Shown: piece after piece, positions 1 to 64,000 of the stretch | Numbering within the stretch: the stretch's first letter is position 1 | How the letters are laid out: the number at the start of each line of letters is the position of its first letter | Source: Candidatus Beckwithbacteria bacterium GW2011_GWC1_49_16 | Lineage (GTDB): Bacteria; Patescibacteriota; Microgenomatia; UBA1400; CG1-02-47-37 | Length of the DNA stretch: 64,000 nucleotides | Direction: 5' to 3' | NCBI GenBank assembly: GCA_001029675.1 | Contig: CP011210.1 | Coordinates: 711,528 to 775,527 of the forward strand | Made by a program: the position numbers and the translations under genes | Notes under the pieces: generated by a model | Databases searched by the model: none | Seen by the model: only the letters and a program-made list of their open reading frames with translations | What the model was told of the DNA's origin: nothing

Positions 1-91
1 TAAAGCTGGCGGCGCAGGAGGCCATCAAGGCTCCATAAAGTGGCAGCCAGCATGATCAGTAATGCCGAAAATCTTTTCATAGCGGCTTAGT

Positions 92-985
92 TTATTCCTG
101 TCTACCCAAGGATATTACCAGAATATCTACTAATAAAATAGCTCCGGCTAAGATTTGAACAAAGGTCAATCTTTCGCCCAAGAAAGAAAAGCCGATGATG
201 GCGGCGGTAAGCGGATAAGTCAGTTCGGCAAAAGTGGATACTTTGGCTTCGGTCTTTTGTAAGCCTTTGTAGTAGAGCATGAAGGAGGCAATGCCGCCAA
301 AAACGGCGATAAACAAAATCAGCCAAAACTGATTAGAGGTGATGGCGGCAAGAGAATAGGTTTGACCGGTAACTAGGCTGATCAGTAAGGCGGTGGGAGC
401 GGTGATGGCAAAACGTAAAATGGCGGTGGCCATGTAGCTTAAGCGCGACAACATTAACTTAGATAAAACCGTGCCCGAGCCCCAGGCGGCCGCTGCCCCA
501 AGAGCTAAAGCGGCGGCTGTTAACTCGCCGCCGTTACCTAAGAAAGTAGGTTTAAATTCGGGAAATGCCAGAAAATATGAAGCGGTTAAGGCGAGTATCC
601 CAAAGACAGCGAAACGTTTGGTGATTCTTTCTTTAAGAATTAAAACGGCCAGTAAAACGGCAAAAATGGGCTGGGTTTGCTGGAGTAAAGCTACCACCGA
701 GTAACTGATGTAGTCGACTCTTCCCAAGGCGGCGGTAAAAAGAGTGACGCCGATGGTGCCGGAGATTACCCCCACCCCCAGCATTACCCACCAATCTTTG
801 GCTTTCATTTTTTTGTACTCGGGGAGAAAACGCGGTACCCAAGGCAGAAGAATTAACAACCTGACACAATACTCGATAGTCACCAGGGCGGGGGCAGGAA
901 TGGCTCTTAACTCGCGGCGGACAAAGGCGTCGATGCTCCAGATGAGGGCGGCAATAATAATCAACAGCGAATAACGCTTTTTCAT
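92..985 (-). CDS. DMT-superfamily (EamA-like) permease
   Basis: 297 aa, ~10 TM segments, two EamA-like halves; hydrophobic profile typical of drug/metabolite transporter family. Confidence 0.65.
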   Translation of the reverse strand: MKKRYSLLIIIAALIWSIDAFVRRELRAIPAPALVTIEYCVRLLILLPWVPRFLPEYKKMKAKDWWVMLGVGVISGTIGVTLFTAALGRVDYISYSVVALLQQTQPIFAVLLAVLILKERITKRFAVFGILALTASYFLAFPEFKPTFLGNGGELTAAALALGAAAAWGSGTVLSKLMLSRLSYMATAILRFAITAPTALLISLVTGQTYSLAAITSNQFWLILFIAVFGGIASFMLYYKGLQKTEAKVSTFAELTYPLTAAIIGFSFLGERLTFVQILAGAILLVDILVISLGRQE

Positions 986-1046
986 AAACTCCAGCAGGCT
1001 GTTATATCAAAGTACACTAAATTGAAGGCCAGCTCAAGTTTTGGGT

Positions 1047-1367
1047 TTATTTGTCAAAAAAATCCTTCACTTCTCCTGTTTCTAAATCCACATAATACCA
1101 ATTAAAAGTAGCGGTGTGGTCAGATACCCACTCGTAAGCATGAACGGTGTAAATGTTTCCGTCAACACCATCAACTTCAATAATAGGTCTTCCGTCGGTT
1201 GACGCAGAGGTGCCGTCAGGGCCGGTAAATAGATTAAGCCATTCCTGTACTTCCGGTATGTCTTTTACAAGTGATACGGCCTTATCGTTTCTTTTGGATA
1301 ATTGATTAAAATAATATAAACCGCTTAGGATAATTAGAAGTAAAAGAATTTTGATTTTATTTGGCAT
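1047..1367 (-). CDS. hypothetical membrane-anchored/secreted protein
   Basis: 106 aa, N-terminal hydrophobic anchor (ILLLLIILSGLYYF), no recognisable domain. Confidence 0.35.
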   Translation of the reverse strand: MPNKIKILLLLIILSGLYYFNQLSKRNDKAVSLVKDIPEVQEWLNLFTGPDGTSASTDGRPIIEVDGVDGNIYTVHAYEWVSDHTATFNWYYVDLETGEVKDFFDK

Positions 1368-1797
1368 GCTAACGGGTAGAATAATTTTAGCATTTTTTCT
1401 GGCAGGCGATGGTGGCAGTGTATACTACAAGAGATAAAGATTAATAGGGACTAGTTTATTATCCTAGGGTAAGAAAGGGAAATCTAATTTAGGGTGTTTT
1501 AAATCTGAGCCTTCGAAAACTCCAGCGTCGATCTTGTCCTTTGCCGTTAGTTAAACGAGAACCTTCTAGTGAAATACCTTGTATATGACGGTGAAGGCTA
1601 CACATTGGATCCGAAGCGTGTAACACAGGCCAACCTCGACCCTTCCTTACGTCACTAGCTGAATCCGATCCTTGTATCGACCTTGGGTCGCTTTCATGGT
1701 ATCTGCCTGACATAGTAAATACTATATGTTATTCAACAAAGAGTGTCAAGTGTTGCTAAAATGATTCTTTTACGTATATGTAAGGTAAAATAAAGAT

Positions 1798-2463
1798 ATG
1801 AAGATTGATATTCTGACGATTTTTCCTGACATGTTTGCCGGGCCGTTTGCGGAGAGTATCCTTCGCCGCGCCCAAGATAAAAAGCTGGTGAAGATTAAAA
1901 TTCATAATCTGCGCCGCTGGGCCAAAGACCGGCATAAAACCGTTGACGACAGGCCTTTTGGCGGCGGGCCGGGCATGGTGATGCGGGTGGACATTATCGA
2001 CAAAGCCCTAACCGCGCTCGGGTCTGGACACAAAATCTTACTCACTCCTCAAGGGAAAACTTTTAACCAACAAGCGGTGGCTAGCTTAAGCCGCAAAAAA
2101 CATTTGATTTTGGTAGCCGGTCACTATGAAGGCTTTGACGAGCGCGTCCGCAACCTGGTGGACGAAGAAATCTCCATCGGCGACTATATTCTGACCGGAG
2201 GGGAACTGGCGGCGATGGTAGTAGTGGACGCGGTGGTGCGGCTAATTCCCGGCGTGGTGGGAGAAAAAGAGTCGGTCAAAGAAGAATCTTTCAGCCGCGC
2301 CTTGGGCGGCTTGGAGTATCCCCACTATACCCGCCCGGCGGACTATAAAGGCAAAAAGGTGCCTGAAGTTTTACTCTCCGGCGATCACACCGCTATCTCC
2401 AAATGGCGCGCCGAGCAGGCGAAAAAACGAACTAAACAGAGACGGCCGGATTTACTAAGATAA
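1798..2463 (+). CDS. trmD: tRNA (guanine37-N1)-methyltransferase TrmD
   Basis: 221 aa; MKIDILTIFPDMF...RPFGGGPGMVM...ILTGGELAAMV motifs characteristic of TrmD SPOUT fold. Confidence 0.9.
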   Translation: MKIDILTIFPDMFAGPFAESILRRAQDKKLVKIKIHNLRRWAKDRHKTVDDRPFGGGPGMVMRVDIIDKALTALGSGHKILLTPQGKTFNQQAVASLSRKKHLILVAGHYEGFDERVRNLVDEEISIGDYILTGGELAAMVVVDAVVRLIPGVVGEKESVKEESFSRALGGLEYPHYTRPADYKGKKVPEVLLSGDHTAISKWRAEQAKKRTKQRRPDLLR

Positions 2464-2478
2464 TTTAAATTATCTTAG
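2455..2478. promoter_or_regulatory. perfect 24-bp AT-rich palindrome CTAAGATAATTTAAATTATCTTAG spanning both convergent stop codons
   Basis: self-complementary; related copies at 11986..12010, 12448..12472, 56954..56976. Confidence 0.6.
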
Positions 2479-3373
2479 TGGATGAGGAGAGTTGTTGTTT
2501 CAAAGTAGAAAGGGCTTGGTCGATGGTAGACATGGTGACGCCAAGGTCACGCTTGAGCTTGGCGTTGGATAGCTTAAGATACTGTTGGCGGGGGCGGGTA
2601 TCGGTCTTGGCATAATCCTTAAAACTCCCCTGTTTAATCGTGCCGGGAAGATTAAAAGTAGTTTTAATTTTTTGAGCCAGATCAAAAGGGCTAAGCCCGC
2701 TTGAACCGACAAGGTGGTAGGTGCCGCTGGGTTTCTTGTCAAGAAAAACTTTGAGGGCGGTGGCGATGTCGTCGATAAAAGTCGGGATGATGGTTTGATC
2801 GGCAAACATGGGGTGGAGCGAATCGGTTTTCAGTTTGTCGATGATACTTCTGACCAAATCAAGTTTTGACGCAAAATGGCTTCGGAAAGGAAAGGCGATT
2901 CTGACGATGGCGGCTGGGGCGCCGGATTTTCTGACCGCTTCCTCGGCCATGAGCTTGGTCTGGCCGTACCATTCGATGGGATGGGTGGAGTCTTCTTCGG
3001 TGTACCCGCCAGGGGGCGGGTTTTTGCCGTCAAAAACAAAATCGGTGGAGACGTGGATAAGATAAAGCTTTCTCTCGGCGGCAACTCGAGCAATGTTTTG
3101 GCTGCCGACGACGTTGACCTGGTAAACCAATCCCTCCCTGTCACCTTTTTGCTGTGAAGCTTTAGAAACATCGGTAAAGGCAGCCAGGTGGATTAGGCCG
3201 TGGGCCTCGGGGTGGGCGGAAATGACTCTGTCTACTTGGCTTTTATCGGTAATGTCGATGCCGGTAGCAAGATCAAGGTTGACAAAGTCGTATTGAGAAG
3301 ACAAAAGTTCCACCACCCGGGAACCGACCAGACCGGAAAGGCCGGTGCCCAAGATAAGGGATTTGGCTGCCAT
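2465..3373 (-). CDS. rfbD: dTDP-4-dehydrorhamnose reductase (RmlD)
   Basis: 302 aa, N-terminal Rossmann GxxGxxG (ILGTGLSGLVGS), RmlD-like length; operon with rfbC/rfbB. Confidence 0.8.
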   Translation of the reverse strand: MAAKSLILGTGLSGLVGSRVVELLSSQYDFVNLDLATGIDITDKSQVDRVISAHPEAHGLIHLAAFTDVSKASQQKGDREGLVYQVNVVGSQNIARVAAERKLYLIHVSTDFVFDGKNPPPGGYTEEDSTHPIEWYGQTKLMAEEAVRKSGAPAAIVRIAFPFRSHFASKLDLVRSIIDKLKTDSLHPMFADQTIIPTFIDDIATALKVFLDKKPSGTYHLVGSSGLSPFDLAQKIKTTFNLPGTIKQGSFKDYAKTDTRPRQQYLKLSNAKLKRDLGVTMSTIDQALSTLKQQLSSSTKII

Positions 3374-3377
3374 CGGT

Positions 3378-3917
3378 TTACTCCCTCTTAAGTTGCCAAA
3401 AGTCTTCGCCTAAAAGATCCGAAGGGAGCCTCAACTCGTCGGGGTCTTTGGGGTTGAAGGCTTGGTTGGTGAAGTAAATCACCGAGCACGTCCCTTGCCA
3501 GAGGTTGGCAGCGCCGTGGGCGATGCCGGTGGGAACGTACAAGAGCTGGCTCGCGTGGGCGCCTAAAGTTAAACGCATCACTTGGTCCTTGGTGGGAGAA
3601 TCTTGGCGCAAATCTTTGAGCCCGACTAACAGCCGGTGGCGGGCCGGGACGTACCAAATGTCGTCTTGTTTTAAGTGAAGGTGAAAGGCTTTGACCGCGC
3701 CGGGCTGCATGTTGGAAATGCTAATTTGCCTGACTTCAAACTTAGGAAAGGTTTCCAGCGCGCCGGCTTTGATCCGCCCCAGTTCGGTAAAATCGCCGCC
3801 TTCGTCGTGGTAGAGCTTTAAGTCAATCAACTTGACGCCGTCGATGACCGGTTTGCCGCCGTACTCCTGGACGGTAATTTGGGGGTGGTACTGGGAAGAA
3901 ATGTTATCTAGTTTCAT
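3378..3917 (-). CDS. rfbC: dTDP-4-dehydrorhamnose 3,5-epimerase (RmlC)
   Basis: 179 aa cupin; ...QISISNMQPGAVKAFHLHLKQDDIWYV... matches RmlC core. Confidence 0.85.
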   Translation of the reverse strand: MKLDNISSQYHPQITVQEYGGKPVIDGVKLIDLKLYHDEGGDFTELGRIKAGALETFPKFEVRQISISNMQPGAVKAFHLHLKQDDIWYVPARHRLLVGLKDLRQDSPTKDQVMRLTLGAHASQLLYVPTGIAHGAANLWQGTCSVIYFTNQAFNPKDPDELRLPSDLLGEDFWQLKRE

Positions 3918-3923
3918 AATTTT

Positions 3924-4901
3924 CTATTTTACCATTTTTAAAGGCTGCCACCAGTCCCGATTGTTTCGGTACCAGTCAACGGTTTGTTTTAAGTAAATGT
4001 CAAAGCTGTAGCGGGGTTGGTAGTTTAACTTTCTTTGAGCTTTGGACCAATCCAGCGCATAGCGGCGATCATGAGCTGGGCGGTCTTTGACAAACTCTAT
4101 CTGTGACTCAGGCTCACCCATTATTTTTAAAATCTTTTTGACTACGGTTAGATTGTCCAGGTCTTCGGTCAGGCCGCCGATGCAGTAAGTGGCGCCGGCC
4201 TGACCTTTTTTTAACACCTGTTCGATGGCCCGGCAGTGGTCTTCGACGTAGAGCCAGTCTCTAACGTTTTTGCCGTCGCCGTAGACGGGGACTTTTTTGC
4301 CTTCGATGAGGTTGGTGACTGTTAAGGGAATGAGCTTTTCGGGAAACTGGTAGGGGCCGTAGTTGTTGGAGGTGTTGGTGATGGTGGTTTTTATACCAAA
4401 AGTTTTGTGGTAGGCCCGAATCAAGTGATCGGAAGCCGCCTTGGTGGCGGCATAGGGGCTGTTGGGGCGAAAGTGACTTTTTTCCGAGAATTTTTTGTTC
4501 GACCCCAGCGCCAGCGAGCCGTAGACTTCATCGGTGGAGATATGGTGAAAGTGGCTTAACTGGTGTTTAACGGCGGCAGCCAGTAGCACCTGGGTACCGA
4601 CGACGTTGGTGACCACAAAGACCGCCGGGTTGTCGATGGAGCGGTCGACGTGAGATTCAGCGGCAAAGTGGACGACGATGTCAACCCCGGCCATGGCCTG
4701 GTCGACAACTTTAGGGTCGGCAATATCGCCTTTGACAAACTGGTAGCGGGGGTTGCCCTCGAGCGCCTTGAGGTTGGCAAGATTACCGGCGTAAGTTAAT
4801 TTATCGAGATTAACTATCTGGTCATTAGGATGATTCTTAACCCAGTAGTGGATAAAGTTTGAACCGATAAAGCCAGCGCCACCGGTGACTAAAATTTTCA
4901 T
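3924..4901 (-). CDS. rfbB: dTDP-glucose 4,6-dehydratase (RmlB)
   Basis: 325 aa; MKILVTGGAGFIGSNF..., YAATKAASDHL (YxxxK) SDR-extended motifs. Confidence 0.9.
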   Translation of the reverse strand: MKILVTGGAGFIGSNFIHYWVKNHPNDQIVNLDKLTYAGNLANLKALEGNPRYQFVKGDIADPKVVDQAMAGVDIVVHFAAESHVDRSIDNPAVFVVTNVVGTQVLLAAAVKHQLSHFHHISTDEVYGSLALGSNKKFSEKSHFRPNSPYAATKAASDHLIRAYHKTFGIKTTITNTSNNYGPYQFPEKLIPLTVTNLIEGKKVPVYGDGKNVRDWLYVEDHCRAIEQVLKKGQAGATYCIGGLTEDLDNLTVVKKILKIMGEPESQIEFVKDRPAHDRRYALDWSKAQRKLNYQPRYSFDIYLKQTVDWYRNNRDWWQPLKMVK

Positions 4902-4910
4902 ATGCTTATT

Positions 4911-5768
4911 TTACCAGCTACCGGAGGCTCCGCCACCACCAGAAGAGCCGCCGCCAAAACCGCCGGAAGAACCCCCGGAAGAACCACCGGAAGAAAAACC
5001 GCCTCGGGAAGACCACCAAGAATTGGCCAGACCCCTTTTTTGTCGAGTGCGGTAGTTTTTGGACAAGATAAAGTCTAAAAGCAAACCCAAGAGGCCGATG
5101 AAAATTCCGCCGACTAGGGAAAAGAATAAAAGACCTAAGACAAAACCTAAAGCCCCACCGGGCCAAAAACGCTTAGTCCGGCCCAAAAAGGCCAAGGCAT
5201 AAAGCGACAAAATTATCAAAACTAAGGGCAAAAAGTTAAAAGTCGACGCACCCGCTTCGGCTGGCTCATCAAAAGCGCCAGGATCTTGGGATAAAACTTC
5301 AATGATGGCGGTAACTGCCGCAATGACTCCGGCGTCGTAGTCACCGACTTTAAATTGAGGGGTAATTTCGCTTCTTATGATATTTCCCGCCCGAGAGTCA
5401 GTTAAAATCGCCTCGGCGCCGTAGCCGACCTCGATTTTTAACTGTCGGTCGTCAACGGCAATTAAAAGCAAAACGCCGTTGTCTTGACCCTTTTTGCCGA
5501 TGCCCCATTGTTCAAAAAGCGCCACGGCTACGTTTTCGACCGTATCGCCTTCAAGGCTTTTGAGGGTTACCACCGCGATTTCGTAGCCGCTGGCGGCTTC
5601 AAAAGCCGTCAGGTCGTTTTCTAACGTGGCTTTGGTGTCTTCTGACAGGACTTGGGCAAAGTCGTTGACATAACCTGCTGGTTGGGGAAAATCCCTGGCC
5701 AAAACTTGCCCCGCCAGAATTACCCCGCCTAAGATCAAAGCCAAACTCACCTTTAATAGCTTTTTCAT
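4911..5768 (-). CDS. TPM-domain protein (YgcG-like) with Gly/Ser-rich C-terminus
   Basis: 285 aa; signal peptide, TPM phosphatase-like domain, TM, then GGSSGG repeats. Confidence 0.65.
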   Translation of the reverse strand: MKKLLKVSLALILGGVILAGQVLARDFPQPAGYVNDFAQVLSEDTKATLENDLTAFEAASGYEIAVVTLKSLEGDTVENVAVALFEQWGIGKKGQDNGVLLLIAVDDRQLKIEVGYGAEAILTDSRAGNIIRSEITPQFKVGDYDAGVIAAVTAIIEVLSQDPGAFDEPAEAGASTFNFLPLVLIILSLYALAFLGRTKRFWPGGALGFVLGLLFFSLVGGIFIGLLGLLLDFILSKNYRTRQKRGLANSWWSSRGGFSSGGSSGGSSGGFGGGSSGGGGASGSW

Positions 5769-5770
5769 GG

Positions 5771-6331
5771 TTATTGACCCAGATCTACTTGAGGAGCCTG
5801 CTCGGCCTCCGGGGTGGCCTCAAAATAGGCCCTGGCGTCAAAGTTAAAGCTGTTAGCAATCAGGTTGGTAGGAAAACGCTTGATAGTGGTGTTGTAGTCT
5901 CTTACTTGGTCGTTGTAGCGTTTTCTCTCGACGCTGACCCTGTTTTCAGTCCCGGCCAGTTCGTCCATGAGAGACAAAACGGCGGTGTTGGACTGGAGTT
6001 GGGGGTAGTTCTCGACTATGACCAGAAGCCTACCCAGGGCTGATTCTAGATCTGTAGCGGCTTGGGCCTTGGCGTCGATAGTGCCAGCGCCGGAATAGCG
6101 GGTTCTGGCCTCGGCTATAGCTCCAAATACCTCTTGTTCTTGGGTAAAAATGCCCTTAACTGAGTTAACCAGGTTAGGAATAAGGTCAAAACGCCTTTGG
6201 TATTGGGTTTCGACCTGGGCCCACTGATTGTCGATGTTTTGGGTTTTGGCGACTAGGGAGTTATAGGTAGAGACTAAAGAAAGGCCTACTAAGACGACTA
6301 AAACGCCTAACCCGAGTAAAAATTTTTTCAT
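5771..6331 (-). CDS. LemA family protein
   Basis: 186 aa; N-terminal TM + LemA-like conserved core (YNDQVRDYNTTIKRFPTNLIA). Confidence 0.75.
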   Translation of the reverse strand: MKKFLLGLGVLVVLVGLSLVSTYNSLVAKTQNIDNQWAQVETQYQRRFDLIPNLVNSVKGIFTQEQEVFGAIAEARTRYSGAGTIDAKAQAATDLESALGRLLVIVENYPQLQSNTAVLSLMDELAGTENRVSVERKRYNDQVRDYNTTIKRFPTNLIANSFNFDARAYFEATPEAEQAPQVDLGQ

Positions 6332-6370
6332 ATTTTTTCACCCCCTTTTCACTTGAACATCAATTTTGTT

Positions 6371-6886
6371 CTAAGTATGTTTGTCGGCCACCTTTGAGGC
6401 TCCGTATGATTCTGGTTTGGTCTTGGCGGTAAAACCGTTGCCGGTCACCATGCCAACGACTTCCCTGATCATGTCGCGGGTCTCGCCGGCGCGGCCGACG
6501 TCGATGTGAATTTCTAGTTCGTAATGGCCGTGGCCGTTGAGGCGGCGGTTTAGGCTGGGCAGAAAAATTTGGGCGGTCTCCAAAGACAAAAGGGTTTCCA
6601 GGTAAATTTTGTCGCGTAAGGACTTGGCGGCCTCTTCTAACTTGCCTTGCCAGAAATAACGACCGCCAAAACCGACCCGGTGGACGACGATGGCGGTAAC
6701 CAATTTGAGCTTAGAAATGCCGTTTTGGCCGCGCTTGTGAGAGTCGGAACCGATAATCAGCCGGTAGGTAGCGTTGGGCTCGGCTTCGATGAAGCTGGCG
6801 ACGGCCTCGATTAAATCATTTTGTTTGAGTTTCCCTAAGGTAGGACTGACAAACATACTAAAAAAGGGTGTAGATGAAGGGGGCAA
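6371..6886 (-). CDS. DUF458/YkuK-like RNase H-fold protein
   Basis: 171 aa; N-terminal ...TYRLIIGSDSH... resembles YkuK family signature (YKLIIGTDSQ). Confidence 0.5.
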   Translation of the reverse strand: MPPSSTPFFSMFVSPTLGKLKQNDLIEAVASFIEAEPNATYRLIIGSDSHKRGQNGISKLKLVTAIVVHRVGFGGRYFWQGKLEEAAKSLRDKIYLETLLSLETAQIFLPSLNRRLNGHGHYELEIHIDVGRAGETRDMIREVVGMVTGNGFTAKTKPESYGASKVADKHT

Positions 6887-7049
6887 AGGCAGAGCCTTCT
6901 GTAAAGATAATTAAAAGTCCAAACAAAAGAAACACCACCAGCATGGGAGCCAGCCACCAGAGTTTGGCCTGCCAAAGAAAGGCAAAAAGCTCACCGATAA
7001 TCGAACCCCTCTGTTTACCTTTTTGGGCGGCGGATTTAAGTTGGTTCAT
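6858..7049 (-). CDS. DUF5989 (SxtK-like) small membrane protein
   Basis: 63 aa, single TM, C-terminal ...GSAFAPFIYTLF typical of DUF5989 proteins that follow carbamoyltransferases. Confidence 0.55.
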   Translation of the reverse strand: MNQLKSAAQKGKQRGSIIGELFAFLWQAKLWWLAPMLVVFLLFGLLIIFTEGSAFAPFIYTLF

Positions 7050-7069
7050 AGGCTCAATTATACCGCTTT

Positions 7070-8809
7070 TTAATCCGGTTCGAAACGGTCGCGGTGCCGG
7101 CGGTTTCTGTCGGTGACGGTGACTTGTTCTTTTTCAACCAAGAAATTGCCTAAAACGACGTCATCAATGTTGGTTCCCATGAAGCAATTGTAAGCCTCCT
7201 CTGGGGTACAGACGATGGGTTCGCCCCGGACGTTAAACGAGGTGTTGATCAAGACGGCGCAGCCGGTAATCTTTTCAAACTTGTTGATGATGCCCCAGTA
7301 AAAGGGGTTTTGCCGGCGGTTGACCGACTGGATGCGGGCGGAGTTGTCGACGTGGGTGACGGCGGGAATATCTTTGGTTTTGACCTGGGCCACCAAAAGC
7401 ATGTAAGGGGTGGGGCGGTCGATGTCAAAATAATCGCTTAAGTATTCCTCCATTACCACCGGGGCAAAGGGACGGAAGTCTTCTCTGAATTTGATCTTCA
7501 GGTTGACCCGGTCTTGGTTTTCGGGGTTTCTGGCGTCGGCTAAAATCGAGCGGTTGCCCAAGGCCCGCGGGCCCCACTCCATCCGACCGGCAAAGATGCC
7601 GACGACGCGTTGGGCGACCAATTTGGCGGCTATGACCTGGAAAAGTTTTTGTTTATCGTTAAAGTGGCGGTAGGTGACGTCTTTGGCCTGAAGCATACTT
7701 TTGATGTCACTTTCGGAAAATTGGGGGCCAAAGTAAGCGGTGTCAAAGACAAAGTTCCTTTTTTTATTCAAGAGGCAATTTTCGATATAGTAGGCGACCC
7801 CCAAAGCGCCGCCGGCGTCACCGGCTGCCGGCTGGACAAAGAGGTTTTTGAAAGGGGTTTCCCTGATGATCCGGCCGTTGGCGACGCAGTTTAAGGCCAC
7901 GCCTCCTGCCAGACATAAATTTTCCTCCCCGGTTTCTTGACAAAGACTCTTGGCCATTTTGAGAATCACCTCTTCGGTGACCACCTGGATACTTTTGGCT
8001 ACATCTTCATAGTGTTGAGTTAAAGGGGCTTCGGGGTCGCGGACGCCTGACTTACCCAAAAGCTTGATGAAACGGTCGTTAATCATTCTCAAACCGTACT
8101 CATAGGAAAAATACTTAAGGTTCAACTTAAAACTGCCGTCGGCTTTGATGTCGATGAGCTTATCTTTGATCAGCTTAACGTAGCGAGGCTTACCGTAAGG
8201 AGACAGCCCCATGAGTTTGTACTCGCCGGAGTTAACCTTGAAGCCGCAATAGTAAGTGAAAGCGGTGTAAAGCAGGCCCAAAGAATGGGGAAAGTCGATC
8301 TGGTGGGTGAGACTGATTTTATTCCCCCGGCCGACTCCCTTAGTGGCGGTGGCCCACTCGCCGACGCCGTCGATGGTCAAAATGGCAGCGGATTTGAAAG
8401 GAGAAACCAGGAAAGCGCTGGCGGCGTGGGACAAGTGGTGAGGAATAAAAACGACGTCGCCATCCCAGTTTAACTCCTGCTGGATTAAATATTTGATCCA
8501 GAGTTTTTGCTTGAGCCAAATGGGCATGGCCTTAAGAAAAGAAAACAAACCCTTGGGAGCGGTAGCTAAATAGGTTTTTAACAAGCGCTCAAACTTGATA
8601 AAAGGCTTTTCGTAGAAACCGACATAATCAAGATCTTTGACCTTGATACCGGCTTCTTTGAGACAGTAATCGATGGCGTTTTTGGGAAAAGATTCATCGT
8701 GTTTAACCCGGGTGAAGCGTTCTTCCTGGGCGGCGGCTAAAATTTTGCCGTCTTTTAACAGAGCTGCGGCCGAGTCGTGGTAAAAACAGGAAATACCCAG
8801 GATGTACAT
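7070..8809 (-). CDS. carbamoyltransferase (NodU/CmcH family)
   Basis: 579 aa; MYILGISCFYHDSAAALLKDG... Kae1/HypF-like N-domain plus C-terminal carbamoyltransferase domain. Confidence 0.85.
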   Translation of the reverse strand: MYILGISCFYHDSAAALLKDGKILAAAQEERFTRVKHDESFPKNAIDYCLKEAGIKVKDLDYVGFYEKPFIKFERLLKTYLATAPKGLFSFLKAMPIWLKQKLWIKYLIQQELNWDGDVVFIPHHLSHAASAFLVSPFKSAAILTIDGVGEWATATKGVGRGNKISLTHQIDFPHSLGLLYTAFTYYCGFKVNSGEYKLMGLSPYGKPRYVKLIKDKLIDIKADGSFKLNLKYFSYEYGLRMINDRFIKLLGKSGVRDPEAPLTQHYEDVAKSIQVVTEEVILKMAKSLCQETGEENLCLAGGVALNCVANGRIIRETPFKNLFVQPAAGDAGGALGVAYYIENCLLNKKRNFVFDTAYFGPQFSESDIKSMLQAKDVTYRHFNDKQKLFQVIAAKLVAQRVVGIFAGRMEWGPRALGNRSILADARNPENQDRVNLKIKFREDFRPFAPVVMEEYLSDYFDIDRPTPYMLLVAQVKTKDIPAVTHVDNSARIQSVNRRQNPFYWGIINKFEKITGCAVLINTSFNVRGEPIVCTPEEAYNCFMGTNIDDVVLGNFLVEKEQVTVTDRNRRHRDRFEPD

Positions 8810-8812
8810 AAA

Positions 8813-9037
8813 TTAGAACTGCTGGTAGGCGTTTTTGATGTCGTCCTCTGGTTCGCGGGGCTGCCAGTAAGTGTCGGGGTTTTTGATAAACAACCTTTTA
8901 ATCCCGATAACCAGCTGAAACACCAACCCAAAAGGAGTGACCAAAAAATAATAGAAAATTCCCAGAATTAAAGTGGTCTGGATCTTACCTAAACCAGCCG
9001 CAAGTTTTTTTAACCAAGCTATAAGCGGTTTAACCAT
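8813..9037 (-). CDS. small 2-TM membrane protein (possibly SxtJ-like)
   Basis: 74 aa, hydrophobic core ILGIFYYFLVTPFGLVFQLVIGI; position immediately upstream of carbamoyltransferase. Confidence 0.35.
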   Translation of the reverse strand: MVKPLIAWLKKLAAGLGKIQTTLILGIFYYFLVTPFGLVFQLVIGIKRLFIKNPDTYWQPREPEDDIKNAYQQF

Positions 9038-10209
9038 GAGCGAATTGTACCATGGTTGAAAAGGGTTTCTGCCAGTTTTCTGTGGCCGGCGGGAGCGGGG
9101 TGGCCGTCTTGGGGGAAAAAATAACTCCGGTAGCTTTGATCCACCAAAAGCGGCAAAGGGTCAAGGAAAGAAATCGACTGGACGGCAAAAAGGTCTTTGA
9201 AGCGCTGTTGAGGCTCAAGGTCTTGGGGCAACTCGCCGGCTTGGCCCAAAGGAAAAGTCTGGCTGGGGGCGGGAATGATGTTGACCAGTAAGGGAATGTT
9301 TTCGGCGACAAGCAACTGGTTTAGCCCCAAAAGCACTTGGTCGAGTTTGTCCCAAAGCTCACCCATCTGCCTGCTGCAGTCTAAAACGTAGAGACAGGCT
9401 TCGGCCTCTTGGGCAGGGATGGTTTGAGGTTCAGTTAACCTCAACCATTTTTTGATGTTGGTGACGGTGGCGGGCGAGTTTTGCTCCAAATTAGTCATGG
9501 CTAAAATTGCCAGGTGAGAGTTTTTAAGTAAAGGCAGGCGGAATTTCCAATTGCTGGAAACTCTTTCCACATGGTAGCCGCCGCGGACGGCCCGGTCGGT
9601 AGACTCGATGGCGCTGGGTAAACCTTTGTCGTCGGTTTTGACCCAGACCATTTCGCGTAAATCGGCAATGTCGTTGTAAGGAAAAAGGTTTAAGATAATA
9701 AGGTCGGGTTTTAACTTTAAGCCTTCTTGGTTTAAATAAACGTAATAGCTGTCGGGGGCAAAGCCGTCGTGCCAGCCGGCGTTTATCACCTCGATGTTCC
9801 TACCTTGGGCTTCCTGAGTCAGTTTTTCCTCTAAAATATAAGAGAAAGTTTGCTCGTCGTCGACTCCCCAACCAAAAGTGACCGAGTCGCCGAGCATGAG
9901 CACGCGGTAGGTGTCAGCGGGTTTGTCGATGGCAAACTCTTTCCCCCGATAGCCCAAGGAATTGGTGGTGTAGTGGGCGGTAAACTCGTGAGTCAAGGCT
10001 TGGTGCTCGGCGTCGAGGTTGGGTAACAAGGTGGAGGGAAGACTCTGGCTTTTTTTAAACACCCGGGGGCTGACTGATTGAGCCTGACTAAGAGTGAGTT
10101 GGGGTTTGAATAAGCGGACGGCGGCTTCGGCAAGACTCAAGGCTAAAGCGGTAGAGACAACGACCAAGGCCAAGACGGCTAAAAATGATTTTTTCGGCGC
10201 CGGCCTCAT
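9019..10209 (-). CDS. SGNH/GDSL-family hydrolase, membrane-anchored
   Basis: 396 aa; GDS block (VLMLGDSVTFGWG) and C-terminal DGHPAPAGH catalytic Asp/His block; N-terminal TM anchor. Confidence 0.55.
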   Translation of the reverse strand: MRPAPKKSFLAVLALVVVSTALALSLAEAAVRLFKPQLTLSQAQSVSPRVFKKSQSLPSTLLPNLDAEHQALTHEFTAHYTTNSLGYRGKEFAIDKPADTYRVLMLGDSVTFGWGVDDEQTFSYILEEKLTQEAQGRNIEVINAGWHDGFAPDSYYVYLNQEGLKLKPDLIILNLFPYNDIADLREMVWVKTDDKGLPSAIESTDRAVRGGYHVERVSSNWKFRLPLLKNSHLAILAMTNLEQNSPATVTNIKKWLRLTEPQTIPAQEAEACLYVLDCSRQMGELWDKLDQVLLGLNQLLVAENIPLLVNIIPAPSQTFPLGQAGELPQDLEPQQRFKDLFAVQSISFLDPLPLLVDQSYRSYFFPQDGHPAPAGHRKLAETLFNHGTIRSWLNRL

Positions 10210-10227
10210 TTAACTATGATAGCACAC

Positions 10228-10707
10228 TCACCTGTCTTTGATCAGGCCGCCTATAATCCGATGAGAAAAAACAACTTTGCCTTTGAAGCGGATTTCCTCG
10301 TAGCCGGAAAACATTTTAATATCCCCTTGTTGTTGGTAACGGTATTGCCAATCGCCCCGAGTCAGACTTTTGGGGCCGCGAAAAGAGTGCCAAGTTTTGG
10401 GTTTGGTGGTAAGGCAAGTTTTAAGAAATTGAAAACAATCTTTTGACAGGTGATCAAGGCCATCGGCCATGCCGCCGCCGTAGAGAGCGTTCCAAACCGG
10501 TTTGCCTTTGAAACGCACCAACTCGGTGCCCCAGGAGCGGTAGTGGCCGGTGTAGGAATCGCGGTAGAACCAGTCGCCGTCTTTGAAAGTCAACTCGTAG
10601 TAGCCCGGCCTTTGGGATTTTTTCTCATAGCCTCCCCCGCCGGCGTAGGTAGCCGCAGTAGCTTTTTGAAGAAACTGGTCGAGGGTTTTGAGAGGAAAGC
10701 TAGGCAT
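10228..10707 (-). CDS. conserved hypothetical protein
   Basis: 159 aa, no TM, Gly/Tyr-rich; no confident family assignment. Confidence 0.4.
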   Translation of the reverse strand: MPSFPLKTLDQFLQKATAATYAGGGGYEKKSQRPGYYELTFKDGDWFYRDSYTGHYRSWGTELVRFKGKPVWNALYGGGMADGLDHLSKDCFQFLKTCLTTKPKTWHSFRGPKSLTRGDWQYRYQQQGDIKMFSGYEEIRFKGKVVFSHRIIGGLIKDR

Positions 10708-11269
10708 GATTCGATTTTAGAATAATTAGTAATGCCTTAACAGCATAATAGGCAGAGACGGCGGTGAGAATGTGCCAAGTAAAATGAGTGCCAACCGGAA
10801 AGTGGAGGCAGACTACCGGTTCAATCGTGCGAAAGAAAATGGCCAAAGAATAAATTATAAAGACGCTAAAAAATCCCCTCGCTTGCGGCCCAAACTTTTT
10901 GACCGCTACTAGTCCCATGCCTAAAAGAGTAGCCGCGTTGAAAAAGTGGCGGATAGAGCCGTTCAAGAATTCTCGAGGTGTAGCGATGGTGATGACTAGT
11001 AAAGTGGCGGCAAAGGTTGGGGTTGTGAATAAAGCTTTAGCAGAAGTTTTGACAAATTTTTTAATAAACAGGTAGAAGAAAACCAAAAAGAAAAGATAGA
11101 TGGGAGCAACATCCATAAGCATGGTATACGGGCTTCTAAAAGTGTGGTAGGTGGTGCTACCTACTGCTATCAGCAAAACAGATAAAGGCAAAAGCTTCAC
11201 TTTCCAGTCAGCGATTTGGTGTTTTTTGACTAATTGCCAAATGTAATAGGCAGAGATGAATAAAGCCAA
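10700..11269 (-). CDS. polytopic membrane protein with intramembrane His residues (possible hydrolase)
   Basis: 189 aa, 5-6 TM, His in TM helices (STTYHTF, HFF, HFTWH); N-terminus may be longer than ORF call. Confidence 0.4.
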   Translation of the reverse strand: MALFISAYYIWQLVKKHQIADWKVKLLPLSVLLIAVGSTTYHTFRSPYTMLMDVAPIYLFFLVFFYLFIKKFVKTSAKALFTTPTFAATLLVITIATPREFLNGSIRHFFNAATLLGMGLVAVKKFGPQARGFFSVFIIYSLAIFFRTIEPVVCLHFPVGTHFTWHILTAVSAYYAVKALLIILKSNHA

Positions 11270-11361
11270 GTTAGTAATGGCGTTAACCGGCTCGGCGTTC
11301 CAGGCACTTGAACCAGCTCTTTCTCAGTATTCGGTGTAGGGCAATAAAGATAAATAGTTAG

Positions 11362-11982
11362 TCATTTTTCCAGGCTGTGCCACAGGGCGATTGAGCCGTA
11401 TGATTTGTAGGGAGACCAAGGGGCGATGATTTTTTCAATGCGAGTCGGGCTGACGCGACGCAGGCGGTAGAGTTTAATTATGGCTTTTCTTAACCCCAAA
11501 TCGCCGTGAGAAAAAACGTCTTCGCGGCCCAGGGTAAAAATCAAAAACATTTCACTTGTCCAGGGTCCGATGCCTTTGACTTGGGTTAAGTGGTCAATAA
11601 CTTCGTCGTCGGCCATTTGCTCAAGCTTATTAAGCTTTAAGCTGCCGTCCAAAAACTTTTCAGCTAAATCTTTTATGTAGGAAACTTTGCCCCAGGACAT
11701 ACCTACCGAGCGAAGTTTAGCGTCGGCAATTTTAAGCGCCTGGTGCGGCGAAACCTTGCCGTCGGCAAATAAACCCTCCCAGCGACTGATAATGGCGTCA
11801 GCGGCTTTAGTGGAAAGTTGCTGGCTAATTAGCTCACGGCTCAAGGACCGAAAGTAGTCGGACAGGCGCCACTTTTTGACCCAAGGTTTGAGCCAAACGG
11901 CAAAATCCAGATCCTGCATCACCTGGTGGATTACCGGGTCGACTTTTTTAAAGTGATTTTTGACTCTTTTATAGTCGACCAT
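11362..11982 (-). CDS. HhH-GPD DNA glycosylase (AlkA / 3-methyladenine glycosylase II-like)
   Basis: 206 aa; helix-hairpin-helix plus Gly/Pro-Asp (VKGIGPWTSEMFLIF...D) motif. Confidence 0.75.
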   Translation of the reverse strand: MVDYKRVKNHFKKVDPVIHQVMQDLDFAVWLKPWVKKWRLSDYFRSLSRELISQQLSTKAADAIISRWEGLFADGKVSPHQALKIADAKLRSVGMSWGKVSYIKDLAEKFLDGSLKLNKLEQMADDEVIDHLTQVKGIGPWTSEMFLIFTLGREDVFSHGDLGLRKAIIKLYRLRRVSPTRIEKIIAPWSPYKSYGSIALWHSLEK

Positions 11983-11997
11983 TAATAGTTAAATAAT

Positions 11998-12447
11998 TTA
12001 AATTATCTTACTAGTGCTGGATTGCTGCTTTTTGGCTTTTATCTCACGCCAAAAACCTGTGCCTTTGCCGCGACCGACTGTTAAAGCATCTAGAGCAAAG
12101 TTTTCTATCTTGTCAAAGATCGACTTAATTTTTTGCTCCCTTAAAATCCTGTCTAAAACTTTATGATACCCCTGGCCGGAATACTTGAGTTTACGATTAA
12201 CGTCGGCAATGGTCGATTGACTAACTTTAATTAGTTTTTTGATCGCTTCGTAGTTGTAACCCTGTTTCAACATTAAAGCAATAGTGATTCGTTTTGATAA
12301 AACTATTCTCTCCGTAGGGGACAAAAAGTCTTTTAAAAAAAGTAAAATGTCCTCATGTTTATAAAGTAAGGAGAGAGTTTCTAGAAAAATTGAGTTTATT
12401 TCTTGCTTAACTTTATCGGCTAAGAAGTACCGGGAAACTTGTGACAT
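11998..12447 (-). CDS. TrpR/YerC-YecD-like HTH protein
   Basis: 149 aa; ...SPTERIVLSKRITIALMLKQGYNYEAIKKLIKVSQSTIADV... TrpR-like HTH; flanked on both sides by an AT palindrome. Confidence 0.5.
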   Translation of the reverse strand: MSQVSRYFLADKVKQEINSIFLETLSLLYKHEDILLFLKDFLSPTERIVLSKRITIALMLKQGYNYEAIKKLIKVSQSTIADVNRKLKYSGQGYHKVLDRILREQKIKSIFDKIENFALDALTVGRGKGTGFWREIKAKKQQSSTSKII

Positions 12448-12481
12448 AGTTAAATGATTTAAATTATCTAACTAACTAACT

Positions 12482-13666
12482 TTACTTATAATACTTCTTC
12501 TCTTTCAACTTGTCAGGCAGGAGCGAGTGACGGGGATATTTCTGGTAGCCTTGGCCGTAGCCTAAGTTTTTCATGAGGCTAGTGACCGGGTTTCTGATTG
12601 ACAGGGGCACGGGCAGGTTGCCGTGCTTTTTGACGTCGGCCAGGGCGGCCATGTAGGCGTCGTAGGCGGAGCGGTCTTTGGGGGCTTTGCTCAAATAAAC
12701 CACGCCGTGGGCTAAGTTTTCCTGACACTCGGGGTAGCCGATGGTTTCACAGGCTCTGAAGACTCCGTTGGCCACCACCAAGGCGGTGGGCTGGGCCATG
12801 CCGATGTCTTCGGAGGCAAAAACGACCATGCGCCGGGCGATAAACAAGGGGTCTTCGCCGGCGTCGACCATGCGGGCCAGATAATAAAGGGCGGCGTTGA
12901 CATCGGAAGCGCGCATGGATTTGATAAAGGCGGAAATGGTGTTGAAGTGCTCCTCGCCGGCTTTGTCGTAGCGTAAATGCTTAGACTGGAGGGCGGATTT
13001 AAGATTGGCGATAGTGATGGACCGATACAACTTATGGGTGGCTTCGAGCAAGTTTAAGGCCTGGCGGGCGTCGCCGTTGGCAAAAGTGATGACAAAGTCG
13101 CGGGCCGAGTTTGACAGTTTGACTTTTAAAGCTTTGGCGCCGCGAGTGGTAATTTTAACTAAGTCTTTTTCCGAAAGCTCATATAGGACAAACACCTGGC
13201 AGCGGGATAAAAGTGGGCCGATGACTTCAAAAGAGGGGTTTTCGGTAGTGGCGCCGATTAGAGTAATGGTGCCGTCTTCGACAAAGGGCAAAAGAAAGTC
13301 CTGCTGGGCCTTGTTGAAACGGTGGATTTCGTCGAGGAAGACAACGGTTTTTGGTTCACTCCGGGAGAGTCCCTTCGGCCACTCCCGGAGTGTGGGACGG
13401 TTGGCTTCTTCGACCACTTTTTTGACGTCGGCTTTGCCGGCAGACACGGCCGAGAGGTGGTGAAACTGGGAGTCGGTTTCGTGGGCGATAATGCGAGCCA
13501 GCGTAGTTTTGCCGCAGCCGGGCGGGCCCCAAAAAATCATCGAGTGGATTTGGTTTAAACCTATCGCTTGGGCGATAGGTTTGCCTTTACCGACCAAGTG
13601 GTCCTGGCCGATGAAGTCTTTTAAGCGTTGAGGTCTTAGCCTGTCCGCCAGAGGAGCTTTTGACAT
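12482..13666 (-). CDS. rarA: replication-associated recombination protein A (AAA+ ATPase)
   Basis: 394 aa; Walker A GPPGCGKTT, LDEIHRFNK, MgsA C-terminal domain. Confidence 0.9.
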   Translation of the reverse strand: MSKAPLADRLRPQRLKDFIGQDHLVGKGKPIAQAIGLNQIHSMIFWGPPGCGKTTLARIIAHETDSQFHHLSAVSAGKADVKKVVEEANRPTLREWPKGLSRSEPKTVVFLDEIHRFNKAQQDFLLPFVEDGTITLIGATTENPSFEVIGPLLSRCQVFVLYELSEKDLVKITTRGAKALKVKLSNSARDFVITFANGDARQALNLLEATHKLYRSITIANLKSALQSKHLRYDKAGEEHFNTISAFIKSMRASDVNAALYYLARMVDAGEDPLFIARRMVVFASEDIGMAQPTALVVANGVFRACETIGYPECQENLAHGVVYLSKAPKDRSAYDAYMAALADVKKHGNLPVPLSIRNPVTSLMKNLGYGQGYQKYPRHSLLPDKLKEKKYYK

Positions 13667-13704
13667 AATACCAAACTAAACCCAAAGAGAAACTTTGTCA
13701 ACCT

Positions 13705-14475
13705 TTATTTACCGGGAATGGCGATGCCTTTAACCACTTGCTGGTACTGGTCGCCCAGCTTTTTCTTGGCCCAGTAGCGGTTAGAACGGTAAAGGGAATA
13801 AAAGGTGCCGGCGTCGGACCAGAAGCCGGAAAGCTCGGCCCAGTTTAGCCGGCCCTTTTTAAGGTAAGCGTTGTTGATGTCGGTGACCTCGAGCTCTCCC
13901 CTGCCGGAAGGTTTGAGGGATTTGATGATATCAAAAACGGTAGTGTCGTAGATATACAGGCCGGTGACGGCGTAAGGGGAAACGGCTTTTGGGGGCTTTT
14001 CGTGGATGGTGATTATTTTTTGCGGGTCGTTTTTATCAAACTCCGGATTGCCGAAGCGTTCGGGGTCGGGGACTTTTTTTAAGAAAATGGTAGCGCCCTG
14101 CTTAAAATTCTTGACCGGACTACTAATGTCGGCGTCGGTGGTGTTGTCGCCTAAGATGATGGTGACGGGGCCGTGGTCGGCAAAGTCCTCGGCGTAGCTT
14201 AAAGCGTCGGCGATGCCTTTGGAACCGCCTTCCTGGTAGGCGTACTCTAAATGGTCAAGGCCGAACTGCTTGCCGTTTTTTAAGACGCTGACGAACTGGC
14301 CGGCGTGGATTTCTCCGGCGATGACCAGGATGTTTTTTATGCCGGCTTTGACCAGGGTCTGAATGGGGTAAAAAATCATCGGCTGGTCGTAGACTGGGAG
14401 CAAGTGTTTGTTGGTGGGTAAAGTCAGGGGCTCGAGTCTGGTGCCTTTGCCGCCGGCTAAAATGACGCCTTTCAT
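13705..14475 (-). CDS. rfbA: glucose-1-phosphate thymidylyl/nucleotidyltransferase (RmlA-like, short form)
   Basis: 256 aa; MKGVILAGGKGTRLEPLT...K motif of sugar-nucleotidyltransferases. Confidence 0.75.
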   Translation of the reverse strand: MKGVILAGGKGTRLEPLTLPTNKHLLPVYDQPMIFYPIQTLVKAGIKNILVIAGEIHAGQFVSVLKNGKQFGLDHLEYAYQEGGSKGIADALSYAEDFADHGPVTIILGDNTTDADISSPVKNFKQGATIFLKKVPDPERFGNPEFDKNDPQKIITIHEKPPKAVSPYAVTGLYIYDTTVFDIIKSLKPSGRGELEVTDINNAYLKKGRLNWAELSGFWSDAGTFYSLYRSNRYWAKKKLGDQYQQVVKGIAIPGK

Positions 14476-14488
14476 AACTTTTCCTTTT

Positions 14489-14719
14489 TTAAGCTCGGTA
14501 ACTTATAAAAATTAAGATCGCGGTGCCTAAGAAACTTAAGAATAAATATTCTAGCACAACCAGAAGGTGGAGGCTTTTGTCGGTAAGATGGATGATAATG
14601 CCGTAGAGAAAATAAACCAGGCCGATGACCACGGCGGTAACCAGGCGCAAGTCCGGCAGGGTTAGGTAAACTACTGCCAAGACGGCCAAAATCAGGGCTA
14701 ACCACAGGTTTTGCCTCAT
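14489..14719 (-). CDS. small 2-TM membrane protein
   Basis: 76 aa, hydrophobic; overlaps stop of upstream gene by 4 nt (operon-like). Confidence 0.3.
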   Translation of the reverse strand: MRQNLWLALILAVLAVVYLTLPDLRLVTAVVIGLVYFLYGIIIHLTDKSLHLLVVLEYLFLSFLGTAILIFISYRA

Positions 14720-15642
14720 AGGATCAAGCCTTGTTTAACAAACAAGAGGATCAAAAGTAGTATACCTAAAAAGATAAAGTGAGCCAAACTCTTGCCGGAA
14801 AGGCGGGTGATTTTCTTCCTGGTGATGACAACGGCGTCGATGACGATTAACGCCAAAAGCAGTAAAGTTAAGCTCAATGACATGGCCCGGGTCAATTGAA
14901 ATGAGTTTAAGAAGGGAAAACGGTCATAAAGACCGGCGACCCGGGGTTGGTCGATCAGGGCAACGGTGACCTGCTCGGGGGTGGCGATTTCTTCGGTAGG
15001 CTCGGCCCCGACGCTGGCGATCGGGGTGGCCGTTTCTTCGGCGGCCACTTCGGCCACGGCGACTTGGGCCACTTGAGCCGAAGCCGGGGTACCAAACATT
15101 TGGACGACTAAAGTGGTTTCTTGACCCATGAAGTTGCCGCTGACCACGGCGATGCCGATGTCGTGGTAGCGGGGGGAAACGATGTTGGCTTTATGGGTGG
15201 GCGAGTTCATCCAGGCGGAGACGACCGAACCAGAATCCATAAAATCGCGGGCGAGGTTTTCGCCGGCGTAAAGATAAGAGTAGCCGGAGGCACCAAAAAA
15301 GTACCAAGGGGTAGTGCCGTCGGGTGAAGTGTGCGACCAGTAGTTTTTAGCCATCATGTCGGAGGCTTTTAATGAGGCGGCGTTGGCTAATGCCTGGTTG
15401 ACGGATAGCGTCGGCAATCCCAGCTCGGCGCGTTTGGCGTTGGTAAGATTGACCAAATCGGCCGCGCTGATCGAGGAAGCAATGCCTAAAACTCCAGGGA
15501 CTGCCCGGCCGACCACGGTGATTAACAGCTGGCCGACGATAATCAAGAGCAAAAAAGAGCTTAACGAAGATAGCTGGAGGGCTTTGGCTTTGTAGTTGTT
15601 TGACCCACGCGGGGTAAACAAATGGGCAAGCATTTCACGCAT
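14716..15642 (-). CDS. CAP/SCP/PR1-domain protein with N- and C-terminal TM segments
   Basis: 308 aa; ...YWSHTSPDG...GENLARDF...WMNSPTHKANI... CAP-domain signature blocks. Confidence 0.7.
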   Translation of the reverse strand: MREMLAHLFTPRGSNNYKAKALQLSSLSSFLLLIIVGQLLITVVGRAVPGVLGIASSISAADLVNLTNAKRAELGLPTLSVNQALANAASLKASDMMAKNYWSHTSPDGTTPWYFFGASGYSYLYAGENLARDFMDSGSVVSAWMNSPTHKANIVSPRYHDIGIAVVSGNFMGQETTLVVQMFGTPASAQVAQVAVAEVAAEETATPIASVGAEPTEEIATPEQVTVALIDQPRVAGLYDRFPFLNSFQLTRAMSLSLTLLLLALIVIDAVVITRKKITRLSGKSLAHFIFLGILLLILLFVKQGLIL

Positions 15643-15705
15643 ATGATCATTCTAGATAATGGTCGATTGTTTCACAAGTGGAAAGGCAATAAATATTATG
15701 CTAGC

Positions 15706-17085
15706 ATGGACGAGATGTTGAGACGGGTAACAAATTTGATTCTGGCTTTGATTTTTGGTTTGTTGGTTTCGGTTGTTCCCGCCCACGCTGCCGAAGCCAC
15801 CCAAAGGGTAATTGTTAAATTCAAACCCGCAGTCCCCCAAGTGATCCAAAATCGGCTTAATGACCAGCTTAGGGTGAGGTTAATCGAGTCGCTTTTGACA
15901 GCCAGAACATTCGTGGTAGCCGTCCCGGCAGGTTTAGAAGAAACAGTGGCCAACTTCTATCAAAGGAGCCGGTTGGTAGATTACGCCGAGCCGGACGGTT
16001 TCGCCCAAGCGGTGGAAATCCCCAACGACCCGGAGTTTGCCAACCAGTGGGGCCAGACAAAAATCGAAACGCCCCAAGCTTGGGATACGACTAGCGGCGG
16101 CCCCGGCGTGCAGGTGGCTATTTTAGATACGGGGATTACTGATAATCACACCGATTTAACCGGCAAAGTCGATTCTTGGGTGAACTTTACCGACGCGGCT
16201 TCAAGCTACGACAACAACAGTCACGGCACGCATGTGGCTGGCATCGTGGCGGCAATGACCAACAACAACTTAGGGGTAGCCGGCACCGGCAGGGACAGCC
16301 GACTTCAATCAGTTAAAGTATTGAATGACTCTGGCAGCGGCTATTATTCCTGGGTAGCCAATGGCATTTACTGGGCAGCGGATAACGGCGCCGAGGTGAT
16401 CAACATGAGCTTGGGAGGCACCAGCCGGTCAACGGCTCTGGAACAGGCAGTCAATTACGCCTGGAGCAAAGGAGTAGTCTTGGCGGCGGCGGCGGGCAAC
16501 AACGGCTCAAGTTCAAGACTTTATCCGGCCTATTACGCCAACAACATCGCCGTGGCGGCGACAGACCAAAACGACCGCAAAGCCAGCTGGTCTAACTATG
16601 GCTCGTGGGTGGATGTGGCTGCTCCCGGAGTGAGCATCGTCTCGACTACGCCAGACGAAAATTACGCTTACTACTCGGGTACAAGCATGGCCACGCCGCA
16701 CGTGGCCGGAGTGGCGGCTTTGATCTTTGACGCTTTCCCGGGCTACACCAACCAACAGGTTCGCGACCGCCTCGAGTCAACCGCCGACAATATTTCAGGC
16801 ACCGGCTGGTACTGGCAGTACGGCCGAATCAATGCCGCCACCGCTGTCAGCGGGGCGGCAGCCTCACCCAGCCCCTCGCCGTCACCGTCTCCGAGTCCGT
16901 TACCGTCACCGAGCCCATCCCCGTCTCCCTCACCCAACCCCAGTCCTTCGCCGTCTCCAAGCCCGTCGCCTTCGCCCAGCCCGAGTCCGGTGCCATCACC
17001 ATCATCGTCACCAAGCCCCAGCCCTTCACCGTCTCCGTCACCCTGGTGGTGTATATATGCACCTCGACACCGCCTGTGTCAGTAA
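15706..17085 (+). CDS. subtilisin-like S8 serine protease with C-terminal Pro-Ser linker
   Basis: Asp/His/Ser blocks (DTGI..., HGTHVAGIVAA, GTSMATPHVAG); start moved to the Met preceding the signal peptide (MDEMLRRVTNLILALIFGLLVSVVPAHA); ORF-track start 15622 overlaps divergent gene. Confidence 0.85.
   Translation: MDEMLRRVTNLILALIFGLLVSVVPAHAAEATQRVIVKFKPAVPQVIQNRLNDQLRVRLIESLLTARTFVVAVPAGLEETVANFYQRSRLVDYAEPDGFAQAVEIPNDPEFANQWGQTKIETPQAWDTTSGGPGVQVAILDTGITDNHTDLTGKVDSWVNFTDAASSYDNNSHGTHVAGIVAAMTNNNLGVAGTGRDSRLQSVKVLNDSGSGYYSWVANGIYWAADNGAEVINMSLGGTSRSTALEQAVNYAWSKGVVLAAAAGNNGSSSRLYPAYYANNIAVAATDQNDRKASWSNYGSWVDVAAPGVSIVSTTPDENYAYYSGTSMATPHVAGVAALIFDAFPGYTNQQVRDRLESTADNISGTGWYWQYGRINAATAVSGAAASPSPSPSPSPSPLPSPSPSPSPSPNPSPSPSPSPSPSPSPSPVPSPSSSPSPSPSPSPSPWWCIYAPRHRLCQ
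16861..17040 (+). repeat. (SPSP)n-encoding low-complexity repeat (Pro-Ser linker)
   Basis: ~60 codons of SP dipeptide repeats (agcccgtcgcc-type units) inside the protease gene. Confidence 0.9.
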
Positions 17086-17094
17086 CCTAAACTC

Positions 17095-17439
17095 ATGAAA
17101 CCCTTTTTATTTAGCCTTGGTTTGCTGGCGGCGGTAACCACCGGCGACAGTTACTCCAAGACCGAAGTGACTACTCAAATCGAAGGCGAAGGCCAGGTTT
17201 ATACCCGGATCGAACAGGAAGTTAACGGGGAAAAACAGGTGCTGGAAGCGAATGAGCCCGGGACTTATAAACTCGAGTTCGGCAGTCCACCCCAAGAAAT
17301 GGTAGTTGAGGCCAGCGATTCGGCCGAGGCGGACCAGATCCCAGAACCGGAAACTGTAAGGCAAAAAACAAAGAGTTTTCTCTTGAGGATACTTCAGTCA
17401 ATTAAATCGCTGCTTGACAAAATTCTACCAAGTCGGTAG
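17095..17439 (+). CDS. hypothetical secreted protein
   Basis: 114 aa with signal peptide, acidic. Confidence 0.4.
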   Translation: MKPFLFSLGLLAAVTTGDSYSKTEVTTQIEGEGQVYTRIEQEVNGEKQVLEANEPGTYKLEFGSPPQEMVVEASDSAEADQIPEPETVRQKTKSFLLRILQSIKSLLDKILPSR

Positions 17440-17584
17440 AACTATATATTTAGTCAATTAAACTGGCGCTTGACAGCACCAGGAAAAGTTTCTAGACTAC
17501 TTTAACACTTGCCTGCCCAGTAAAGTGTCAGGTTTTTATGACCGACAACCAAACTGGCTGGCTAACAATTTCGTTTAATATCAA

Positions 17585-17613
17585 CCGACCGAATTCTGGG
17601 TCGGTTTTTTTGT
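17585..17613 (+). terminator. rho-independent terminator
   Basis: caaccgaccgaattctgggtcggttttttt: 8-bp GC stem followed by U-tract. Confidence 0.7.
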
Positions 17614-17667
17614 TGCCTACTATCCCTCTCTAACTAAGTTGAACCCTTGAAAGGGGGTGAAAAATAA

Positions 17668-18123
17668 ATGGTAAAGAAATTAATTGCAGCAGGTGCCGGC
17701 GCTTTGATGCTGGCTTCCGTCGCCACCCCGGCTTTTGCTTGGCACTGGTGGGGCGGATCTGATGATCTGACCGTCAGCAACCACGCCTGGGTGAAAAATA
17801 CAGTCATCACCACAGCCGATACCGGAGACAACAGTATTCACGGTAAATACGTCTTCGGCGGTGACATTGACACTGGTGACGCGTTAGCTGGAGCTGACGT
17901 GCTCAACCAGGTCAACTACACTGAAGTTGCTGGCTGTGACTGTTTTGATGATGTCACCATCAGAAACCGAGCCGGCGTGAGAAACTTTGTCTACACCTCG
18001 GCCGATACCGGAGACAACAGCATCCACGGAAAACTGGTCTTCGGCGGTGACATTGACACTGGTGACGCGTTAGCTGGAGCCTTCGTCACGAACGTGGTCA
18101 ACACCAACATTGTTGGTGAGTAA
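17668..18123 (+). CDS. secreted protein with two copies of a TGDN/DTGDA repeat
   Basis: 151 aa; signal peptide; internal duplication ADTGDNSIHGK.VFGGDIDTGDALAGA x2; strong SD AAGGGGGTGA. Confidence 0.55.
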   Translation: MVKKLIAAGAGALMLASVATPAFAWHWWGGSDDLTVSNHAWVKNTVITTADTGDNSIHGKYVFGGDIDTGDALAGADVLNQVNYTEVAGCDCFDDVTIRNRAGVRNFVYTSADTGDNSIHGKLVFGGDIDTGDALAGAFVTNVVNTNIVGE

Positions 18124-18195
18124 ACCCTACTTTATTGTCCCGCGAAGGGGGGTAAACGCCTCCCTTCCGGGGCAAGGGTAGAAAGAAGTTTTTAA

Positions 18196-20193
18196 ATGAA
18201 AAAATTATTAGCCATTATCTTAATATTACTTTTGACCGTCGGCCCGATGCTGGGGCCGATGGCGGTTTATGCCGACGAGGCCGTGCCGTCGGCAGAGACC
18301 GAAGAGACGGTCGAACCTGAGTCCTCGCCCGAACCGGAATCATCGACTACAGTTGAAAACGAGGCCGAGGTGACCAACGAGGTCGAATCGACGGCCAATA
18401 CGGGCGAGAACACGATTGAGCAGACAGATCCTTCACCCTCACCTTCCCCTAGCGCAGAGCCTTCCACTGAAGCTACTCCCTCGGCAATCACTACCGGCGA
18501 CTCGGTGGCGGTAACCGAAGTCGAAAATCAAGTCAACTCGACCGAGGTCAACTCCCAAGTGATTCAACTGACCATCAATATTTTCTCTGCCGGGGACGTG
18601 GATTTGTCCGACCCGGCGATAATTCAGCAAATCGCCGAACAGGCGGTAGCAGACAACAGCGGAGAAACGGAAATCAACGTGGTGGCCTTTAGCGTCGACA
18701 ACCTGGCCTATGTGTCTAACGAGATTGTGTCGACAGCCAACACGGGTGACAACACGATTGAGGCAACGGGGTCGGCGGAAATTAACACCGGCGACGCCTA
18801 CAGCGTGGTGTCTTTGTTAAACCAGTTAAATACCACCATCGTCGACTCGACCCTCTACCTGGTGACCATCAACGTTTTCGGCGAGCTTGACGGAAATATT
18901 ATCCTGCCGGAGCTTACCGGCGCCAACAGTTCATCTGGCTGCTGTGACGGTGATACTCAAATCAACAACCAGGCGGTGGTGGAAAACCAGGTAGCAAGTA
19001 ACGCCAACTCCGGCGGCAACGCGGTGGCGGCTCAAGAAGAAGCCGAGATCACCACCGGCGAAGCCACCAGCGTGGTCAATGTAGTCAACATAGTCAACCA
19101 AACCTGGATCAATGTTTTGTTTCATTACTTAGTGGTCAACACCTTTGGCAGCTGGACCGGCAGTTTCCTGGGCTGGGACGACTTTTTGGCTCAAGCGGCG
19201 GGAGATTTAACCTTAACCTCAAGCAGTCAAAATCAGGGAGATGCCGACTGTGATGGCTGTATCGGCGACGTTGATGTTACCAACCAGGCATACCTTTCAA
19301 ACCAAATCAGCTCTTCTGCCAACACGGGCGGGAACCAGGCAAGCGGCAACTCGGGGCAAATTAACAGCGGCAATGCTTACAGCGTGGTATCGCTTTTTAA
19401 CCTGGTCAACACCACTATCTTGCGCTCGACCGGCTTTTTCGGCTTTATTAACATCTTTGGCAACCTGACCGGCAACATCGGCGGGGCGAGTTTGTTTATT
19501 GAAGAAGAAGCAATTGAAGCGACTCCGGAAGAAGACGCAGCCGAAGGTGAAGGCCCGGCTCCCAGAGAAACGGGCGGAGTCCTAGAGGTAAGCCAAGCCC
19601 ACAACGTCGGCGACTATGTTTTGCCCGGCGACACGGTTACCTTTGTGGTGGAAGTGAAAAACCCCGGCGGGGGCACGGTCTATGACCCGGTCTTGACCAT
19701 TGATCTAGTTTCCGGTGGCGAGTTTTTGGGCGGAGCCGAGTTTAATCTTGCCGACATCGGCGCCAAGAAAAAACTAACTATCACCACCGGCTTGGTGCTG
19801 TCGGATCTGGCCCCCTTTGGCGACTATACGGCGGTGGCCACGGTAACAGGCAAGGTCGGCCCCGATGACGAAGAAATCGTCGCTTCGGCCGACAGCTTCT
19901 TTAGCATTTTGGGCTTTACTCCAATTGGGGCTACCGACTTAGTTCCTCCTGCCCAAGCGGCCGAGGAAACAGGAGAAGTTTTGGGGACAACCTCGACTAC
20001 TTTAGGCCTGACCCAGGAGCAGCTGACCCGGCTCTTCTGGATTTTGCTGGTGTTGTATCTTATAGCCAAGGCGGTTGAAGAAAGAGAAAAGCTGGCTTTG
20101 GCCTGGAACAAAAACAAGGGCTTTCTGGTTGACAAGGCTTTAGCTTTGAAGTCACTGTTGATGGCTCTGATCGCTTTGATTAAATCCTCTTGA
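18196..20193 (+). CDS. large cell-surface repeat protein (ANTG-N-I / NTGDAYSVV repeats) with C-terminal TM anchor
   Basis: 665 aa; signal peptide; >=5 copies of S.ANTG(D/E/G)N.I...TG.A(Y/T)SVV..(N/L)..NTT motif; C-terminal ETGEVLG...hydrophobic...K/E-rich tail. Confidence 0.6.
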   Translation: MKKLLAIILILLLTVGPMLGPMAVYADEAVPSAETEETVEPESSPEPESSTTVENEAEVTNEVESTANTGENTIEQTDPSPSPSPSAEPSTEATPSAITTGDSVAVTEVENQVNSTEVNSQVIQLTINIFSAGDVDLSDPAIIQQIAEQAVADNSGETEINVVAFSVDNLAYVSNEIVSTANTGDNTIEATGSAEINTGDAYSVVSLLNQLNTTIVDSTLYLVTINVFGELDGNIILPELTGANSSSGCCDGDTQINNQAVVENQVASNANSGGNAVAAQEEAEITTGEATSVVNVVNIVNQTWINVLFHYLVVNTFGSWTGSFLGWDDFLAQAAGDLTLTSSSQNQGDADCDGCIGDVDVTNQAYLSNQISSSANTGGNQASGNSGQINSGNAYSVVSLFNLVNTTILRSTGFFGFINIFGNLTGNIGGASLFIEEEAIEATPEEDAAEGEGPAPRETGGVLEVSQAHNVGDYVLPGDTVTFVVEVKNPGGGTVYDPVLTIDLVSGGEFLGGAEFNLADIGAKKKLTITTGLVLSDLAPFGDYTAVATVTGKVGPDDEEIVASADSFFSILGFTPIGATDLVPPAQAAEETGEVLGTTSTTLGLTQEQLTRLFWILLVLYLIAKAVEEREKLALAWNKNKGFLVDKALALKSLLMALIALIKSS

Positions 20194-20235
20194 CAATAGG
20201 CTATAGGCTGATATACTAGCCCCCGCTCAATCAAA

Positions 20236-20266
20236 AGTTCCTGCTATATAGAGGAACTTTTTTTTG
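20236..20266 (+). terminator. rho-independent terminator
   Basis: agttcct-gctatatag-aggaact + T8. Confidence 0.6.
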
Positions 20267-20321
20267 GCCAAGGGCCAATCAGCCTTTGGCTGATATAAGC
20301 ACGAAAGGGGGTGAAAAATAA

Positions 20322-21083
20322 ATGAAACTGAAATTAATTATTTTAGGATTGGTTTTGGCGGGAGCGTTTACAGCTGGGGCTATCAAATCCAACACTAATC
20401 GTTCTGCTTATGCTTGCGGTGGCGATTGTAATGGGGACCACGAAGATGAAGTGACTATCTGTCAATGTAGGGTAAGGGAAGATGTGCTTCAGTGTCGCAC
20501 TATTGAAGTTGACGAGGAAGATGTTGAGGATATTTTTGAGGCATACCCACGCTCTTACCTTGGAGCATGCACGTCACCATCCCCCAGCCCTTCTCCATCA
20601 CCGGAGCCAAGCGAAGAACCTTCGCCTAGTCCATCGCCGAGCCCAACTCCGGAAACAGAAGTCGGTTTAGGAGTTAACGGCCCGTCATGTACCAGCAACA
20701 GCTTTAGCGCCAACATCTCTGTTTTGGTAGGGGGTGTGGGTCAAGAAGGAGTTGAAGTCAAGTTCAACTACCAGGACCAAGAAAAAAGCGCCACCACCAA
20801 CGACAAAGGTGAGGCCAGCGTCGACTTTGAATTCAAAGGCAATGGTGAAGTCAAAGCCACTTCTGCCGGTTACCCGGAGCAGAAAGCTGGTGTCGAAGCC
20901 GTCAGGGAAGATTGTCCCAGCACGGGAGGCACAGGCGAAGTCCTGGGAGCAGCTACCGGTGGACAAGTCCTAGGTGCTATGGCCGATACCGGTGACCCGG
21001 TAACCGATCTCATGTTAGTATTATTTACCATGGGATCAACCCTCGCGGGAACCGGATTGAGGCTGTATAGCAAGAAAAGCTAG
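20322..21083 (+). CDS. secreted Cys-rich/PS-linker protein with prealbumin-like C-domain and sorting-signal-like C-terminus
   Basis: 253 aa; signal peptide, Cys-containing N-domain, SPSP linker, C-terminal 125 aa identical to paralog 21202..22113, then ...GTGEVLG...AMADTG + TM + KKS. Confidence 0.6.
   Translation: MKLKLIILGLVLAGAFTAGAIKSNTNRSAYACGGDCNGDHEDEVTICQCRVREDVLQCRTIEVDEEDVEDIFEAYPRSYLGACTSPSPSPSPSPEPSEEPSPSPSPSPTPETEVGLGVNGPSCTSNSFSANISVLVGGVGQEGVEVKFNYQDQEKSATTNDKGEASVDFEFKGNGEVKATSAGYPEQKAGVEAVREDCPSTGGTGEVLGAATGGQVLGAMADTGDPVTDLMLVLFTMGSTLAGTGLRLYSKKS
20622..20992 (+). repeat. 371-bp perfect direct repeat, copy 1
   Basis: identical to 21640..22010 (offset 1018 bp) by direct inspection. 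Confidence 0.9.
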
Positions 21084-21201
21084 CGGATAGGATAAGAATT
21101 GGACAGAGATCGCCCTGCCCCAGAAACTGGGGCAGGGCTAAGGTTGACAAACTAGAATTATCTGTTAAACTACCGAAAAGCCTGTCACAAAGGCGTTTTT
21201 T

Positions 21202-22113
21202 ATGAAAAAGATTTTTGCTTTAATCTTCCTAATAACCATTTCCCTATTTTTAGGGTCTAGGATGCGCGTATTGGCCCAACAACAGCTGGTGACTATTTGT
21301 CACGCTACCAGTAGCCAGACTAATCCCTATGTCCAAATTACTGCCGCTTACCCAGCTATTTATGGACCAGCTGGTCACTTCAGCGAACCCGGCACTACCA
21401 ATGCCGGCCATGAAGAAGATTACGAAGGACCCTGCACTTGTGAAGATCTACCAGCTAACTGCCCTAGCCCTTCACCAAGCCCGTCTCCGTCACCAAGTCA
21501 TTCACCCTCGCCATCTCCATCTCCTAGCCCGAGTCCGTCGCCATCTCCCAGCCCATCGGTATCTCCTTCACCATCGCCCAGCCCCTCACCATCGCCGAGT
21601 CCGGAAGTTTCTCCCAGCCCAAGCCCAAGGGTGAGCCCGTCGCCTAGTCCATCGCCGAGCCCAACTCCGGAAACAGAAGTCGGTTTAGGAGTTAACGGCC
21701 CGTCATGTACCAGCAACAGCTTTAGCGCCAACATCTCTGTTTTGGTAGGGGGTGTGGGTCAAGAAGGAGTTGAAGTCAAGTTCAACTACCAGGACCAAGA
21801 AAAAAGCGCCACCACCAACGACAAAGGTGAGGCCAGCGTCGACTTTGAATTCAAAGGCAATGGTGAAGTCAAAGCCACTTCTGCCGGTTACCCGGAGCAG
21901 AAAGCTGGTGTCGAAGCCGTCAGGGAAGATTGTCCCAGCACGGGAGGCACAGGCGAAGTCCTGGGAGCAGCTACCGGTGGACAAGTCCTAGGTGCTATGG
22001 CCGATACCGGAACCGCTGTCGAGAGTGCATTTCAGTTAATTTTCAGCCTGGGAGCATTAATGCTAGGATGGGGTATCGGGATTTATGCCAAAAAAGAAAA
22101 CTTGGTGGAATAA
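21202..22113 (+). CDS. paralogous secreted Cys-rich/PS-linker protein with sorting-signal-like C-terminus
   Basis: 303 aa; different N-domain, long SPSP linker, identical C-domain, ...AMADTG + TM + KKENLVE. Confidence 0.6.
21640..22010 (+). repeat. 371-bp perfect direct repeat, copy 2
   Basis: identical to 20622..20992. Confidence 0.9.
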
Positions 22114-22690
22114 AAAACTTAAGTTCGGACAGAAATTTTGGCGGGGTTTTACCAGGCAACAAAAACACGGCATTTATTTAATCTTTAGCGGCGTCTTACT
22201 GGTATTGGTTTTTGCCAGCTGGAGGTGGCACGAGTCAAGAATTTTGGCTTTTAACCGGCAGTTTGAAGTGGTGGAGACAAGCGGGGTGGCTCCAGTAGCA
22301 ATCAAGATCCCTAAGGTAAATATTGATTTGGCGGTGACAGAGGCGACGATTACCGACAATACCTGGGAGATATCGGCAACCGGCGCCAGTCACTGGGACA
22401 ACTCTGCCAATCCGGGCGAGGGCGGCAACATTGTCATTTACGGCCACAACAAAACCAATCTTTTCGGACCAATCAGGTGGGTCAGCCCGGGCGAAATCAT
22501 TGAAGTAACCGGCGCCGACGGTAAAGTTTATGAGTATAAAATTACGGAAACAGTGATTACCGAACCCAACGACGTGGCCTATGTTTTACCTAAAGACAAA
22601 GAAACCCTGACCCTTTATACCTGCACCGGGCTGTTTGACAGTAAGCGCTATATCGTGGTGGCCGAGCCTTACAACGAACCCCTAAACTGA
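22085..22690 (+). CDS. sortase (transpeptidase), membrane-anchored
   Basis: 201 aa; N-terminal TM; catalytic His (NIVIYGHN) and TLxTC Cys (TLTLYTCTG) plus Arg (KRYIVVAEP). Confidence 0.8.
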
Positions 22691-23895
22691 AACTTCTTGT
22701 CGCCAAGATAACCGTTGGCTTCGGGCTTAACGATCTGGCCGAAAAGCAAACTTGCCGGGTGGACGGCGTAGTCACCATAGGTCAGGTTGACTCGGTCGAT
22801 CGCCTCGGTAAGACGTTGGCTTCTTTGCTCGGCGGTAAATAAAGGCAGGGACAAGTTGTCTTTGACGGCGAGTAACCCCACCCAGACGCCCAAGAAGCGA
22901 ACCGGATAGCGCCAGCGCCAACTACTATATATAGTATAGACCCGGTCGAAGATGTCACGGCCCGAGTCAGTAAAAGTCTTGCCGGTGACGTGGCCGACGC
23001 GAGACCTGCCCCCGCCGCGTAAGCTCAAGCCAAACTGGCGGCCAGTCAGTCCCATCTGGCGCAGTTTAAAAGCGGCCTCTTCGACTAAGTTTCTTAAAAC
23101 GCCTTTGATTTGCCGGGGGTTGGTGGTATCGGCAAATAAGGTAAAAGTGCGCGAAACCGATTTGGCGTCGCCAAGTTCCTTGAGGGTGACCACAGGGCTA
23201 TAGTCCTCTCCCCGGGCGATCTGCTTTAACCTCGGCCCCCAAAAGGGACCGAAAGCGGCGTCAAGCAACCGATCAGGAGTGGCGGCAATTTGAGGTAAAG
23301 AGTAAATGCCTAAAGCGTGGAGTCTGGCGGTCAAGCGGTAGCCAATGCCGCAGACGGCGTCAAAAGGAGCTTGGGCTAAAAGCCGGGCTTGATTTTGCTC
23401 GGTTATTTCCAAAATCCCCTTGCGGGGAGCCAGGTTTGAAGCCAGTTTGGCGAGTAACTTGTTTTTAGCAATGCCAATGGAGCAGCCTAAGGCTTCGCCC
23501 AGCTCAAGACTAACCCGCCGCTGAATGTCGCGGGCGACTTCTTGTGGAGAGTAAAGCCTGTGGGTATGAGTCAGGTCCAAGAAAACTTCGTCTAAGGAAA
23601 AAACCTCGACCCTGTCGGTGTAGCGGCTGACCAGGTCAAGAAACTGCCGGGTGTAGAAAAAGTAGCGATCAAAGTTTGCCGGAACCAGAATAATCTCGGG
23701 GCAAAGGCTTTCAACGTCAGTGAGGCTCATACCGGTTGCCACACCTTGGGTTTTGGCCTCGTCGGAGCAGGCGATGACGCAAGACCGGCCGGCGGCTTTT
23801 AAAATGCCGACGGGTTGGCCGCGCAGGGTAGGATTTTCTTGCTGCTCGACTGAAGCAAAAAAGCTGTTAAGGTCGGCATGGAGGATGACGAGCAT
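22669..23895 (-). CDS. dinB: DNA polymerase IV (Y-family)
   Basis: start placed at MLVILHADLNSFFASVEQQ (canonical DinB N-terminus); the ORF-track upstream extension to 24135 would overlap the divergent coaBC. Confidence 0.85.
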   Translation of the reverse strand: MLVILHADLNSFFASVEQQENPTLRGQPVGILKAAGRSCVIACSDEAKTQGVATGMSLTDVESLCPEIILVPANFDRYFFYTRQFLDLVSRYTDRVEVFSLDEVFLDLTHTHRLYSPQEVARDIQRRVSLELGEALGCSIGIAKNKLLAKLASNLAPRKGILEITEQNQARLLAQAPFDAVCGIGYRLTARLHALGIYSLPQIAATPDRLLDAAFGPFWGPRLKQIARGEDYSPVVTLKELGDAKSVSRTFTLFADTTNPRQIKGVLRNLVEEAAFKLRQMGLTGRQFGLSLRGGGRSRVGHVTGKTFTDSGRDIFDRVYTIYSSWRWRYPVRFLGVWVGLLAVKDNLSLPLFTAEQRSQRLTEAIDRVNLTYGDYAVHPASLLFGQIVKPEANGYLGDKKFQFRGSL

Positions 23896-23964
23896 AGTTT
23901 GAGTAAAAACGAATAAAGCCCGAATGTCAAGAGCCTTCCTACCCATTTGGTACAATCTAGTGGT

Positions 23965-25176
23965 ATGAAAAAACAACCAAGGGTAATAGTCGGCGTCACC
24001 AGCGGGATTGCGGCCTTTAAGACCGTGGAGCTGGTGCGCAGGTTGAAGCGGGCCGGAATGGCAGTTAGAGTAATAGTTAGCCCATACACCTTCAAGATGG
24101 TGGCGGGGGAAGATTTGGCCAAAGCCTCGGGCCATAAAGTTTATGGCAAGTTATTTGAGGCCAATTTTGACTACAAAAAGGTTCTAAAAACCCGGGTGGT
24201 AGACCATATTAAACTGGCGGATGAAGCGGACTTAATTGTGGTAGTGCCGGCGACGGCCAACACCATGGCCAAACTGGCCTATGGTCTGGCGGATAACTTT
24301 TTGACCACGACAGTGCTGGCGGCGACCTGCCCGGTGCTGGTGTGCCCGTCGATGAACGTTAACATGTGGCAGCACCCGGCAGTTAAGAATAATGTCAAAC
24401 GCTTAAAAGATTTAGGTTATCTTATTCTGGGGCCAGCCGAAGGCAGGCTGGCTTGCGGCTGGCAGGGCAAAGGCAGGTTGGAAAACATCGTGGCCGTAGT
24501 TAAGGAGGTTGACAGGTTGCTCAATGCCTCTCAAAGGCTCAAAGGCAAAAAAGTCTTGGTGACTTATGGGGCGACCAGGGAGCCGATTGACCGGGTGCGG
24601 GCAATAACCAACCCAAGTTCGGGGAAGATGGGGGCGGCGGTGGCCGAAACGCTGTATCGGCGCGGGGCCGAGGTAAGCGTATTTCGGGCAGAAAACGCGG
24701 TGGAGCCCAGATACCGGATGAAGCAGGCAACCTTTGTTGAAGCCCGTGATTTGGATAGGCTGATTAGCCGGGAGATAACCAAGTTTGATATCTGTTTCCA
24801 AGTGGCGGCGGTGGGAGACTTTATGCCGAAAACAACCTACCCGGGCAAGCTTGACAGCGCCAAACCGTTGAAGCTAACTCTGACGCCCGGCCAAAAAATC
24901 GTCACCAAAATCAAACGGCTGGCGCCGAAAATAAAATTGATCGCTTTTAAGGCCGAATATGGCTTAAACCCTAGAGAAATGGCAGCGGTGGGTAAGGTAA
25001 AATTAAAACAAACTAGAGCCTACGCAGTGGCGGTCAATGATGTCAGCCGGCCGGATCGAGGGTTTGGGACGGAGACGAACGAGCTGGTAGTGGTGCTTAA
25101 ATCCGGCAAGATCAAAAAGATTCCCCTGGCCGGAAAAAACGAAGTGGCAGAGAAACTGGTAGATATGGTATTGTAG
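23965..25176 (+). CDS. coaBC: bifunctional phosphopantothenoylcysteine decarboxylase / phosphopantothenate-cysteine ligase
   Basis: flavoprotein N-domain (VIVGVTSGIAAFKTVELVRRL) + CoaB C-domain; start could be 23947. Confidence 0.85.
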   Translation: MKKQPRVIVGVTSGIAAFKTVELVRRLKRAGMAVRVIVSPYTFKMVAGEDLAKASGHKVYGKLFEANFDYKKVLKTRVVDHIKLADEADLIVVVPATANTMAKLAYGLADNFLTTTVLAATCPVLVCPSMNVNMWQHPAVKNNVKRLKDLGYLILGPAEGRLACGWQGKGRLENIVAVVKEVDRLLNASQRLKGKKVLVTYGATREPIDRVRAITNPSSGKMGAAVAETLYRRGAEVSVFRAENAVEPRYRMKQATFVEARDLDRLISREITKFDICFQVAAVGDFMPKTTYPGKLDSAKPLKLTLTPGQKIVTKIKRLAPKIKLIAFKAEYGLNPREMAAVGKVKLKQTRAYAVAVNDVSRPDRGFGTETNELVVVLKSGKIKKIPLAGKNEVAEKLVDMVL

Positions 25177-25180
25177 GTTT

Positions 25181-25468
25181 ATGTTAACCAAAACAGACAT
25201 AACCAAAATTAGAAAAGTGGTTAGGGACGAAACAGAGTCTGAAGCCAAAACTACCAGAAGGGAATTACAGGGAGAAATCAAACTGTTAAGAATAGAGCTA
25301 CAAAAAGAGCTGAAAACTATTACGGGCAGGATTAAGGACTTAGAGGGTCAGACTAGAAAGGTTCGCAAAGACATTGAGCTGATGTTGGGATTTTTTGATC
25401 GGGAGTACTTGGATTTACAGAAAAGGGTTGATAAGGTCGAAGAGCGCCTGGGAATTGCTTCGGCGTAA
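25181..25468 (+). CDS. small coiled-coil protein
   Basis: 95 aa, heptad-rich (ELQGEIKLLRIELQKELKTITGRIKDLEG). Confidence 0.35.
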   Translation: MLTKTDITKIRKVVRDETESEAKTTRRELQGEIKLLRIELQKELKTITGRIKDLEGQTRKVRKDIELMLGFFDREYLDLQKRVDKVEERLGIASA

Positions 25469-25691
25469 AAGTGGCGAAGACAACGGTAAAGTTATTGTTG
25501 CCAAGCTAGACAACCAAGCCGTCGGCTATGTAACTGCCGAATTTGCCCCATGGAATAAATTAGCCAGAATTCATGGATTGATTATTCACCAGGAACTAAG
25601 AAGAAAAAAGCTTGCCTCAAAATTAGTTACTGAAGATGAAAATCTCCATGGGGTTACCTACTTAAAACTCTTCAAGTGGTCTGAAGTTTAA
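25395..25691 (+). pseudogene. GNAT acetyltransferase C-terminal remnant
   Basis: motif A-like HQELRRKKLASKLV present but motifs C/D absent; overlaps previous ORF in another frame. Confidence 0.3.
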
Positions 25692-25717
25692 ACGAGGTTG
25701 GTGCTTTAACGGCCAGT

Positions 25718-25757
25718 AAAACCTCCTCCCTAAAAAAGAGCGGAGGAGGTTTTTTGA
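25718..25757. terminator. bidirectional intrinsic terminator
   Basis: aaacctcctccc-taaaaaagagc-ggaggaggtttttt between convergent genes. Confidence 0.7.
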
Positions 25758-25765
25758 CGACACTT

Positions 25766-25987
25766 TTACATTGAAGGTTCTGTAGCAGTGTCTTCGGCTG
25801 CCTCACCGGGCAAAGTTGGTTCAGGTGTTTCAGGCTGAGGTTCGCTTGCCGGAGGCGGCGGCGGCTTGGGCATACCAGGGTCAGGCGCCGGCCCACCAGG
25901 AGTCGGCATAGGAGGTGTTGGAGGAGGCGTATCGCTTCCCCCAGATGGCGGGGTAGACCCCGTTGGGTTTTGGGTATCATCCATCAT
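25766..25987 (-). CDS. small proline-rich (disordered) protein
   Basis: 73 aa, ~35% Pro; strong SD AAGGGGGTGA 8 nt upstream; TTCGAA repeats in its promoter. Confidence 0.35.
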   Translation of the reverse strand: MMDDTQNPTGSTPPSGGSDTPPPTPPMPTPGGPAPDPGMPKPPPPPASEPQPETPEPTLPGEAAEDTATEPSM

Positions 25988-26007
25988 GTCCTGTCACCCC
26001 CTTTCAT

Positions 26008-26039
26008 AAATTCGAAATTCGAAGCACGAAATTCGAAAC
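26008..26039. promoter_or_regulatory. three AAATTCGAA(A) direct repeats (palindromic TTCGAA cores)
   Basis: aaattcgaaattcgaagcacgaaattcgaaac in divergent intergenic region. Confidence 0.5.
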
Positions 26040-26122
26040 TTTTTTATACCTCTACACTATAAGAGAATTTTTCCCAGAGCGCAAGTTTAAATTAGCTATT
26101 GACAAGCAGCCAGTTTTGTTAT

Positions 26123-26140
26123 ATTCATATATTCGAATAT
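26123..26140. promoter_or_regulatory. perfect 18-bp palindrome CATATATTCGAATATATG (candidate ArsR-family operator)
   Basis: self-complementary by inspection; abuts the start codon of the ArsR-YHS regulator. Confidence 0.55.
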
Positions 26141-26629
26141 ATGTATAAACAGATTTTCGAGCTTCACGCCGACACCTATAAGGCTTTAGCGGCGGCGAAG
26201 CGCTTGGAAATCGTCCAGCTGTTGCGCGACCAGGAATTGACGGTAACTAAAATCCAGCAGATGTTGGGTCTCCCCCAACCCAACCTGTCGCAGCACTTGC
26301 AGGTGTTGCGCGAACATAAGCTGGTTAATACTAAAAGAAACGGCCAACACGTTTATTACAAACTCTCCCACCCCAATGTGGTCAAGTCTGTCGATTTGGT
26401 GCGGGAGATGCTGGTGGAGCAAAACCGCGGTGACGACAAACTCACCGAAGAGCTGCGGCTGAAAATGAAAGACTTAGTGCCTTTGAGCATCGACCCTGTC
26501 TGTCACATGCGGGTCAGCCCCAAGACGGCGGCGGAAGCGACGGGCTACAAGGGCAGAACTTATTACTTTTGCGCTTCGGGCTGCAAAAAAACTTTTAAAA
26601 AAAGCCCGCAAAAATATGTCCGGCAATAA
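26141..26629 (+). CDS. ArsR/SmtB-family metalloregulator with C-terminal YHS/TRASH metal-binding domain
   Basis: HTH (LTVTKIQQMLGLPQPNLSQHLQVLREHKLV); C-term DPVCHM...YYFCASGCKKTF; start moved to internal Met (ORF track 26099). Confidence 0.7.
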   Translation: MYKQIFELHADTYKALAAAKRLEIVQLLRDQELTVTKIQQMLGLPQPNLSQHLQVLREHKLVNTKRNGQHVYYKLSHPNVVKSVDLVREMLVEQNRGDDKLTEELRLKMKDLVPLSIDPVCHMRVSPKTAAEATGYKGRTYYFCASGCKKTFKKSPQKYVRQ

Positions 26630-27107
26630 ACTGGTGATTTTGATGATCGCGACGACTTTACTTTTGATCGGCGGCGGCGCCTACCTTTTAGGCAAAACGA
26701 GTCAACCGGAACTTAAGGTCAGCGGGGAAGTTAAGACAGAAGTGACGGAGACAAGTTTCGACTGGGGCGAGATACCGATAAACGGCGGTAATGTCAGCCA
26801 TGATTTTATTATTGCTAACTCCGGCCCAGGGGCACTCAAGCTGGCAAGTGTGGCCACTTCGTGTATGTGTACCACAGCAAAAGTTACTATCGGTGATAGC
26901 CAAAGTCCCTTTTTCAGCATGCATTCAAATTCCACTTGGACGGGAGAAGTTGAACCGAAGGGTGAGGCAAGGCTGACCGTAGAGTTTGATCCGGCCTACC
27001 ACGGGCCGAGCGGCTTGGGGGCGATTACCCGCCAAGTGGTGGTAGAGACTAATGATGGTAACCTTCCCCAATTAACCTTTAACTTAACGGCTAATGTGGT
27101 TAACTAA
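26616..27107 (+). CDS. secreted hypothetical protein (Ig-like?)
   Basis: 163 aa, signal anchor; SCMC motif. Confidence 0.4.
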   Translation: MSGNKLVILMIATTLLLIGGGAYLLGKTSQPELKVSGEVKTEVTETSFDWGEIPINGGNVSHDFIIANSGPGALKLASVATSCMCTTAKVTIGDSQSPFFSMHSNSTWTGEVEPKGEARLTVEFDPAYHGPSGLGAITRQVVVETNDGNLPQLTFNLTANVVN

Positions 27108-28008
27108 GCTAAACAAAAAAACCATCAGCTTGAGCCTGGCGTTACTTTTGATGCTGGACGCGGCAGCGGCGGTGGGGCTGGCGGAATACTTTTTACTCAA
27201 AAGGTATTACACCGGCAGGGCTTCGGGCCAGCAGGCGGAACCTCAATTGGAAGAAATTACCCGCCAGGTGCTGCCGGCCGGAGGTTACACCACGAGTATT
27301 TCCTGGGGAGATTTGGGTAAAAAGCTGGTCGAGGCGGGAGCGATTGACGAGAATAAATACCAGCAAACTTTTACCAGCAAGGCCGACGGCCAAGAGGAAT
27401 TGGGCTTGCTTGAGGGCAACTCGGATAAAAAAATTGCCGTCAGCGAGAATAACTCCCGGTTTTTGGTCAATACCCTGTGGGCTTTGGGACTGACTAACAA
27501 ATCCAAGGTTCTTGATGAAGGGCCGATGGCAACCTACGACGTGCCCACGGAAAACTTTGCTTCGACCGCCGGCTGGACTTTGGGTAAAAAACAAGCTATG
27601 GAACTTTATAGTAGCCAGGAGATAATCCCCTTAACCGAGGCTCAACAGGAGCAGGTGAAAAAAATTGCCGAAAATGTTTACCGGCCCTGCTGCGGCAACC
27701 ACACCGCTTTTCCGGACTGCAACCACGGCATGGCGGCTTTGGGCTACATTGAACTGGCGGTGGCCAACGGTCTATCGGAAAAACAAATTTATCAGGATTT
27801 GTTGGCTTTTAACTCTTTCTGGTTCCCGCAAACATATGTGGAGATGGCGGTTTATTTTGAAACGGAAAAAGGAGTCAGCTGGAACAAGGTTGACGCCAAG
27901 TTGGCTTTGTCGAATGAGTATTCCTCGGCCCAAGGGGCGCAAAAAATTCGCCAGGCGGTGCAAAATGTAGAGGGCCTGAAAAGCCAAGGAGGCAGCTGTG
28001 GGGCTTGA
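27094..28008 (+). CDS. membrane-anchored hypothetical protein with CCGNH...C.H Cys/His cluster
   Basis: 304 aa; N-terminal TM; VYRPCCGNHTAFPDCNHGM motif. Confidence 0.4.
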   Translation: MWLTKLNKKTISLSLALLLMLDAAAAVGLAEYFLLKRYYTGRASGQQAEPQLEEITRQVLPAGGYTTSISWGDLGKKLVEAGAIDENKYQQTFTSKADGQEELGLLEGNSDKKIAVSENNSRFLVNTLWALGLTNKSKVLDEGPMATYDVPTENFASTAGWTLGKKQAMELYSSQEIIPLTEAQQEQVKKIAENVYRPCCGNHTAFPDCNHGMAALGYIELAVANGLSEKQIYQDLLAFNSFWFPQTYVEMAVYFETEKGVSWNKVDAKLALSNEYSSAQGAQKIRQAVQNVEGLKSQGGSCGA

Positions 28009-28417
28009 AGCACGAGACGCACACCAGTTGACGTTGGAGCAGGCGGTCAGCGAAATAAAGGACCTTGACTGCGACCAAGTAAGCGAGACACAGTGGGAAG
28101 ATTTGGGCGAGGCCTGGATGGGGCAAATCCATTTTGACCCGGGAGTCCACGAGCGGATGGACCAAATGATGGGCGGCGAGGGTTCGGAATCTTTACGTCA
28201 AGCCCACATGCGCATGGGCCAAAATTATTTGGGCTGCGGGTCAAAAAATTTAGGCATGGCGGGCATGATGAGAACAGGAATGATGGGCTGGGGCGGCGGC
28301 TGGCAACCGTGGTATCAGCCAGCAGGAATTTTGTCTTCAATCACCTGGCTGGCGGTGATAGCGGCGCTAATAGCCATTACCAGATATTTTTGGAAAAAAG
28401 GGGGTGAGAAGAAATGA
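27998..28417 (+). CDS. Met-rich (candidate Cu(I)-binding) membrane-anchored protein
   Basis: 139 aa; MDQMMGGEG, HMRMGQ, MAGMMRTGMMGWGGGW Met-motifs; C-terminal TM. Confidence 0.5.
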   Translation: MGLEARDAHQLTLEQAVSEIKDLDCDQVSETQWEDLGEAWMGQIHFDPGVHERMDQMMGGEGSESLRQAHMRMGQNYLGCGSKNLGMAGMMRTGMMGWGGGWQPWYQPAGILSSITWLAVIAALIAITRYFWKKGGEKK

Positions 28418-28680
28418 AGCTTGACAAGATGGTGCTGGCCAACGCTTTCGGGCTGGCGACCGCCATTTTATGGGTGGTTTGCTCCCTAATGGTGGCCTTG
28501 CTGCCCAATTTTAGCTGGGAAGTGATGCGCTGGTGGATGCACGGCATGGATGTCGATGCCATGGGCGGCTGGAACCTAAACTTATTTAATTTCCTAGCCG
28601 GCGGGTTGACCTTGGTGATTACCGCTTGGGTAACCGGCTATATTTTTGGCTGGTCCTGGGAAAAAGTGAGTAGAAAGTAA
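28414..28680 (+). CDS. small 3-TM membrane protein
   Basis: 88 aa hydrophobic; SD AAGGGGGTGA upstream. Confidence 0.4.
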   Translation: MKLDKMVLANAFGLATAILWVVCSLMVALLPNFSWEVMRWWMHGMDVDAMGGWNLNLFNFLAGGLTLVITAWVTGYIFGWSWEKVSRK

Positions 28681-28687
28681 ATTTGAA

Positions 28688-29497
28688 ATGTTTAACCAAA
28701 TTTCTTTAATCGCCGCTTTTATTGCCGGCATGGTGGCTTTGTTTGCTCCCTGCTGTTTTTCTTATTTGCTGCCAGCCTACTTTGGCAATATTTTTAAGGA
28801 AAAAAAACGAGTGATACTGATGACTCTGATTTACTCTTTGGGAATTTTTGTGGTGATGCTGCCGGTGGTTTTGGGCGCCCGGGTTTTATCCGGTTTGATT
28901 TTTCAAGTTCACGATCAAACCTATATTTTAGGCAGTTTGTTTATGATTTTGGTGGCGATTCTGGCCTTTTTGGGAATTAAACTGCCTATGCCCCAGATTG
29001 CCCAAAGACAGCCGGGACGGCCCGATGTTGTCTCCACTTTTACTTTAGGTTTGTTTTCCGGCATCACTTCAGCCTGCTGTGCGCCTGTGTTATTAGGTGT
29101 GATTACTTTAAGCGCTTTAACGCCGGGGATACTAACCAGCTTGTTAATCGGAGCGGTTTATGTCTTAGGCATGGTTGCGCCGCTATACGTAGCTTCAGCT
29201 TTTATTGAGAGTCAAAAACTTTTGGAGAAACCAATTATGAGACGGCAAATCACCAGTTTGATGTTAGGCGGAAAGACCTACCCGATTTTTGTTTCCAACT
29301 TAATTGCCGGAGTTACTTTTGCTGTTACCGGTCTGTTGCTACTTTATCTGACTTTAACTGGAAAATTGGGCATGCCCGAGCCGGCCAAAATTAGTTTTGA
29401 ACTTAATCAATTTACCCAAAGTCCGCTGACTAACTTAATTTTTGTCATAATTGGCTTATATCTGCTTTATAAATTTGTCAGACGGGGGGTCAAATGA
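28688..29497 (+). CDS. DsbD/CcdA-like transmembrane protein (Cys pairs in TM helices)
   Basis: 269 aa, 6-8 TM; APCCFSYLLP and SACCAPVLLG. Confidence 0.45.
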   Translation: MFNQISLIAAFIAGMVALFAPCCFSYLLPAYFGNIFKEKKRVILMTLIYSLGIFVVMLPVVLGARVLSGLIFQVHDQTYILGSLFMILVAILAFLGIKLPMPQIAQRQPGRPDVVSTFTLGLFSGITSACCAPVLLGVITLSALTPGILTSLLIGAVYVLGMVAPLYVASAFIESQKLLEKPIMRRQITSLMLGGKTYPIFVSNLIAGVTFAVTGLLLLYLTLTGKLGMPEPAKISFELNQFTQSPLTNLIFVIIGLYLLYKFVRRGVK

Positions 29498-31542
29498 CTT
29501 ATACCTGTCCGATGCACCCGGAGGTCAAAGAACCAGAATCCGGCCGCTGTCCTAAGTGCGGCATGGACCTGGTACCGGCCGATGGTGATGATCATGCCCC
29601 GGAGGACCACTCCGGGCATGATCATGCTGACCACGACCACGCCAGCATGATGGCTGATCCTTCGGCGGCCAAAGAATTTTTGACCAGGTTTATTATTGTC
29701 ACGGTACTACTTATTCCTTTGGGGCTACTTAAACTGTTTGGCGGACCAGCCTATCTTGAATTTGCAGTAGCTTCGATTATTTTCTATTTTGGCTTAATCT
29801 TCTTTGAACACGCCCGCCACGAAGTGATGATGCGCCAGTACGGCATGATGACTTTGGTGTCGGTCGCTGTCGGCTCGGGCTATCTTTTTTCTGCCGCCGG
29901 CACGTTTATTCCGGCCATTGGGGTGGAGTTTTACTTGGAAATCTCGACTTTAATCTGGGTGCTACTCTTTGGCCATTTTTTGGAAGCCAAAAGCTCGTCG
30001 GCTGCCGGCAATGCTCTACAAGAAGTGGCTAAACTCTTACCCAAGGAGGCACACTTTTTGACAGGAGACCAAGTGAAAGACGTTAGTTTGAGTGAGCTTA
30101 AAACCGGGGATATGGTTCGGGTTCTGCCGGGAGAAAAAGTGCCCGCCGACGGAGTCATCGTTCGCGGCCAGGCTAACTTTAGCGAGGCTCACATTACCGG
30201 CGAATCCAAGCCTGTGGAAAAAGGTAAAACCAACCGGGTGGTGGCCGGGGCGATCTGCCTGGATGGGTCGGTTGAAGTTAGACTCGATCGCGTGGGTGAA
30301 TCTTCCACCATTGGCCAGATTCAAAAATTAATCGCTACGGCTCAAAACACCAAGCCGTCGGCCCAGCGGCTGGCCGATAAAGCCTCCAGCTGGTTGACAC
30401 TCATTGCCTTGATTGTTGCCTTGCTGGCGGTGGCGATTTGGTGGCTTTTAATCGGCCAGCCGTTTGTTTTTAGCTTGACCTTGGCAATTACGGTTTTGGT
30501 GATCGCCTGCCCCCACGCTTTGGGTTTGGCGATTCCGACCGTAACCACAATTGCCACGAAACTAGCGGTTAATAACGGAGTGTTTATCAAAGACATGGCC
30601 AAACTCGAAGTGGTCAAAAAAGCCGACTATGTGGTTTTTGACAAAACCGGAACTTTGACTCGCGGCGAGTTTGGGGTTACCAAAGTTGAAGCGGTTGATA
30701 AAGACGAAAGAAAGCTTCTGGCCATTGTCGCCGGCCTGGAGGTCCATTCGTCACATGTCATCGGTCAGTCGATTGTGAAGTTTGCTAAACAACAGGGAGT
30801 TAAACCGGCGCGGGTAACCGAATTTAAAAACCTCGCCGGTAAAGGCATAAGAGGCGAGGTTGACGGTCGCACCTACTTTGTTGGCTCGAGCGCCATGATG
30901 AAATCCATGAGCCTAAAACCGAACCCTTTGGCCAGCGTCTTCATCGCTACTCAAACAGAAATTCTCGGCAGTATTACCCTCGCCGATGAAGTTAAGCCCG
31001 AAGCCAAAACCGCGATTGACAAACTTCACCGTTTGGGCGTTAAAGTGGCGATGTTGACCGGAGACAGCCGCAAGATTGCCGAGGTGGTGGGAAAAAAACT
31101 TAATATCGACACTATCTTTGCCGAGGTTATGCCGCGAAACAAATACGAGCATATTAAAAGTTTGCAGGATAAAGGTCGAGTAGTAATTATGGTCGGCGAC
31201 GGGGTTAATGACGCGCCGGCTTTGACTCAAGCCAATGTTGGTATTGCTGTCGGCGCCGGGACTGACGTGGCGGTAGAAGCCGGCGATATAGTCTTAACCC
31301 GCTCCAACCCGGAAGACATCAGCCGTTTAGTGATGCTTTCGCGCCGGGTTTATCGGAAAATGATTGAAAATCTGGTCTGGGCTTTGGGTTACAACACTTT
31401 GGCGATTCCGGCAGCGGCCGGTCTGTTTATGCCTTGGGGAATCCAGCTAAAACCTGAATACGGCGCCATTTTGATGAGCCTGTCGAGTGTGATTGTGGTG
31501 ATTAACGCCATGAGTTTAAGAAAGGCAAAGCTGGCGATATGA
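29494..31542 (+). CDS. P1B-type copper ATPase, CopB-like (CPH motif)
   Basis: 682 aa; DKTGTLT, GDGVNDAP, TM6 CPH (VIACPHALG); N-terminal TCPMHPE...CPKCGM metal-binding module + His-rich stretch (HSGHDHADHDH). Confidence 0.9.
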   Translation: MTYTCPMHPEVKEPESGRCPKCGMDLVPADGDDHAPEDHSGHDHADHDHASMMADPSAAKEFLTRFIIVTVLLIPLGLLKLFGGPAYLEFAVASIIFYFGLIFFEHARHEVMMRQYGMMTLVSVAVGSGYLFSAAGTFIPAIGVEFYLEISTLIWVLLFGHFLEAKSSSAAGNALQEVAKLLPKEAHFLTGDQVKDVSLSELKTGDMVRVLPGEKVPADGVIVRGQANFSEAHITGESKPVEKGKTNRVVAGAICLDGSVEVRLDRVGESSTIGQIQKLIATAQNTKPSAQRLADKASSWLTLIALIVALLAVAIWWLLIGQPFVFSLTLAITVLVIACPHALGLAIPTVTTIATKLAVNNGVFIKDMAKLEVVKKADYVVFDKTGTLTRGEFGVTKVEAVDKDERKLLAIVAGLEVHSSHVIGQSIVKFAKQQGVKPARVTEFKNLAGKGIRGEVDGRTYFVGSSAMMKSMSLKPNPLASVFIATQTEILGSITLADEVKPEAKTAIDKLHRLGVKVAMLTGDSRKIAEVVGKKLNIDTIFAEVMPRNKYEHIKSLQDKGRVVIMVGDGVNDAPALTQANVGIAVGAGTDVAVEAGDIVLTRSNPEDISRLVMLSRRVYRKMIENLVWALGYNTLAIPAAAGLFMPWGIQLKPEYGAILMSLSSVIVVINAMSLRKAKLAI

Positions 31543-31937
31543 TCGTTGCCGGTTTGCTGGCAAGCTTGGGTTTAAGCGCTTTTTACTACTTAGTTTTGTT
31601 TTTGTTAAGTCAAGATCCGTTTTATCCACTACAACAATTTTTGAGCCTTTGGCCCTGGATGAGTCTATTAATCATCGGCTTCGGAGTCCAGTGGTCAATA
31701 TTTGTCAAATTACGCCAGGGGAAAATGATGGTCGGCGGCACGAGTGCTATTTCCGGCACGGCGATGGTAGCTTGCTGTGCCCACCATGTCAGCGACTTGT
31801 TGCCCTTTTTGGGTTTGGCTGGAGCGGCCATCTTTTTAGTTAACTATCAGAAAGAGTTATTAATTGTCGGTATTGTCAGCAACTTAGCCGGCGTGGGTTT
31901 TATGGCCTGGAGACTGTGGCGGCAAAGCCAGATATGA
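31539..31937 (+). CDS. membrane protein with ACCAHH motif
   Basis: 132 aa, 4 TM. Confidence 0.4.
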   Translation: MIVAGLLASLGLSAFYYLVLFLLSQDPFYPLQQFLSLWPWMSLLIIGFGVQWSIFVKLRQGKMMVGGTSAISGTAMVACCAHHVSDLLPFLGLAGAAIFLVNYQKELLIVGIVSNLAGVGFMAWRLWRQSQI

Positions 31938-32353
31938 AGAAAATCTTGGTCATTTTTAGCCTGGCTTTGTTCTTGACTCTGGGGATTTTGGTCTTAAAAG
32001 GCCAGGCGAAAACTGACGCGACCCGGGCTTACGAAACCAAACAACAAACCATGGGCGCCGTGGAGGTGGTAGTGGTGCCGGAGCAGCTTGAGACAAACTC
32101 CCCCGCCGTCTTCAGCTTAAGCTTAAATACTCACTCTGTTGAGCTAAATTATGACTATACTAAAATTGCCAAACTTACTGACGATCGGGGTAGTAACTAC
32201 CAAGCTCTTTCTTGGGAAGGCGGCAGCGGCGGCCATCATCTTGAGGGTAAACTGACTTTTGAGCCTTTAGAAAAGAGGGCTGACTCTATCACCCTGACTT
32301 TATCGGGCATTGACGGTCAAACTAAAGACTTCACTTGGCTAATTCTGCCCTAA
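31916..32353 (+). CDS. secreted hypothetical protein
   Basis: 145 aa, signal peptide. Confidence 0.4.
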   Translation: MAAKPDMKKILVIFSLALFLTLGILVLKGQAKTDATRAYETKQQTMGAVEVVVVPEQLETNSPAVFSLSLNTHSVELNYDYTKIAKLTDDRGSNYQALSWEGGSGGHHLEGKLTFEPLEKRADSITLTLSGIDGQTKDFTWLILP

Positions 32354-32410
32354 AACTTGCTAAAAGTTGCCAAAAAATGATATGGTAAACGGACTTAAAG
32401 GGGGTGATAA

Positions 32411-32794
32411 GTGATGAAAAAACTTGGACTGTTGATTATTGCTTTAATCGTAGTGGCCGGGGTGGTAATTGCGGCAAAGAACAAACCCAGCCAAGAAACA
32501 AGCATAACCGAAGAGGTGATGCCGGCCGGGAGTGAAGCCACAAGCCAAGAGGTTAAATCAGGCAGTTATTTCTTTGACCCCTTTGAGATCACCGCTAAGG
32601 CAGGAACGGTAACTATCACCAACACCGAAAACCAAGGCTTTCATACCTTTGTCATCGACGAGTTAGGCGTCAAAGAAACTTTGGCCGCGGGCACGAGCTT
32701 TAGTTTTGAAGCCGAACCGGGCACTTATGCCTTTTACTGCGACGTCGGCAACCACCGTGAACTAGGTATGGAGGGTGTGTTAACCGTGGAGTGA
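32411..32794 (+). CDS. cupredoxin (plastocyanin/amicyanin-like blue copper protein)
   Basis: 127 aa; signal anchor; ligands H (GFHTF), C-x2-H-x4-M (YCDVGNHRELGM). Confidence 0.75.
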   Translation: MMKKLGLLIIALIVVAGVVIAAKNKPSQETSITEEVMPAGSEATSQEVKSGSYFFDPFEITAKAGTVTITNTENQGFHTFVIDELGVKETLAAGTSFSFEAEPGTYAFYCDVGNHRELGMEGVLTVE

Positions 32795-33652
32795 GGCGGC
32801 GGCGGCTTTGAGTCGTTTGACTTTGTCCGAGCTTAGGCCCAGGTCGGAGAGGCGCTGGTCTGTGGCAGTGGTAATATCTCGACACAAAACCAAGTCGTTT
32901 TGGAGCAGGCTTTGGCGGTCGCGAAGGTCAAGAAAAGTAAAACAGGTCAGGGGGTGAAGGTTATTGGCTTCGATTAGTTGTTCCAGGCTACCCTTTTCCG
33001 GATAACGCCAAGCGAGTAACTTCATGCCCTTGCAGCGGCCGTATTTGACGGCGTTTGAGGTCAGCTTGGTGTTGGTAACCAGCCACGCTTGGTGAAACTT
33101 ATTGACGTGATTTGAGTTTGACTTGTAGCCGGCGACGACGTCCTCGAATCTGGCCTGGGTGTAGAGGGCGTCGCGGGATCTAGATTTGGTACCCGGGCGG
33201 TTGTGATATTTACACTCGATTAAAAAATGCTGGTCGTCTTTCAGGGCGGAAACGTCGATCTCGTGCTCGATACACTGGCCTTGAACCGTGACTTGGGTTT
33301 GGGTGGTAAAACCCAAGTGGTCAAGTAAACGGGCGACAAATTTTTCAAAAGGGTATCCCGAAGGCCCCAGTTTCATGATGGCGTCTTTTAAAGAGTAGCG
33401 GTGGTGAATTCCTTCTTGGAATTGAGCCAGTGAATCAAAGACCTGACGGTAGATGGCGCGGGTGGTAATACCATCGTAGAGCTTGCCGGTAAGAGAAACC
33501 AAGACTTTGTCGATTATCTCCGGCTTGGCGCCGGCGCGCTTGAGTGAACTTCTAACCTTAGCTTCGGAAAAGGGCTCACTAACTCCCGAGGCTTTGGTAA
33601 CAGAAATGGCCATAAAATTATTATAGCCCAAAAAGGCTGTCCTGAAGGTCAA
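32780..33652 (-). CDS. ATP-cone domain fused to Mrr-like restriction-endonuclease domain
   Basis: N-term ISVTKASGVSEPFSEAKVRSSLKRAG (ATP-cone); D...E.K nuclease core (IEHEIDVSAL...FLIECKYH). Confidence 0.55.
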   Translation of the reverse strand: MTFRTAFLGYNNFMAISVTKASGVSEPFSEAKVRSSLKRAGAKPEIIDKVLVSLTGKLYDGITTRAIYRQVFDSLAQFQEGIHHRYSLKDAIMKLGPSGYPFEKFVARLLDHLGFTTQTQVTVQGQCIEHEIDVSALKDDQHFLIECKYHNRPGTKSRSRDALYTQARFEDVVAGYKSNSNHVNKFHQAWLVTNTKLTSNAVKYGRCKGMKLLAWRYPEKGSLEQLIEANNLHPLTCFTFLDLRDRQSLLQNDLVLCRDITTATDQRLSDLGLSSDKVKRLKAAAASLHG

Positions 33653-34355
33653 AAGTAAAATCTAAAATTCCGCTGCGGGTGAAAACCGGCGCCAAGCCGA
33701 AACTGCCCTGGTACTTGATAAAAACATAACCTAAGAAGAAAAACAAAATAGCGGCGGCGAGGTTGACCAGGTGGACCTTCCGACCGAAAAGGGTTACCGC
33801 CCGACCGCGAAGAATTTTTTGAGCCGTGGTGGGTCGCCTCTGCCACAGCCAAGCTAGTAAAAACAAGGGTAAAACCAACCCCAGGCTATAAGCCAGAATT
33901 AAGTTTAGGGCAGCGGCAAGCGAACGGCTGTTGGCGGCCAAGGTAATGATCGCCCCCAAGATCGGGCCGACGCAGGAAGAGGCGCCCAGGCCGGAAAAAG
34001 CCCCGAGCCAAAAAGTGGCCATGAGGTTAGGGTTTTTGGGCAATCGGTGGTTAAAAGAAAAAAGAAACAGCGACCGGCCAAAAAGTTGAAGCAGGCCTTC
34101 GCCAATTAAAATCAGACCGATAACTAGAGTAATCAACTGACGGTAGCTATTAAACAGGGTAAAAAGAAACAAAAAACCCAAGCCTAAGGGCACCATTAAG
34201 CTTAAGACCCCCAAGGAAAAAACTGCCGTGGCCAAGATTAGCCGCCGTCGCTGATGAAAGGCTGTAGCCAAAAAACCGGGCAAAATCAGGGCTGAACAAG
34301 GAGACAAGAGTGAGATGATGCCGCCTAAAAAAGCAGCTAGTAGGCTAATAGTCAT
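33621..34355 (-). CDS. ccdA: cytochrome c-type biogenesis protein CcdA-like (DsbD family TM)
   Basis: 244 aa; SPCSALILPGFL and CVGPILGAI Cys motifs in TM1/TM4. Confidence 0.7.
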   Translation of the reverse strand: MTISLLAAFLGGIISLLSPCSALILPGFLATAFHQRRRLILATAVFSLGVLSLMVPLGLGFLFLFTLFNSYRQLITLVIGLILIGEGLLQLFGRSLFLFSFNHRLPKNPNLMATFWLGAFSGLGASSCVGPILGAIITLAANSRSLAAALNLILAYSLGLVLPLFLLAWLWQRRPTTAQKILRGRAVTLFGRKVHLVNLAAAILFFFLGYVFIKYQGSFGLAPVFTRSGILDFTFDLQDSLFGL

Positions 34356-35094
34356 GACCTAAACTATAGGGGACGTGGCGCTTAAAGTCTACGGCCGTTA
34401 ACCGATCGGTGATTTTTTCCACCAATTTTTGGTCAAAGCCTAACTTTACCACCTCGTCGGGGTCAAGCTTTTTGTCGGCGAGTAAATGTAAAATCGGGTC
34501 GGCGGCTTGGTAGGAAAAGCCCAGCTCTGCCTCATCGGTTTGGCCGGCCCAAAGGCCGGCGGTGGGCGGCTGGTTGATGATCGATCGGGGAATCTTTAAA
34601 CTTGCCGCTAGCTTGATCACTTGGGTTTTGTAGAGGTGCTTTAGGGGCTCTAAATCACTCGCCTCGTCGCCAAAGCGGGTGTAGTAACCAAGCAAGGCTT
34701 CGGAGCGGTTCTCGGTGCCGACGACTAGGGCGGTTGCCTCTTTGGCCTGGTCGTAAACATAAATCATTCTGGTTCGGGCGATGATGTTGCCTAACCTAAC
34801 CTGACTGCCCTCGGCCTTGAGCTTGTTGGCGGCGGCGGCAACGGCAGCAGTAATATCAAACCTGAAAAAGTTTTTTTTCGGCAGCTTGACCCGCTTGACC
34901 ATGGTTTCGGCTTGGGTGATATTTTGGCCGGCGTAGGGCAAAGACAGGGCAATAACTTTTCCGGGACCTAGAGCTTTGACGGTTAAAGCCAGGGCGACGG
35001 CTGAATCGACGCCGCCGGAAACGGCCACCACTGCTCGGCTAAAACCTTGCTCCACTAAGGTAGATTTGATAAAGGCGGTGATTTTTTTAACCAT
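34345..35094 (-). CDS. nadE: NH3-dependent NAD+ synthetase
   Basis: 249 aa; PP-loop SGGVDSAV. Confidence 0.85.
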   Translation of the reverse strand: MVKKITAFIKSTLVEQGFSRAVVAVSGGVDSAVALALTVKALGPGKVIALSLPYAGQNITQAETMVKRVKLPKKNFFRFDITAAVAAAANKLKAEGSQVRLGNIIARTRMIYVYDQAKEATALVVGTENRSEALLGYYTRFGDEASDLEPLKHLYKTQVIKLAASLKIPRSIINQPPTAGLWAGQTDEAELGFSYQAADPILHLLADKKLDPDEVVKLGFDQKLVEKITDRLTAVDFKRHVPYSLGHDY

Positions 35095-35112
35095 GGTCCC
35101 CTATTATAACCT

Positions 35113-35718
35113 TTAGCCTAGCGACTTTTGGAACAGGCCGTTGAAGTCGTGTTCGTCTTCGGAGGCAAAAACCGGGCCGACAAAAGCAAACTGGCGAAAC
35201 CCAAGCCGCTCGATTAACTGGTCGGGGTATAAAAGGTCTTGGTCCAGGCGCAAGGGGTCGGGGTTTGAAGTTTGAGAACTGTTGGGCGAGCCGGGGTAGA
35301 TTGACTCGATATAGAGGTAATCGCGAGCCAGTTTGGTAAGCTGGTCTACGGTCGCTTCGGCTTTGGGCTGGGGAAGATAACAGAGAACGTCGATGCAAGT
35401 GACTACTTCAAAGCTATGGGGCGGGTAAGGTAGGTCAGGGAGTTTGGCGTACTTGAGCCAGGCTTTGGCCGGCGAGTGGCTTAAACAATAAGCCGAGGCT
35501 TCGGTACCAAAAGCGGTAAAGCCCATGCGCCTTAAGGCTAAAGTCAAGCCGCCCATGCCGGCGCCGACATCAAGAAAACGCCACTGGGGCAAAGGGTTGA
35601 TGCGGGCCAGTAAGGCCCGGGCATTCTCCCAACCTTCTTGTCTAAAACGGGTAAGATAGTCGTCGTAGCTACCCGAGGTGTAGTAGCTTTTGTCAAAGGG
35701 GCTACTTCTCATAAACAT
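35113..35718 (-). CDS. class I SAM-dependent methyltransferase
   Basis: motif I FLDVGAGMGGLTLAL. Confidence 0.7.
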   Translation of the reverse strand: MFMRSSPFDKSYYTSGSYDDYLTRFRQEGWENARALLARINPLPQWRFLDVGAGMGGLTLALRRMGFTAFGTEASAYCLSHSPAKAWLKYAKLPDLPYPPHSFEVVTCIDVLCYLPQPKAEATVDQLTKLARDYLYIESIYPGSPNSSQTSNPDPLRLDQDLLYPDQLIERLGFRQFAFVGPVFASEDEHDFNGLFQKSLG

Positions 35719-36745
35719 ATAAAGGCACTTCGGTAAACCACTTGTGCTTCCAGCCGTAGTCGATTTCCAGGAAGTCCATCTTTTTCATGCCCAAGTTAAG
35801 CGCGTCTTCGATTTCGAGTAAATTAAAATAGTTGCCGATGCCGGGGAAACGGGCGACGTCGTAACCGCATTTGACCGGGAAGTAGCAGTTTTGGTAAAGG
35901 GCGATTAAATCGACGCCGGCAATTCTGCCGCCGATTTTGACGCTGACCATCCTGACTTGGTAGCTAACCGACTTTTTGCCCAAGGCGATGACGTGGCGAA
36001 AGGCGGCCACTCGGCGGGGGTCTTCCCAGTCGGTGTCCTCGCCTTTTTGGCGGAAACGCTCTTGGCTTAAAGCCACCAGGTGCTTAAAGTCGCCAAAGCG
36101 GTCAAAAATGATTTGGGGGTTTTGGGCTTCGATAATCCGTTTGTCGCGGCGCAAATTATAGCGGCGTTTCTTTTTTAACCGGGCCAAAAAGTCGTCGAGG
36201 CTGGTAATATCGGTTAAGTCGAGAACGTACTTGGGGTCGTCGGAGGCGAGCTCAAATAGTTGCCCCGGGGCGTTTAAAGCATCGGCGGCGATGGCATTTA
36301 AGTGAAGCGGGCTGGGAGCGGCAGCAAGAAGCAAAGGAATAAAAATGGGGTCTTTGACTAAAAGCTTGCTTTCCTCCTGCCACCAGCTGCCAAACCAAAA
36401 ATATTTTTTCTTTTCTGCCTCGTACCATAAAGGCAAAACCGCCACCGTTTGCTCGTTTGATTTGAGGGTAAGAAAATAAGGCTGGTGGTGGTAACCGCGG
36501 TAAAAAGCCAAACGAAACTCCCAGGTGTCAAATAGGGTTTTTTGAGGCGAAAATTCTTGCCATAAAGCCTGGCAAGTACCAAGGTCGGAGACGACTTCAA
36601 CGGTGAGGTTTTTAAGCGCCCGGGCGTTGCCGTTGGTGCGATAGAAGCGGCTAAACTGGGGAGAAAGTTTCAGTTGATCCAGTAAAAAAGCCCCCGATTG
36701 AGGGCGTATACCCGGAGGTTCAAGATTAGACTTAGCAGGCTCCAT
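35702..36745 (-). CDS. GNAT-fold acyltransferase of FemAB/BioF2/CelD-like family
   Basis: 347 aa; C-terminal half resembles Acetyltransf_6-type fold; assignment approximate. Confidence 0.45.
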   Translation of the reverse strand: MEPAKSNLEPPGIRPQSGAFLLDQLKLSPQFSRFYRTNGNARALKNLTVEVVSDLGTCQALWQEFSPQKTLFDTWEFRLAFYRGYHHQPYFLTLKSNEQTVAVLPLWYEAEKKKYFWFGSWWQEESKLLVKDPIFIPLLLAAAPSPLHLNAIAADALNAPGQLFELASDDPKYVLDLTDITSLDDFLARLKKKRRYNLRRDKRIIEAQNPQIIFDRFGDFKHLVALSQERFRQKGEDTDWEDPRRVAAFRHVIALGKKSVSYQVRMVSVKIGGRIAGVDLIALYQNCYFPVKCGYDVARFPGIGNYFNLLEIEDALNLGMKKMDFLEIDYGWKHKWFTEVPLYVYEK

Positions 36746-36830
36746 TTATTTTAAACGTACTCAAATAATAAATTGTTTTGAACGATTGTCAATGATTAAT
36801 TTTGATCGTGGTAAACTATAATCCTAGCAT

Positions 36831-37631
36831 ATGTTTAAAGGCAAAAAAGTGTCGGCGGTGGTGCCGGTATACAACGAGCAAAAAACGGTAGCCAGCGTCG
36901 TCTGGGCGCTGATACTCACCCGGGCTGTCGACGAAGTGGTGGTGGTCAACGACGGCTCGACTGATAAAAGTTTGACTATCCTGGATGGCTTTGGGGAGAA
37001 AATTAAGCTAATTAACCTCAAAAAAAACCGGGGGAAAGGCGGGGCGGTGGCCGAAGGGATAAAGGCTTCAACCGGGGAAATAATCGTCATGGCAGACGCG
37101 GACCTGGTGACCATGGAAGAAAAACAGATTAAAAAGCTGTTGGCGCCCTTGAGCAACCCTCAAGTCGACGGGGTGATCGGCCAGCGGTTTAAAGGCTTGT
37201 TGCCGATGACCATGGTGGCGATTGCCGGAGAAAGAGCCTATTACAAAAATGACCTTATCCTCCATCTTGAGCCAATGAAAAAAACCCGCTTTGGGCTGGA
37301 GATGTATTTAAACCAAGTTTACAAAAATAAACGCGTCGAGGTGGTGGCTTTGAAAGGACTGTGGGGCTTGTTTAAGTACCAAAAACGGGGCCAAAAGGGG
37401 TTTAAGGAGATGTGGGAAGAGTTTAAAGAGGTGGCGGCGGAACTTAAACGGCAAGGCAAGCTACCGTCGACGGATATCAAGCTGATTAAAAAAATCCGCC
37501 AAACTACCAGTTGGGAAGAAATAGAAGACAAGGTGGCAGAAATTGACAACCGCGATTTGAGAGAATTTTTGCAAAAGTATGTTTTGACCTACCTGAAAAG
37601 GGCAAGAAGGTGGCTAAATGAAGTGGTTTAA
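36831..37631 (+). CDS. family 2 glycosyltransferase
   Basis: VSAVVPVYNEQ...VVVVNDGSTDKS...DAD GT-A motifs. Confidence 0.75.
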   Translation: MFKGKKVSAVVPVYNEQKTVASVVWALILTRAVDEVVVVNDGSTDKSLTILDGFGEKIKLINLKKNRGKGGAVAEGIKASTGEIIVMADADLVTMEEKQIKKLLAPLSNPQVDGVIGQRFKGLLPMTMVAIAGERAYYKNDLILHLEPMKKTRFGLEMYLNQVYKNKRVEVVALKGLWGLFKYQKRGQKGFKEMWEEFKEVAAELKRQGKLPSTDIKLIKKIRQTTSWEEIEDKVAEIDNRDLREFLQKYVLTYLKRARRWLNEVV

Positions 37632-38280
37632 AGCCGAGGTGGCAGTTTTTTTGGCGTTGCTGTTGGCGACGGTAGGCTGGTTGTGGTACAGATTAAACTT
37701 GACCCAGGAGGAGTTGACGGCTTTAAAAAATCAAGAGCAGACGGCTGAAACGATCCAAGCGGCAGCGGCGGATATTTTTCCCGACGGCCAGATAGAGTCC
37801 TTAAACATCGAGGTGCTTGAAGTAATGCTGGCGAGCCTGTCGGCCAGACTTGAAGTTTTAGAAGCCGGCGGCGGTCAAAGCGGTCAAGGCGGTCCGGCCC
37901 CGGCCCCGGCAACCACGACCACGGTTTCATTTCAACCCCAAGTGATTTATCTGGGTGCGGCCAGCACCCAAAACCGCGACTGGACCGAAACGGGGCAGGC
38001 AGTGACCATCAACTCCGGCGACTACCCTGCTGACGTTTCGGCTACTTTTGAGGCCGGGTTGTCGATTGTCGGCGGCGAAGCCTGGGCAAGGCTTAAGAAC
38101 AAAACCACCGGAGCGGTGTTGTCGGTCACCGAAGTGATGCATAATAATAGTAGTACCACCTGGAAAACTTCCCCTGCCTTTAAACTTCATTCCGGCTACA
38201 ACAATTACGTGGTGGAATTAAAATCGTCAAGCGGCGAGACCGTCAATCTTGCCGGAGCCAGAATCAGGATTAGTCGATGA
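37618..38280 (+). CDS. membrane-anchored hypothetical protein
   Basis: 220 aa; TM + coiled region + beta-rich C-term. Confidence 0.4.
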   Translation: MKWFKAEVAVFLALLLATVGWLWYRLNLTQEELTALKNQEQTAETIQAAAADIFPDGQIESLNIEVLEVMLASLSARLEVLEAGGGQSGQGGPAPAPATTTTVSFQPQVIYLGAASTQNRDWTETGQAVTINSGDYPADVSATFEAGLSIVGGEAWARLKNKTTGAVLSVTEVMHNNSSTTWKTSPAFKLHSGYNNYVVELKSSSGETVNLAGARIRISR

Positions 38281-38630
38281 AAAACAAGTTCGGCTTAACC
38301 AAAGTCTGGAAGAAGTGGCTGACGGTAGTTTTTGTAGTGGCGGTTTATCACCTGCTGCGTGACATCTTCCAGGAGTTTTTTAAGCTAAGCTTCTGGTTTA
38401 CCGATTTTTTACACTTTGTGCCGGACAAAAACGCGCTCCCCCGGAAACTCCAGTGGCTGCTACTTGACGGCTACAGCCAGTGGTTGACCTTTCCGGTGGA
38501 GATCTTTTTAATCTGGGCCGTTCCCAAGGCGTGGAAAAAGGAATACTTCGCTACTATTGACGCGCTGGTGTTGACGACGGTAATGGTAACCGAAACCTGG
38601 TGGCTGTTGACGGTGATAAACTACAGCTAG
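38277..38630 (+). CDS. membrane hypothetical protein
   Basis: 117 aa, 3 TM, Trp-rich. Confidence 0.35.
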   Translation: MKNKFGLTKVWKKWLTVVFVVAVYHLLRDIFQEFFKLSFWFTDFLHFVPDKNALPRKLQWLLLDGYSQWLTFPVEIFLIWAVPKAWKKEYFATIDALVLTTVMVTETWWLLTVINYS

Positions 38631-38818
38631 CCCTTCGACAGACTCAGGGTTATAACCCCCTCTCGTGGTAAAATACACATGCCTTGCCGCGTGCGAGCGG
38701 AGCGAGCTTTACGCGGCCCCATCGTTCCCGGTCCGATCGCGACATTAGTGGGATCGTGACCGAGGATCCTCGACCTCGATTTCATCGAGTCGGGACTAAC
38801 GATTAAGATAATTAATTA

Positions 38819-39073
38819 ATGAATAATGTTTATATCTTACAGTCTTTAAAAAATGGTAGATATTACATTGGTTGCACAAGTGACTTAAAGTCTCGGCTGG
38901 TTAAACACAACAAAGGGCATGTTCTATCAACTAGGCCTTACAGGCCGTGGCGTCTGGTCTATCAAGAAAGGTATAATACATTATCAGCCGCAAGGAAAAG
39001 AGAGAATCAAATAAAGTCTTGGCACAAACGAGCGGCTATTGAAAAGTTAATACGCGGTCCCGATCACGGCTAA
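38819..39073 (+). CDS. GIY-YIG nuclease-domain protein
   Basis: 84 aa; VYILQS..GRYYIGCTSDLKSRLVKHN...RPWRLVY GIY-YIG signature. Confidence 0.7.
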   Translation: MNNVYILQSLKNGRYYIGCTSDLKSRLVKHNKGHVLSTRPYRPWRLVYQERYNTLSAARKRENQIKSWHKRAAIEKLIRGPDHG

Positions 39074-39091
39074 TAGCCTGATCGAAATCGG

Positions 39092-39166
39092 GGCCCCATC
39101 GTCTAACGGTTAGGACGCAAGGTTCTCAACCTTGTAATCCGGGTTCGATTCCCGGTGGGGTCACCA
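39092..39166 (+). tRNA. tRNA-Glu (anticodon CTC)
   Basis: cloverleaf folded by hand: acceptor GGCCCCA/TGGGGTC, D-stem GTCT/GGAC, anticodon stem CAAGG/CCTTG, loop TTCTCAA, T-stem CCGGG/CCCGG with TTCGATT loop, encoded CCA. Confidence 0.85.
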
Positions 39167-40661
39167 TTTTGGAAATGGCAGCAGAATTGGGGGCAGCGCT
39201 GGCTGCGCCCCCCTCCGCAGACAGCGCTGCAAAGGGATATTTTAAGTCCGGCCGGAGGTGCCGATTAAATAAAGAATAGTTCGAGCCGACAGTTTTTGCC
39301 ATGATTGCCAAATCATGGCACTCATTTTTTGCGCGCGCGATTTTTTGCGCCTGCAAGGCGCTAATTACGAATTCCCTCATAAGTTCGAGCCAAGAAGAAC
39401 CACTTTTTGAAACTCTGGCAATTTGCTCCGCAATTTTTAACTTCTCGTCAAATAGTTCGTTTTTCTTTTGTTTATAAACTTCCGGTTCCACTACTTGATC
39501 TAAATAGCCATCCAATAAACGGTTTAATTTTGTTTCAATTTCTTTTTGGTTCTCGCCAAGCCTTTGTAATTCCGTTTCAGAATTTGCCTGATCTTTTAAT
39601 TCGTCTGCCGCCATCCACTTTTCAAAATATGGCTCCCAATCTTGGTGCAAGCCGCAATCACCCACAACTTTTTTTAGTTGTTGCTCAATTTCATCTTCGG
39701 GAGCATATTTTTGCAAACAAGGTTTCAGCTTTTTAGTACAGCGATAATAGATAAAAGTTTGCGAAGTTCCATTTTTATACTTTTTAATATGTTGTTCGGC
39801 GGTGATTGCGGCGCCGCACTCGCCACAAGTGGCTAAACCGGAAAAAGCAAAATCATGGCCATGTTGTCGTGGACGTAAGATTTTTTCCACTTGCTTTTGT
39901 ACTTCCTTAAATAGTTGTTTGGAGATGAAGCATTTGTGGGAACCCTCGTAATATTCGTTAGCATATTTTAAAATCCCCACATAAAACTTGTTTGATAACA
40001 TTCGCTTTATTTGGTCAACTTTAATAGGTTTCCCACAACTTTCCCGATTCATCCCAAACCTAAAACAAAAGTTTGAAATTTCCGTAAAAGATTTATTGCC
40101 TTCGGCAAAAAGTTGAAAAGCTTTTTTAACAACTTTAGAAAGTTCGGGGTCAACATCAACGGCTCTGGTTTTAGGATTATTAATGTAACCATAAGGCGCT
40201 TTACTCGGCCACTCACCACGCCGAAGTTTTTGCCGATTGCCCCGTTTTACATTTTCCGATAAATTATCCACATAATATTTTGACTGGCCGAAGGCAATTG
40301 ATAACATAAATTTTCCTTGGGGAGTATTTTCAAACCAAAAAGACGGAAATTTCAAATCCAAAAGTTTTCCGGTATCCAGTAAATAGATTACTTTCCCGCC
40401 ATCAACTGAATTTCTAGCCAATCTGTCTGGATGCCAGGAAATTATGCCCTGCGCTTCGCCTTTCTCAATTTTCTTCAACACTAGCGCAAATTGCTCACGA
40501 CCTGGCATTTTGGCGGTTTTGGCTTCGGTAATAAATTCAGTTATTTCTAAATGGTCACGTTTGGCAAATTCTTTTAATTCTGCAATTTGCGCTTCAATAG
40601 ATAAAACTTGTTTATCTTTTTCATCAGTTGATTTTCGGCAATATGCTATGTATTTATTCAT
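39126..40661 (-). CDS. large serine recombinase (resolvase N-domain + recombinase domain + Zn ribbon)
   Basis: 511 aa; catalytic N-domain YCRKSTDEKDKQVLSIEAQ..., long C-terminal recombinase/coiled-coil region with Cys cluster (CGECGAA...C); 3' end overlaps tRNA-Glu antisense. Confidence 0.9.
   Translation of the reverse strand: MNKYIAYCRKSTDEKDKQVLSIEAQIAELKEFAKRDHLEITEFITEAKTAKMPGREQFALVLKKIEKGEAQGIISWHPDRLARNSVDGGKVIYLLDTGKLLDLKFPSFWFENTPQGKFMLSIAFGQSKYYVDNLSENVKRGNRQKLRRGEWPSKAPYGYINNPKTRAVDVDPELSKVVKKAFQLFAEGNKSFTEISNFCFRFGMNRESCGKPIKVDQIKRMLSNKFYVGILKYANEYYEGSHKCFISKQLFKEVQKQVEKILRPRQHGHDFAFSGLATCGECGAAITAEQHIKKYKNGTSQTFIYYRCTKKLKPCLQKYAPEDEIEQQLKKVVGDCGLHQDWEPYFEKWMAADELKDQANSETELQRLGENQKEIETKLNRLLDGYLDQVVEPEVYKQKKNELFDEKLKIAEQIARVSKSGSSWLELMREFVISALQAQKIARAKNECHDLAIMAKTVGSNYSLFNRHLRPDLKYPFAALSAEGGAASAAPNSAAISKMVTPPGIEPGLQG
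39161..39262. repeat. inverted repeat IR-A (~95-100 bp), left boundary of recombinase segment; begins in tRNA 3' end TCACCA
   Basis: reverse complement of 40767..40870 with 1-2 mismatches, compared by hand. Confidence 0.85.
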
Positions 40662-40766
40662 ACTTTGCTTTTGTACTCTTGTAACATATTGTAACTTGTT
40701 CTTTTAAAAAGTTCTTTAAATATCTACCTTATTAATTTTTGCGTTTTTTCTTCTGTTCTTTTTTTA

Positions 40767-40870
40767 CGGCAACTCCGACCGGACTTAAAATATCCCTTTG
40801 CAGCGCTGTCTGCGGAGGGGGGCGCAGCCAGCGCTGCCCCCAATTCTGCTGCCATTTCCAAAATGGTGAG
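40767..40870. repeat. inverted repeat IR-B, partner of IR-A
   Basis: ...ggcagcgctggctgcgcccccctccgcagacagcgctgcaaagggatattttaagtccgg... in opposite orientation. Confidence 0.85.
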
Positions 40871-40996
40871 CGTTTACGAAAAAATTCGAACCTTTTTTAA
40901 AAATTGTTAACGCATTGCGTCAGCTCCTCGCTCGCCTTCGGCTCGCTTCGTCGCTATTCGCGTTCTGCGCGGCGCCCCCACCCGCCGCGCCTCCGA
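40865..40996. repeat. inverted repeat IR-C (~131 bp), left boundary of cargo segment
   Basis: reverse complement of 48364..48495 essentially identical. Confidence 0.85.
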
Positions 40997-41316
40997 AAAC
41001 TGTCGGCTCGAATCCTAAAGAAAAAACGCAAAAATTTTAAAGAACTTTTTCAATGTCCTATAACTTAAATGGCCGTTCTGGTTGTACTCAACTCGGATTG
41101 CTCCAAATTGTCCAAAACGGCCATTAAAAAAAGCAATCCGAAAAAAGTTGAGTACAATTAAAATATACAAAGTTTCAACATCAAAAACAAGAGTCTCTTG
41201 CATTTGTTTTTTAGCGTGGTATTTGATATAAATATCATAGTACAATAAATCTAGATTTTCGATGATTAAAGTATGATATGCTTAAAGAAAATGCTGTCAA
41301 AATTGGGAGCGCCAAC

Positions 41317-41335
41317 GAGAGAGAGAGAGAGAGAG
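41317..41335 (+). repeat. (GA)9G dinucleotide tract
   Basis: gagagagagagagagagag between an upstream ATG (41273/41291, frame 2) and the in-frame signal peptide of the giant ORF (frame 0). Confidence 0.9.
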
Positions 41336-41636
41336 TAAACGGCTTCGCCGTTTTGTAACAACTTTCCTTCTAATTTTATCTTTACTTCTTCAAAATTTTT
41401 TATTCCTTATTAATCCTGTCTACGCCGCAACTAATTCTTGGGATTTTTCAACTTCGTCTAATTACACTTATGATGATACAAAAATTGAATTTTCTTCGGG
41501 TCAAGCGCAACTAAAAGCAACTTCAAATTGGTACAACACTTCATGGTCAAGGCGTAAAGCAATTACAGTTACAGGTTCTACGGCGGGTGCACAAACAAAT
41601 TATCAACTTAAACTTACAGTACCTTATGATTCGGAC

Positions 41637-44600
41637 ATGCAAGCAGATTTTGATGATATAAGGTTTACATCTTCTGATGGGACTACTTTAATTGATCACT
41701 GGCTAGAGTCGAAAACGGATTCAACTACTGCTGACTTTTGGGTAGAGATTCCATCAATTCCAGCCTCTCCAAATACCACAATGATATACATATATTACGG
41801 AAATTCCAGTGCGAGCAGTGCTTCAAATGGAGACAACACATTTCTTCTTTTTGATAATTTTGATGGGGTATCTATGGATGGCTTTTCTCGGGTAAGCCAA
41901 CAAACACTTTTTTCTGGAAGTGGAAGTGAAGATTGGTTAGGGAGAACTGTTTTTGTTGATGATGGATCGAAGTGGGTATTGGTTTATAGACAAGCTGCTA
42001 ATCATTGCTGTGATACTGCAGCAGTCATGCATATTCGGTTTTCGACAAATGAAGGTGCTTCATGGACAAATGCTGATACATTTACGAATGGCTCGGCTGT
42101 TACTGGAGCACCCTTCAGTCGACACTCAACAAATGCCGTTGCTGATCCTGTCCTTATGAAAGCACCAAACGGCGACTTGCTACTTCATGTAGGAGAGGTG
42201 AACAGCGGAGGAAATCCTATGGGTGCATACCAATATCGTAGCACTGATGGTGGCGCAACATGGACTGACGAAGGTTTAATAAACAATGACACTGAGATAT
42301 ATAGCGGCCAGGATTATACAACTGTAGATAATGATCTCTATGCTATCTTTTGGAAAGATGCAGGATCGGATGGTGCTCCTTACCAAACCTTACTTTATAA
42401 ATCAACTGACAACGGAATAACATGGGCACTAGTGAGCCCGATAACAACAAGCGGTACTGATGAAGGGGGGATTGAATACGTTGGAAGTAATACATTGCTG
42501 GTTGTTCTTAGGGACACGCCAGCAAGCAAAACTTATCAGAGAATTTCAACAGACTTAGGACAAACATGGGGTACACAAACAGATATTTCATCTTCGGTTG
42601 GAGTATTGCAGCGACCAAGAATGAGAATATTTTCTGATGAGCCTAACAGAGTGTATCTATATGGACGTGATCAATTGGCTGGAAATGACTATACGGTTCT
42701 TTACTACACTGATAATAATGGTTCAACATGGAGTTTAAAATTTTATCCAGATACAACATCATATGCGGATACCGGCTATTCAGATGTTTTAAAACAGACA
42801 GACGGTGATTTTTATATGCTTTCTTATGGAGGAACTAGTGGTACATCAAGTATTAAAGAATACATTTTCAATAAGAGCGCGACATTACAAATAGATACAA
42901 CAAAGTGGACAACTGATAATGCTACTACGTCAATTTCTAACTCCCAGTTAACATATCAAGAAACAGATACAAATATTACGTGGGGCGTCGTTAAATCAGT
43001 AAATTCAGTTTCTCGCCCATTTATTGCTGAAATTGACTATACGTTAACAAGCGGTGAATATGCACATTTTATGTACGGACCTAATCCTGATTCTGCTCAA
43101 TCTACTGCGAATGGTTATGTTTGGTGGATCGACATTAATGACCCAACAAACCCAATGCAGGACTTGACCAGAGTTGAAGACGGCACTTTTAATGACATTC
43201 AACGCAATGTTCAAGTTTCCCCGGATATTGCCAATAACGAAACTTTTAATCAAAAATTTATATTTCATAGCACTGGAGAAACGGCTTTAACAAACGGGAC
43301 ACAATATATTTCGGGAAGCGATACAACCTATTCGTCGGGAAAAATAGCATTAGGAACTGATAGTGGATCAGTTGTAAAAGTAAATACAATTAAAGTCCGC
43401 GTGTATGCAAATCCCGAACCCACAAGCTCAATAGGCTCAGAAGCTACTTTGTATGATACTTCTAACCCTACAGTACAACCAACTTCTGCAAACTCACTGA
43501 CTTTTGTATCATTATCTGCGTTTTCAGAAACAGCGACAAAAAATGGAGGACAAATTAAGTACCAGGTTTCTAATGATAGTGGCACCACTTGGTGCTGGTA
43601 CAGCTCTGGATGGACAACAACGAGTTCCGGTTATTCAGAATCCAACACTGCGAGTGATGTTAATACAAATATTTCTACGTTTCCCGTCGGAAGCGGATCG
43701 TTTTTATTCAAAGCTTATCTGAATTCTGATGGTTCTCAACTTGTTCAACTTGATGCCATAGGGGTAACTTATGTAGCCGACAATACGCCGCCATCTATTT
43801 CTTTAACGGCACTGAGTCCTGATCCAAATACTGACACCACACCTACTCTTTCCGGGACAGCCACAGACACTCAAGGGACAGTGTCTAATGTCCAGTTTCA
43901 AATGGACTCAACTTCCGGTTCGTGGACTGCTTGTACTGCAGGTGATGGAAGTTTTGATGAGACAACGGAAACTTTTACCTGTACTCCTTCGGCATTATCT
44001 GACGGAAGTCATACTATGTATGTCCGTGCAACAGATAGTAACAGCAACACGACTTCTAATGCCAATGCGTCCACCGATAGTTTTACGATTGATATTACTA
44101 CTCCCGCCTCTTTTGATTTAGATTCGCCCGGAGATAATTCGTATACTAATTCCGAAAGACCAACTTTTAAGTGGAAAGCGACAACAGATGCAACCGCCGG
44201 ACTTTCTAAATATGTTTTGGAAATAGACAATCCTTCGATCGGCTCTGGCCAACCTTCTGGTGACTTCACTATTGATAGTATTCCCACCAGTAGAACAACT
44301 GATTACGAAACAAATAAATATACCATCCATTACGAAAACTTCTCGGATTCTGATTCCACAAATAATTATATTTCTGTCTATACCAAATCACACAATGATT
44401 GGGGTTCATCTGAAAATGACGGAAAACTTAGAGAAGGAAAAGTAAGTTGGAAAGTAAAAGCAGTTGATAATGCCGGTAATGAAAGATCTTCTTCTCGAAC
44501 TATGTTTATGGACAAGACTTCCCCATCTGTAGTATTCACTCAAATAAACAGTACGCCTTACACAACTAATAATTTCTTGACCACAGATAAAACACCAACT

Positions 44601-45725
44601 ATCTTTGGAAAAATAACTGATTCATTATCCGGTGGCGATTCGTCACAAACTCAAGATGAAAACGGGCCAAAAGTTGCCAGTGCTCCTAAAGAAGTAAATA
44701 TTAAGGTGGAGAAAAAAGAAGGATTAACTTACAAGCTTGTAACATTGTACAAGATCAATATGGATAATCCATACTATACTTGCGACCTAAACAAAACTAT
44801 AGATAACTCAAAACAAAAATGCGATAAATATTTGCCTTTTGAATACACACCAAAAGAGATCTTAAATTTAGGGACTTATAAAATAACTCTTTCTGGAAAA
44901 GATAAGGCAGATAACACGTCGTCAGAAACAAGCTTTACTTTAAATATCACCACCCTAGCTCAAATCACTACACCTGAAGAAAAAGAAATTATTGAGGAAG
45001 GAATAAAAGAGTTACCCAAGGAAGAACAGGAAAAAGTAAAAGAAGAACTAGAAATCACTAAACCATCTGAAACACCACAACCAAATATTTTAGAAAAGGC
45101 TAGTCAGGGAGTTGTTAACATAAGCAAAAACATTATTCATGGAGCTGGTAACTTAATTACTACAATATTTACTGGAATTGGTAACGGAATAAGCTTTGTA
45201 TTTAATGGTGTTGGTTCAGGCCTAGCGTTTATGGGTAATACTATTGGGAACAGCTATAGTACTCTTGTTGATCATGCGCCTGGTGTTACCAAAAATATTT
45301 TGTTAGCGGTAGGAACTAATGTTAATAATGCAATCAATGAAGCAAGAAATGGAATCGCAAACCTCGCCTTTAGTATTGGCGAAAAAACAGATGATGTTTC
45401 TCATGGTGTAGGAACCGCGATTATTAAGATCGGTTATCTGTTCGTACCGGAAGCCACCAAAATATCTAACGTTACAGCAGTTGCGCTATCTCCCATGTCA
45501 GTCAGGATAACATGGGAAACAAATCATCCAGCAAACGGCAAAGTAAACTGGGGGTTTGAAGATGGAATATATGAATTTGAGGATCAAACACACAAAAGAA
45601 CCAGTAAGCATGAATTTGTTCTTGAAAATCTCAAACCCGATACTGAATATCATTATGAAGTCATGAGCCAAAACAGAAATTATGTATATGACGCTAACCG
45701 GAAATTTAAAACTCCGGCAAAATAA
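41637..45725 (+). CDS. giant secreted surface protein: DUF2341-like N-region, 5x Asp-box (BNR) sialidase-like propeller, Ig/FN3-like C-terminal domains
   Basis: 1362 aa from first in-frame ATG; open frame extends upstream to 41286 and encodes a signal peptide (FLLILSLLLQNFLFLINPVYA/AT) with no in-frame start: see (GA)n finding; Asp-boxes STNEGASW, STDGGATW, STDNGITW, STDLGQTW, TDNNGSTW. Confidence 0.8.
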   Translation: MQADFDDIRFTSSDGTTLIDHWLESKTDSTTADFWVEIPSIPASPNTTMIYIYYGNSSASSASNGDNTFLLFDNFDGVSMDGFSRVSQQTLFSGSGSEDWLGRTVFVDDGSKWVLVYRQAANHCCDTAAVMHIRFSTNEGASWTNADTFTNGSAVTGAPFSRHSTNAVADPVLMKAPNGDLLLHVGEVNSGGNPMGAYQYRSTDGGATWTDEGLINNDTEIYSGQDYTTVDNDLYAIFWKDAGSDGAPYQTLLYKSTDNGITWALVSPITTSGTDEGGIEYVGSNTLLVVLRDTPASKTYQRISTDLGQTWGTQTDISSSVGVLQRPRMRIFSDEPNRVYLYGRDQLAGNDYTVLYYTDNNGSTWSLKFYPDTTSYADTGYSDVLKQTDGDFYMLSYGGTSGTSSIKEYIFNKSATLQIDTTKWTTDNATTSISNSQLTYQETDTNITWGVVKSVNSVSRPFIAEIDYTLTSGEYAHFMYGPNPDSAQSTANGYVWWIDINDPTNPMQDLTRVEDGTFNDIQRNVQVSPDIANNETFNQKFIFHSTGETALTNGTQYISGSDTTYSSGKIALGTDSGSVVKVNTIKVRVYANPEPTSSIGSEATLYDTSNPTVQPTSANSLTFVSLSAFSETATKNGGQIKYQVSNDSGTTWCWYSSGWTTTSSGYSESNTASDVNTNISTFPVGSGSFLFKAYLNSDGSQLVQLDAIGVTYVADNTPPSISLTALSPDPNTDTTPTLSGTATDTQGTVSNVQFQMDSTSGSWTACTAGDGSFDETTETFTCTPSALSDGSHTMYVRATDSNSNTTSNANASTDSFTIDITTPASFDLDSPGDNSYTNSERPTFKWKATTDATAGLSKYVLEIDNPSIGSGQPSGDFTIDSIPTSRTTDYETNKYTIHYENFSDSDSTNNYISVYTKSHNDWGSSENDGKLREGKVSWKVKAVDNAGNERSSSRTMFMDKTSPSVVFTQINSTPYTTNNFLTTDKTPTIFGKITDSLSGGDSSQTQDENGPKVASAPKEVNIKVEKKEGLTYKLVTLYKINMDNPYYTCDLNKTIDNSKQKCDKYLPFEYTPKEILNLGTYKITLSGKDKADNTSSETSFTLNITTLAQITTPEEKEIIEEGIKELPKEEQEKVKEELEITKPSETPQPNILEKASQGVVNISKNIIHGAGNLITTIFTGIGNGISFVFNGVGSGLAFMGNTIGNSYSTLVDHAPGVTKNILLAVGTNVNNAINEARNGIANLAFSIGEKTDDVSHGVGTAIIKIGYLFVPEATKISNVTAVALSPMSVRITWETNHPANGKVNWGFEDGIYEFEDQTHKRTSKHEFVLENLKPDTEYHYEVMSQNRNYVYDANRKFKTPAK

Positions 45726-45727
45726 AT

Positions 45728-46057
45728 ATGGATAAAATTAATTTAAACAAAGATCAAAAGTTAGTTGTGGACTCTTTCTATAAAGTTAGGACCAAGAAAG
45801 GTTTAAACAGTTTTATTGAGGATTTATTTTCACCGGAAGAAACATTAGATTTAGCCCAACGACTAAAAATCGCTAAGTTAATTCTTGACGGAAAAACTTA
45901 CGAAGAAATTGCGGCAGAAATTCCTGTCAGTACCTCAACCATTTCAAAAATAGGCCAAGTAATTAAATTCGGAAAAGGTGGTTTTATTCTCTTGCAGAAT
46001 AATACAAAAGCACAAAAAGCTAAAAAGCAAAACGGAAAGGAGGTATCAAAAATATGA
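45728..46057 (+). CDS. TrpR/YerC-like HTH protein
   Basis: 109 aa; ...SPEETLDLAQRLKIAKLILDGKTYEEIAAEIPVSTSTISK... Confidence 0.5.
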   Translation: MDKINLNKDQKLVVDSFYKVRTKKGLNSFIEDLFSPEETLDLAQRLKIAKLILDGKTYEEIAAEIPVSTSTISKIGQVIKFGKGGFILLQNNTKAQKAKKQNGKEVSKI

Positions 46058-46428
46058 TTAACTTAGAATTTCAAATTTATCATTTACTAACAGGGCTTGC
46101 CGGAGGATTAGTTCGTGGATTAGTTGGAATAATGAAACAAACCCAGAAACCGGACGAGTTTAAAATTCATTGGAAATATTTTGGTTTAACCATGTTAGTT
46201 TCAGGAGTTGTTGGGGTAGTGTCAGGAATTATTGCTGATGGCGATTGGAGAATATCGTTACTTGCCGGATACGCTGGCACTGATTTTCTGGAAAGTCTTT
46301 ACAGATTAAGATTCCCTCAAATGTTCAGTATTGCTCAAACCGTTAAAACGGTAACAGAAGAAAGTAACACCGGAAAAGTAACAACACAAACAACTACGCC
46401 AGTAACAGCACCAGTAGTGACAAAATAA
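46054..46428 (+). CDS. small 2-TM membrane protein (holin-like topology)
   Basis: 124 aa; two TM helices, Thr/Val-rich tail. Confidence 0.35.
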   Translation: MINLEFQIYHLLTGLAGGLVRGLVGIMKQTQKPDEFKIHWKYFGLTMLVSGVVGVVSGIIADGDWRISLLAGYAGTDFLESLYRLRFPQMFSIAQTVKTVTEESNTGKVTTQTTTPVTAPVVTK

Positions 46429-46433
46429 AAAAA

Positions 46434-47585
46434 CTAGAAGTGGTAGATAGTGGCTTTGCCTTTTCCTTCAGTTTTGATTGTTCCTCGTTCTACTAAATCT
46501 TCTAGGTAATTAGTCGCGGTGCTTTGGGAAACATGAAGTAATTCTCTTACATCATCATTGTTGATTTGTTTTTTCACTTCAATTAGTTTTTCGATCTTCA
46601 TTAAATTTTCTTCCCGCTTTGTTTGTCTGGCGTGATTAGCTTTTAATCTTCTAGCTTCCAACTCTGTATTTAATTTGTCATCAACCCGTTGTTGAATTTC
46701 CTCATCACTGACCTGTGGAGCTTGAGGAACTTGGGGTTTTTCTGCTGGTTTTTCCGGCTCAATGTTGATTGTTGGTTCTGGTTGCGGAATAACTGGTTCC
46801 GGTTTTGTTTCTTCTGGCAGTTTTTGTTCTTCAATTGGCGGAGTTTGAACAGGTGGTGTCTCTGTCGTTTCTTGTTTTGGTTCCTCTTTTTGAGATGGTA
46901 AAGAAAGATAAGGAGAAGGATCAATAAAACCAAGGTAACCATTTGCTAAATCGGGATTGTTTGGTTTGATTGCAAAATGTAAATGTTCGCCAAAAGCGGC
47001 ACCCGATGAACCGGATAAACCAATAACTTTGTTAATTCCAATCTCATCGCCTTCTTTGACTTTTGTTTCTTGAAGATGTCCATAAATTGATTGTCCCCAG
47101 GAATGTTGAATTGTGATTGATGTTCCAAAATCGCCATTATCTCCAGACTGAATAACTTTTCCAGAATCACAAGGAAAAACTTCATTTCCGGCAGATAAAC
47201 CAAAATCTAAACCGTTATGTCCAACAATTCCCCACTCCTGAAGTTTCTTTTTAATTTTTTCGTTGGCTGATTGCTGGCCAAAAGAAAAAGTAACCGGAAA
47301 ATTACCGGAGAACGGATAATGTAAAGCGGGAATGTTAATAATCGGCGGAGAAACAGGAGGTACGCTTTCTGTCGGTGGTGTTTCTGTTATTGTTTCGGCG
47401 GGTTGTGGCATTTCTGCTGTTGGTGTTACAGTCGGGGGTGTTTGTGTTTGCTCTGGTGTTGCTTGTACCGGTGGAGTTTTCATCGGCGGATGGTCAGTCG
47501 AAGGAATCACTGGATTTGTTGTTTCCGTTGTTGTTTGGTTTTGGTCTTGGGGAATATCATCAGCCATATATAAACAGTGTATCAA
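46434..47585 (-). CDS. M23 (LytM-type) metallopeptidase with Pro/Thr/Glu linkers and C-terminal winged-HTH
   Basis: HNGLDFG...HLHF M23 His motifs; C-terminal ...DVRELLHVSQSTATNYLEDLVERGTI... wHTH; no obvious signal peptide. Confidence 0.75.
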   Translation of the reverse strand: MIHCLYMADDIPQDQNQTTTETTNPVIPSTDHPPMKTPPVQATPEQTQTPPTVTPTAEMPQPAETITETPPTESVPPVSPPIINIPALHYPFSGNFPVTFSFGQQSANEKIKKKLQEWGIVGHNGLDFGLSAGNEVFPCDSGKVIQSGDNGDFGTSITIQHSWGQSIYGHLQETKVKEGDEIGINKVIGLSGSSGAAFGEHLHFAIKPNNPDLANGYLGFIDPSPYLSLPSQKEEPKQETTETPPVQTPPIEEQKLPEETKPEPVIPQPEPTINIEPEKPAEKPQVPQAPQVSDEEIQQRVDDKLNTELEARRLKANHARQTKREENLMKIEKLIEVKKQINNDDVRELLHVSQSTATNYLEDLVERGTIKTEGKGKATIYHF

Positions 47586-48363
47586 AATGGGACAAGGAAA
47601 TCTTTTGTCTTCTTCTCTTGTTTTTCTTTTTGTTGTTGGCGGCTCCCCCGCCCCCGCCCCGTTGAGAACACAAAGCTAAAAAGGAGGGAACGCGACAGAA
47701 AACCATCGAAGGAGTACAGCCTTTCAAAGAGCGTTCCCGACTAACGCGAGCCCGCAAAGATTTACTTTGTTTTAAAAGAAACCAGCGGGCGAGCCCATCG
47801 AGAGTCATCGCGCAGGGCGCTAAAATAAAAAAGCGCGAAGCGCTTAACCTTAAGCGGGCGCGCAAGCCCTGATAAAACAGGAAGGGGTACAAATAAAGAA
47901 GGCGGGGGCGAAAAAGCGGATACCCCAGAACGCGCGAGCCTTAAAAGTCAAAACAAAAGATGAGCCCCGCTCGCAAGCGGGGCGAGGGACGCGCAGTAGG
48001 AACTCTTAGAAAAGTAAAGCCGTTGTCGCAACCCGCCCCTAGGCGGGTCAGCGCGCGATGAATGGGGTCGCCGCCAACAATTAATCGGGAGGGTGGGTTG
48101 ATACGGAATACAGAATAACCATTTAAACTTTAGTCATGTAGTCTTGTACACTTCTACAAAAGCAAAGTATCTACAGAGGGGCGGGAAACCGCCGGAAGGA
48201 ATTTTGATCTTGTTCTTCCGTTTGGCTTGGCGAGAACCAAAAAAGTGGTGGAACCGGAAGTTTTGTGCTTGGAATCGGCCAATTTCCACCATTTTGGCCG
48301 ATTCATTTGTGGTATTATAGGGAAAGCGGAAGCTTTCCAAAAATCGCGCGCGCAAAAAATGAG

Positions 48364-48495
48364 CGGAGGCGCGGCGGGTGGGGGCGCCGCGCAGAACGCG
48401 AATAGCGACGAAGCGAGCCGAAGGCGAGCGAGGAGCTGACGCAATGCGTTAACAATTTTTAAAAAAGGTTCGAATTTTTTCGTAAACGCTCACCA
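48364..48495. repeat. inverted repeat IR-C', partner of IR-C; ends in TCACCA core (attR-like)
   Basis: as above; followed by aattttgcc resembling sequence after tRNA. Confidence 0.85.
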
Positions 48496-48562
48496 AATTT
48501 TGCCACTAAAAAATCCCCTGCTTTTTTAAACCAATGGTGATTTAAGGGTATGAAGCTAAAAG

Positions 48563-48847
48563 TTATTGCTGTTGACCGAAGCCTCCGCCGTCTTGTCTGG
48601 GAGGCCGGGCGACGTCGACCCTTAAGGGCCGGCCGTCGAGATCCTGGCCGTCAAACATTTCTTTAGCTTTTTGCATTTCCTCGGGGGTTGACATGGTTAC
48701 GAAACCAAAACCCTTGGAACGCCCGGAGGCTTTGTCGGTGATGACGATAGCATCAGTGACAGTACCGGCCTGGGAAAAATGCTGCTTTAATTGATCGGTG
48801 GTAACTGTGTAGGATAAGTTGCCTACGTAAAGTTTGTTGTTGTCCAT
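48563..48847 (-). CDS. RRM-type RNA-binding protein (glycine-rich tail)
   Basis: 94 aa; RNP2 LYVGNL, RNP1 KGFGFVTM. Confidence 0.8.
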   Translation of the reverse strand: MDNNKLYVGNLSYTVTTDQLKQHFSQAGTVTDAIVITDKASGRSKGFGFVTMSTPEEMQKAKEMFDGQDLDGRPLRVDVARPPRQDGGGFGQQQ

Positions 48848-48975
48848 TAATTAATTCACCACCCTTCAAGAGGGTAAATATTAGAGGAAATTAGAGCAAA
48901 ATGGGAAGGGTGCATGAGGTGGAAGAAGTGGGGGTTTTTTAATCTGTCCTTCTGATTATAAAGCAAACTCAAAAA

Positions 48976-50385
48976 CTAGCAAGAGGCAGTTGGGCAGTAG
49001 AGGTTAAAGGTGGCTACCGGGTGGAGAAAGGCGTCCAAGAAGCTGGGGCGGGAGACGACGGTGAAATGGGTGACAAACTTGTCGCCGAAAACTAGCCCGT
49101 CTTTTTGAAGCTGAAGCGACAGGTTATATTCGCCGGGAACGTCCGGAGTAGCGACAACCAAGTTAAGCTTGGCTTCCGCAAATGGTTCGGTAACGGGTAG
49201 AGGGCTGACGGAGATTGACCCTGCCGGCAAGTTGGTGGCAAAATTCAAGCTATAGTTTTCTTTATCCCAGATCGACTGACCCAAGTTTTTTATTTTGAAG
49301 GAAAAGGCGTAGTGGTAGTCGACGACCAACTTGTCGGGCAAGACGGCGTCGGCAAATTGACCGTAGTGGATTTGTTCCGGGTCGCCGGCGGGTTTGTCTA
49401 AGTTTTTGACGGCCTCAAACTGGGGGTAAAAACTTCCCTCCGGCTTTTGCCAGGAAAACCGACCAAAAGGATCCTGGGGGTAATTTAAAACAAAAGGGGT
49501 GACGGCGACGACCCGAGGATCCTGCCAGATTTGAGTGAAGGCGGTGGTAAAGTAGTCGGCGACGGCCTGGGGGGTGTGGGCGCCCAAGACTTTTTCCTGG
49601 TTGTGGGCCCAGCCGGTTTCGGTGATAAAAACCGGTAAGTTGGGGCCGACGCCGAAACGGGAGAGATAGTTTAGCTCGGATTTAAAACTCTCGACCGAAC
49701 CAAGACCGGTAGCGGCGGGCGAGCCGGAAAAATCAGGGTTGGGGTAAGAATGGGAGGTCCAGCCGTCAAAATGGGTAAAAAAATTGGGGTCGTAATCAAA
49801 CGCCCAGGAAAGGTAGGTAAGTAAAGTCATGGTCGAGGCGGAGTCGGGGGCGGCGGCGTCTAGCCCCGCCGGCAGAACGAAAAAATCATCAGAGGCGGCT
49901 TTAAGCTCCCGGCTAAAGGCGGCGGCCACGGCCACGTATTCTTCGGGTTTGACTTCCCCGCCCCATTCTTGGGCGTGGTTGGGCTCGTTGAATAAAACAA
50001 CGTAGCGATTCTTGACCACCCAGTTTAAGGAGTTTAAAAACTGGCTCCAGGCGACGGCATCTTCGGGACGGGGTTTGGCCCAGCCGCCGTCTTCGGCGTG
50101 GGTAGCCAGCCTTACCAGAGGGATGAGGCGGTAGCGACGGAGAGAATCAAAGATTTCCTGCCACTTGGCAACATCTCTATCGCCGTCCTCGATGACTAAG
50201 GTGACGTAACCCCAAGTGCCGCCGGAGCTGTTGACCAGCTTGGCGGCGGCGGGGATGTCACCTTCACTCAAGATGTGAATGCCGTAAAGGTTGTTGGGAG
50301 AAGACAAAGGCGAGACGACGGCGTGGGCGCCAGCCGGAAAGAAAATGAGGGCCAGGGCAATAAAAAACAAGATAAGCTTTTTCAT
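48976..50385 (-). CDS. secreted clan GH-A glycoside hydrolase (GH5-like)
   Basis: start set at MKKLILFFIALALIFFPAGAHA signal peptide; NEP (VVLFNEPNH) acid/base and ITETGW nucleophile motifs. Confidence 0.6.
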   Translation of the reverse strand: MKKLILFFIALALIFFPAGAHAVVSPLSSPNNLYGIHILSEGDIPAAAKLVNSSGGTWGYVTLVIEDGDRDVAKWQEIFDSLRRYRLIPLVRLATHAEDGGWAKPRPEDAVAWSQFLNSLNWVVKNRYVVLFNEPNHAQEWGGEVKPEEYVAVAAAFSRELKAASDDFFVLPAGLDAAAPDSASTMTLLTYLSWAFDYDPNFFTHFDGWTSHSYPNPDFSGSPAATGLGSVESFKSELNYLSRFGVGPNLPVFITETGWAHNQEKVLGAHTPQAVADYFTTAFTQIWQDPRVVAVTPFVLNYPQDPFGRFSWQKPEGSFYPQFEAVKNLDKPAGDPEQIHYGQFADAVLPDKLVVDYHYAFSFKIKNLGQSIWDKENYSLNFATNLPAGSISVSPLPVTEPFAEAKLNLVVATPDVPGEYNLSLQLQKDGLVFGDKFVTHFTVVSRPSFLDAFLHPVATFNLYCPTASC

Positions 50386-50496
50386 CGGAAAGGCAATTAT
50401 AACACCTTGTGGACCGGCTTGATTTTCAAGGGGGTTGCGGTATAATGCGGCTTTACTGATTTTAAATTGCCCGGTGAGGCGTATCCGGCGATTTTT

Positions 50497-50961
50497 ATGG
50501 TTCAAGTAAATTTTCATTTCACCAGCGAAGGCTTAAAAGAGCTTAAAAACGAGCTGAGGAAGTTAACCGAAGAGAAACGGCCGCGGCTGATTAAACGAGT
50601 CACCGTGGCCAGAAGCCACGGGGATTTGTCGGAAAACAGCGAGTACTCGGCGGCACGCGAGGACTTGGCGTTTGTGGACGGCAGGATCGAGGAACTTGAG
50701 GGTCTGATTGCCAAAGCCAAAATAATCAGAAACAAAGGCGGCAACCACGAAGTCAAACTCGGGTGCCGGGTAACGCTTAAAGTGGGCCGGAAAGAGGAAA
50801 CCTTTGAAGTGGTGGGCGAATGGGAAGCCGACCCTTTGAAACAAAAAATCTCCCACACCTCGCCTTTGGGCCAAGCCTTACTGGGCAAGAAGAAGGGTGA
50901 CAGGGTGGAAATTGACGCCCCGGCCGGGAAGCTGACTTATCACATTCAAAAGGTCCACTGA
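50497..50961 (+). CDS. greA: transcription elongation factor GreA
   Basis: coiled-coil N-domain + FKBP-like C-domain (GDRVEIDAPAGKLTYHI); start set at MVQVNF... Confidence 0.85.
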   Translation: MVQVNFHFTSEGLKELKNELRKLTEEKRPRLIKRVTVARSHGDLSENSEYSAAREDLAFVDGRIEELEGLIAKAKIIRNKGGNHEVKLGCRVTLKVGRKEETFEVVGEWEADPLKQKISHTSPLGQALLGKKKGDRVEIDAPAGKLTYHIQKVH

Positions 50962-50962
50962 T

Positions 50963-50990
50963 TTGACAGCGGCGTTTTAATTGCTATAAT
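50963..50990 (+). promoter_or_regulatory. sigma70-like promoter (TTGACA-16-TATAAT)
   Basis: ttgacagcggcgttttaattgctataat, consensus hexamers. Confidence 0.55.
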
Positions 50991-50999
50991 TCCCTCAAC

Positions 51000-51065
51000 A
51001 TGAACTGGCAAACAGCAGACACCAAGAAAAAGACAACCGCTCAAAGGAGGGGTGTGTCTGCGTAG
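51000..51065 (+). CDS. putative 21-codon leader peptide MNWQTADTKKKTTAQRRGVSA
   Basis: short ORF immediately after promoter, three consecutive Lys codons, followed by terminator; hypothetical. Confidence 0.25.
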   Translation: MNWQTADTKKKTTAQRRGVSA

Positions 51066-51086
51066 TGTTTTAAATTTAAACAAAAT

Positions 51087-51113
51087 GCAAACCCCTCCAA
51101 CGAGGGGTTTTTT
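51087..51113 (+). terminator. intrinsic terminator / attenuator hairpin
   Basis: caaacccctc-caac-gaggggtttttt; alternative pairing with ggagggg at 51046..51052. Confidence 0.6.
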
Positions 51114-51124
51114 AGTGGTGAAAT

Positions 51125-51919
51125 ATGTCCAATAACAACTTAATGCGAATGTTTGAAAATCGGTTTTTGCCGATTGCTGCTATGTTAGTTAATAATCACT
51201 CTCTGTCTGTGGATATTATTAATAAACCCAAGTTTGTAGATAGCATTAAAAATCTAGAAGAGTTGGTGCTGGATCGTAGATTTGATGCCATAGCAACTGA
51301 AGTATTTTCGCGGAAAAATTACCAGTCAATGGCGGAAAAAATAAGGTCGATAGACACTTTGTACGAAATTTTTCTAGAAACAAAGGCAGTGCTTGATTTG
51401 CTTGAGAACAAACAAGAGTTAAAAAACAATTTCCATCTGATGAGAGACTACCAAACTGCAAAAATGGAGGGGGAAATGGGGAGTTTTGACCGACACTCAA
51501 AAGTGGCTTTTGTGGGTAGTGGCCCATTTCCTTCAACCGCGATTGCCTACCATCGAACCTTTGGCTGTCAGATAACTGGCGTTGATTACAATCCTGAAGC
51601 AGTAATGCTGGCTGATAAAATGTTAAATCGTCTTGGACTCGAAGGATCGATTTGGTCAGTTTCCTGTGCTGGAGAAGATTTTGACTACTCCGGATTTAGT
51701 CATGTGGTTTTAGCAGGGATTGCCGAACCTAAAGAAGAAATTCTTGAGCAAATTTATCAAACCACCAATAGCAACATAAGAGTTGTGTCCAGAACCACAG
51801 ATGGGCTAAGACAGTTCTTCTACAAACCAGTAAAAGAAACAGGAAATTTTATACAGGTAGATAAAGTTGTAGACGAAAATAATATTTTCTACTCGATACT
51901 ACTAGTACCTAAAAATTAG
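51125..51919 (+). CDS. nicotianamine-synthase-like (NAS/CntL-family) protein
   Basis: 264 aa; KVAFVGSGPFPSTAI matches NAS signature (KVAFIGSGPLPLT). Confidence 0.6.
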   Translation: MSNNNLMRMFENRFLPIAAMLVNNHSLSVDIINKPKFVDSIKNLEELVLDRRFDAIATEVFSRKNYQSMAEKIRSIDTLYEIFLETKAVLDLLENKQELKNNFHLMRDYQTAKMEGEMGSFDRHSKVAFVGSGPFPSTAIAYHRTFGCQITGVDYNPEAVMLADKMLNRLGLEGSIWSVSCAGEDFDYSGFSHVVLAGIAEPKEEILEQIYQTTNSNIRVVSRTTDGLRQFFYKPVKETGNFIQVDKVVDENNIFYSILLVPKN

Positions 51920-51923
51920 CGTT

Positions 51924-52961
51924 ATGAACAGGTTAAAAGTGGTGATTATTTTTGGCGGCAGATCAGTGGAACATGAGGCTTCGGTAATCTCTACTAGGTC
52001 AATCATGAAGTTTATTAATAGGCAAAAATATGAGGTGATCCCGATTGGTATTACTGTTGGGGGTCTCTGGGTGGAGACTAACGAGGCCGATAAGTTTTTA
52101 AACTCTAAGAAAAAGCTTCTGGTTGATAGAGGTAGTCGATTTAATCAGATTCCGAAAATATTACAGAGTCTACCTAAAAATACTGTAGTTCTCCCTTTAA
52201 TGGAGTGTACTACAGGTGAAGATGGGGTGATTCAGGGATTTCTAGAGCTTGATGGGCTGCCTTATGTCGGCACCGGCGTTTTTGGTTCGGCTTTGTGTAT
52301 TGATAAAGTTAAACTCAAAGAAATTCTTCAGTTTCATAATCTACCGGTAGCGCCGTTTTACTGGTTTAGAACTACAGACAAGCTAGATACTAAATTAGTA
52401 AATAACTTTCCATTATTTGTAAAACCAGCTAGATTAGGGGGCAGCATAGGGATTTCGAGAGTGAACAACAATGATGAACTTCAAATAGCTGTTAGGCTGG
52501 CTAGCCAATATGATAATAAAATCATTGTTGAAAACGGTCTGGATGATATTCGCGAAATAGAGGTTTTAGTGGTGGGCAACAACTCCCCTAGGTGCTTTAT
52601 TATTGGTGAGGCTATAACTAACAACAAATTTCAAGATTATGAAGCAAAAAGCCAAGAACAAAGACAACTAGTAGCGCCGGCAAAATTAAGCACCAAAATT
52701 AAAAACAGAATTAAAAGAGCGGCGATAAAAGCTTATCAAGTTAGCAACTGCGCTGGTTATGCTAGAGTTGATATCTTTCTACGAAAAGAGGGGGATAAGT
52801 TTTGGGTTGGTGAAATAACTACTAAGCCAAGCTTTAATAAAACTGAAAGCTACCTAAAGGCTGCCGGGAGGTTAGATGAATATCAGGGATTAATTAACCA
52901 GCTAATCCAACTGGCTGTTGAAATGTGGCAGAAAAAACAGCGGCTAAAAACTAGTTTATAA
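51924..52961 (+). CDS. ddl: D-alanine--D-alanine ligase (ATP-grasp)
   Basis: 345 aa; KVVIIFGGRSVEHEASVISTRSI N-terminus and ATP-grasp core. Confidence 0.75.
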   Translation: MNRLKVVIIFGGRSVEHEASVISTRSIMKFINRQKYEVIPIGITVGGLWVETNEADKFLNSKKKLLVDRGSRFNQIPKILQSLPKNTVVLPLMECTTGEDGVIQGFLELDGLPYVGTGVFGSALCIDKVKLKEILQFHNLPVAPFYWFRTTDKLDTKLVNNFPLFVKPARLGGSIGISRVNNNDELQIAVRLASQYDNKIIVENGLDDIREIEVLVVGNNSPRCFIIGEAITNNKFQDYEAKSQEQRQLVAPAKLSTKIKNRIKRAAIKAYQVSNCAGYARVDIFLRKEGDKFWVGEITTKPSFNKTESYLKAAGRLDEYQGLINQLIQLAVEMWQKKQRLKTSL

Positions 52962-52968
52962 TAAGATT

Positions 52969-55275
52969 ATGTTCTGGGCGGATAAACTGGCTAGCGACAT
53001 CGTCAAATCGGGCAAACATAAACCCTTGTGGGTGGACGACATGAAGACGCCCTCGGGAAGAGTCCACGTGGGGGCGTTGCGCGGGGTGGTGGTTCATGGT
53101 CTTGTTTACCAGGCTTTGATCAAAGAAGGGCAAAAAGCGACTTATTCGTATGTCATCAACGACATGGACCCGATGGATGGCTTTCCTAACTATCTGCCGA
53201 TTAAGTTTAAAAAGCACATGGGAGAACCGTTGTTTAAAATCCCCTCTCCGGAAAAGGGTTACCAGTCAATGGGACAAGCTTACGGCCAGCAGTTTATCGA
53301 CACTTTTAACCGGTTGGGATTTAAACCCAAGATTATCTGGTCGAGCCAGTGGTATAAGCAGGGCAAGTTTGACGCGGTGATTAGACAGGTGCTTGATCGG
53401 GTGGATTTGGTCAGAAAACTTTACCATGATATCTCCGGCTACGATAAGCCGAAAAGTTGGTATCCGTATCAGGTGATTTGTCCCCAGTGCGGCAAGGTGG
53501 GGACGACCATCGCCACCTCCTGGGACGGGAAAAAGGTCGGCTACGAGTGCAAAAAGGATTTGGTCGTCTGGGCCGAAGGCTGCGGCCACAAAGGCGAGGT
53601 CGAGCCGAAGGGACTAGCCGGCAAACTGATGTGGAAAGTAGACTGGGCGGCTCACTGGAAGGTAATCGGGGTGACGGTTGAGGGCGCCGGCAAAGACCAC
53701 ATGAGTCAAGGTGGTTCGTATGATTTATCCAGCGCCATTTGCGAAAAAGTTTTAGATTATCCCAAACCGTTTGCCTTTCTTTATGAGTGGTTTTTGGCTA
53801 AAGGCGGCAGTAAGATGAGCTCGTCGCGGGGCATCGGGGTGTCGGCGAGCCAAATGGCCGAGACTCTGCCGCCGGAAATCTTGCGCTTTTTGCTGGTCAA
53901 AACTCCCTACCGTAAAGCGATTATCTTTGATCCGAATAACAACGAGACGGTGCTCAATCTCTTTGACGCCTATGACCAGGCGGCTGAAGCCTACTTTAAC
54001 AAGAGCGACCCGCTACTCGCCCGGGTATTTGAGTTGTCTCAACCGAGCGGCAAGACCCCCAAAAAAATATTTTTACCTCGCTTTCGCGACGTGGTTAAGT
54101 TGTTGCAAGACCCGAAAGTGGACGAAAAAGAAAAGTTTGCCGAGATTAAAGGAGGCAAGTTGACGCCGGCAGAAGAGCGCGAACTTGAAAGGCGAGTTAA
54201 GTACGCCAAGATTTGGCTTAGTGAGTACGCGCCGGAAGAACAAGTGTTTCAGATGACCAAAATTCTGCCGGAGACGACAGCCACGCTCTCGGCTGAACAA
54301 AAAACCTACCTTCAAACCATCGTCAAAGTTTTAGATAAGGACTGGCAGGACGCTGACCAGTTGCAACAGGAGCTGTATCAAACAGCCAAAAAAATGAAAC
54401 TGGTCGCTGGTGACGCTTTCGGAGCGATCTATATTTCCCTTCTCAATAAAAGCCACGGCCCCAAAGCCGCCTGGCTGATTTTAGACGAAGGAAAAGACAA
54501 GGTTGCCAACAGGCTTAAGCAGGCAGCCGAGTACCAAGTCGCAGAGGTAAGGGTCGCCGAGTCCAAATACCCGGTAATCAAAGCGCCTAAGTTTGTCAGC
54601 ATTAATCCTGACATGGCCAAGGCTTACCCGTCGATTAAAGTGGCTATGGCTGTCATCCGGGGAGTTAATAATAAGGTCGATAACGACCGGTTCGTCACTT
54701 ACCGCAATCAAGTAGTTGATAGCCTTAACGGGATTACCTTAGACGACATTAGCGCTTCAAGGAAAATCAGCTCCTACCGCAAAGCGATTCGGGAAAGCGG
54801 CATCGACTGGCACAAAAGAAGGCCGACGATGGAGGCGTTACTGCGGCGCGTGGCCCAAGGGAAGCAGCTTTACTGGATTAATCCCCTGGTGGATATCGGC
54901 AACTTGATGGCGATGAAACACCAAGCCAGCCAGGGAGTCTTTGACCTTGACCAAGTTAAACTACCGGCGATAATGAGAAAATCAGGAGGCGGCGAAAAGG
55001 TTTTGATGCTGGGAGATACCAAACCGATCACTTTGCAAAAAGGCGAGATTTGTTATTTTGATAGACAAGGCCCGTTTATCGTCGATCTGTGCTGGCGCGA
55101 CGCTAAGCGGACCGGGGCGACCGAAAAAACCCGCGACGTGATGTTTTTATCCGAGGCGGTTTATGACATCAGCCGGAAAGACCTTGATGACGTTCTGGAC
55201 GATCTTATCGCCACGGTGACCCGCTACTTGGGAGGTAAAGTCGAAACAGCTGGTATTGTTACGGCAAACAAGTAA
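52969..55275 (+). CDS. lysK: class I lysyl-tRNA synthetase fused to C-terminal B3/4-like domain
   Basis: HIGH-like HVGALRG, KMSKS-like KMSSSRG, Zn-binding CPQCG...C; C-terminal ~230 aa with VDIGN...FDLD...GE...D..GP pattern of PheT B3/4 domain. Confidence 0.8.
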   Translation: MFWADKLASDIVKSGKHKPLWVDDMKTPSGRVHVGALRGVVVHGLVYQALIKEGQKATYSYVINDMDPMDGFPNYLPIKFKKHMGEPLFKIPSPEKGYQSMGQAYGQQFIDTFNRLGFKPKIIWSSQWYKQGKFDAVIRQVLDRVDLVRKLYHDISGYDKPKSWYPYQVICPQCGKVGTTIATSWDGKKVGYECKKDLVVWAEGCGHKGEVEPKGLAGKLMWKVDWAAHWKVIGVTVEGAGKDHMSQGGSYDLSSAICEKVLDYPKPFAFLYEWFLAKGGSKMSSSRGIGVSASQMAETLPPEILRFLLVKTPYRKAIIFDPNNNETVLNLFDAYDQAAEAYFNKSDPLLARVFELSQPSGKTPKKIFLPRFRDVVKLLQDPKVDEKEKFAEIKGGKLTPAEERELERRVKYAKIWLSEYAPEEQVFQMTKILPETTATLSAEQKTYLQTIVKVLDKDWQDADQLQQELYQTAKKMKLVAGDAFGAIYISLLNKSHGPKAAWLILDEGKDKVANRLKQAAEYQVAEVRVAESKYPVIKAPKFVSINPDMAKAYPSIKVAMAVIRGVNNKVDNDRFVTYRNQVVDSLNGITLDDISASRKISSYRKAIRESGIDWHKRRPTMEALLRRVAQGKQLYWINPLVDIGNLMAMKHQASQGVFDLDQVKLPAIMRKSGGGEKVLMLGDTKPITLQKGEICYFDRQGPFIVDLCWRDAKRTGATEKTRDVMFLSEAVYDISRKDLDDVLDDLIATVTRYLGGKVETAGIVTANK

Positions 55276-55558
55276 GTTTATGTTTCCGATTTTGTTTTTT
55301 ATCAGTCTAGGAATTTTTTTAGGAGTTTTTCTCCAGTTTAAACGCCGGCGGATTATTGCCTGGGTAGATAAAGTGGTAGTATTTACCGTTTACATTTTAT
55401 TGTTTCTTCTAGGAATAAACATAGGTGGTAACGAAGAAATTGTTGCCAGCCTAGGCACTATTGGATTTCAGGCACTGCTAATAGCATTGGCGGGAGTCGC
55501 TGGTAGCATACTCTCTGCCTATATTTTGAGTAGGCTTATATTCAACCATGAAAACTAG
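55256..55558 (+). CDS. LysO/YbjE (DUF340) family membrane protein, N-terminal piece
   Basis: 100 aa, 3 TM. Confidence 0.5.
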   Translation: MLRQTSKFMFPILFFISLGIFLGVFLQFKRRRIIAWVDKVVVFTVYILLFLLGINIGGNEEIVASLGTIGFQALLIALAGVAGSILSAYILSRLIFNHEN

Positions 55559-56153
55559 CTTGCAGTTGTTTGCCGTTTTTATTCTTGGTCTAATTTTAGG
55601 TTATTACGAATTGGCTCCGGAATTTTTAATCAACAATGGCCTAGTGGAATACGTTTTATACGTGATGCTGTTTTTTGTGGGCGTATCTATGGGGCAAGAT
55701 AAAAAAGCTTGGGGTGTTGTAAAAAAACTTAAGGCAAAAATTTTCTTGGTACCGGCAGGTACTGTATTAGGCACATTTATAGGGGCAGTTGTGGTAAACA
55801 CTTTGATTAAGGACTTGCGGTTTATCGAGGTGGTAACCGTTGCCGCTGGCATGGGTTACTATAGTCTACCTAGCGTAATTTTAAATCAGCTTGGATTTGA
55901 AGTTTTGGGCGTTTTGGCACTACTGACTAACTTATTCAGAGAAACTATTACTTTATTAACCACGCCAATTCTGGCTAAATATTTTGGTAAGCTTTCCCCT
56001 ATCGCGGCAGGAGGGGCAACTACATCTGATGTAACACTACCGGTAATTGTTGAATTTACTGGTAAGCAATACGGGGTAATCGCTATTTTTAACGGAGTGG
56101 TGATAACTATTTTAGTACCGTTTATGGTTACGGCTTTGGCTTCATTGCTGTAA
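55548..56153 (+). CDS. LysO/YbjE (DUF340) family lysine-exporter-like membrane protein
   Basis: 201 aa, 6 TM, DUF340-like. Confidence 0.55.
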   Translation: MKTSLQLFAVFILGLILGYYELAPEFLINNGLVEYVLYVMLFFVGVSMGQDKKAWGVVKKLKAKIFLVPAGTVLGTFIGAVVVNTLIKDLRFIEVVTVAAGMGYYSLPSVILNQLGFEVLGVLALLTNLFRETITLLTTPILAKYFGKLSPIAAGGATTSDVTLPVIVEFTGKQYGVIAIFNGVVITILVPFMVTALASLL

Positions 56154-56167
56154 AATATTTTATATAC

Positions 56168-56944
56168 ATGATTAAACGCGACGAGCTGACGAAGTTTATT
56201 TACCAAACCATCGGCGAGGGATTGATGACCAAGGCCTTGGAAAAAGACGAGGTGGCCAACGGGGTGCAGTTTTTGGGTGGCGAGGAAGTAAAGAAGGTAG
56301 CCCTGGGAGTAAGCTTGAATGAAGATTGGTTGAAAGAGGCGGCCAAAGCAGGCGCCCAGTATTGTGTTTTTCATCACGGCTTTGACACCAGAACCTGGAA
56401 GTCGCGCTTCCCCACCTTTGGCCAAAAAAGATTGAGACTGATGGTTAAAAATAACTTCACTATCGCCGGATTTCACTACACTCTTGACGCCCACCCGACG
56501 CTGGGAAACAACGCCACCATCATCCGCGAGCTCGGCGCCGAGATCGACCAGCCTTTGTACGACGAGTGGGGTTATACGGCCACTTTTAACCACCCCCAAG
56601 ACGTCAAAGAGTTACAGCAAAAGTGCGCTAGGCTTTTTAGCCACGATATTTTGGCGGTACTATCCGGACCCGAAAAAGTGACCACCATCGGCGTCGTCTC
56701 CGGTGCCGGCAAACCGGCAATGGCCGAGATTGCCGAGATGGAAGCCAAAGGAGTGGAGCTTTATATCTCTGGTGAAACCAGCGAGTGGCTGATCCACCAA
56801 ATGAAAGAGTCGGAAATTAACTATTTTTGCGGCGGGCATTACGCCACCGAGGTCTTTGGGGTGCAGGAGCTGGGCAAGTCGATCAAAAAGAATTATCAGG
56901 ACAAACTGGAAGTCGAATTCATCGACATCCCAAACCCGATCTAA
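56168..56944 (+). CDS. Nif3-family dinuclear-metal-centre protein
   Basis: 258 aa; VFHHG, TLDAHP, GGHYATE motifs. Confidence 0.8.
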   Translation: MIKRDELTKFIYQTIGEGLMTKALEKDEVANGVQFLGGEEVKKVALGVSLNEDWLKEAAKAGAQYCVFHHGFDTRTWKSRFPTFGQKRLRLMVKNNFTIAGFHYTLDAHPTLGNNATIIRELGAEIDQPLYDEWGYTATFNHPQDVKELQQKCARLFSHDILAVLSGPEKVTTIGVVSGAGKPAMAEIAEMEAKGVELYISGETSEWLIHQMKESEINYFCGGHYATEVFGVQELGKSIKKNYQDKLEVEFIDIPNPI

Positions 56945-56987
56945 TACAATACTAAGATAATTTAAATTATTTAAGTAAGGAGGAGTT

Positions 56988-57266
56988 ATGAAAAAGGTAA
57001 CTGCCGACGAAATGCGCTGGCAAGTTAGCCAGCTGAAGAAAGATAAATTAGTTTACGCGGTGGAGTCGGCCGCGGTGTCTCTGGTGGTGATGGTCTTGAT
57101 CTTCGGACTGGGCATCGCCCTGCCGATTGTCGGCCTTTACGCCCAAACGGTGATGAGGCTACTTTTGATCATTGCCGTGGGCTACTTTTTGTACATGGCG
57201 GCGGGTAACACCAAAAGGTGTTTAAAAATCCGCAAGCTCGAGAGAATGCTTGATGACCAGGGATGA
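56988..57266 (+). CDS. small 2-TM membrane protein
   Basis: 92 aa; preceded by AT palindrome and AAGGAGG SD. Confidence 0.35.
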   Translation: MKKVTADEMRWQVSQLKKDKLVYAVESAAVSLVVMVLIFGLGIALPIVGLYAQTVMRLLLIIAVGYFLYMAAGNTKRCLKIRKLERMLDDQG

Positions 57267-57807
57267 AGCTTTAGCGCTGGTCAGCGGCTGGACCAAGAAC
57301 CAGAACTTAATCAAGCACATGCTGGCGGTAGAGGCCCAGATGCGGGCTTTGGCCAAGCATTTTAGGGAAGACCCGGAGCAGTGGGGCTTGGCAGGGCTAA
57401 TCCACGACGCCGACTATGACCAGTGGCCCGAATCACACCCCCAAAAAACTCTGGACGAACTTCAGAAACGGGGCGAGCCTGGTTGGCTGACCGACGCGGT
57501 CCGAAGACACGCTTGGGGCTATCACGGTTTTAAAGAAGAGCCGGAAACTAAACTTGAGTGGTCGCTTTACTGCTGTGACGAGCTCTCTGGCCTGATTATC
57601 GCCTGTGCCCTGGTAAGACCCGATAAAAAGTTAGCCTCGGTTGAGGTCGATTCTGTGTTAAAGAAATGGAAGAAAAAAGACTTTGCCGCCGGCGTCCATC
57701 GGGAACAGATCGAGTTGTGCGAAGAGAAACTTGGGATTAAGCTTAATGATTTTATCGGTATTTGTCTTCAGGCTTTACAGGGGATAGCGGGTGATTTAGG
57801 GTTATAA
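57250..57807 (+). CDS. HD-domain phosphohydrolase
   Basis: H...HD (GLIHDADY) metal-binding motifs. Confidence 0.7.
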   Translation: MMTRDEALALVSGWTKNQNLIKHMLAVEAQMRALAKHFREDPEQWGLAGLIHDADYDQWPESHPQKTLDELQKRGEPGWLTDAVRRHAWGYHGFKEEPETKLEWSLYCCDELSGLIIACALVRPDKKLASVEVDSVLKKWKKKDFAAGVHREQIELCEEKLGIKLNDFIGICLQALQGIAGDLGL

Positions 57808-57817
57808 TAAGGAATCT

Positions 57818-59083
57818 ATGTTAGACATTGCTTTTATTCGCGACAATGCAGCGGCAGTCAAAAAAGCGGCTAAAGACAAAGGGCTTGAGCCGGCGCTGGT
57901 TGATAAGGTACTTGAGGCTGACAAGAAGAGGCGTGAGTTAATCGGTAAAGTTGATGAGTTACGGCAGGAAAAAAACCAGCTGACCGAGAAAGATAGAGAC
58001 AAGGGAAAGAAAATCAAAGCAGAACTCAAGAAGCTTGAACCGGACTTAAGAAAAGCAGAGGCCGAGTTTGAAACGACGCTAAAACAAATCCCCAATCCGG
58101 CGGCTGACGACGTCAAGGTGGGCAAAGACGAAAATGACAACGAGGTGGTTAGAAATTGGGGTGAAAAAACAAAATTTGACTTTAAAGCCAAAGAACACCT
58201 GGAATTGGGTGAGGCTTTGGGGATGATCGATACTAAGAGAGCGGCTAAAGTGTCCGGAGCCAGGTTTGCCTATTTGACCGGGGACGCGGTGCTGTTGGAA
58301 CTGGCCTTGGTGAATTTGGCTATGGAAACTCTGATCAAAGAGGGCTTTACGCCGATAGTCCCGCCGGTTCTAATGAAAGTGCCGGTATTTCATGACTTGG
58401 GCTATTCGGAACATTTAGGTAACGAAAACTACTATTATGTCGCCGGCGACCCGGATAAGAAAAACCAAGGCGAGGAGGAAGAAGGTTACTATTTGGTGGG
58501 TACGGCTGAACACTCGATCGTGCCTTTTTACAAAGACGAGGTCCTGTCTGCTTTTGACCTACCCAAAAGATTTGTCGGTTTTTCCTCGGCCTTTCGGCGC
58601 GAGGCCGGCTCCTACGGCAAAGACACCAAGGGAATTTTGCGAGTCCACCAGTTTGACAAAGTGGAAATGGTGTCTTTTGCCCGCGCCAGCGAAAGCGACA
58701 AGGAACACGAATTTCTTTTGGGTTTAGAAGAAAAGCTTTTTCAGGCCTTAAAAATCCCCTATCAGGTAGTGAAGATGTGTACCGGAGATTTGGGAGCGCC
58801 GGCGGCCAGAAAGTATGACCTCGAAGCCTGGCTGCCGGGACAAGGAAAATACCGCGAAGTCACCTCAACTTCAACTTGTACCGATTTTCAAGCCAGAAGA
58901 CTAAACATTAAATATCGAGAGGGCGATAAACTAAAGTACGCTCACACTCTAAACGGCACCGCTTTGGCCATCGGCCGGACGATAATTGCCATCATGGAAA
59001 ACTACCAGGCTAGTGACGGGTCGGTTGAAGTGCCTGAAGTGTTAAAAAAATATCTCAATAAAGATGTTATTTCAAAAGGTTAA
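57818..59083 (+). CDS. serS: seryl-tRNA synthetase
   Basis: 421 aa; N-terminal coiled-coil arm, class II motifs (FRREAGS, GTALAIGRTI). Confidence 0.9.
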   Translation: MLDIAFIRDNAAAVKKAAKDKGLEPALVDKVLEADKKRRELIGKVDELRQEKNQLTEKDRDKGKKIKAELKKLEPDLRKAEAEFETTLKQIPNPAADDVKVGKDENDNEVVRNWGEKTKFDFKAKEHLELGEALGMIDTKRAAKVSGARFAYLTGDAVLLELALVNLAMETLIKEGFTPIVPPVLMKVPVFHDLGYSEHLGNENYYYVAGDPDKKNQGEEEEGYYLVGTAEHSIVPFYKDEVLSAFDLPKRFVGFSSAFRREAGSYGKDTKGILRVHQFDKVEMVSFARASESDKEHEFLLGLEEKLFQALKIPYQVVKMCTGDLGAPAARKYDLEAWLPGQGKYREVTSTSTCTDFQARRLNIKYREGDKLKYAHTLNGTALAIGRTIIAIMENYQASDGSVEVPEVLKKYLNKDVISKG

Positions 59084-59714
59084 AGAAGAAATCCTCTCCC
59101 CCATCAGTGGCTTGATTAAAGTGGTAACGGTGTTCAACCGGCCGCGGCTGATGGTGGGCAACATGGTTCAGTCCGGCGGCATGGTCAAGGCGATTTGGGA
59201 CAAAGCCTTAGCCAAGCTTGACCGCGAGGGGCAAAAAGTAAACAAGGCCCTGGTGTTGGGCCTAGGCTGCGGCGACTGCGTTTTTAGCATCAATAGACAT
59301 TACCCATACGCTCGCGTCACCGGGGTGGAGCTTGATCCGGAAGTGATCAATATGGCCGAATGTTATTTTAACCTGGCGACGGCAAAGAACCTGAAGGTAG
59401 CCATTAGCGAGGGGGCTGACTATGTAGCCAAAAAGACTTCTGCCAAAGGCGGAGCGGCCGCTGACCAAAAGTTTGATCTGATTATCGTCGACGTCTATTT
59501 GGGCCAAGTGATGCCCAAAAAGTTTAAGGAGAAAAAGTTTCTGGCTAACCTGGCTAAACTTGTGGCCAAAAACGGGGTGGTGGTGATCAATCATTTGTTT
59601 TTCGGCGGCCACAAAAAGGAAGCGGAAAGATTTATTAAAGACTTAGAAAAAATCTGGCCGCAAATAACTCTACAGAGAACGGCCAGCAACCTGGTAATTT
59701 TTGCCAGAAAATAG
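59064..59714 (+). CDS. spermidine-synthase-fold methyltransferase-like protein
   Basis: LVLGLGCGDCV...VTGVELDPEVI...DLIIVDVY. Confidence 0.55.
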   Translation: MLFQKVKEEILSPISGLIKVVTVFNRPRLMVGNMVQSGGMVKAIWDKALAKLDREGQKVNKALVLGLGCGDCVFSINRHYPYARVTGVELDPEVINMAECYFNLATAKNLKVAISEGADYVAKKTSAKGGAAADQKFDLIIVDVYLGQVMPKKFKEKKFLANLAKLVAKNGVVVINHLFFGGHKKEAERFIKDLEKIWPQITLQRTASNLVIFARK

Positions 59715-62409
59715 GCTTATGGTATTTAAGTTTTTGGGTAAGTTGGTCGATACCAACCAAAGAGAAGTTAATCGGCTAACTCAAGTGGTGGGGAAGATCA
59801 ATGGCTTGGCCGACAAGGCAAAAAAGCTTGCCAAAAAAGACTTTTCCCAAAAAACGGCCGAGTTTAAGGAGCGTTTAAAAAAAGGCGAGAGCTTGGATGA
59901 GTTGCTGCCTGAAGTTTATGCCGTAACCCGGGAGGCGGCAGAGCAGGCCACAGGCTTGCGGCCGTTTGACGAGCAGCTGATGGCAGCGATTGTCTTCCAC
60001 CAAGGTAAAATTGCCGAACAAAAAACCGGCGAAGGCAAAACCTTGTCGGCGGTGGCGGCGTTGTACCTTAATGCTCTTGCCGGCCGCGGCTGTCATTTGG
60101 TGACGGTCAACGACTATTTAGCCCGGCGCGATACCGGCTGGATGGGGCCGATATACAGGCTCTTGGGGCTGTCGGTCGGAGTGGTCTATGCGGGCCGCGG
60201 CGACCAGCCGGCAGAAATATATGACCCGGAATACACCGACGAGGCGGCCACGGACGAACGCTTGCGCTACCTGAAGCCCGTGTCGCGGCAAGAGGCTTAT
60301 CGGGCGGACATTACTTACGGCACTAACAACGAGCTTGGCTTTGACTATTTGCGCGACAACATGGTAGCGGCTTTACCCCAAATGGTGCAACGGGGACACA
60401 AATTTGCCATTGTCGACGAGGTGGACTCGATTTTAGTAGACGAAGCCAGAACCCCGCTGATTATCTCGGCGCCTGATACCGAGCCGACGGACAAGTACTT
60501 TAAATTCGCCGGTTTGGTCAATGAGCTGTCGGCCGCGACCGACTATGAAAGCGACGAAAAGCACAAGACGGTTAACTTAACCGAGCACGGAATCAAAAAA
60601 GTAGAAAAGAAGCTAAATGTTGATAACCTGTACGAAAAAGACTTTGATACCATCCATCACTTAGAACAGGCTTTAAAAGCCCGGGAGCATTTCAAAAAAG
60701 ACCGCGACTACGTGATCAAGGACGGCGAGATTATTATCGTTGACGAGTTTACCGGCAGATTGATGTTTGGCCGGCGCTACTCGGAAGGGCTACACCAGGC
60801 GATCGAGGCTAAAGAGAATGTGACTATCAAACAGGAGTCAAAGACGCTGGCGACGATTTCGTTTCAGAATTATTTTAGGATGTATGACAAACTGGCCGGC
60901 ATGACCGGGACGGCGGCGACCGAGGCGGAAGAGTTTAAGAAAATCTATAACCTGGAGACGGTGGTGATCCCCACCCACGAACCGATGGTGCGATCCGACC
61001 ACCCGGACTTGGTCTACAAAACGGCCCGGGCCAAGTACGCGGCCATCGGCCGCGAGGTAGAAGAAAGACACCAAAAGGGCCAGCCGGTGTTGATCGGCAC
61101 CTCGTCGATTGACAAAAACCAGATCGTGGCCGAACTTTTGAAAAGAAAAAAAATCCCCCACCAGGTCTTAAACGCCAAAAACCACGAAAAAGAAGCCCAG
61201 ATTATCTCCCAAGCGGGCAAGGTGGGCGGAGTGACGGTGGCGACCAACCTGGCCGGCCGGGGCGTAGACATTGTTTTGGGGGGCGATAGCCGCGAGTTTG
61301 AGAGCAAAAAAATCTGGCAGAAACAGCACGACAAGGTAGTCAGTCTCGGCGGGCTTCACGTCATTGGCGTCGAGCGGCACGAATCGAGAAGAATCGATAA
61401 CCAGCTTCGGGGTCGCTCCGGCAGGCAGGGGGATCCGGGCTCATCGCGGTTTTATGTCTCATTGGAAGACGACATCATGCGCATTTTTGGCGGGGAACAA
61501 ATAAGTAAGTTAATGACCACGTTTAAGATGCCGGAAGACGTGCCCTTGGAACACGCCATGGTGAGCCGGGCCATCGAACAGGCCCAAGTCAAAGTGGAAA
61601 GCTTTCACTTTGATGCCAGAAAACATTTGGTCGAGTACGACGACGTGATGAACAAGCAAAGGGAAATTATTTATCAAAGGCGCAAGGCGATATTGACTAA
61701 TTTTGACGACGAGAAGACCCGGGGCAAATTGAAGACTAGGCTGGGTGAGATTTTGGACCAGCAGATTGAGCAGATGGTTAACCTTAGAGTCAATCCACAA
61801 ACACAAGCCATAGACTATGAAACTTTGGTAAAGGACTTGGTGATGGTGGTGCCGTTTGACCCGGCTTCGCAAAAAAGGATCACCGACCAACTGGAAAAGG
61901 CGGAGGGTCAAGAAAAAGTGGCGGAATTGGTTAAGGGCTTAGTGGAGAGGACTTACGAGCAGAGAGAGAAAGAGCTAGGTGAGGGGTTAATGCGGGAGAT
62001 AGAAAAATTTGTGCTGCTGTCTACCATTGACAAGCTGTGGATGGATCATTTGGACGCGGTGGACGATTTGCGCGAAGGCATCGGCTTGAGAGGCTACGCC
62101 CAACGCGACCCCCTGGTGGAATACAAAGGCGAAGCCTTTTCGATGTTTGAGAAGCTGGTGGCGACGATCGACTATGAGGTAGCCAGAAGGGTGTTCAGAG
62201 TCCAGGTGGGTCAGAGGCCAACTCCGCCACAGGCTGATCGGCCTATGGCCGAAACTCCGCCGCCCCCGCCGCAAGCTGACGCAAGCAGGCGGGCAGGCCC
62301 TTCACCGGCTGACGCCGGCAAACACAAACTAGGCCGGAATGATCCGTGTTGGTGTGGGTCGGGTAAAAAATGGAAAAAGTGTCACTACCCGGAGCTGCCG
62401 GCGAACTAA
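59701..62409 (+). CDS. secA: preprotein translocase ATPase SecA
   Basis: 902 aa; DEAD-like motor, C-terminal Zn finger CWCGSGKKWKKCH; start may be 59719. Confidence 0.9.
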   Translation: MPENRLMVFKFLGKLVDTNQREVNRLTQVVGKINGLADKAKKLAKKDFSQKTAEFKERLKKGESLDELLPEVYAVTREAAEQATGLRPFDEQLMAAIVFHQGKIAEQKTGEGKTLSAVAALYLNALAGRGCHLVTVNDYLARRDTGWMGPIYRLLGLSVGVVYAGRGDQPAEIYDPEYTDEAATDERLRYLKPVSRQEAYRADITYGTNNELGFDYLRDNMVAALPQMVQRGHKFAIVDEVDSILVDEARTPLIISAPDTEPTDKYFKFAGLVNELSAATDYESDEKHKTVNLTEHGIKKVEKKLNVDNLYEKDFDTIHHLEQALKAREHFKKDRDYVIKDGEIIIVDEFTGRLMFGRRYSEGLHQAIEAKENVTIKQESKTLATISFQNYFRMYDKLAGMTGTAATEAEEFKKIYNLETVVIPTHEPMVRSDHPDLVYKTARAKYAAIGREVEERHQKGQPVLIGTSSIDKNQIVAELLKRKKIPHQVLNAKNHEKEAQIISQAGKVGGVTVATNLAGRGVDIVLGGDSREFESKKIWQKQHDKVVSLGGLHVIGVERHESRRIDNQLRGRSGRQGDPGSSRFYVSLEDDIMRIFGGEQISKLMTTFKMPEDVPLEHAMVSRAIEQAQVKVESFHFDARKHLVEYDDVMNKQREIIYQRRKAILTNFDDEKTRGKLKTRLGEILDQQIEQMVNLRVNPQTQAIDYETLVKDLVMVVPFDPASQKRITDQLEKAEGQEKVAELVKGLVERTYEQREKELGEGLMREIEKFVLLSTIDKLWMDHLDAVDDLREGIGLRGYAQRDPLVEYKGEAFSMFEKLVATIDYEVARRVFRVQVGQRPTPPQADRPMAETPPPPPQADASRRAGPSPADAGKHKLGRNDPCWCGSGKKWKKCHYPELPAN

Positions 62410-64000
62410 CCGAAAGTAAAAGCGAAAAGCTGTAAACCGGAATCGAGAAATTCTAAAGTAAGGGTGTGGTCGCCGGGAGTGGCTAGCTCCACCAAATTGT
62501 AAAGGCGGGCCGAATCGACGCTGACGATTGATATCTCCCGACCATCGAGAAAGACCCTGACCCGCCCGGAGGCGGCGGCGGTGTCCATAACTAGGTTAAC
62601 CTGTTTGGCGTCAAAGCGAAGGCTAAGGCGAGCGCCTGGCTCGGGCTCGGCGTGTTCTTCGGCAATTAACCACTGCCCGGAAAAGGCCACTTGGTTTAAT
62701 TGAAGGCTATCGGGAGCAGTATAAGCGGTGGTTTGGTCGGGACGCAAATCTTCGAGCGAGGCGTAGCCTGACAGCCGGCCGTAACCCAAATAGGTTTCGG
62801 GGGTGCGGCTGGCAGATTGATACTCTTGAAGATCGACCATGGGAGTATCGGTTTCGCCCAAAAGCAACTGGATGTTTTTTTCGGTTTCGGCGTACTGGCC
62901 TTCGCCGAAATGGGTGTAGCGGACACGGCCCTGTTTGTCGATTAAGTATTTGGCCGGCCAGTAACGATTATTGTAGGCGCGCCAAATGTTAAAGTCATTA
63001 TCCTGGACCACCGGATAAGTGACGCCAAAGTCCTCCATCGCTTCGATTACGTTTTGGGTGTCTTTTTCGAACTCAAACTCGGGGCTGTGGACGCCGATGA
63101 TCACCAAACCAGAATCGGCGTATTTTTGATACCAAGAGGTCAGATAGGGCAGGGTGCGGATACAGTTGATACAGGAATAAGTCCAGAAATCAACTAAAAC
63201 CACTTTACCCCGGAGGCCGGCCAAAGTTAGGGGTTCGGAGTTAACCCAGTGAGTCCAACCATCAAGCTCGGGGGCAGGACCAAAATTTTTTAAGTTGATC
63301 CCCTGCTTTTTCTCCTCCGTTTCTTCCTGGAGCCTCTTCAACTCTTTTTCGACCATAGGATTGTCCTCTAGGGAAGTTAGGCCGGTACCGTAGCCCGGGA
63401 AACGATTTAAAACCCAAGCTTGAAACTGACGATCGAGGTTGAGGTAAATTGCCAGAGCGGTGGCGATCATAAGCAGGCCGAAAACTTTTTGGATGAGAAC
63501 GGTTTTGTCGGTGAGTTTCATTAGGCGCCTGCTGCCCATAACGATGGCTAGCAGAGGAATGGCCGTGCCCAAAGAATAGGCTAAAACTATTGGCACAGAC
63601 GAGGCTGAAGTTTGGCCGGTGGCAGCCAAAGTAATGATGGCAGCCATAATCGGGCCGACGCAAGGAGTCCAAACCAAACCCAAGCTGATGCCAACCAAAA
63701 GGCCGGCGCTAAAGCCGTCGCCGGTGACCCTGCTGCCGCCGCGAGAGGCAAGGCGGGAAACCAACCTTTCCCAAAGTAGATTTAATTGGGGGACGACCAA
63801 AACCAGACCAAAGGCTAAAATGACCAAGGCGGCCAAGGTGCGCAAGAAGTCGGCGGAAAGACCAGTGGCTTTGACGATGGCAGTCAGAAATAAGGTAAAG
63901 AGAGTGAAACTAACTACAAAACCGGTAACCACACCCAGGGGCTTTTTCTTGCCGCCGGTGACTCCGGTCGATAAGACAATCGGTAGAAGCGGCAGGATGC
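62406..64000 (-). CDS. CcdA/DsbD-like TM domain fused to TlpA/ResA-like thioredoxin domain (partial; N-terminus beyond window)
   Basis: TPCVGPIMAAI (second CcdA Cys motif) and thioredoxin WTYSCINCIRTLP CxxC; first TM helices/Cys expected upstream of 63932. Confidence 0.7.
   Translation of the reverse strand, partial: ILPLLPIVLSTGVTGGKKKPLGVVTGFVVSFTLFTLFLTAIVKATGLSADFLRTLAALVILAFGLVLVVPQLNLLWERLVSRLASRGGSRVTGDGFSAGLLVGISLGLVWTPCVGPIMAAIITLAATGQTSASSVPIVLAYSLGTAIPLLAIVMGSRRLMKLTDKTVLIQKVFGLLMIATALAIYLNLDRQFQAWVLNRFPGYGTGLTSLEDNPMVEKELKRLQEETEEKKQGINLKNFGPAPELDGWTHWVNSEPLTLAGLRGKVVLVDFWTYSCINCIRTLPYLTSWYQKYADSGLVIIGVHSPEFEFEKDTQNVIEAMEDFGVTYPVVQDNDFNIWRAYNNRYWPAKYLIDKQGRVRYTHFGEGQYAETEKNIQLLLGETDTPMVDLQEYQSASRTPETYLGYGRLSGYASLEDLRPDQTTAYTAPDSLQLNQVAFSGQWLIAEEHAEPEPGARLSLRFDAKQVNLVMDTAAASGRVRVFLDGREISIVSVDSARLYNLVELATPGDHTLTLEFLDSGLQLFAFTFG

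Follow-up and report, generated by a model that had tools for sequence, protein, structure and literature searches.

A cell-surface sortase locus of Candidatus Beckwithbacteria and the predicted sorting signal of its substrates

Most CPR/Patescibacteria have never been cultured, and little is understood of their envelopes or of the surfaces by which they attach to hosts. In the window, the 64-kb stretch of DNA that served as genome view for this analysis, positions 17668-22690 encode four proteins with signal peptides (A, B, C and D with 151, 665, 253 and 303 aa) and then a sortase of 201 aa. A protein of Candidatus Beckwithbacteria GW2011_GWB1_47_15 matches the sortase at 100% identity, and the locus is a cell-surface sortase locus of Candidatus Beckwithbacteria (Microgenomates, CPR). 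A preliminary description of this DNA had proposed three substrates with a lineage-specific, non-LPXTG signal read as TGEVLG or A-D/E-TG, and all features that it described are present in the sequence. The locus raises the question which sequence acts as the sorting signal, and in which of the four proteins. The genes concerned are:

14716..15642, minus strand: CAP-domain protein with hydrophobic helices in the C-terminal region (Pfam CAP, E=1.7e-19)
15622..17085, plus strand: secreted S8 subtilisin-like protease with a Pro/Ser-rich C-terminus (Pfam Peptidase_S8, E=1.3e-58)
17668..18123, plus strand: protein A, signal peptide and two B-type repeats (ADTGDN at aa 50 and 112)
18196..20193, plus strand: protein B, signal peptide, four repeat modules (ANTGxN at aa 67, 181, 270 and 375), CARDB-like Ig domain (aa ~464-571), VLG box, TM helix and tail
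20322..21083, plus strand: candidate substrate C, paralog of D
21202..22113, plus strand: candidate substrate D, directly before the sortase gene
22085..22690, plus strand: sortase (Pfam PF04203)

The genes from A to the sortase had been described as an operon-like run. They are co-directional, but may form as many as three units: promoter-like sites, weakly indicated, precede A, C and D, and the only overlapping pair at the locus is D and the sortase (29 nt). Proteins A, B, C and D gave no match above threshold when searched against Pfam and NCBIfam.

The assignment of 22085..22690 as a sortase, made from its sequence, is solid. The enzyme matched PF04203 with E=2.9e-27 (95.3 bits against a cut-off of 26.6) and passed the generic NCBIfam model TIGR01076 (51.8 against 39.35). 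Its features are:

nt 22169-22222 (aa 29-46): N-terminal membrane anchor
nt 22430-22450 (aa 116-122): IVIYGHN with H121
nt 22604-22630 (aa 174-182): TLTLYTCTG with C180
nt 22643-22660: KRYIVV with R188

The preliminary description had made its reading depend on an H/C/R triad. Such a triad is present: the catalytic residues H121, C180 and R188 were invariant in 25 of 25 homologs. In the alignment with 4d70 and 2kw8, the nearest solved structures, they fall on the GH motif, the TC motif and the Arg after it. His and Cys are 59 residues apart, compared with 69 in SrtE1 and 61 in Bacillus anthracis SrtA as counted from residue numbers (PMC5148588); on this count, the short spacing tends to speak against a long beta6/beta7 loop insertion as in class E. 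The window enzyme probably belongs to fam000526, a sortase family reported from over half of the CPR genomes and from nearly all Microgenomates (Meheust et al. 2019, Nat Commun, PMC6744442).

We then turn to the two proteins encoded closest to the enzyme. D consists of a signal peptide, a small N-terminal domain, a Pro/Ser linker, an Ig-like beta-sandwich (aa ~158-237) bracketed by C169 and C244, and the C-terminal signal. C has the same Ig-like domain and a Cys-rich N-terminal domain unlike that of D. Over 300 nt the two genes are 100% identical (20619-20918 and 21637-21936), and both proteins end with the same 22-residue stretch, a hydrophobic helix and KK. By inspection, the C-termini show a tripartite architecture of motif, TM helix and basic tail:

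nt 20934-20957 and 20961-20978: VLG box copies GEVLGAAT and GQVLGA of C
nt 20979-20993: sorting motif MADTG of C
nt 21009-21059: TM helix of C, with the tail RLYSKKS
nt 21952-21975 and 21979-21996: VLG box copies GEVLGAAT and GQVLGA of D
nt 21997-22011: sorting motif MADTG of D
nt 22027-22086: TM helix of D, followed by the basic tail AKKENLVE

The AF2 model of D reached pLDDT 92-98 in the beta-sandwich and fell below 50 at aa 252-267; it places the motif in a disordered stretch that leads directly into the C-terminal helix at aa 271-301. A fold search with D returned generic Ig-like matches only (best E=0.013) and no specific adhesin or pilin family. PF27998, precomputed for some weak matches of the D search, was absent on a local Pfam scan of P0260 and of the N-terminal part of D. 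Searches with full-length D were swamped by Pro/Ser low-complexity matches and were replaced by a query of domain plus signal.

Judging from these sequences, the true sorting motif of C and D is MADTG, one form of [L/M/Y]-A-x-T-G. It is one residue off LPXTG and corresponds in form to LAXTG, the signal of class E. As had been noted before, no protein of the locus contains a literal LPXTG, and C and D gave no match at E<=0.1 to the NCBIfam LPXTG-anchor models (TIGR01167 test). The motif recurs in related genomes. From 80 related Patescibacteria loci, 77 sortase ORFs with an upstream same-strand ORF were collected, and [LMYIVF][AGS]xTG was found 20-45 aa from the C-terminus in 64 of these upstream ORFs. 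Thr and Gly are invariant in this set by definition of the pattern; P3 is Ala in 58 of the 64, P4 is Leu in 35, Met in 15 and Tyr in 12, and the motif is flanked by V-L-G-A-S-T immediately before it and [ED][DE] after it. The stricter pattern [LMYF][AP]xTG occurred in 55 of 73 sortase-adjacent ORFs versus 11 of 973 other ORFs, and 7 of those 11 are themselves plausible substrates. This enrichment beside the sortase is far beyond chance.

An independent set was obtained from the D family, clustered at 50% identity. An early loose regular expression had matched GxAG and GxSG inside TM helices, and a strict pattern was used for this count: [LYMF]-A-x-T-G with 22-40 residues after it was present in 126 of 150 representatives, P3 being Ala in every one of the 126. 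In 105 of them, VLG lies at most 4 aa upstream. The family alignment contains C244, A267 and G270 as its only invariant residues; conservation reaches 90% or more at V262, L263, G264, A265 and T269. At two loci (L047 and L018) LPGTG or LPATG fills the same slot after VLG[AI]ST. Substrate and sortase genes usually overlap by 13-58 nt across the related loci. At L018, L047 and L061 the signal is also found on further proteins of the same genomes, and a strictly single-target system can therefore be discounted. Both the dedicated sortase-substrate locus and a conserved motif that precedes the TM helix of orthologous substrates, as put forward in the preliminary description, are borne out by these counts. 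The proposed lineage-specific sorting motif survives in part: it has a lineage-specific component, but it is not a new "non-LPXTG" kind, as AMADTG contains M-A-D-T-G of the LAXTG form. Mutual information between sortase columns and substrate P4 (L/M/Y) was calculated for 64 pairs. The top columns tracked one clade, the Y-type group; the signal is therefore confounded by phylogeny and was dropped as evidence.

Taken together, we consider it likely that this is a housekeeping-type sortase locus that anchors C and D by a VLGA(S/T)T-[L/M/Y]AxTG signal. C and D would be exported through the Sec pathway, and their C-terminal helix and basic tail would keep them in the membrane. The membrane-anchored sortase would use H121, C180 and R188 to cut between Thr and Gly of M-A-D-T-G and would pass the proteins to an amine acceptor, most probably a peptidoglycan precursor. 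The window encodes a D-Ala-D-Ala ligase, which makes this acceptor plausible. The outcome would be an Ig-like domain and a Pro/Ser stalk exposed at the cell surface. The recognition sequence would be V-L-G-A-(S/T-T)-[L/M/Y]-A-x-T-G, an LAXTG-type core joined to a lineage-specific VLG box. The enzyme family and triad are observed, as are the conservation and position of the signal and the gene adjacency; cleavage site and acceptor are proposed by analogy with characterised sortases. We further infer a role for the VLG box, and that one enzyme handles both the LAxTG and the LPxTG forms. Outside these 64 kb, the genome may encode other sortases or substrates.

The box itself, G-Q-V-L-G-A-S/T-T, abuts the sorting motif and occurs twice in C and D. 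TGEVLG, which the preliminary description had named as a form of the signal, is not the sorting pentapeptide but turned out to be the extra, duplicated copy of this VLGA(S/T)T box. Protein B carries the box as well:

nt 19972-19992: VLG box GEVLGTT of B, in a disordered linker
nt 20032-20067 (aa 613-624): TM helix of B
nt 20068-20190: conserved 41-aa helical tail of B

Three proteins had been credited with a hydrophobic helix and a Lys-rich tail. This applies to C and D, whereas in B the TM helix leads into the 41-aa helical tail. The unusual repeat reported for the upstream proteins was confirmed, with four copies of ANTGxN...TGxAxSVV...NxxNTT in B and two in A. The AF2 model of B had a mean pLDDT of 76, with beta-rich repeat modules at about 85-93, and fold matches were confined to the Ig domain. 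B has more than 280 homologs; among the matches listed, none had a functional name or a domain-family Pfam match. In 73 of 80 B homologs a [VIT]LG box lies before the TM helix (median 17 aa), while [LMYF][AP]xTG was found in 0 of the 80 and is absent from B itself. B keeps the box without the TG motif and is therefore, judging from sequence, probably held by its own TM helix outside sortase processing, so that the three substrates become probably two. Protein A, with a 168-nt direct repeat of 78% identity and no membrane anchor, is a secreted paralog of the repeat module of B. Gene pairs like A and B adjoin the sortase in six related loci, and in a seventh a B-like gene does. The surface fibre or S-layer-like system suggested in the preliminary description would be a speculative role for A and B. 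A preprint on the CPR "Pam" pilus deals with donor-strand-exchange pili and not with sortases.

Because the box occurs in the TG-less B family and is conserved beyond what a spacer would require, the model of C and D anchoring may miss a component. A tentative and rather doubtful reading takes x-V-L-G-[A/T/I]-[S/T]-T, which lies ~17-25 residues from the membrane on its outer side, for a sorting or processing signal in its own right, specific to CPR; D-family substrates and the B family share it, and giant surface proteins of Microgenomates contain it repeatedly. Such a signal could dock envelope proteins to the sortase or another processing enzyme, or act as a wall-association element, and would then constitute a second layer of surface-protein targeting beyond the LPXTG paradigm.

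It is unlikely, in our view, that the VLG box and not xAxTG is the primary lineage-specific signal for recognition or processing. The box would then be a juxtamembrane tag, read by a sortase exosite or by another factor such as the S8 protease or CAP-domain protein, and proteins of the D and B types that bear it would share one fate, for instance localisation, shedding or wall association. The fixed distance from the TM helix in the B family, which lacks the TG motif, fits such a tag, as does the distribution of VLG in the last 90 aa: 75% of LAxTG proteins have it, 26% of other proteins with signal peptide and C-terminal TM helix, and 4-9% of other proteins. Conservation of V262 to A265 is as strong as that of the TG core, and several copies of the box are found in large surface proteins of four loci. 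However, the uniform P3 Ala of the D family speaks for the core. In its distance to the TM helix and in its basic tail, this core matches a sortase signal exactly, and LPxTG can replace it; moreover, some substrate clades with a degenerate box (VAGIS, VQGATT) still keep LAxTG. As to the presumed readers, the S8 protease encoded in the window also fits such a tag, with homologs that adjoin the sortase in four other loci. CAP homologs lie within about 8 kb of the sortase in 15 loci, directly downstream in several, but both genes are adjacent in a minority of loci only. For the S8 protease, a role as accessory neighbour of the sortase locus is possible.

We regard it as very improbable that the enzyme is a pilus-type (class C-like) polymerase that joins C and D as pilins, head to tail, in a covalent fibre instead of anchoring them to the wall as monomers. 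Such a fibre would suit a locus with two paralogous subunits, a conserved Cys pair that brackets the Ig-like domain, and one small Ig-like substrate gene immediately upstream of, and overlapping, the sortase gene across the lineage. Each subunit, however, has a single Ig-like domain, and the D-family alignment contains neither an invariant Lys nor a YPKN-like pilin motif. The enzyme scored 40 bits with the class C model (cut-off 160), and no DP[WFY] lid motif was seen when the sequence between the membrane anchor and H121 was read by eye.

None of the NCBIfam sortase class models was passed by the window enzyme. Class D models gave the best scores, 53.3 bits against 165 (NF033746) and 54.7 against 140 (NF058671), above class E (NF033747, 45.6 against 160); class GN (TIGR03784) gave 46 against 158. 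Among structures, 4d70 matched with E=1.8e-16 and the class E structures 5go5 and 5go6 with E about 6e-4. In class E, a conserved Tyr in the beta3/beta4 loop (Y229 of SrtE1) was proposed to read Ala at P3 and was equated with F92 of CpSrtD (Kattke et al. 2016, PMC5148588). By sequence alignment only, F92 corresponds to position 104 of our sortase, which is Trp in the window and Leu (15) or Trp (10) in the 25 homologs, never Tyr. Ala specificity must therefore rest on other determinants. According to Kattke et al. 2016 (PMC5148588), LAETG is not cleaved by CpSrtD, the closest solved relative. Like the absence of the tyrosine, this counts against the proposed anchoring of C and D. That the locus is an ordinary LAXTG system of class E acquired from Actinobacteria is barely credible, even with a core whose strict P3 Ala resembles class E substrates (Kattke et al. 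2016, PMC5148588), given these scores, structural matches and position 104, and given the near-ubiquity of the family in Microgenomates (Meheust et al. 2019, PMC6744442), which argues for vertical inheritance.

Anchoring of C and D by the sortase, if correct, defines a cognate substrate family, the small Ig-like protein encoded directly upstream of the enzyme. It also provides a searchable signal, VLGA(S/T)T-[LMY]AxTG with TM helix and basic tail, that the standard LPXTG model misses and that would allow surface proteome prediction. A non-class-E sortase that seems to take Ala at P3 although it lacks the tyrosine of class E bears on sortase specificity and on orthogonal sortase engineering, and a VLG box common to substrates and non-substrate membrane proteins is a concrete, testable puzzle.

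How does the locus compare with known systems? The near-ubiquity of the sortase in Microgenomates was already known; the proposed substrates and their signal are added here. The paper on fam000526 (PMC6744442) is confined to the distribution of the enzyme and does not describe its substrates, its sorting motif or the neighbouring genes. For the motif strings, and for sortases in CPR, Microgenomates, Patescibacteria and Saccharibacteria, searches turned up no account of the substrates or the box in the searchable literature. With the class GN "marine" sortase (TIGR03784) the locus shares one sortase gene with an adjacent cognate substrate, conserved in a lineage outside the classical Gram-positives, but the substrate family is different and the enzyme is not strictly single-target. 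The closest relatives by sequence are class D enzymes (Clostridium perfringens SrtD, 4d70; B. anthracis SrtD/SrtC, 2ln7), with a compact catalytic domain and the same H/C/R arrangement; in contrast, the window enzyme stays at about 54 bits against cut-offs of 140-165, and class D signals are LPNTA or LPQTGS, not [L/M/Y]AxTG. From class E (Streptomyces SrtE1/SrtE2 with chaplins; Corynebacterium, Bifidobacterium) the system differs in failing the HMM, in Trp or Leu instead of Tyr at the Y229 position, in a P4 that is often Met or Tyr, in its CPR host and in the conserved VLGA(S/T)T box directly upstream of the motif. To our knowledge, no such box is known in class E substrates. The LAXTG form that marks those substrates is nevertheless found in the D family as [L/M/Y/F]-A-x-T-G, and both systems have Ala instead of Pro at P3, the T-G pair, a TM helix and a basic tail, together with an apparent housekeeping role and an N-terminal membrane anchor on the enzyme.

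The window sortase is preceded by the genes for four proteins, A, B, C and D, of which the paralogs C and D are the predicted sortase substrates.

17668-22690: five co-directional genes, encoding A (151 aa), B (665 aa), C (253 aa), D (303 aa) and the sortase (201 aa)

An N-terminal hydrophobic segment resembling a signal peptide was found in all four proteins, and the end of the D gene with its stop codon overlaps the start of the sortase gene by 29 nt. The preliminary description had treated this run as operon-like. The co-directional order was confirmed, the single unit was not: a promoter scan, which is weak evidence, placed promoter-like sites before A, C and D, and therefore the genes from A to the sortase may form two or three transcription units. 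The genes for C and D share 300 nt with 100% identity (20619-20918 and 21637-21936), covering the end of a Pro/Ser linker and most of an Ig-like domain. Their N-terminal domains are completely different. At the level of sequence, the shared stretch indicates a recent duplication or gene conversion, apparently with domain swapping.

An alignment of the D family (A3) revealed a common order of parts: a variable N-terminal domain comes first, followed by a Pro/Ser linker, an Ig-like domain of ~95 aa and the signal. The Ig-like domain is conserved and is bracketed by two Cys. In the AF2 model of D a seven-strand beta-sandwich (pLDDT 92-98) was observed, together with a disordered segment (aa 252-267) that ends in the sorting motif and a helix from residue 271 to the C-terminus. 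As modelled, this C-terminal layout is the geometry expected for a cell-wall sorting signal. A fold search with D returned generic Ig-like matches only. A small module of D (aa 29-44, window 21286-21333), 'V-T-I-C-H-A-T-S-S-x-x-N-P-Y ... A-G-H ... G-H-E-D', is shared by many members of the family in A3, likewise at the N-terminus, and had no match in the local copy of Pfam. That its His/Cys pattern might bind metal is speculation.

For analysis of the signal, 80 related Patescibacteria loci were gathered with a sortase profile and ORFs were called by script. A loose motif, [LMYIVF][AGS]xTG at 20-45 residues from the C-terminus, was present in 64 of the 77 ORFs located directly upstream of sortase ORFs on the same strand. 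These 64 motifs gave the consensus G-Q-V-L-G-A-S-T-[L35/M15/Y12]-A58-x-T-G-x-x-[ED]-[DE], after which come a TM helix and KK. Among the 13 motif-negative upstream ORFs, about half had degenerate forms (VLGLSxTSG, TMAGAG, ILAAAG). The stricter pattern [LMYF][AP]xTG occurred in 55/73 sortase-adjacent ORFs compared to 11/973 other ORFs, and seven of these 11 resemble further substrates. When 1.84 billion cluster representatives were searched exhaustively with the Ig-like domain and signal of D as query, 169 relatives were found. Among the best 150 of these, 126 carry [LYMF]-A-x-T-G with 22-40 residues after it, motif position P3 is Ala in all 126, and VLG lies at most four residues upstream of the motif in 105.

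In the Beckwithbacteria clade the signal takes the form GEVLGA(S/T)T...GQVLGA-MA[DEGP]TG, and the arrangement in the window is exactly the same. Because of the family-wide motif and this clade form, AMADTG is read as the sorting pentapeptide M-A-D-T-G. The shared motif proposed earlier is thus a conserved signal, of the LAXTG type rather than of a novel non-LPXTG kind. TGEVLG, likewise proposed as a sorting signal, is instead a duplicate of the box usually located directly next to the motif (VLG box, G-Q-V-L-G-A-S/T-T). The tails of C and D were not detected by the NCBIfam LPXTG-anchor model. Large proteins of two related loci, L047 and L018, carry VLG[AI]ST-x-LP[GA]TG, and therefore LPxTG and LAxTG share one slot. 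P0242, a D-like JGI metagenome protein of 239 aa, reads ...GEVLGAATG/TAVESAF... without an 11-residue stretch, and its sole remaining xAxTG is the first copy of the box (G-A-A-T-G). Either a natural loss of the sequence between the two box copies or an error of assembly could account for this variant.

Proteins A and B contain two and four repeat modules, respectively. The B family has more than 280 homologs; among the matches listed, none was named by function and none had a Pfam hit to a domain family. In the AF2 model of B, four beta-rich modules predicted with confidence are followed by a CARDB-like Ig domain and then by a disordered linker, and the chain ends with a TM helix and a helical tail; in structure searches the Ig domain alone was matched. 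At least six other loci have an A-like/B-like gene pair next to the sortase, and L005, as a seventh, has a B-like gene in this place. With the window included, 17 loci contain a member of the A/B family at most 5 kb from the sortase. A [VIT]LG box was found in 73/80 B homologs, with a median distance of 17 residues to the TM helix that follows.

Protein B peptide: ETGEVLGTTSTTLGLTQ

B had been counted as a third substrate. The VLG box is indeed common to B, C and D, but a cleavage motif is missing from B: [LMYF][AP]xTG was present in 0/80 homologs, and therefore B is probably not a canonical sortase substrate. Counted across the loci within the 90 C-terminal residues, the box was present in 75% of LAxTG proteins. 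The share was 26% among other proteins with a signal peptide and a C-terminal TM helix, and 4-9% among the remaining proteins. The conservation of the box is too high for a spacer, and TG-less membrane proteins carry it too. An exosite, docking or a second processing is conceivable as its role, at rather low probability.

The window sortase is 100% identical to a protein of Candidatus Beckwithbacteria bacterium GW2011_GWB1_47_15. A sortase family that is probably its own is reported as near-ubiquitous in the Microgenomates (CPR), the group to which Candidatus Beckwithbacteria belongs (Meheust et al. 2019, PMC6744442). The protein matched the Pfam sortase domain (E=2.9e-27) and passed the generic NCBIfam sortase model, and H121, C180 and R188 are invariant across 25 diverse sortase homologs. 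None of the NCBIfam class models was passed (cut-offs 140-166); the scores were ~54 bits for class D, 46 for GN, 45.6 for E, 42.5 for F and 40 for C. The nearest solved structures were C. perfringens SrtD (4d70, E=1.8e-16) and B. anthracis SrtA (2kw8). An acquired class E system is disfavoured, since the class E score is below the cut-off and class E structures matched at only ~6e-4. In addition, tyrosine Y229 of SrtE1 was proposed as reader of Ala at P3 and equated with F92 of CpSrtD (Kattke et al., PMC5148588). This F92 aligns to residue 104 of the window sortase, which is Trp, and the position is Leu or Trp in 25/25 homologs. A pilus polymerase is likewise disfavoured, with the class C model below its cut-off and neither an invariant Lys nor a pilin motif in A3.

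We consider it quite probable that C and D take the whole route of sorting to the wall. They would be exported by Sec, retained by the C-terminal helix, cleaved by the C180 thiol between T and G of MADTG and transferred to an amine of a wall precursor. The cleavage site and the acceptor we infer by analogy. A D-Ala-D-Ala ligase is encoded within the window, and therefore peptidoglycan is plausible as acceptor. This ligase gene and rmlA/B/C/D-like dTDP-rhamnose genes are located at 2465-4901, 13705-14475 and 51924-52961; based on these genes, the organism appears to synthesise the stem peptides of peptidoglycan as well as a polymer that contains rhamnose.

Two further gene types were observed near sortases.

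14716-15642, minus strand: CAP/SCP-domain protein of the window, with hydrophobic helices in the C-terminal region
L002 (related locus) 10971-11846, minus strand: TasA/camelysin-like ORF within ~3 kb of the sortase

The CAP/SCP gene recurs beside the sortase in 12-15 of the 80 loci (for example L007, L008, L010, L025, L046 and L056), in several directly downstream of it. TasA/camelysin-like ORFs with an 'AFFSDTETS'-type N-terminus, which we take to be the signal-peptide kind linked to SipW, lie within ~3 kb of the sortase in six loci. For many related loci (L003, L004, L007-L011 and others), the source MAG bears the title 'uncultured Gammaproteobacteria' or 'uncultured Pseudomonadales'. The sortase, substrate and neighbours of these loci are nevertheless of Microgenomates type, and the MAGs are probably Patescibacteria bins with a wrong taxonomic label. 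Elsewhere in the window, the region 39092-48000 looks like an island integrated at a tRNA gene.

39092-39166: tRNA-Glu(CTC), overlapped by the serine recombinase gene
39126-40661, minus strand: large serine recombinase (Resolvase, Recombinase and Zn_ribbon_recom domains)
41637-45725, plus strand: 1362-aa surface protein (DUF2341/BNR/Big_13/fn3) within the low-GC stretch

GC content after the recombinase gene is 0.36-0.42 compared to ~0.50 elsewhere.

No description of the sorting motif or of CPR sortase substrates was found in the literature searched, and Meheust et al. 2019 (PMC6744442) report nothing on sortase substrates or a motif. In its predicted working, the Beckwithbacteria system is like the class E (LAXTG) housekeeping sortase systems. 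In contrast, the enzyme is not of class E, because neither the HMM score nor the residue at the tyrosine position agrees with that class, and the signal differs by an extra lineage-specific box.

Follow-up and report, generated by a model that had tools for sequence, protein, structure and literature searches.

In a genome of Candidatus Beckwithbacteria (CPR/Patescibacteria), a gene for a 162-aa regulator of the ArsR/SmtB family that carries a YHS/TRASH domain at its C terminus (26141..26629, + strand) lies back to back with an open reading frame for a Pro-rich protein (25766..25987, - strand) and is followed by a string of metal-related genes, which raises the question of where the operator of this regulator is located, which of these genes it controls, and which signal it senses. 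Regulators are scarce in CPR bacteria, and a binding site or signal has been assigned to almost none of them. An earlier note on this DNA had proposed that the regulator binds TTCGAA-centered sites, namely a perfect 18-bp palindrome at its own gene and three AAATTCGAA units before the divergent Pro-rich gene, and thereby controls itself, the downstream genes and the Pro-rich gene. We analyzed the locus in a window of 64 kb, which is the whole stretch of DNA under study, and compared it with orthologous loci, 77 for the operator, with regulators that were 50-68% identical, and 80 for gene context.

The domain content of the regulator was as the earlier note had read it. Pfam analysis identified HTH_5 with an E value of 2.8e-12 and a score of 46.8 bits (cutoff 22), HTH_20 with 41.5 bits (cutoff 27) and YHS with an E value of 2.4e-15 and 56.7 bits (cutoff 30.3), and the NCBIfam HTH_metalloreg model gave 87.3 bits (cutoff 55). 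The start Met was agreed on by the orthologs and the gene callers; an upstream TTG (26099) was considered as an alternative start and rejected, as all of them begin at the Met of MY... In the AlphaFold2 model (mean pLDDT 84), residues 1-95 matched HlyU, NolR, SqrR, CzrA and SmtB by Foldseek, with a target-normalized TM-score of about 0.8 over about 90 residues. The fusion of ArsR and YHS had been thought unusual; it is, instead, common in CPR: a search at E<=1e-5 gave 666 homologs, PF04945 being present in nearly all of the 120 matches listed, and 312 stretches were confirmed in genomes of species representatives. A search of the literature for fusions of ArsR with YHS or TRASH, or for copper regulation in CPR, found no characterizing paper.

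The 18-bp palindrome, CATATATTCGAATATATG, was confirmed to be perfect, although it lies at 26126..26143 (no strand), 3 nt off the previously given 26123..26140. Its final three bases are the ATG of the regulator gene, in agreement with the claim that it ends at the start codon. A perfect palindrome of this length is not rare by itself: of 200 sequences of 64 kb simulated with a first-order Markov model, 51 had a longest palindrome arm of at least 9, and the window contains a longer one, of 26 bp, at 2454..2479. What is non-random is its position and its conservation. Among relatives, the 18-mer is identical in locus L089, has one mismatch, equivalent to T26132C, in L091 (CATACATTCGAATATATG) and is absent from L090 and L095. 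L091, while losing the perfect 18-mer, retains a unit of two 6-bp half-sites separated by 8 bp, and the same 6-8-6 dyad is kept in L090 and L095. Given these three loci, the 18-mer was rejected as the functional unit in favor of the 6-8-6 dyad, and the palindrome, which corresponds to the right half-site and the spacer of that dyad, is best read as a lineage-specific elaboration of a larger conserved element.

This larger element, ATATTC-N8-GAATAT, occupies 26119..26142 (no strand) as delimited by a family matrix and by ortholog conservation. Its half-sites are ATATTC at 26121-26126 and GAATAT at 26135-26140, separated by the spacer ATATATTC, and the core motif is represented by ATTC at 26123-26126 and GAAT at 26135-26138. 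The dyad is centered at 26130|26131, 4 bp to the left of TTCGAA, so the half-sites are not centered on TTCGAA as had been supposed. An exact ATATTC-N8-GAATATG ending in the regulator start codon was found in 59 of the 77 orthologous loci, and one with two mismatches or fewer in 64; in 61 of these 64 sites, the palindrome extends to a complementary -20/+4 pair. The left half-site is AAATTC in L013, and L090 and L095 share a symmetric change to ATATTA-N8-TAATAT, which was probably a single evolutionary event because they are sister lineages with 77% identity. The conservation of ATG-TAT could partly stem from constraint on the protein rather than on the operator.

The matrix trained on the 64 ortholog sites, which did not include that of the window, gave the window site 30.5 bits when read on the - strand (26121-26142) and 27.0 bits when read on the + strand (26119-26140). 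Strong matches in the 64-kb window, which was the scope of the scan in this genome, were confined to 26119..26150; the full matrix found no additional operator in the window and none inside the downstream gene string. In 20 shuffled controls, the best scores were mostly 11 bits or below, with one of 18.6. In 597 kb of related loci, the positions scoring at least 14 bits numbered 167, compared with 1-3 in shuffles, and 74 of 80 loci had a site no more than 40 nt from the regulator ATG, a count that is partly circular in that 64 of the sites were those used for training. The relatives also carry about 11 extra sites, located at the promoters of genes for DUF1573, HMA or cupredoxin-like proteins or of first-in-operon genes. 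Additional sites upstream of metal genes, which the earlier note had suggested searching for, are thus present in relatives, and the conservation that it had looked for in orthologous intergenic regions was found for the palindrome region. We conclude that the segment 26119..26142 serves, almost certainly, as the operator through which the adjacent ArsR-YHS regulator controls its own gene.

The position of the operator suggests how it would act. A sigma-70-type promoter of the regulator operon is predicted, by sequence reading and a custom scan, at 26099..26125 on the + strand, with the -35 element TTGACA at 26099-26104, a 15-nt spacer and the extended -10 element TGtTATATT at 26117-26125, so that five of the six bases of the -10 hexamer overlap the left half-site. 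A strict consensus promoter/terminator scan of 25600-26300 returned no promoter above threshold, the regulator promoter being missed because of its 15-nt spacer. This spacing in the window is suboptimal. In the orthologs, TTGACA is located 17-18 nt before the -10 element, which lies inside the operator, and the distance from the end of the -10 element to the ATG is 13 nt in 25 loci and 6-7 nt in another 25. No Shine-Dalgarno-like tetramer was present at -20..-1 in any of the 64 ortholog sites (0/64), and the regulator mRNA is therefore predicted to be leaderless or near-leaderless.

These features could also be taken to mean that the conserved element is a promoter and leaderless-initiation signal, composed of the -10 element, the transcription start and the AUG context, and not a repressor site. 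Such a reading would account for the constant presence of a -10-like hexamer and a start codon in the element without a Shine-Dalgarno sequence, and AT-rich -10 regions are naturally prone to form palindromes. However, the strict symmetry includes positions with no role in a promoter, namely GAAT beside the ATG and the -20/+4 pair, and the half-site change in L090 and L095 is double and symmetric. Furthermore, the extra copies before other metal genes stand at variable distances from the start codons (e.g., the L004 site at 4534 ends 15 nt before the ATG), and the element is identical to an experimentally defined protein-binding box. A sequence identical over 25 bases also precedes a TauE/SafE gene adjoining an ArsR gene, and a rhodanese gene, in two GC-rich non-CPR contigs. 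We therefore regard a pure promoter signal as very improbable and retain the element as the binding site of a repressor.

The operator is widely conserved in orthologous loci and belongs to a type that was known before. It matches the "sqr box" of the literature, ATTC-N8-GAAT, to which ArsR dimers of the SqrR/BigR/YgaV type bind 1:1 (PMC9774250; bioRxiv 10.64898/2026.05.15.721447). In the SqrR structure, one dimer is bound to a 22-bp operator, with base contacts by Q(i) and Q(i+5), which are Q61 and Q66 (bioRxiv 10.64898/2026.05.15.721447). The present system resembles those of SqrR, BigR, YgaV and HlyU in having the ATTC-N8-GAAT motif in a two-fold symmetric 22-bp site over the promoter, in its autoregulation, in the Q(i), Q(i+5) pair and in the best sequence and structure matches to residues 1-95; in addition, other bacteria have the identical 25-mer in front of sulfur genes. 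The recognition helix of the regulator reads QPNLSQHL, with invariant Q46 and Q51, compared with QPTLSQQL in BigR, through which the SqrR numbering was mapped indirectly. The closest NCBIfam equivalog was likewise BigR (NF040642), with a score of 58 bits that does not pass the cutoff of 155. A full-text literature search for the string ATATTCGAATAT gave no match. As for the binder, tblastn found no paralogous ArsR or YHS genes in the 64-kb window; since the scan covered only these 64 kb of the genome, the true binder could be another ArsR protein encoded outside the window.

The regulator differs from SqrR and BigR, however, in its sensing part. Sensing by SqrR, BigR and YgaV needs a conserved Cys pair in alpha2 and the C-terminal alpha5 (PMC9774250), whereas the window regulator is without this pair and has about 50 extra C-terminal residues that form the YHS/TRASH domain. 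The residues invariant among the orthologs are Q46, S50, Q51, H52, C121, C144 and C148, and the only invariant Cys residues are those of C121-X22-C144-X3-C148 in the YHS/TRASH domain; no Cys is present in residues 1-120 of the window regulator. Residues 1-115 also contain no conserved His/Asp ligand set, and in the alpha5 region of the ortholog alignment, D85 and R88 are the sole invariants, with no conserved His/Glu set. The system is further distinguished from those of SqrR and BigR by a right half-site that includes the start codon, in a gene that lacks a Shine-Dalgarno sequence, and by a regulon centered on a P1B ATPase instead of sqr, rhodanese or blh genes.

The genes downstream of the regulator form a co-directional string with overlapping or tightly spaced junctions (26616..32794, + strand), which is presumed to be one operon. 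It begins with genes for a DUF1573 protein, a 304-aa Cys-rich protein, a 139-aa Met-rich protein and a DUF5676 protein, continues with a 269-aa DsbD/CcdA-like membrane protein and a P1B ATPase with an HMBD domain and a CPH motif, and ends with proteins of 132 and 145 aa and a plastocyanin-like protein of 127 aa. The ATPase (29494..31542) scored 546 bits with TIGR01511 (copper-translocating; cutoff 397). A homolog of the ATPase is encoded downstream of the regulator in 62 of the 80 loci, and DUF1573 directly after it in 23. As the almost certain autoregulatory operator, the palindrome region would control both the regulator and this metal gene set; the earlier note had assigned it the same role, to which the exact conservation of the motif in 59/77 loci lends support.

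The gene context points to copper, most probably Cu(I), as the signal, but the origin of the DNA-binding part leaves some room for another. With the same operator and autorepression, the three Cys residues of the YHS domain might sense sulfide, persulfide or redox changes, or the metal might be another thiophilic one, for instance Ag, Cd, Zn or Hg. Both the recognition helix and the type of operator are, after all, those of the persulfide-sensor clade of SqrR, BigR and HlyU, and the best NCBIfam equivalog is BigR; the DsbD/CcdA-like and Cys-rich proteins of the operon show weak similarity to TsoB and OS_HP2, and the L095 operon includes a rhodanese-DUF1573 gene. Against this, the BigR score is far below the cutoff, the Cys pair of SqrR and BigR is missing from a protein whose first 120 residues are free of Cys, and YHS/TRASH domains bind metal, with that of archaeal CopR serving to sense copper (PMC7830388). 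Moreover, the frequent presence of the P1B ATPase downstream, the passing of the copper-translocating model by that of the window and the cupredoxin-like gene that follows it all favor copper. A non-copper signal thus appears unlikely, and Cu(I) sensing by the YHS/TRASH domain is the reading that we adopt below.

In the CopR/CopT systems of Sulfolobus, Pyrococcus and Thermococcus, which have an HTH and a TRASH domain and are encoded beside copA, an N-terminal DNA-binding domain is likewise joined to a C-terminal Cys-rich TRASH/YHS domain, to which a part in copper sensing is ascribed, and the gene adjoins that of a copper P-type ATPase (PMC7830388; PMC3600143). The HTH of CopR, however, is of the Lrp/AsnC type, and CopR assembles into octamers around which about 150 bp are wrapped, recognizes TTNNCAWWWTGNNAA upstream of BRE/TATA and is largely an activator of the divergent copA, whereas the regulator here has an ArsR-type winged helix, as judged by Pfam, NCBIfam and fold, is presumably a dimer, and has a single 22-bp site over the -10 element. 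A single site of this size over a bacterial -10 element is consistent with a simple repressor. The classical sensors SmtB, CzrA, NmtR and CadC resemble it in their superfamily fold, in repressing their own synthesis and in sharing an operon with genes for metal efflux. Their metal sites, however, are located at alpha3N or alpha5 of the winged-helix dimer, and their residue at i+5 is His, as described for the metal 1 cluster (bioRxiv 10.64898/2026.05.15.721447); the present regulator has neither the alpha3N Cys nor the alpha5 ligand sets, its i+5 residue is the invariant Q51, and the operator of the classical sensors is unlike ATTC-N8-GAAT. In vitro, no cross-talk was observed from one cluster to another (bioRxiv 10.64898/2026.05.15.721447). 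The present case has an analogy outside the superfamily, in that one DNA-binding scaffold would serve for either Cu(I) or persulfide input. In CsoR and CstR, one scaffold is used for sensing Cu(I) or persulfide and is switched by changes in ligand residues. That scaffold is a four-helix bundle, whereas the switch here would reside in a separate appended domain.

Taken together, we consider it probable that an sqr-box operator, autorepression by a dimer and derepression by Cu(I) through the YHS domain explain the locus as a whole, with the AAATTCGAA units uninvolved. One ArsR-YHS homodimer would be bound to the two-fold symmetric site at 26119..26142 through its two recognition helices. Because this site shares bases with the -10 hexamer, with the region where transcription would start and with the regulator start codon, the bound repressor would block RNA polymerase and keep the regulator and the string from DUF1573 through the P1B ATPase to the cupredoxin switched off. 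The binding of a thiophilic metal, most probably Cu(I), at C-X22-C-X3-C of the YHS/TRASH domain would then lower the affinity for DNA and derepress the operon. The foundations of this explanation, namely the conservation and position of the motif, the domain content and the gene context, are demonstrated, and from them we infer binding by the ArsR-YHS protein, repression and the identity of the metal.

A broader reading, to which we give about an even chance in all its parts together, is that the main copper sensor of CPR/Patescibacteria is an uncharacterized ArsR class that has the head and operator of SqrR/BigR and senses metal through TRASH/YHS, that it is a bacterial convergent counterpart of archaeal CopR, and that the 24-bp palindrome serves at once as the repressor site, the -10/start region and the first two codons (Met-Tyr). 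DNA specificity would then have been inherited from the SqrR/BigR clade while the sensing module was swapped for a TRASH/YHS domain; if true, this would be a clean natural case of modular rewiring in the ArsR superfamily, in which the operator was kept and the allosteric input changed, and it would be relevant to the diversification of allostery in the superfamily and to cell-free biosensors. The result also provides an operator model that is testable across the family, with a 22-24-bp site and a P1B-ATPase-centered regulon, and the embedding of the start codon in the operator predicts leaderless expression.

The divergent side of the locus is a different matter. The Pro-rich ORF encodes an acidic protein of 73 aa that is predicted to be disordered, and its Shine-Dalgarno sequence, GGGGGTGA at 26001..25994, and the three AAATTCGAA units before it (26008-16, 26015-23 and 26029-37) are present as previously noted. 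It has syntenic counterparts of 96 and 114 aa in L089 and L091, in which the MDD(T/Q) start is conserved and an LPGE/D motif is present; it gave no Pfam match, no database homolog at E<=0.001 and no tblastn match in the 80 loci, and is annotated as a gene in 2 of 8 same-species records. A weak promoter, below the threshold of the consensus scanner, is predicted for it at 26056..26084 on the - strand, with the -35 element TTGCGC (26084..26079), a 17-nt spacer, the -10 element TATAGT (26061..26056) and a transcription start at about 26049; L089 and L091 keep the -10 element as TATAGT/TATATT and the -35 element as TTGCAA/TTGCAG. The operator at 26119..26142 would not occlude this promoter because its center is about 82 bp upstream of the predicted divergent start.

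The AAATTCGAA units belong to a 7-bp tandem repeat, AAATTCG x4.4, detected by Tandem Repeats Finder at 26008..26038 (no strand), which is placed in the predicted 5'UTR of the Pro-rich gene and not in its promoter. Five copies of AAATTCGAA were observed in the window against 1.29 expected, a number reached in 1 of 100 shuffles. If the regulator did bind TTCGAA-centered sites in both the palindrome and this array, it could co-control the Pro-rich gene, perhaps by looping of the DNA or by acting as a roadblock within the 5'UTR. A half-site matrix gives some substance to this idea: AAATTCGAAA fits the 10-nt family half-site at 9 positions, and two array units score 10.1 bits, ranking 7th-8th among all positions of the 64-kb window. 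These two units are 21 bp apart, about two helical turns, AAATTC occurs as the left half-site in L013, and three lineages have the Pro-rich gene in synteny and divergently oriented. However, the one mismatched position of the half-site is T in 126 of 128 family half-sites, and the two high-scoring units are tandem copies and count as one event. The array contains no GAAT and hence no ATTC-N8-GAAT unit, scores below 6 bits with the full family matrix, and is absent from the intergenic regions of L089 and L091-93, where the operator and the Pro-rich gene are both retained. Such a lack of conservation in orthologous intergenic regions is among the outcomes that the earlier note had named as refuting its proposal. 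In addition, SqrR acts as one dimer on a two-fold symmetric 22-bp site, and the family keeps the 6-8-6 dyad rather than the 18-mer. Co-control through TTCGAA-centered sites is thus quite unlikely, and the proposal that the triple repeat is the operator of the divergent gene is not supported. As an addition to the broader reading above, a newly evolved cluster of weak half-sites that recruits the Pro-rich gene into the regulon is the bolder and less likely view; the array is, in all likelihood, a species-specific slippage-type tandem repeat outside the regulatory system.

An RNA element in the repeat or 5'UTR was also rejected, as the fold z-score was 0.19 and all Rfam matches had E>0.4, far below the gathering scores. 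Eight same-species contigs were identical over 384 nt, with the array invariant, and a further metagenome contig (L100) had the same intergenic sequence; because of this identity, phase variation by repeat copy number is unsupported, although several of the compared contigs may represent the same population. Finally, an inverted repeat at 25718..25753 (AAAACCTCCTCC / GGAGGAGGTTTT), with a perfect 12-bp stem flanked by A and T runs, likely terminates transcription in both directions, that of the Pro-rich gene and that of the + strand genes upstream.

Two divergent genes flank the intergenic region (25988..26140), the Pro-rich ORF of 73 aa on the minus strand (25766..25987; Shine-Dalgarno sequence GGGGGTGA at 26001..25994) and the gene for the 162-aa ArsR-YHS regulator on the plus strand (26141..26629). 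The perfect 18-bp palindrome CATATATTCGAATATATG, for which an operator function centred on TTCGAA had been proposed, exists and reaches the regulator ATG, which forms its last bases, but its true position is 26126..26143, 3 nt to the right of that originally assigned. Such a palindrome is unremarkable alone, as 51 of 200 simulated Markov sequences of 64 kb had a longest palindrome arm of at least 9 and a longer palindrome (26 bp) is present elsewhere in the window. Any significance must rest on position and conservation.

For conservation, we compared the 60 nt before each start codon in 80 loci encoding regulators 50-68% identical to that of the window, of which 77 were usable. An exact ATATTC-N8-GAATATG ending in the start codon was present in 59 of the 77, and the two hexamers were found with up to 2 mismatches in 64. 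Since the symmetry extends to -20 (A) and +4 (T), complementary in 61 of these 64 sites, the element is a palindrome of about 24 bp that takes in the ATG as well as the opening base of the Tyr codon that is conserved after it. It was also observed that all 64 sites have T at +4 and 63 have A at +5, the N-terminal Met-Tyr being nearly invariant (26141..26146 in the window, and the ortholog starts); given the pairing of +4 with -20, the palindromic operator may constrain the first two codons and be constrained by them. A matrix trained on the 64 ortholog sites, with the window left out, matched at 14 bits or more at 167 positions in 597 kb of loci, compared with 1-3 in shuffles. A site within 40 nt of the regulator ATG was found in 74 of the 80 loci, a count that is partly circular because 64 of these are training sites; the remaining sites, about 11, lay either upstream of the leading gene in operons that do not begin with the regulator or in promoters of DUF1573, HMA-domain or cupredoxin-like genes. 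In the window, the matrix scored 30.5 and 27.0 bits solely within 26119..26150 (training median, 32.6), and no position in the rest of the window exceeded 7 bits, a level that shuffles also reach. The conservation in orthologous intergenic regions and the sites at other metal-gene promoters thus uphold, at the sequence level, the proposal that the palindrome is the regulator's operator and would govern the metal operon. Many of the 80 loci come from assemblies labelled "uncultured Pseudomonadales", "Gammaproteobacteria" or "Rikenellaceae" despite a CPR-type regulator; these labels are probably wrong, because sequence and gene context look patescibacterial.

The family element in the window consists of ATATTC (26121-26126), the spacer ATATATTC and GAATAT (26135-26140), centred at 26130/26131 and placed 2 bp farther from the ATG than in most orthologs. 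The 18-bp palindrome, centred at 26134/26135, results from a spacer that is itself a repeat of the left half-site. Which of the two dyads is the functional one can be read from the closest relatives. The operator block of L089 (regulator 75% identical) is the same as that of the window. In L091-93 (70%), the sequence is CATACATTCGAATATATG, in which the 18-bp palindrome is broken but ATATTC-N8-GAATAT is whole, and L090 and L095 (66-68%) carry ATATTA-N8-TAATAT, with both half-sites altered symmetrically, the same spacing and no 18-bp palindrome. The 18-bp palindrome was therefore rejected as the functional dyad, and the TTCGAA-centred symmetry of the earlier note has the wrong centre. The half-site change in L090 (~2972..3000) and L095 (~1489..1517) probably represents one evolutionary event, because these are sister lineages (77% identical). 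In both regulators, I replaces the nearly invariant L44 just ahead of the recognition helix, which may reflect protein-DNA co-variation with the half-site change.

The promoter geometry, inferred from sequence, points to autorepression. Two layouts were seen, each in 25 orthologous loci. In the first, TTGACA-17/18-TATATT, the -10 lies over the left half-site and stops 13 nt short of the ATG; in the second, the -10 (TAATAT or similar) coincides with the dyad centre and ends 6-7 nt before the ATG, so that the predicted transcription start falls on the A of the start codon. A Shine-Dalgarno-like tetramer was found at -20..-1 in none of the 64 sites. In the window, the predicted regulator promoter on the plus strand comprises a -35 TTGACA (26099-26104) and an extended -10 TGtTATATT (26117-26125), and was missed by a strict promoter scanner because its 15-nt spacer is short. 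Occupation of 26119..26142 by a dimer would shield the -10 together with the start region and initiation codon, and a repressor over the -10/start region is the classic autorepression arrangement.

The regulator contains Pfam HTH_5/HTH_20 and a C-terminal YHS domain, passes the NCBIfam ArsR/SmtB metalloregulator model and has a counterpart of 100% identity in Candidatus Beckwithbacteria GW2011_GWB1_47_15. This architecture, previously regarded as unusual, is in fact common, with 666 homologs at E<=1e-5, HTH and YHS in nearly all of the 120 matches listed, and 312 confirmed stretches in species-representative genomes, almost all from Patescibacteria; a literature search on ArsR+YHS proteins yielded no paper. 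When 23 members were aligned, it was seen that Q46, N48, S50, Q51, H52 and L53 of the recognition helix are invariant and that C121, C144 and C148 are the only invariant cysteines (C-X22-C-X3-C, a TRASH pattern), residues 1-120 of the regulator having no Cys. In the AlphaFold2 model (pLDDT 84), residues 1-95 form a canonical ArsR winged helix matching HlyU, NolR, SqrR and CzrA, after which come a linker helix and a beta/alpha domain of small size; the YHS part is covered by no solved structure.

The family element contains ATTC-N8-GAAT, the deduced recognition site of Rhodobacter SqrR, which is also present in the E. coli YgaV footprint (PMC9774250). In the crystal structure, the SqrR dimer binds a two-fold symmetric 22-bp operator at 1:1 stoichiometry, with base contacts to the ATTC half-site made mainly by Q at helix positions i and i+5; in the metal-sensing CzrA, SmtB and NmtR, which do not cross-react, i+5 is His (2026 preprint, bioRxiv 10.64898/2026.05.15.721447). 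The invariant Q46-P-N-L-S-Q51-H-L of the CPR regulator aligns with QPTLSQQL of BigR. An exact-match scan of metagenome contigs for ATATTCATAYATTCGAATATATGTA gave four matches, namely, the same species, the L092 relative and two GC-rich non-CPR contigs, which carry the identical 25-mer ATATTCATATATTCGAATATATGTA (L098, 107..131; L099, 566..590). In one GC-rich contig the copy directly precedes a TauE/SafE gene that adjoins an ArsR gene of 113 aa, and in the other it is 5' of a rhodanese gene, both typical SqrR/BigR-type contexts. Operator and spacer are both kept across very distant bacteria. Because the motif, QPNLSQHL and these contexts match SqrR/BigR, the DNA-reading part is of a known kind, and the operator type is already known. 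However, the CPR regulator lacks the sensing Cys pair of SqrR/BigR, scores 58 bits against a cutoff of 155 in the BigR equivalog model and is found in a metal rather than a sulfur gene context. What is new is the combination of a SqrR-type DNA-reading head with a TRASH/YHS sensor, together with an operator containing the start codon of a gene without a Shine-Dalgarno sequence and its conservation across CPR.

From 26141 to ~32794 on the plus strand, the genes of the window are overlapping or abutting and encode, among others, a Met-rich 139-aa protein, a DsbD/CcdA-like membrane protein, an ATPase and a plastocyanin-like protein. In 62 of the 80 loci, the downstream genes on the regulator's strand include a P1B ATPase homolog, and in 23 the gene right after the regulator encodes DUF1573. 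The window ATPase (29494..31542) has an N-terminal HMBD domain (CxxC...CxxC, zinc-ribbon-like), a His-rich N-terminal stretch and a CopB-like CPH transmembrane motif, and scores 546 bits against a cutoff of 397 in the copper-translocating model. HMA-domain ATPases take the place of this HMBD type in L090/L095, indicating that the transporter subtype varies under the same regulator. Matches far below cutoff were obtained for the DUF1573 protein (26616..27107; NCBIfam OS_HP2 (seleno)protein), the 269-aa membrane protein (28688..29497; DsbD part of selenoprotein TsoB) and the regulator (TsoR); these weak matches hint at a thiol/redox or "tso"-like module at the front of the metal operon. The closest functional precedent is archaeal CopR/CopT, in which a TRASH sensor is fused to an HTH; CopR/CopT has an Lrp-type HTH, forms octamers and recognizes another motif (PMC7830388; PMC3600143).

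The Pro-rich ORF seems to be genuine: its syntenic counterparts in L089 and L091-93, likewise divergent and 96 and 114 aa long, share its MDD(T/Q) start, LPGE/D motif, Shine-Dalgarno block and -10-like TATAGT/TATATT, although it has no Pfam match and no other detectable homologs. Its predicted promoter on the minus strand (-35 TTGCGC, 26084..26079; -10 TATAGT, 26061..26056) gives a start at ~26049. The three AAATTCGAA copies described in the earlier note were all located (starts 26008, 26015 and 26029), and Tandem Repeats Finder joins them in a 7-bp array, AAATTCG x4.4 (26008..26038), which would lie at about +12 to +42 of the 5'UTR. Control of the Pro-rich gene by the regulator is unsupported, although the regulator may bind weakly here. 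In favour of the array, AAATTCGAAA resembles a single half-site (10.1 bits, rank 7th-8th in the window), but the two units with this high score belong to one tandem repeat, and 126 of 128 family half-sites have T at the position of the mismatch. The AAATTCGAA region scored below 6 bits with the family matrix, and the array, having no GAAT, cannot form an ATTC-N8-GAAT unit. It is missing in both relative lineages (L089; L091-93), invariant in eight same-species contigs, and shows neither an RNA structure signal (z = 0.19) nor a credible Rfam match. The triple-repeat proposal is most probably wrong. The centre of the true operator is ~82 bp upstream of where divergent transcription is predicted to start, so that it would not occlude the Pro-rich promoter. 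A 7-codon mini-ORF, ATGAAAGGGGGTGACAGGACATGA (26007..25984, minus strand), starts inside CATAAATTCGAA, which is 92% complementary to TTCGAATATATG at the regulator start, and its end overlaps the Pro-rich ORF at that ORF's first two Met codons; the mini-ORF is probably fortuitous.

Two other repeated elements were observed in the window. CTTTGAATTCAAAG and ~80 nt around it are duplicated ~1 kb apart (20825..20838 and 21843..21856), the second copy being inside a 303-aa Pro/Ser-repeat surface-protein ORF (21202..22113) that is followed by a sortase-like gene (22085..22690). The 26-bp perfect palindrome, ACTAAGATAATTTAAATTATCTTAGT (2454..2479), lies between convergent ORFs (1798..2463, plus; 2465..3373, minus), and near-copies of its core ATAATTTAAATTAT occur at two more intergenic spots (11993..12006 and 56957..56970), one of which immediately precedes a Shine-Dalgarno sequence and ATG. 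The palindrome may serve another regulator as its operator or may be a dispersed palindromic element.

What the first reader, a model, noticed from the sequence alone, without database searches (positions are those of the whole stretch)
39092..48504. tRNA-Glu-anchored 9.3 kb element with two nested pairs of long inverted repeats around a large serine recombinase
Seen directly:
- tRNA-Glu(CTC) ends ...GGGGTCACCA at 39166.
- Starting inside its last 6 nt (TCACCATTTTGGAAATGGCAGC...), a ~95-100 bp sequence (39161..39262) recurs as a near-perfect reverse complement at 40767..40870.
- These two copies bracket only the 511-aa serine recombinase gene.
- Immediately abutting, 40865..40996 recurs as a reverse complement at 48364..48495. 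This second pair brackets a 7.4 kb AT-rich cargo: giant surface protein, TrpR-like HTH, 2-TM protein, M23 peptidase.
- The right outer copy ends ...CGTAAACGCTCACCAAATTTTGCC, so the hexamer TCACCA lies in direct orientation at both outer ends, like attL/attR of an element integrated into the tRNA 3' end.
- The central 230 bp (40767..40996) read in reverse is [right-end arm]-TCACCA-TTTTGG-[left-end arm], i.e. it looks like an attP-type junction of the two element ends, present in inverted orientation inside the integrated element.

Two readings:
(a) Two adjacent DNA-invertible segments sharing a central site, flipped by the resident serine recombinase (a double 'inverton').
(b) An integrative element carrying an internal inverted copy of its own junction.

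Either way it implies active site-specific recombination at a cell-surface-protein locus. This arrangement does not match textbook IS, integron or prophage layouts as far as I can recall.
Basis: partly seen in the sequence, partly recalled or inferred. Interest (0 to 1): 0.85.

Follow-up and report, generated by a model that had tools for sequence, protein, structure and literature searches.

The report
tRNA-inserted recombinase element with inverted internal site
This is a real 9.3 kb mobile element inserted at the end of a tRNA gene by a large serine recombinase, and it belongs to a large family in ultra-small groundwater bacteria, with no description found in four searches, whose members all keep a flipped spare copy of their own insertion site inside the element.

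Summary
tRNA-Glu(CTC) ends at 39166. A 103-nt inverted repeat (arm A, 98%) brackets only a 511-aa large serine recombinase (LSR). An abutting 132-nt inverted repeat (arm B, 100%) brackets 7.4 kb of low-GC cargo. The two pairs overlap by TGGTGA, the reverse complement of the tRNA's last six bases.

The three sites read T-O-A (attL), A'-O'-B' (an inverted attP) and B-O-F (attR). The host is Candidatus Beckwithbacteria GW2011_GWC1_49_16.

This is not a one-off. Of 80 related loci in Microgenomates genomes, 69 have the recombinase flanked by arm A next to a tRNA of at least 11 specificities. Thirty-nine also show the abutting arm-B pair around unrelated cargo of 1.1-8.7 kb.

Mobility is supported by an empty-site comparison, by near-identical recombinases at different tRNAs, and by one locus where the internal attP has recombined with a second tRNA.

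The cargo segment occurs in both orientations in independent assemblies. The recombinase segment was never seen flipped, and no circle or empty site was found for this locus.

Best reading: an LSR integrative cargo element whose internal inverted attP makes both modules invertible but not separately excisable. I found no prior description.

The parts
39092..39166 (+). tRNA-Glu(CTC). It is intact, with encoded CCA. It forms the left (B-type) half of the original attB.
   Evidence: ARAGORN; Rfam RF00005, 64 bits.
39161..39166 (+). Core O (TCACCA) at attL. It corresponds to tRNA positions 71-76.
   Evidence: Overlap of the two repeat families. In related loci the core covaries with the tRNA.
39161..39263 (+). 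Arm A, tRNA-side copy (the P' half of attP). Weaker similarity continues to about 39279.
   Evidence: Pair I2, 103 nt, 98%. The extension is seen by BLAST.
39280..39345 (+). Conserved modules inside the recombinase 3' end: r2 (39280-39296), hairpin h2 (39297-39320) and r3 (39321-39345). On the + strand, h2 plus the following T-run reads as a terminator after the tRNA.
   Evidence: Terminator-like hit at 39297-39320 with tail CTCATTTTTT. r2 and r3 recur 100% identical at the ends of the cargo segment. The h2 stem covaries between loci.
39126..40661 (-). Large serine recombinase gene, 511 aa. The ORF runs through arm A and stops inside the tRNA on the antisense strand.
   Evidence: Pfam PF00239, PF07508 and PF13408. 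Closest solved homologue is SPbeta SprA/YokA, E = 3.6e-16. The protein is AKM79548.1.
40734..40752 (-). Module r1 (AAGAAAAAACGCAAAAATT) upstream of the recombinase start. It looks like a promoter or operator box.
   Evidence: It lies just upstream of the RBS and ATG in most loci. An inverted copy occurs at the centre-proximal end of the cargo.
40767..40869 (+). Arm A', central copy.
   Evidence: Pair I2. Its inner end is a mosaic in strain L001, indicating gene conversion.
40864..40869 (+). Core O' (TGGTGA) of the internal inverted attP.
   Evidence: Six-nt overlap of pairs I1 and I2.
40864..40995 (+). Arm B', central copy (the P half of attP). It contains GGTTCGAAT, a mimic of the tRNA T-loop placed 4 nt farther from the core than in the tRNA.
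   Evidence: Pair I1, 132 nt, 100%. The motif and its spacing are conserved in 39 loci. A small hairpin plus T-run points toward the core.
40996..41036 (+). Centre-proximal cargo leader, with an r2 copy (40996-41012) and an r1 copy (41018-41036) reading into the cargo.
   Evidence: Exact short matches to the recombinase 3' end and to the recombinase upstream region.
41278..45725 (+). Giant secreted DUF2341/BNR/Ig-like/FN3 protein gene. The ATG at 41278 is out of frame with the signal-peptide-coding part (from 41337) because of the (GA)9 tract at 41317-41335.
   Evidence: ORF and Pfam results. Frame analysis from the sequence. (GA)9 is found in all 11 sequences carrying the tract: the window and 10 independent contigs.
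45728..46057 (+). Trp-repressor-like HTH protein (cargo).
   Evidence: PF01371, E = 4.4e-14.
46054..46428 (+). 124-aa protein with hydrophobic stretches, taken as a small membrane protein (cargo); no transmembrane prediction was run.
   Evidence: ORF. No Pfam hit. Homologues occur in the cargo of L030, L031 and L032.
46434..47585 (-). M23 peptidase with a C-terminal HTH-like tail (cargo).
   Evidence: PF01551, E = 1.9e-19.
47586..48338 (.). GC-rich non-coding stretch at the far end of the cargo. It includes collinear remnants of the recombinase 3' end at 48224-48263.
   Evidence: GC about 0.50. Pairs I8 and I9. Fold z-score -3.6. No Rfam match.
48339..48363 (+). r3 copy abutting arm B.
   Evidence: Pair I4, 25 nt, 100%. 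The same placement is seen in most related loci.
48364..48495 (+). Arm B, far copy, ending in core TCACCA (48490-48495). Together with the flank it forms attR.
   Evidence: Pair I1. Sequence.
48496..48530 (+). F, the original tRNA trailer (right half of attB). It is not conserved between loci.
   Evidence: Sequence. Comparison of F sides across loci.

Best explanation
The region 39161-48495 is an integrated mobile element of Candidatus Beckwithbacteria. It is driven by a large serine recombinase (LSR) that targets the 3' end of tRNA genes.

Inferred integration step. An element site, attP = B-O-A, recombined with attB = tRNA-O-trailer. The crossover lay within tRNA positions 71-74. This produced attL (tRNA-O-A) and attR (B-O-F). 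The tRNA stays intact, and the element supplies a hairpin plus T-run terminator behind it.

Shown half-site mimicry. Arm B carries a T-loop mimic, GTTCGAAT, 4-5 nt farther from the core than the tRNA's own T-loop. That is the geometry expected for a P-type versus a B-type LSR half-site.

Shown distinctive feature. A second, complete attP of about 100 nt on each side of the core sits inside the element, between the divergently arranged recombinase and cargo modules. It is inverted relative to attL and attR.

Inferred consequences.
- The recombinase module is bracketed by inverted A arms, and the cargo module by inverted B arms.
- Any recombination between the internal site and an outer site, whether by the LSR at the core or by homologous recombination in the arms, can only invert a module. 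It cannot delete one.
- Recombinase and cargo therefore stay linked, and only the whole element could leave, by attL x attR.

Shown or supported activity.
- Cargo inversion does occur at low frequency.
- The internal attP is live: in a related genome it has recombined with a second tRNA gene.

Inferred and untested. Whole-element excision would give a circle with two inverted attP copies separating the two modules.
For: LSR identity:
- Pfam domains and a match to SprA.

Three-site logic with a shared core:
- In the window.
- In 39 fully resolved loci, with the core covarying with tRNA identity: TCAC, CAGC, CGAC, GCAC, CCAC, GCTC and others.
- 69 of 80 related loci have arm A flanking the recombinase next to a tRNA.
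- A B-type arm lies left of arm A in nearly all loci where no far copy was detected.

Mobility:
- LSRs 89-95% identical sit at tRNA-Glu(ctc), Glu(ttc), Lys(ttt) and Val(gac).
- Members of the same 90% cluster end in antisense read-through of different tRNAs.
- Between species, only the recombinase module plus the centre is conserved at 85-90% DNA identity.
- WIN, L030 and L031 share four cargo gene families at three different tRNAs.
- tRNA-Leu(gag) and tRNA-Val are 3-24 nt apart in L081 and L087, but are split by a 2.8 kb element with core GCAC in L100.
- The element is low in GC.

Live internal attP:
- In L093 the recombinase is flanked by tRNA-Glu(ttc)-O-A and A'-O'-tRNA-Glu(ctc). The sister locus L079 is in the standard state.

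Cargo inversion:
- L013, the first 141-mer of L009 and L103.

Arm homogeneity:
- Arms are a median 98% identical within an element, against 87% (A) and 93.5% (B) to the nearest other element.
- A gene-conversion mosaic is seen in strain L001.

Terminators:
-.
Against: - No empty tRNA-Glu site was found for this locus. The exact 38-mer search of JGI contigs gave 0 hits.
- No B-O-A-recombinase-3' junction, which would mark a circle or a flipped recombinase module, was found (0 hits).
- All contigs read for the flanking genes are occupied.
- No directionality factor gene is conserved among the cargos, so excision is unproven.
- If a circle with two equivalent attP copies were the mobile form, half of all insertions should be in the doubly flipped state. 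None of 69 is. Either the two copies are not equivalent, or the intermediate is something else.
- Canonical LSRs do not recombine attP with attL or attR (my knowledge, from phiC31 work). The observed cargo inversion may therefore be RecA-mediated.
- L013 could be an assembler's arbitrary path through a 132-nt perfect repeat. The L009 evidence rests on five terminal bases.
Confidence: 0.6

Rival explanations
1. Domesticated double inverton. The LSR is a dedicated invertase that flips the cargo segment, and possibly its own gene, to phase-vary cargo expression. The tRNA adjacency would be incidental to site recognition.
For: - Both modules are bracketed by long inverted repeats.
- The cargo is found in two orientations.
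- r1 promoter-like boxes diverge from the centre.
- The flanking RRM gene reads into the element, so orientation could change which genes receive read-through.
Against: - Orientation is strongly biased: 38 of 39 cargo segments and 69 of 69 recombinase segments are in one state.
- Cargo is unrelated between loci and mostly metabolic or transport genes.
- The same recombinase sits at many different tRNAs, and empty sites exist in relatives.
- The core overlap with the tRNA end is what integration predicts.
Confidence: 0.15
2. Cassette platform, analogous to an integron or to recombinase-mediated cassette exchange. The recombinase module plus the centre would be a resident platform at a tRNA. Cargo cassettes, each formatted as r1-genes-hairpin-r3 with arm sequences, would be captured, stacked or swapped by LSR recombination between sites that share a half-site.
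For: - Cargo is unrelated between elements whose recombinase modules are 85-90% identical.
- Conserved r1, r2 and r3 frames surround every cargo.
- L007 has recombinase plus host flank 100% identical to the window, but a different sequence beyond 41013. L005 diverges beyond 41382.
- L045, L058 and L059 carry extra B-bearing junctions, all in the orientation expected for stacked cassettes; those of L045 and L059 keep part or all of an A arm.
Against: - No free cassette circle was seen.
- Only 3 of 69 loci show extra junctions, and L045 looks rearranged rather than cleanly stacked.
- Whole elements with homologous cargo occur at different tRNAs, which argues for movement en bloc.
- Cargo swapping could be plain homologous recombination in the arms.
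Confidence: 0.15
3. Assembly artefact. The inverted repeats and the central junction would be chimeric joins produced by the assembler or by amplification.
For: Many contigs break inside the repeats. Arm B shows indel variants in its GC-rich inner part.
Against: - The same junctions appear in more than 20 independent assemblies made by different pipelines, including k141 contigs that span whole arms.
- The same architecture appears in about 70 unrelated genomes, each with its own arm sequences.
Confidence: 0.02

Closest known systems
Serine-integrase (LSR) integrative elements and prophages, such as phiC31, Bxb1, A118 and SPbeta SprA
   Same: - Same three-domain recombinase.
- Short shared core between the sites.
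- Pseudo-symmetric half-sites, with a motif placed farther out on the element-derived arm.
- The recombinase gene lies next to the att site.
   Different: - A complete second attP is kept inside the integrated element, in inverted orientation.
- The duplicated site spans about 100 nt on each side of the core, far longer than the roughly 50-bp attP sites I know of.
- The target is the extreme 3' end of many different tRNAs.
- No directionality factor is recognisable.
- Elements are as small as about 3 kb, with a single cargo gene.
Tn4451/Tn5397-type LSR transposons (TnpX, TndX); comparison from my own knowledge
   Same: - Small cargo-carrying elements moved by a single LSR without a separate directionality factor.
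- The recombinase gene sits at an element end.
- In Tn4451 the circle joint forms the recombinase promoter. Here the recombinase is permanently preceded by a joint-like B-O-A.
   Different: - Those elements have no internal copy of the joint and no long inverted repeats.
- They use GA-dinucleotide targets, not tRNA ends.
- Their circular form has been demonstrated, which is not the case here.
Tycheposons of Prochlorococcus (bioRxiv 10.1101/2020.12.28.424599)
   Same: tRNA-targeting integrative elements that carry variable cargo in streamlined genomes. A minority use an LSR.
   Different: - 910 of 937 use tyrosine recombinases, and many carry replication genes.
- No internal inverted attP or IR-flanked modules are described.
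- The host phylum is different.
Hin/Gin/Cin-type invertible segments
   Same: A serine recombinase gene inside (Hin) or next to (Gin) a segment flanked by inverted sites. The segment is found in two orientations.
   Different: - Those use small invertases with 26-bp sites and a Fis enhancer (my knowledge).
- Here the enzyme is an LSR and the arms are 103 and 132 nt.
- Orientation is strongly biased.
- The element is mobile between tRNAs.
Yeast 2-micron plasmid (FLP/FRT)
   Same: If this element were excised, it would be a circle with two inverted copies of the recombinase target separating two unique regions, one of which encodes the recombinase.
   Different: - This is purely an architectural analogy.
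- No circle and no replication functions were found.
- FLP is a tyrosine recombinase acting on identical sites.
Integrons, and engineered recombinase-mediated cassette exchange
   Same: A recombinase next to a primary site, variable promoter-proximal cassettes, and occasional stacked junctions. Cassettes between inverted sites can be exchanged or flipped but not excised.
   Different: - The recombinase is a serine, not a tyrosine, enzyme.
- There are no attC hairpin sites.
- The whole unit including the recombinase is itself mobile.

Membership tests
Large serine recombinase (serine integrase) family | N-terminal resolvase catalytic domain | tested here: met
   PF00239, residues 5-151, E = 4e-20.
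Large serine recombinase (serine integrase) family | Recombinase domain plus zinc-ribbon domain C-terminal to the catalytic domain | tested here: met
   PF07508 (residues 172-260) and PF13408 (residues 273-332). Residues 4-409 align with SPbeta SprA/YokA, E = 3.6e-16.
Large serine recombinase (serine integrase) family | Coiled-coil motif in the zinc-ribbon domain that controls directionality | not tested
   A charged, heptad-like stretch follows the zinc ribbon (sequence). No structure prediction was run.
LSR-type integrative element (attP x attB) | attL and attR share a short core with each other and with attP; the flanks are recombinant | tested here: met
   T-O-A, B-O-A and B-O-F with O = TCACCA. 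The same logic holds in 39 loci.
LSR-type integrative element (attP x attB) | Uninterrupted attB in related genomes | tested here: inconclusive
   Met at family level: tRNA-Leu and tRNA-Val are adjacent in L081 and L087 but split in L100. tRNA-Glu or tRNA-Lys is occupied in some genomes and free in others. Not met for this locus.
LSR-type integrative element (attP x attB) | Excised circular form, with or without a directionality factor | tested here: not met
   The junction search gave 0 hits in JGI contigs. There are no close relatives in IMG/VR. No gene is conserved among the cargos. Raw reads were not available.
Serine-invertase inverton (Hin/Gin type) | Small serine recombinase with a C-terminal HTH | tested here: not met
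   The protein is a 511-aa LSR with recombinase and zinc-ribbon domains.
Serine-invertase inverton (Hin/Gin type) | Both orientations coexist in a population | tested here: inconclusive
   Cargo segment: L013 and L009 against more than 20 standard contigs. Recombinase segment: never flipped.
Integron | Tyrosine IntI integrase with attI and attC sites | tested here: not met
   The recombinase is of the serine type. The sites are LSR-like pseudo-dyads, not attC hairpins.
2-micron-type amplification plasmid | Autonomous circle with an origin and partition genes, and recombination between the identical inverted repeats | tested here: inconclusive
   No replication gene was found in the cargo. No circle junction was found, though only JGI contigs were searched. 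Recombination between the repeats was not tested.

The most novel reading that the evidence does not exclude
The conserved three-site palindromic layout may be an adaptation that lets the element move or rebuild its attP without an excision step or a directionality factor.

One version: in a single strand of the integrated element, for example after DNA uptake by a competent CPR cell, arm A pairs with A' and arm B' pairs with B. The central A'-O'-B' strand is then covered by the two outer copies, giving a duplex attP with the host flanks as flaps.

Another version: the inverted site pairs act as a natural cassette-exchange platform on which an LSR recombines sites that share one half-site.

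Either would be a new mode of action for serine integrases.
Probability: 0.1. Interest if true: 0.92.

Novelty: new variant of a known kind. Interest (0 to 1): 0.72.

Why it matters
- Mobile elements of Candidate Phyla Radiation bacteria are poorly known. This family appears to be a major vehicle of accessory genes in Microgenomates. At least 7,919 protein clusters match the recombinase at E <= 1e-10, although that cutoff may include other large serine recombinases. There are often several copies per genome, carrying transporters, sugar-modifying enzymes, peptidases and surface proteins.
- The invariant internal inverted attP is a design principle not described for serine integrases. It raises testable questions about directionality control without a directionality factor, about autoregulation from a site between divergent promoters, and about how recombinase and cargo are kept linked.
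- These recombinases recognise the generic T-arm and acceptor end of many tRNAs through a half-site mimic. That is of interest for integrase engineering.
- The repeats systematically break short-read assemblies of these genomes at tRNA loci.
- The live internal attP can cause chromosomal inversions between tRNA genes, as in L093.

Tried and rejected
- Empty tRNA-Glu attB: an exact 38-mer spanning tRNA end and trailer gave 0 hits in JGI metagenome contigs.
- Circle or flipped-recombinase junction (B-O-A followed by the recombinase 3' end): 0 hits. Both metagenome scans are now used, and ENA or Logan assemblies cannot be pattern-searched.
- Contig look-ups for the flanking GIY-YIG and RRM proteins found only occupied sites.
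- Cluster members of the recombinase were inspected for the C-terminal tail predicted for a flipped recombinase module (...ISKMVSVYEKIRTFFKNC). None was found among the 10 retrieved; only 40 of 101 members were read.
- Phage origin: no close relative in IMG/VR.
- Rfam on 38000-50000 returned only the tRNA.
- The idea that the GC-rich 47.6-48.3 kb stretch is a decayed recombinase gene was rejected. Only three short collinear remnants exist.
- Synteny of the window's flanks with the closest recombinase homologues is absent, so there is no orthologous empty site from those loci.
- Promoter consensus scans near the centre are at background level and were not used.
- (GA)n length variation as evidence of slipped-strand switching: all 11 sequences carrying the tract (the window and 10 independent contigs) have (GA)9.
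- Literature: four full-text searches found no description of this architecture.
- I could not derive the standard layout from a single-attP circle by any one conservative recombination step. A symmetric two-attP circle conflicts with the 69 of 69 orientation bias.

Full report
**1. Observation**

ARAGORN finds one tRNA in the window, tRNA-Glu(ctc), at 39092-39166 on the + strand. Rfam confirms it at 64 bits.

The repeat finder on 38500-49500 reports two outstanding inverted pairs.
- Pair I2: 39161-39263 / 40767-40869, 103 nt, 98%.
- Pair I1: 40864-40995 / 48364-48495, 132 nt, 100%.
- Every other pair is 20-35 nt at 72-85%, apart from three short extra matches that turn out to be meaningful (see section 7).

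The pairs overlap by 40864-40869, TGGTGA. This is the reverse complement of TCACCA at 39161-39166 (tRNA positions 71-76) and at 48490-48495.

I write T for the tRNA, O for the core, A and B for the arms, and F for the right flank. The + strand then reads T-O-A ... A'-O'-B' ...

**2. Genes and host**

The only gene between the A arms is a 511-aa ORF on the minus strand (39126-40661). It carries Resolvase, Recombinase and Zn_ribbon_recom domains, so it is a large serine recombinase, or LSR. Its closest solved relative is SPbeta SprA.

Between the B arms lie several genes.
- A DUF2341/BNR/Ig/FN3 giant protein.
- A Trp-repressor-like HTH protein.
- A 124-aa protein with hydrophobic stretches, probably membrane-bound.
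- An M23 peptidase.
- A 0.75 kb GC-rich non-coding stretch.

GC content is 0.33-0.44 in the element against about 0.50 outside. The recombinase is AKM79548.1 of Candidatus Beckwithbacteria bacterium GW2011_GWC1_49_16.

**3. Not an artefact**

The recombinase, the flanking GIY-YIG and RRM proteins and the M23 peptidase were looked up in public assemblies. More than 20 independent contigs reproduce the window at 99-100% identity. They come from the ANAN16 scaffolds, MEGAHIT k127 and k141 runs, JGI and NCBI MAGs.

Many contigs stop inside an arm, as expected for repeats of this length. Several k141 contigs span whole arms.

**4. A recurrent architecture**

A scan of one genome per GTDB species found 321 stretches encoding relatives. 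The best 80, at 51-95% identity, are almost all Microgenomates-type Patescibacteria: Levy-, Woese-, Gottesman-, Collier-, Shapiro-, Daviesbacteria and others. Self-comparison of each locus showed the following.
- 69 loci have the recombinase flanked by an inverted pair of about 100 nt. The downstream copy overlaps a tRNA 3' end.
- 39 loci also have a second inverted pair that abuts the first and encloses 1.07-8.7 kb.
- Loci without a detectable far copy nearly all still carry a B-type arm left of arm A.
- The tRNAs include Glu, Lys, Val, Gln, Pro, Tyr, Arg, Leu, Ile, Trp and Thr.
- Some genomes hold several copies. L033, L047, L058 and L069 come from one Woesebacteria MAG, and L100 carries two elements.

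In every resolved locus the three sites read T-O-A, B-O-A (inverted) and B-O-F. The core is 2-6+ nt and equals the tRNA's own positions around 71-74, so it changes with the tRNA: TCAC(CA), CAGC, CGAC, GCAC, CCAC, GCTC and others.

Arm B always carries GTTCGAAnTTT...AAA near the core. This copies the T-loop GGTTCGAAnCC but sits 22-23 nt from the core, against 17-18 nt in the tRNA. To my knowledge, a recognition motif displaced outward by about 5 bp is what distinguishes attP from attB half-sites of serine integrases (work on the Listeria A118-type integrase). The F side is not conserved.

Identity between the two copies of each arm stays high for about 100 nt from the core and then falls to random.

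**5. Mobility**

- LSRs 89-95% identical to the window's sit at tRNA-Glu(ctc), Glu(ttc), Lys(ttt) and Val(gac).
- Members of the window protein's own 90% cluster end in antisense read-through of different tRNAs.
- Between species, DNA similarity of at least 85% is confined to the recombinase module plus the central site, about 1.6-2.0 kb. Flanks and cargo do not match.
- WIN, L030 and L031 share four cargo gene families while sitting at three different tRNAs. Recombinase and cargo therefore travel together.
- tRNA-Leu(gag) and tRNA-Val(tac) are 3-24 nt apart in L081 and L087. In L100 they are separated by a 2.8 kb element with core GCAC.
- tRNA-Glu and tRNA-Lys neighbours are alternately occupied or free in different genomes.

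For this particular locus I found no empty site and no circle.
- The T-O-F 38-mer and a B-O-A-recombinase-3' pattern each gave 0 hits in JGI contigs.
- All flanking-gene contigs are occupied.
- No close relative is in IMG/VR.

**6. Inversion**

Cargo segment.
- In JGI contig Ga0103680_10000002 (L013/L111) the right flank runs through arm B into window 40996 onward. The cargo is therefore inverted, at 100% identity.
- The first 141-mer of a k141 contig (L009) is TGAGC + arm B + TTTTG. This is the complementary junction, or a circle junction.
- The r-modules described in section 7 give each cargo segment a polarity. By that measure 38 of 39 loci share the window's orientation and L103 is flipped.

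Recombinase segment.
- It faces the tRNA with its 3' end in 69 of 69 loci.
- None of the cluster members I retrieved has the tail expected after flipping.

Inversion of the cargo therefore happens but is rare or disfavoured. Inversion of the recombinase module was not detected. Each line of evidence for cargo inversion has a weakness: an assembler may pick a path through a perfect 132-nt repeat, and L009 rests on five bases.

**7. Further conserved anatomy**

Three short boxes recur, usually 100% identical within a locus.
- r1 (GAAGAAAAACGCAAAAATTTTA) lies just upstream of the recombinase RBS and ATG. An inverted copy lies at the centre-proximal end of the cargo, reading into it.
- r2 (AAAAAGTCGGCTCGAAC) abuts arm A' within the recombinase 3' coding region. 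An inverted copy abuts arm B at the centre.
- r3 (AAAAATCGCGCGCGCAAAAAATAA) lies in the recombinase 3' end. An inverted copy abuts the far arm B.

A hairpin, h2, lies between r3 and r2. Its stem changes by paired substitutions between loci. On the tRNA strand it is followed by a T-run, so it is a terminator-like site after the tRNA (39297-39320). Arm B carries a small hairpin plus T-run pointing at the core.

The element is thus two divergent units leaving a central attP. Each unit ends in a hairpin/r3 module, an arm and a core.

**8. The internal attP is live**

In L093 the recombinase is flanked by tRNA-Glu(ttc)-O-A on one side and A'-O'-tRNA-Glu(ctc) on the other. The sister locus L079, 90.6% identical in DNA, has the standard layout at tRNA-Glu(ttc). 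This is the product expected if the central B-O-A recombined with a second tRNA attB on the same chromosome, causing an inversion.

L045, L058 and L059 carry extra B-bearing junctions in the orientation of the outer sites; those of L045 and L059 keep part or all of an A arm. These are compatible with stacked or rearranged cassettes.

**9. Arm maintenance**

Arm copies are a median 98% identical within an element. The nearest other element is 87% (A) and 93.5% (B) identical. Some elements have decayed to 83-94%.

In strain L001 the inner end of the central A copy is a mosaic of the window's two copies. Together these observations suggest occasional gene conversion between arms.

**10. Cargo**

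Cargo proteins of different elements are almost all unrelated. Examples are an MFS transporter, an aldo/keto reductase, an EamA transporter, a family-3 glycosyltransferase, an RmlD-like epimerase, a peptide deformylase and several unknowns. No gene is conserved that could serve as a directionality factor.

Within the window's own population, L007 matches recombinase plus host flank at 100% but diverges beyond 41013. L005 diverges beyond 41382, inside the giant gene's leader. Cargo therefore turns over quickly.

**11. Interpretation**

The evidence best fits an LSR-driven integrative cargo element that targets tRNA 3' ends and has one unusual, invariant feature: a full inverted attP between the recombinase and the cargo.

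Because that site is inverted relative to attL and attR, recombination with either outer site can only flip a module and cannot remove it. Recombinase and cargo therefore stay linked. The site also lies between the divergent r1 boxes, where a bound recombinase could autoregulate; that is an inference, by analogy with res in Tn3.

Whole-element excision would give a circle with two inverted attP copies, a layout like the 2-micron plasmid. This is not shown. A symmetric circle also predicts doubly flipped insertions, which are not seen. Either the two attP contexts are not equivalent or the intermediate is different.

A pure phase-variation inverton is disfavoured by the orientation bias and by the evidence for mobility. 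An integron-like or cassette-exchange platform remains possible.

**12. Novelty**

Four full-text searches returned nothing describing this layout. The nearest concept is the tycheposon. Tycheposons are overwhelmingly tyrosine-recombinase elements, and no internal inverted site is described for them.

The protein family is large: at least 7,919 clusters at E <= 1e-10 among the 8,000 candidates scored. That cutoff may include large serine recombinases outside this architecture. I rate this a new variant of a known kind, an LSR integrative element. It has real mechanistic interest and needs read-level and biochemical tests.

Noticed in passing
window 41278-41340: The giant surface-protein gene has no in-frame start for its signal-peptide-coding part (from 41337). 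The ATG at 41278 is put out of frame by a (GA)9 tract at 41317-41335, and (GA)8 would restore the frame. This looks like a slipped-strand OFF state, but all 11 sequences carrying the tract (the window and 10 independent contigs) have (GA)9.
   Followed up: partly
window 47586-48338: A GC-rich (about 0.50) 0.75 kb non-coding stretch upstream of the M23 peptidase gene has several strong hairpins. Fold z-score is -3.6 and there is no Rfam match. In the diverged strain L015 the aligned block containing it (window 54847-47518) is 98.9% identical, while the adjacent cargo genes are only 76-88% identical.
   Followed up: partly
window 39126-39166 (- strand); proteins P0010-P0014: The recombinase ORF reads antisense through arm A and into the tRNA. 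Homologues therefore end in different '..G(I/L/F)EP..' tails depending on the tRNA they sit next to. These tails are probably non-functional read-through.
   Followed up: yes
L007:1-87 and L005:1-206, relative to window 41013 and 41382: Contigs from other samples match recombinase plus host flank at 99.4-100% but carry different sequence beyond the central leader. This indicates alternative cargo or alternative giant-protein alleles in the same population.
   Followed up: partly
L093:9795-11595: The recombinase is flanked by two convergent intact tRNA-Glu genes (ttc and ctc), each joined to an A arm. This implies a chromosomal inversion between tRNA genes mediated by the internal attP. The reciprocal product was not located.
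   Followed up: partly
L045:6760-8165; L059:1-1001; L058:1900-2020: Extra B-bearing junctions lie upstream of the regular far site. Those in L045 and L059 keep part or all of an A arm. They suggest stacked or rearranged cassettes.
   Followed up: partly
arm B inner part: window 40930-40977 and 48351-48396; L001:1-100, L016, L026: The GC-rich inner half of arm B varies by indels between assemblies. L026 and L016 have 46-48-nt deletions, and L001 has a short tandem expansion.
   Followed up: no
proteins P0003 and P0005 (Beckwithbacteria GWB1_47_15 and GWA2_47_25): These recombinase variants have internal deletions of 22 and 41 residues in the C-terminal region. The deletions lie between short repeats (..KIA..KIA.. 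/ ..IA..IMAK) that overlap the r3/h2 DNA modules.
   Followed up: no
proteins P0057, P0074, P0087, P0093, P0116: Relatives of about 880 aa score about 860 bits at only 43-47% identity. This suggests two recombinase-like halves in one ORF, or two fused genes.
   Followed up: no
window 38819-39073 and several related loci: A small GIY-YIG protein gene lies directly upstream of the tRNA. Homologues recur near tRNA genes in at least 11 related loci.
   Followed up: no
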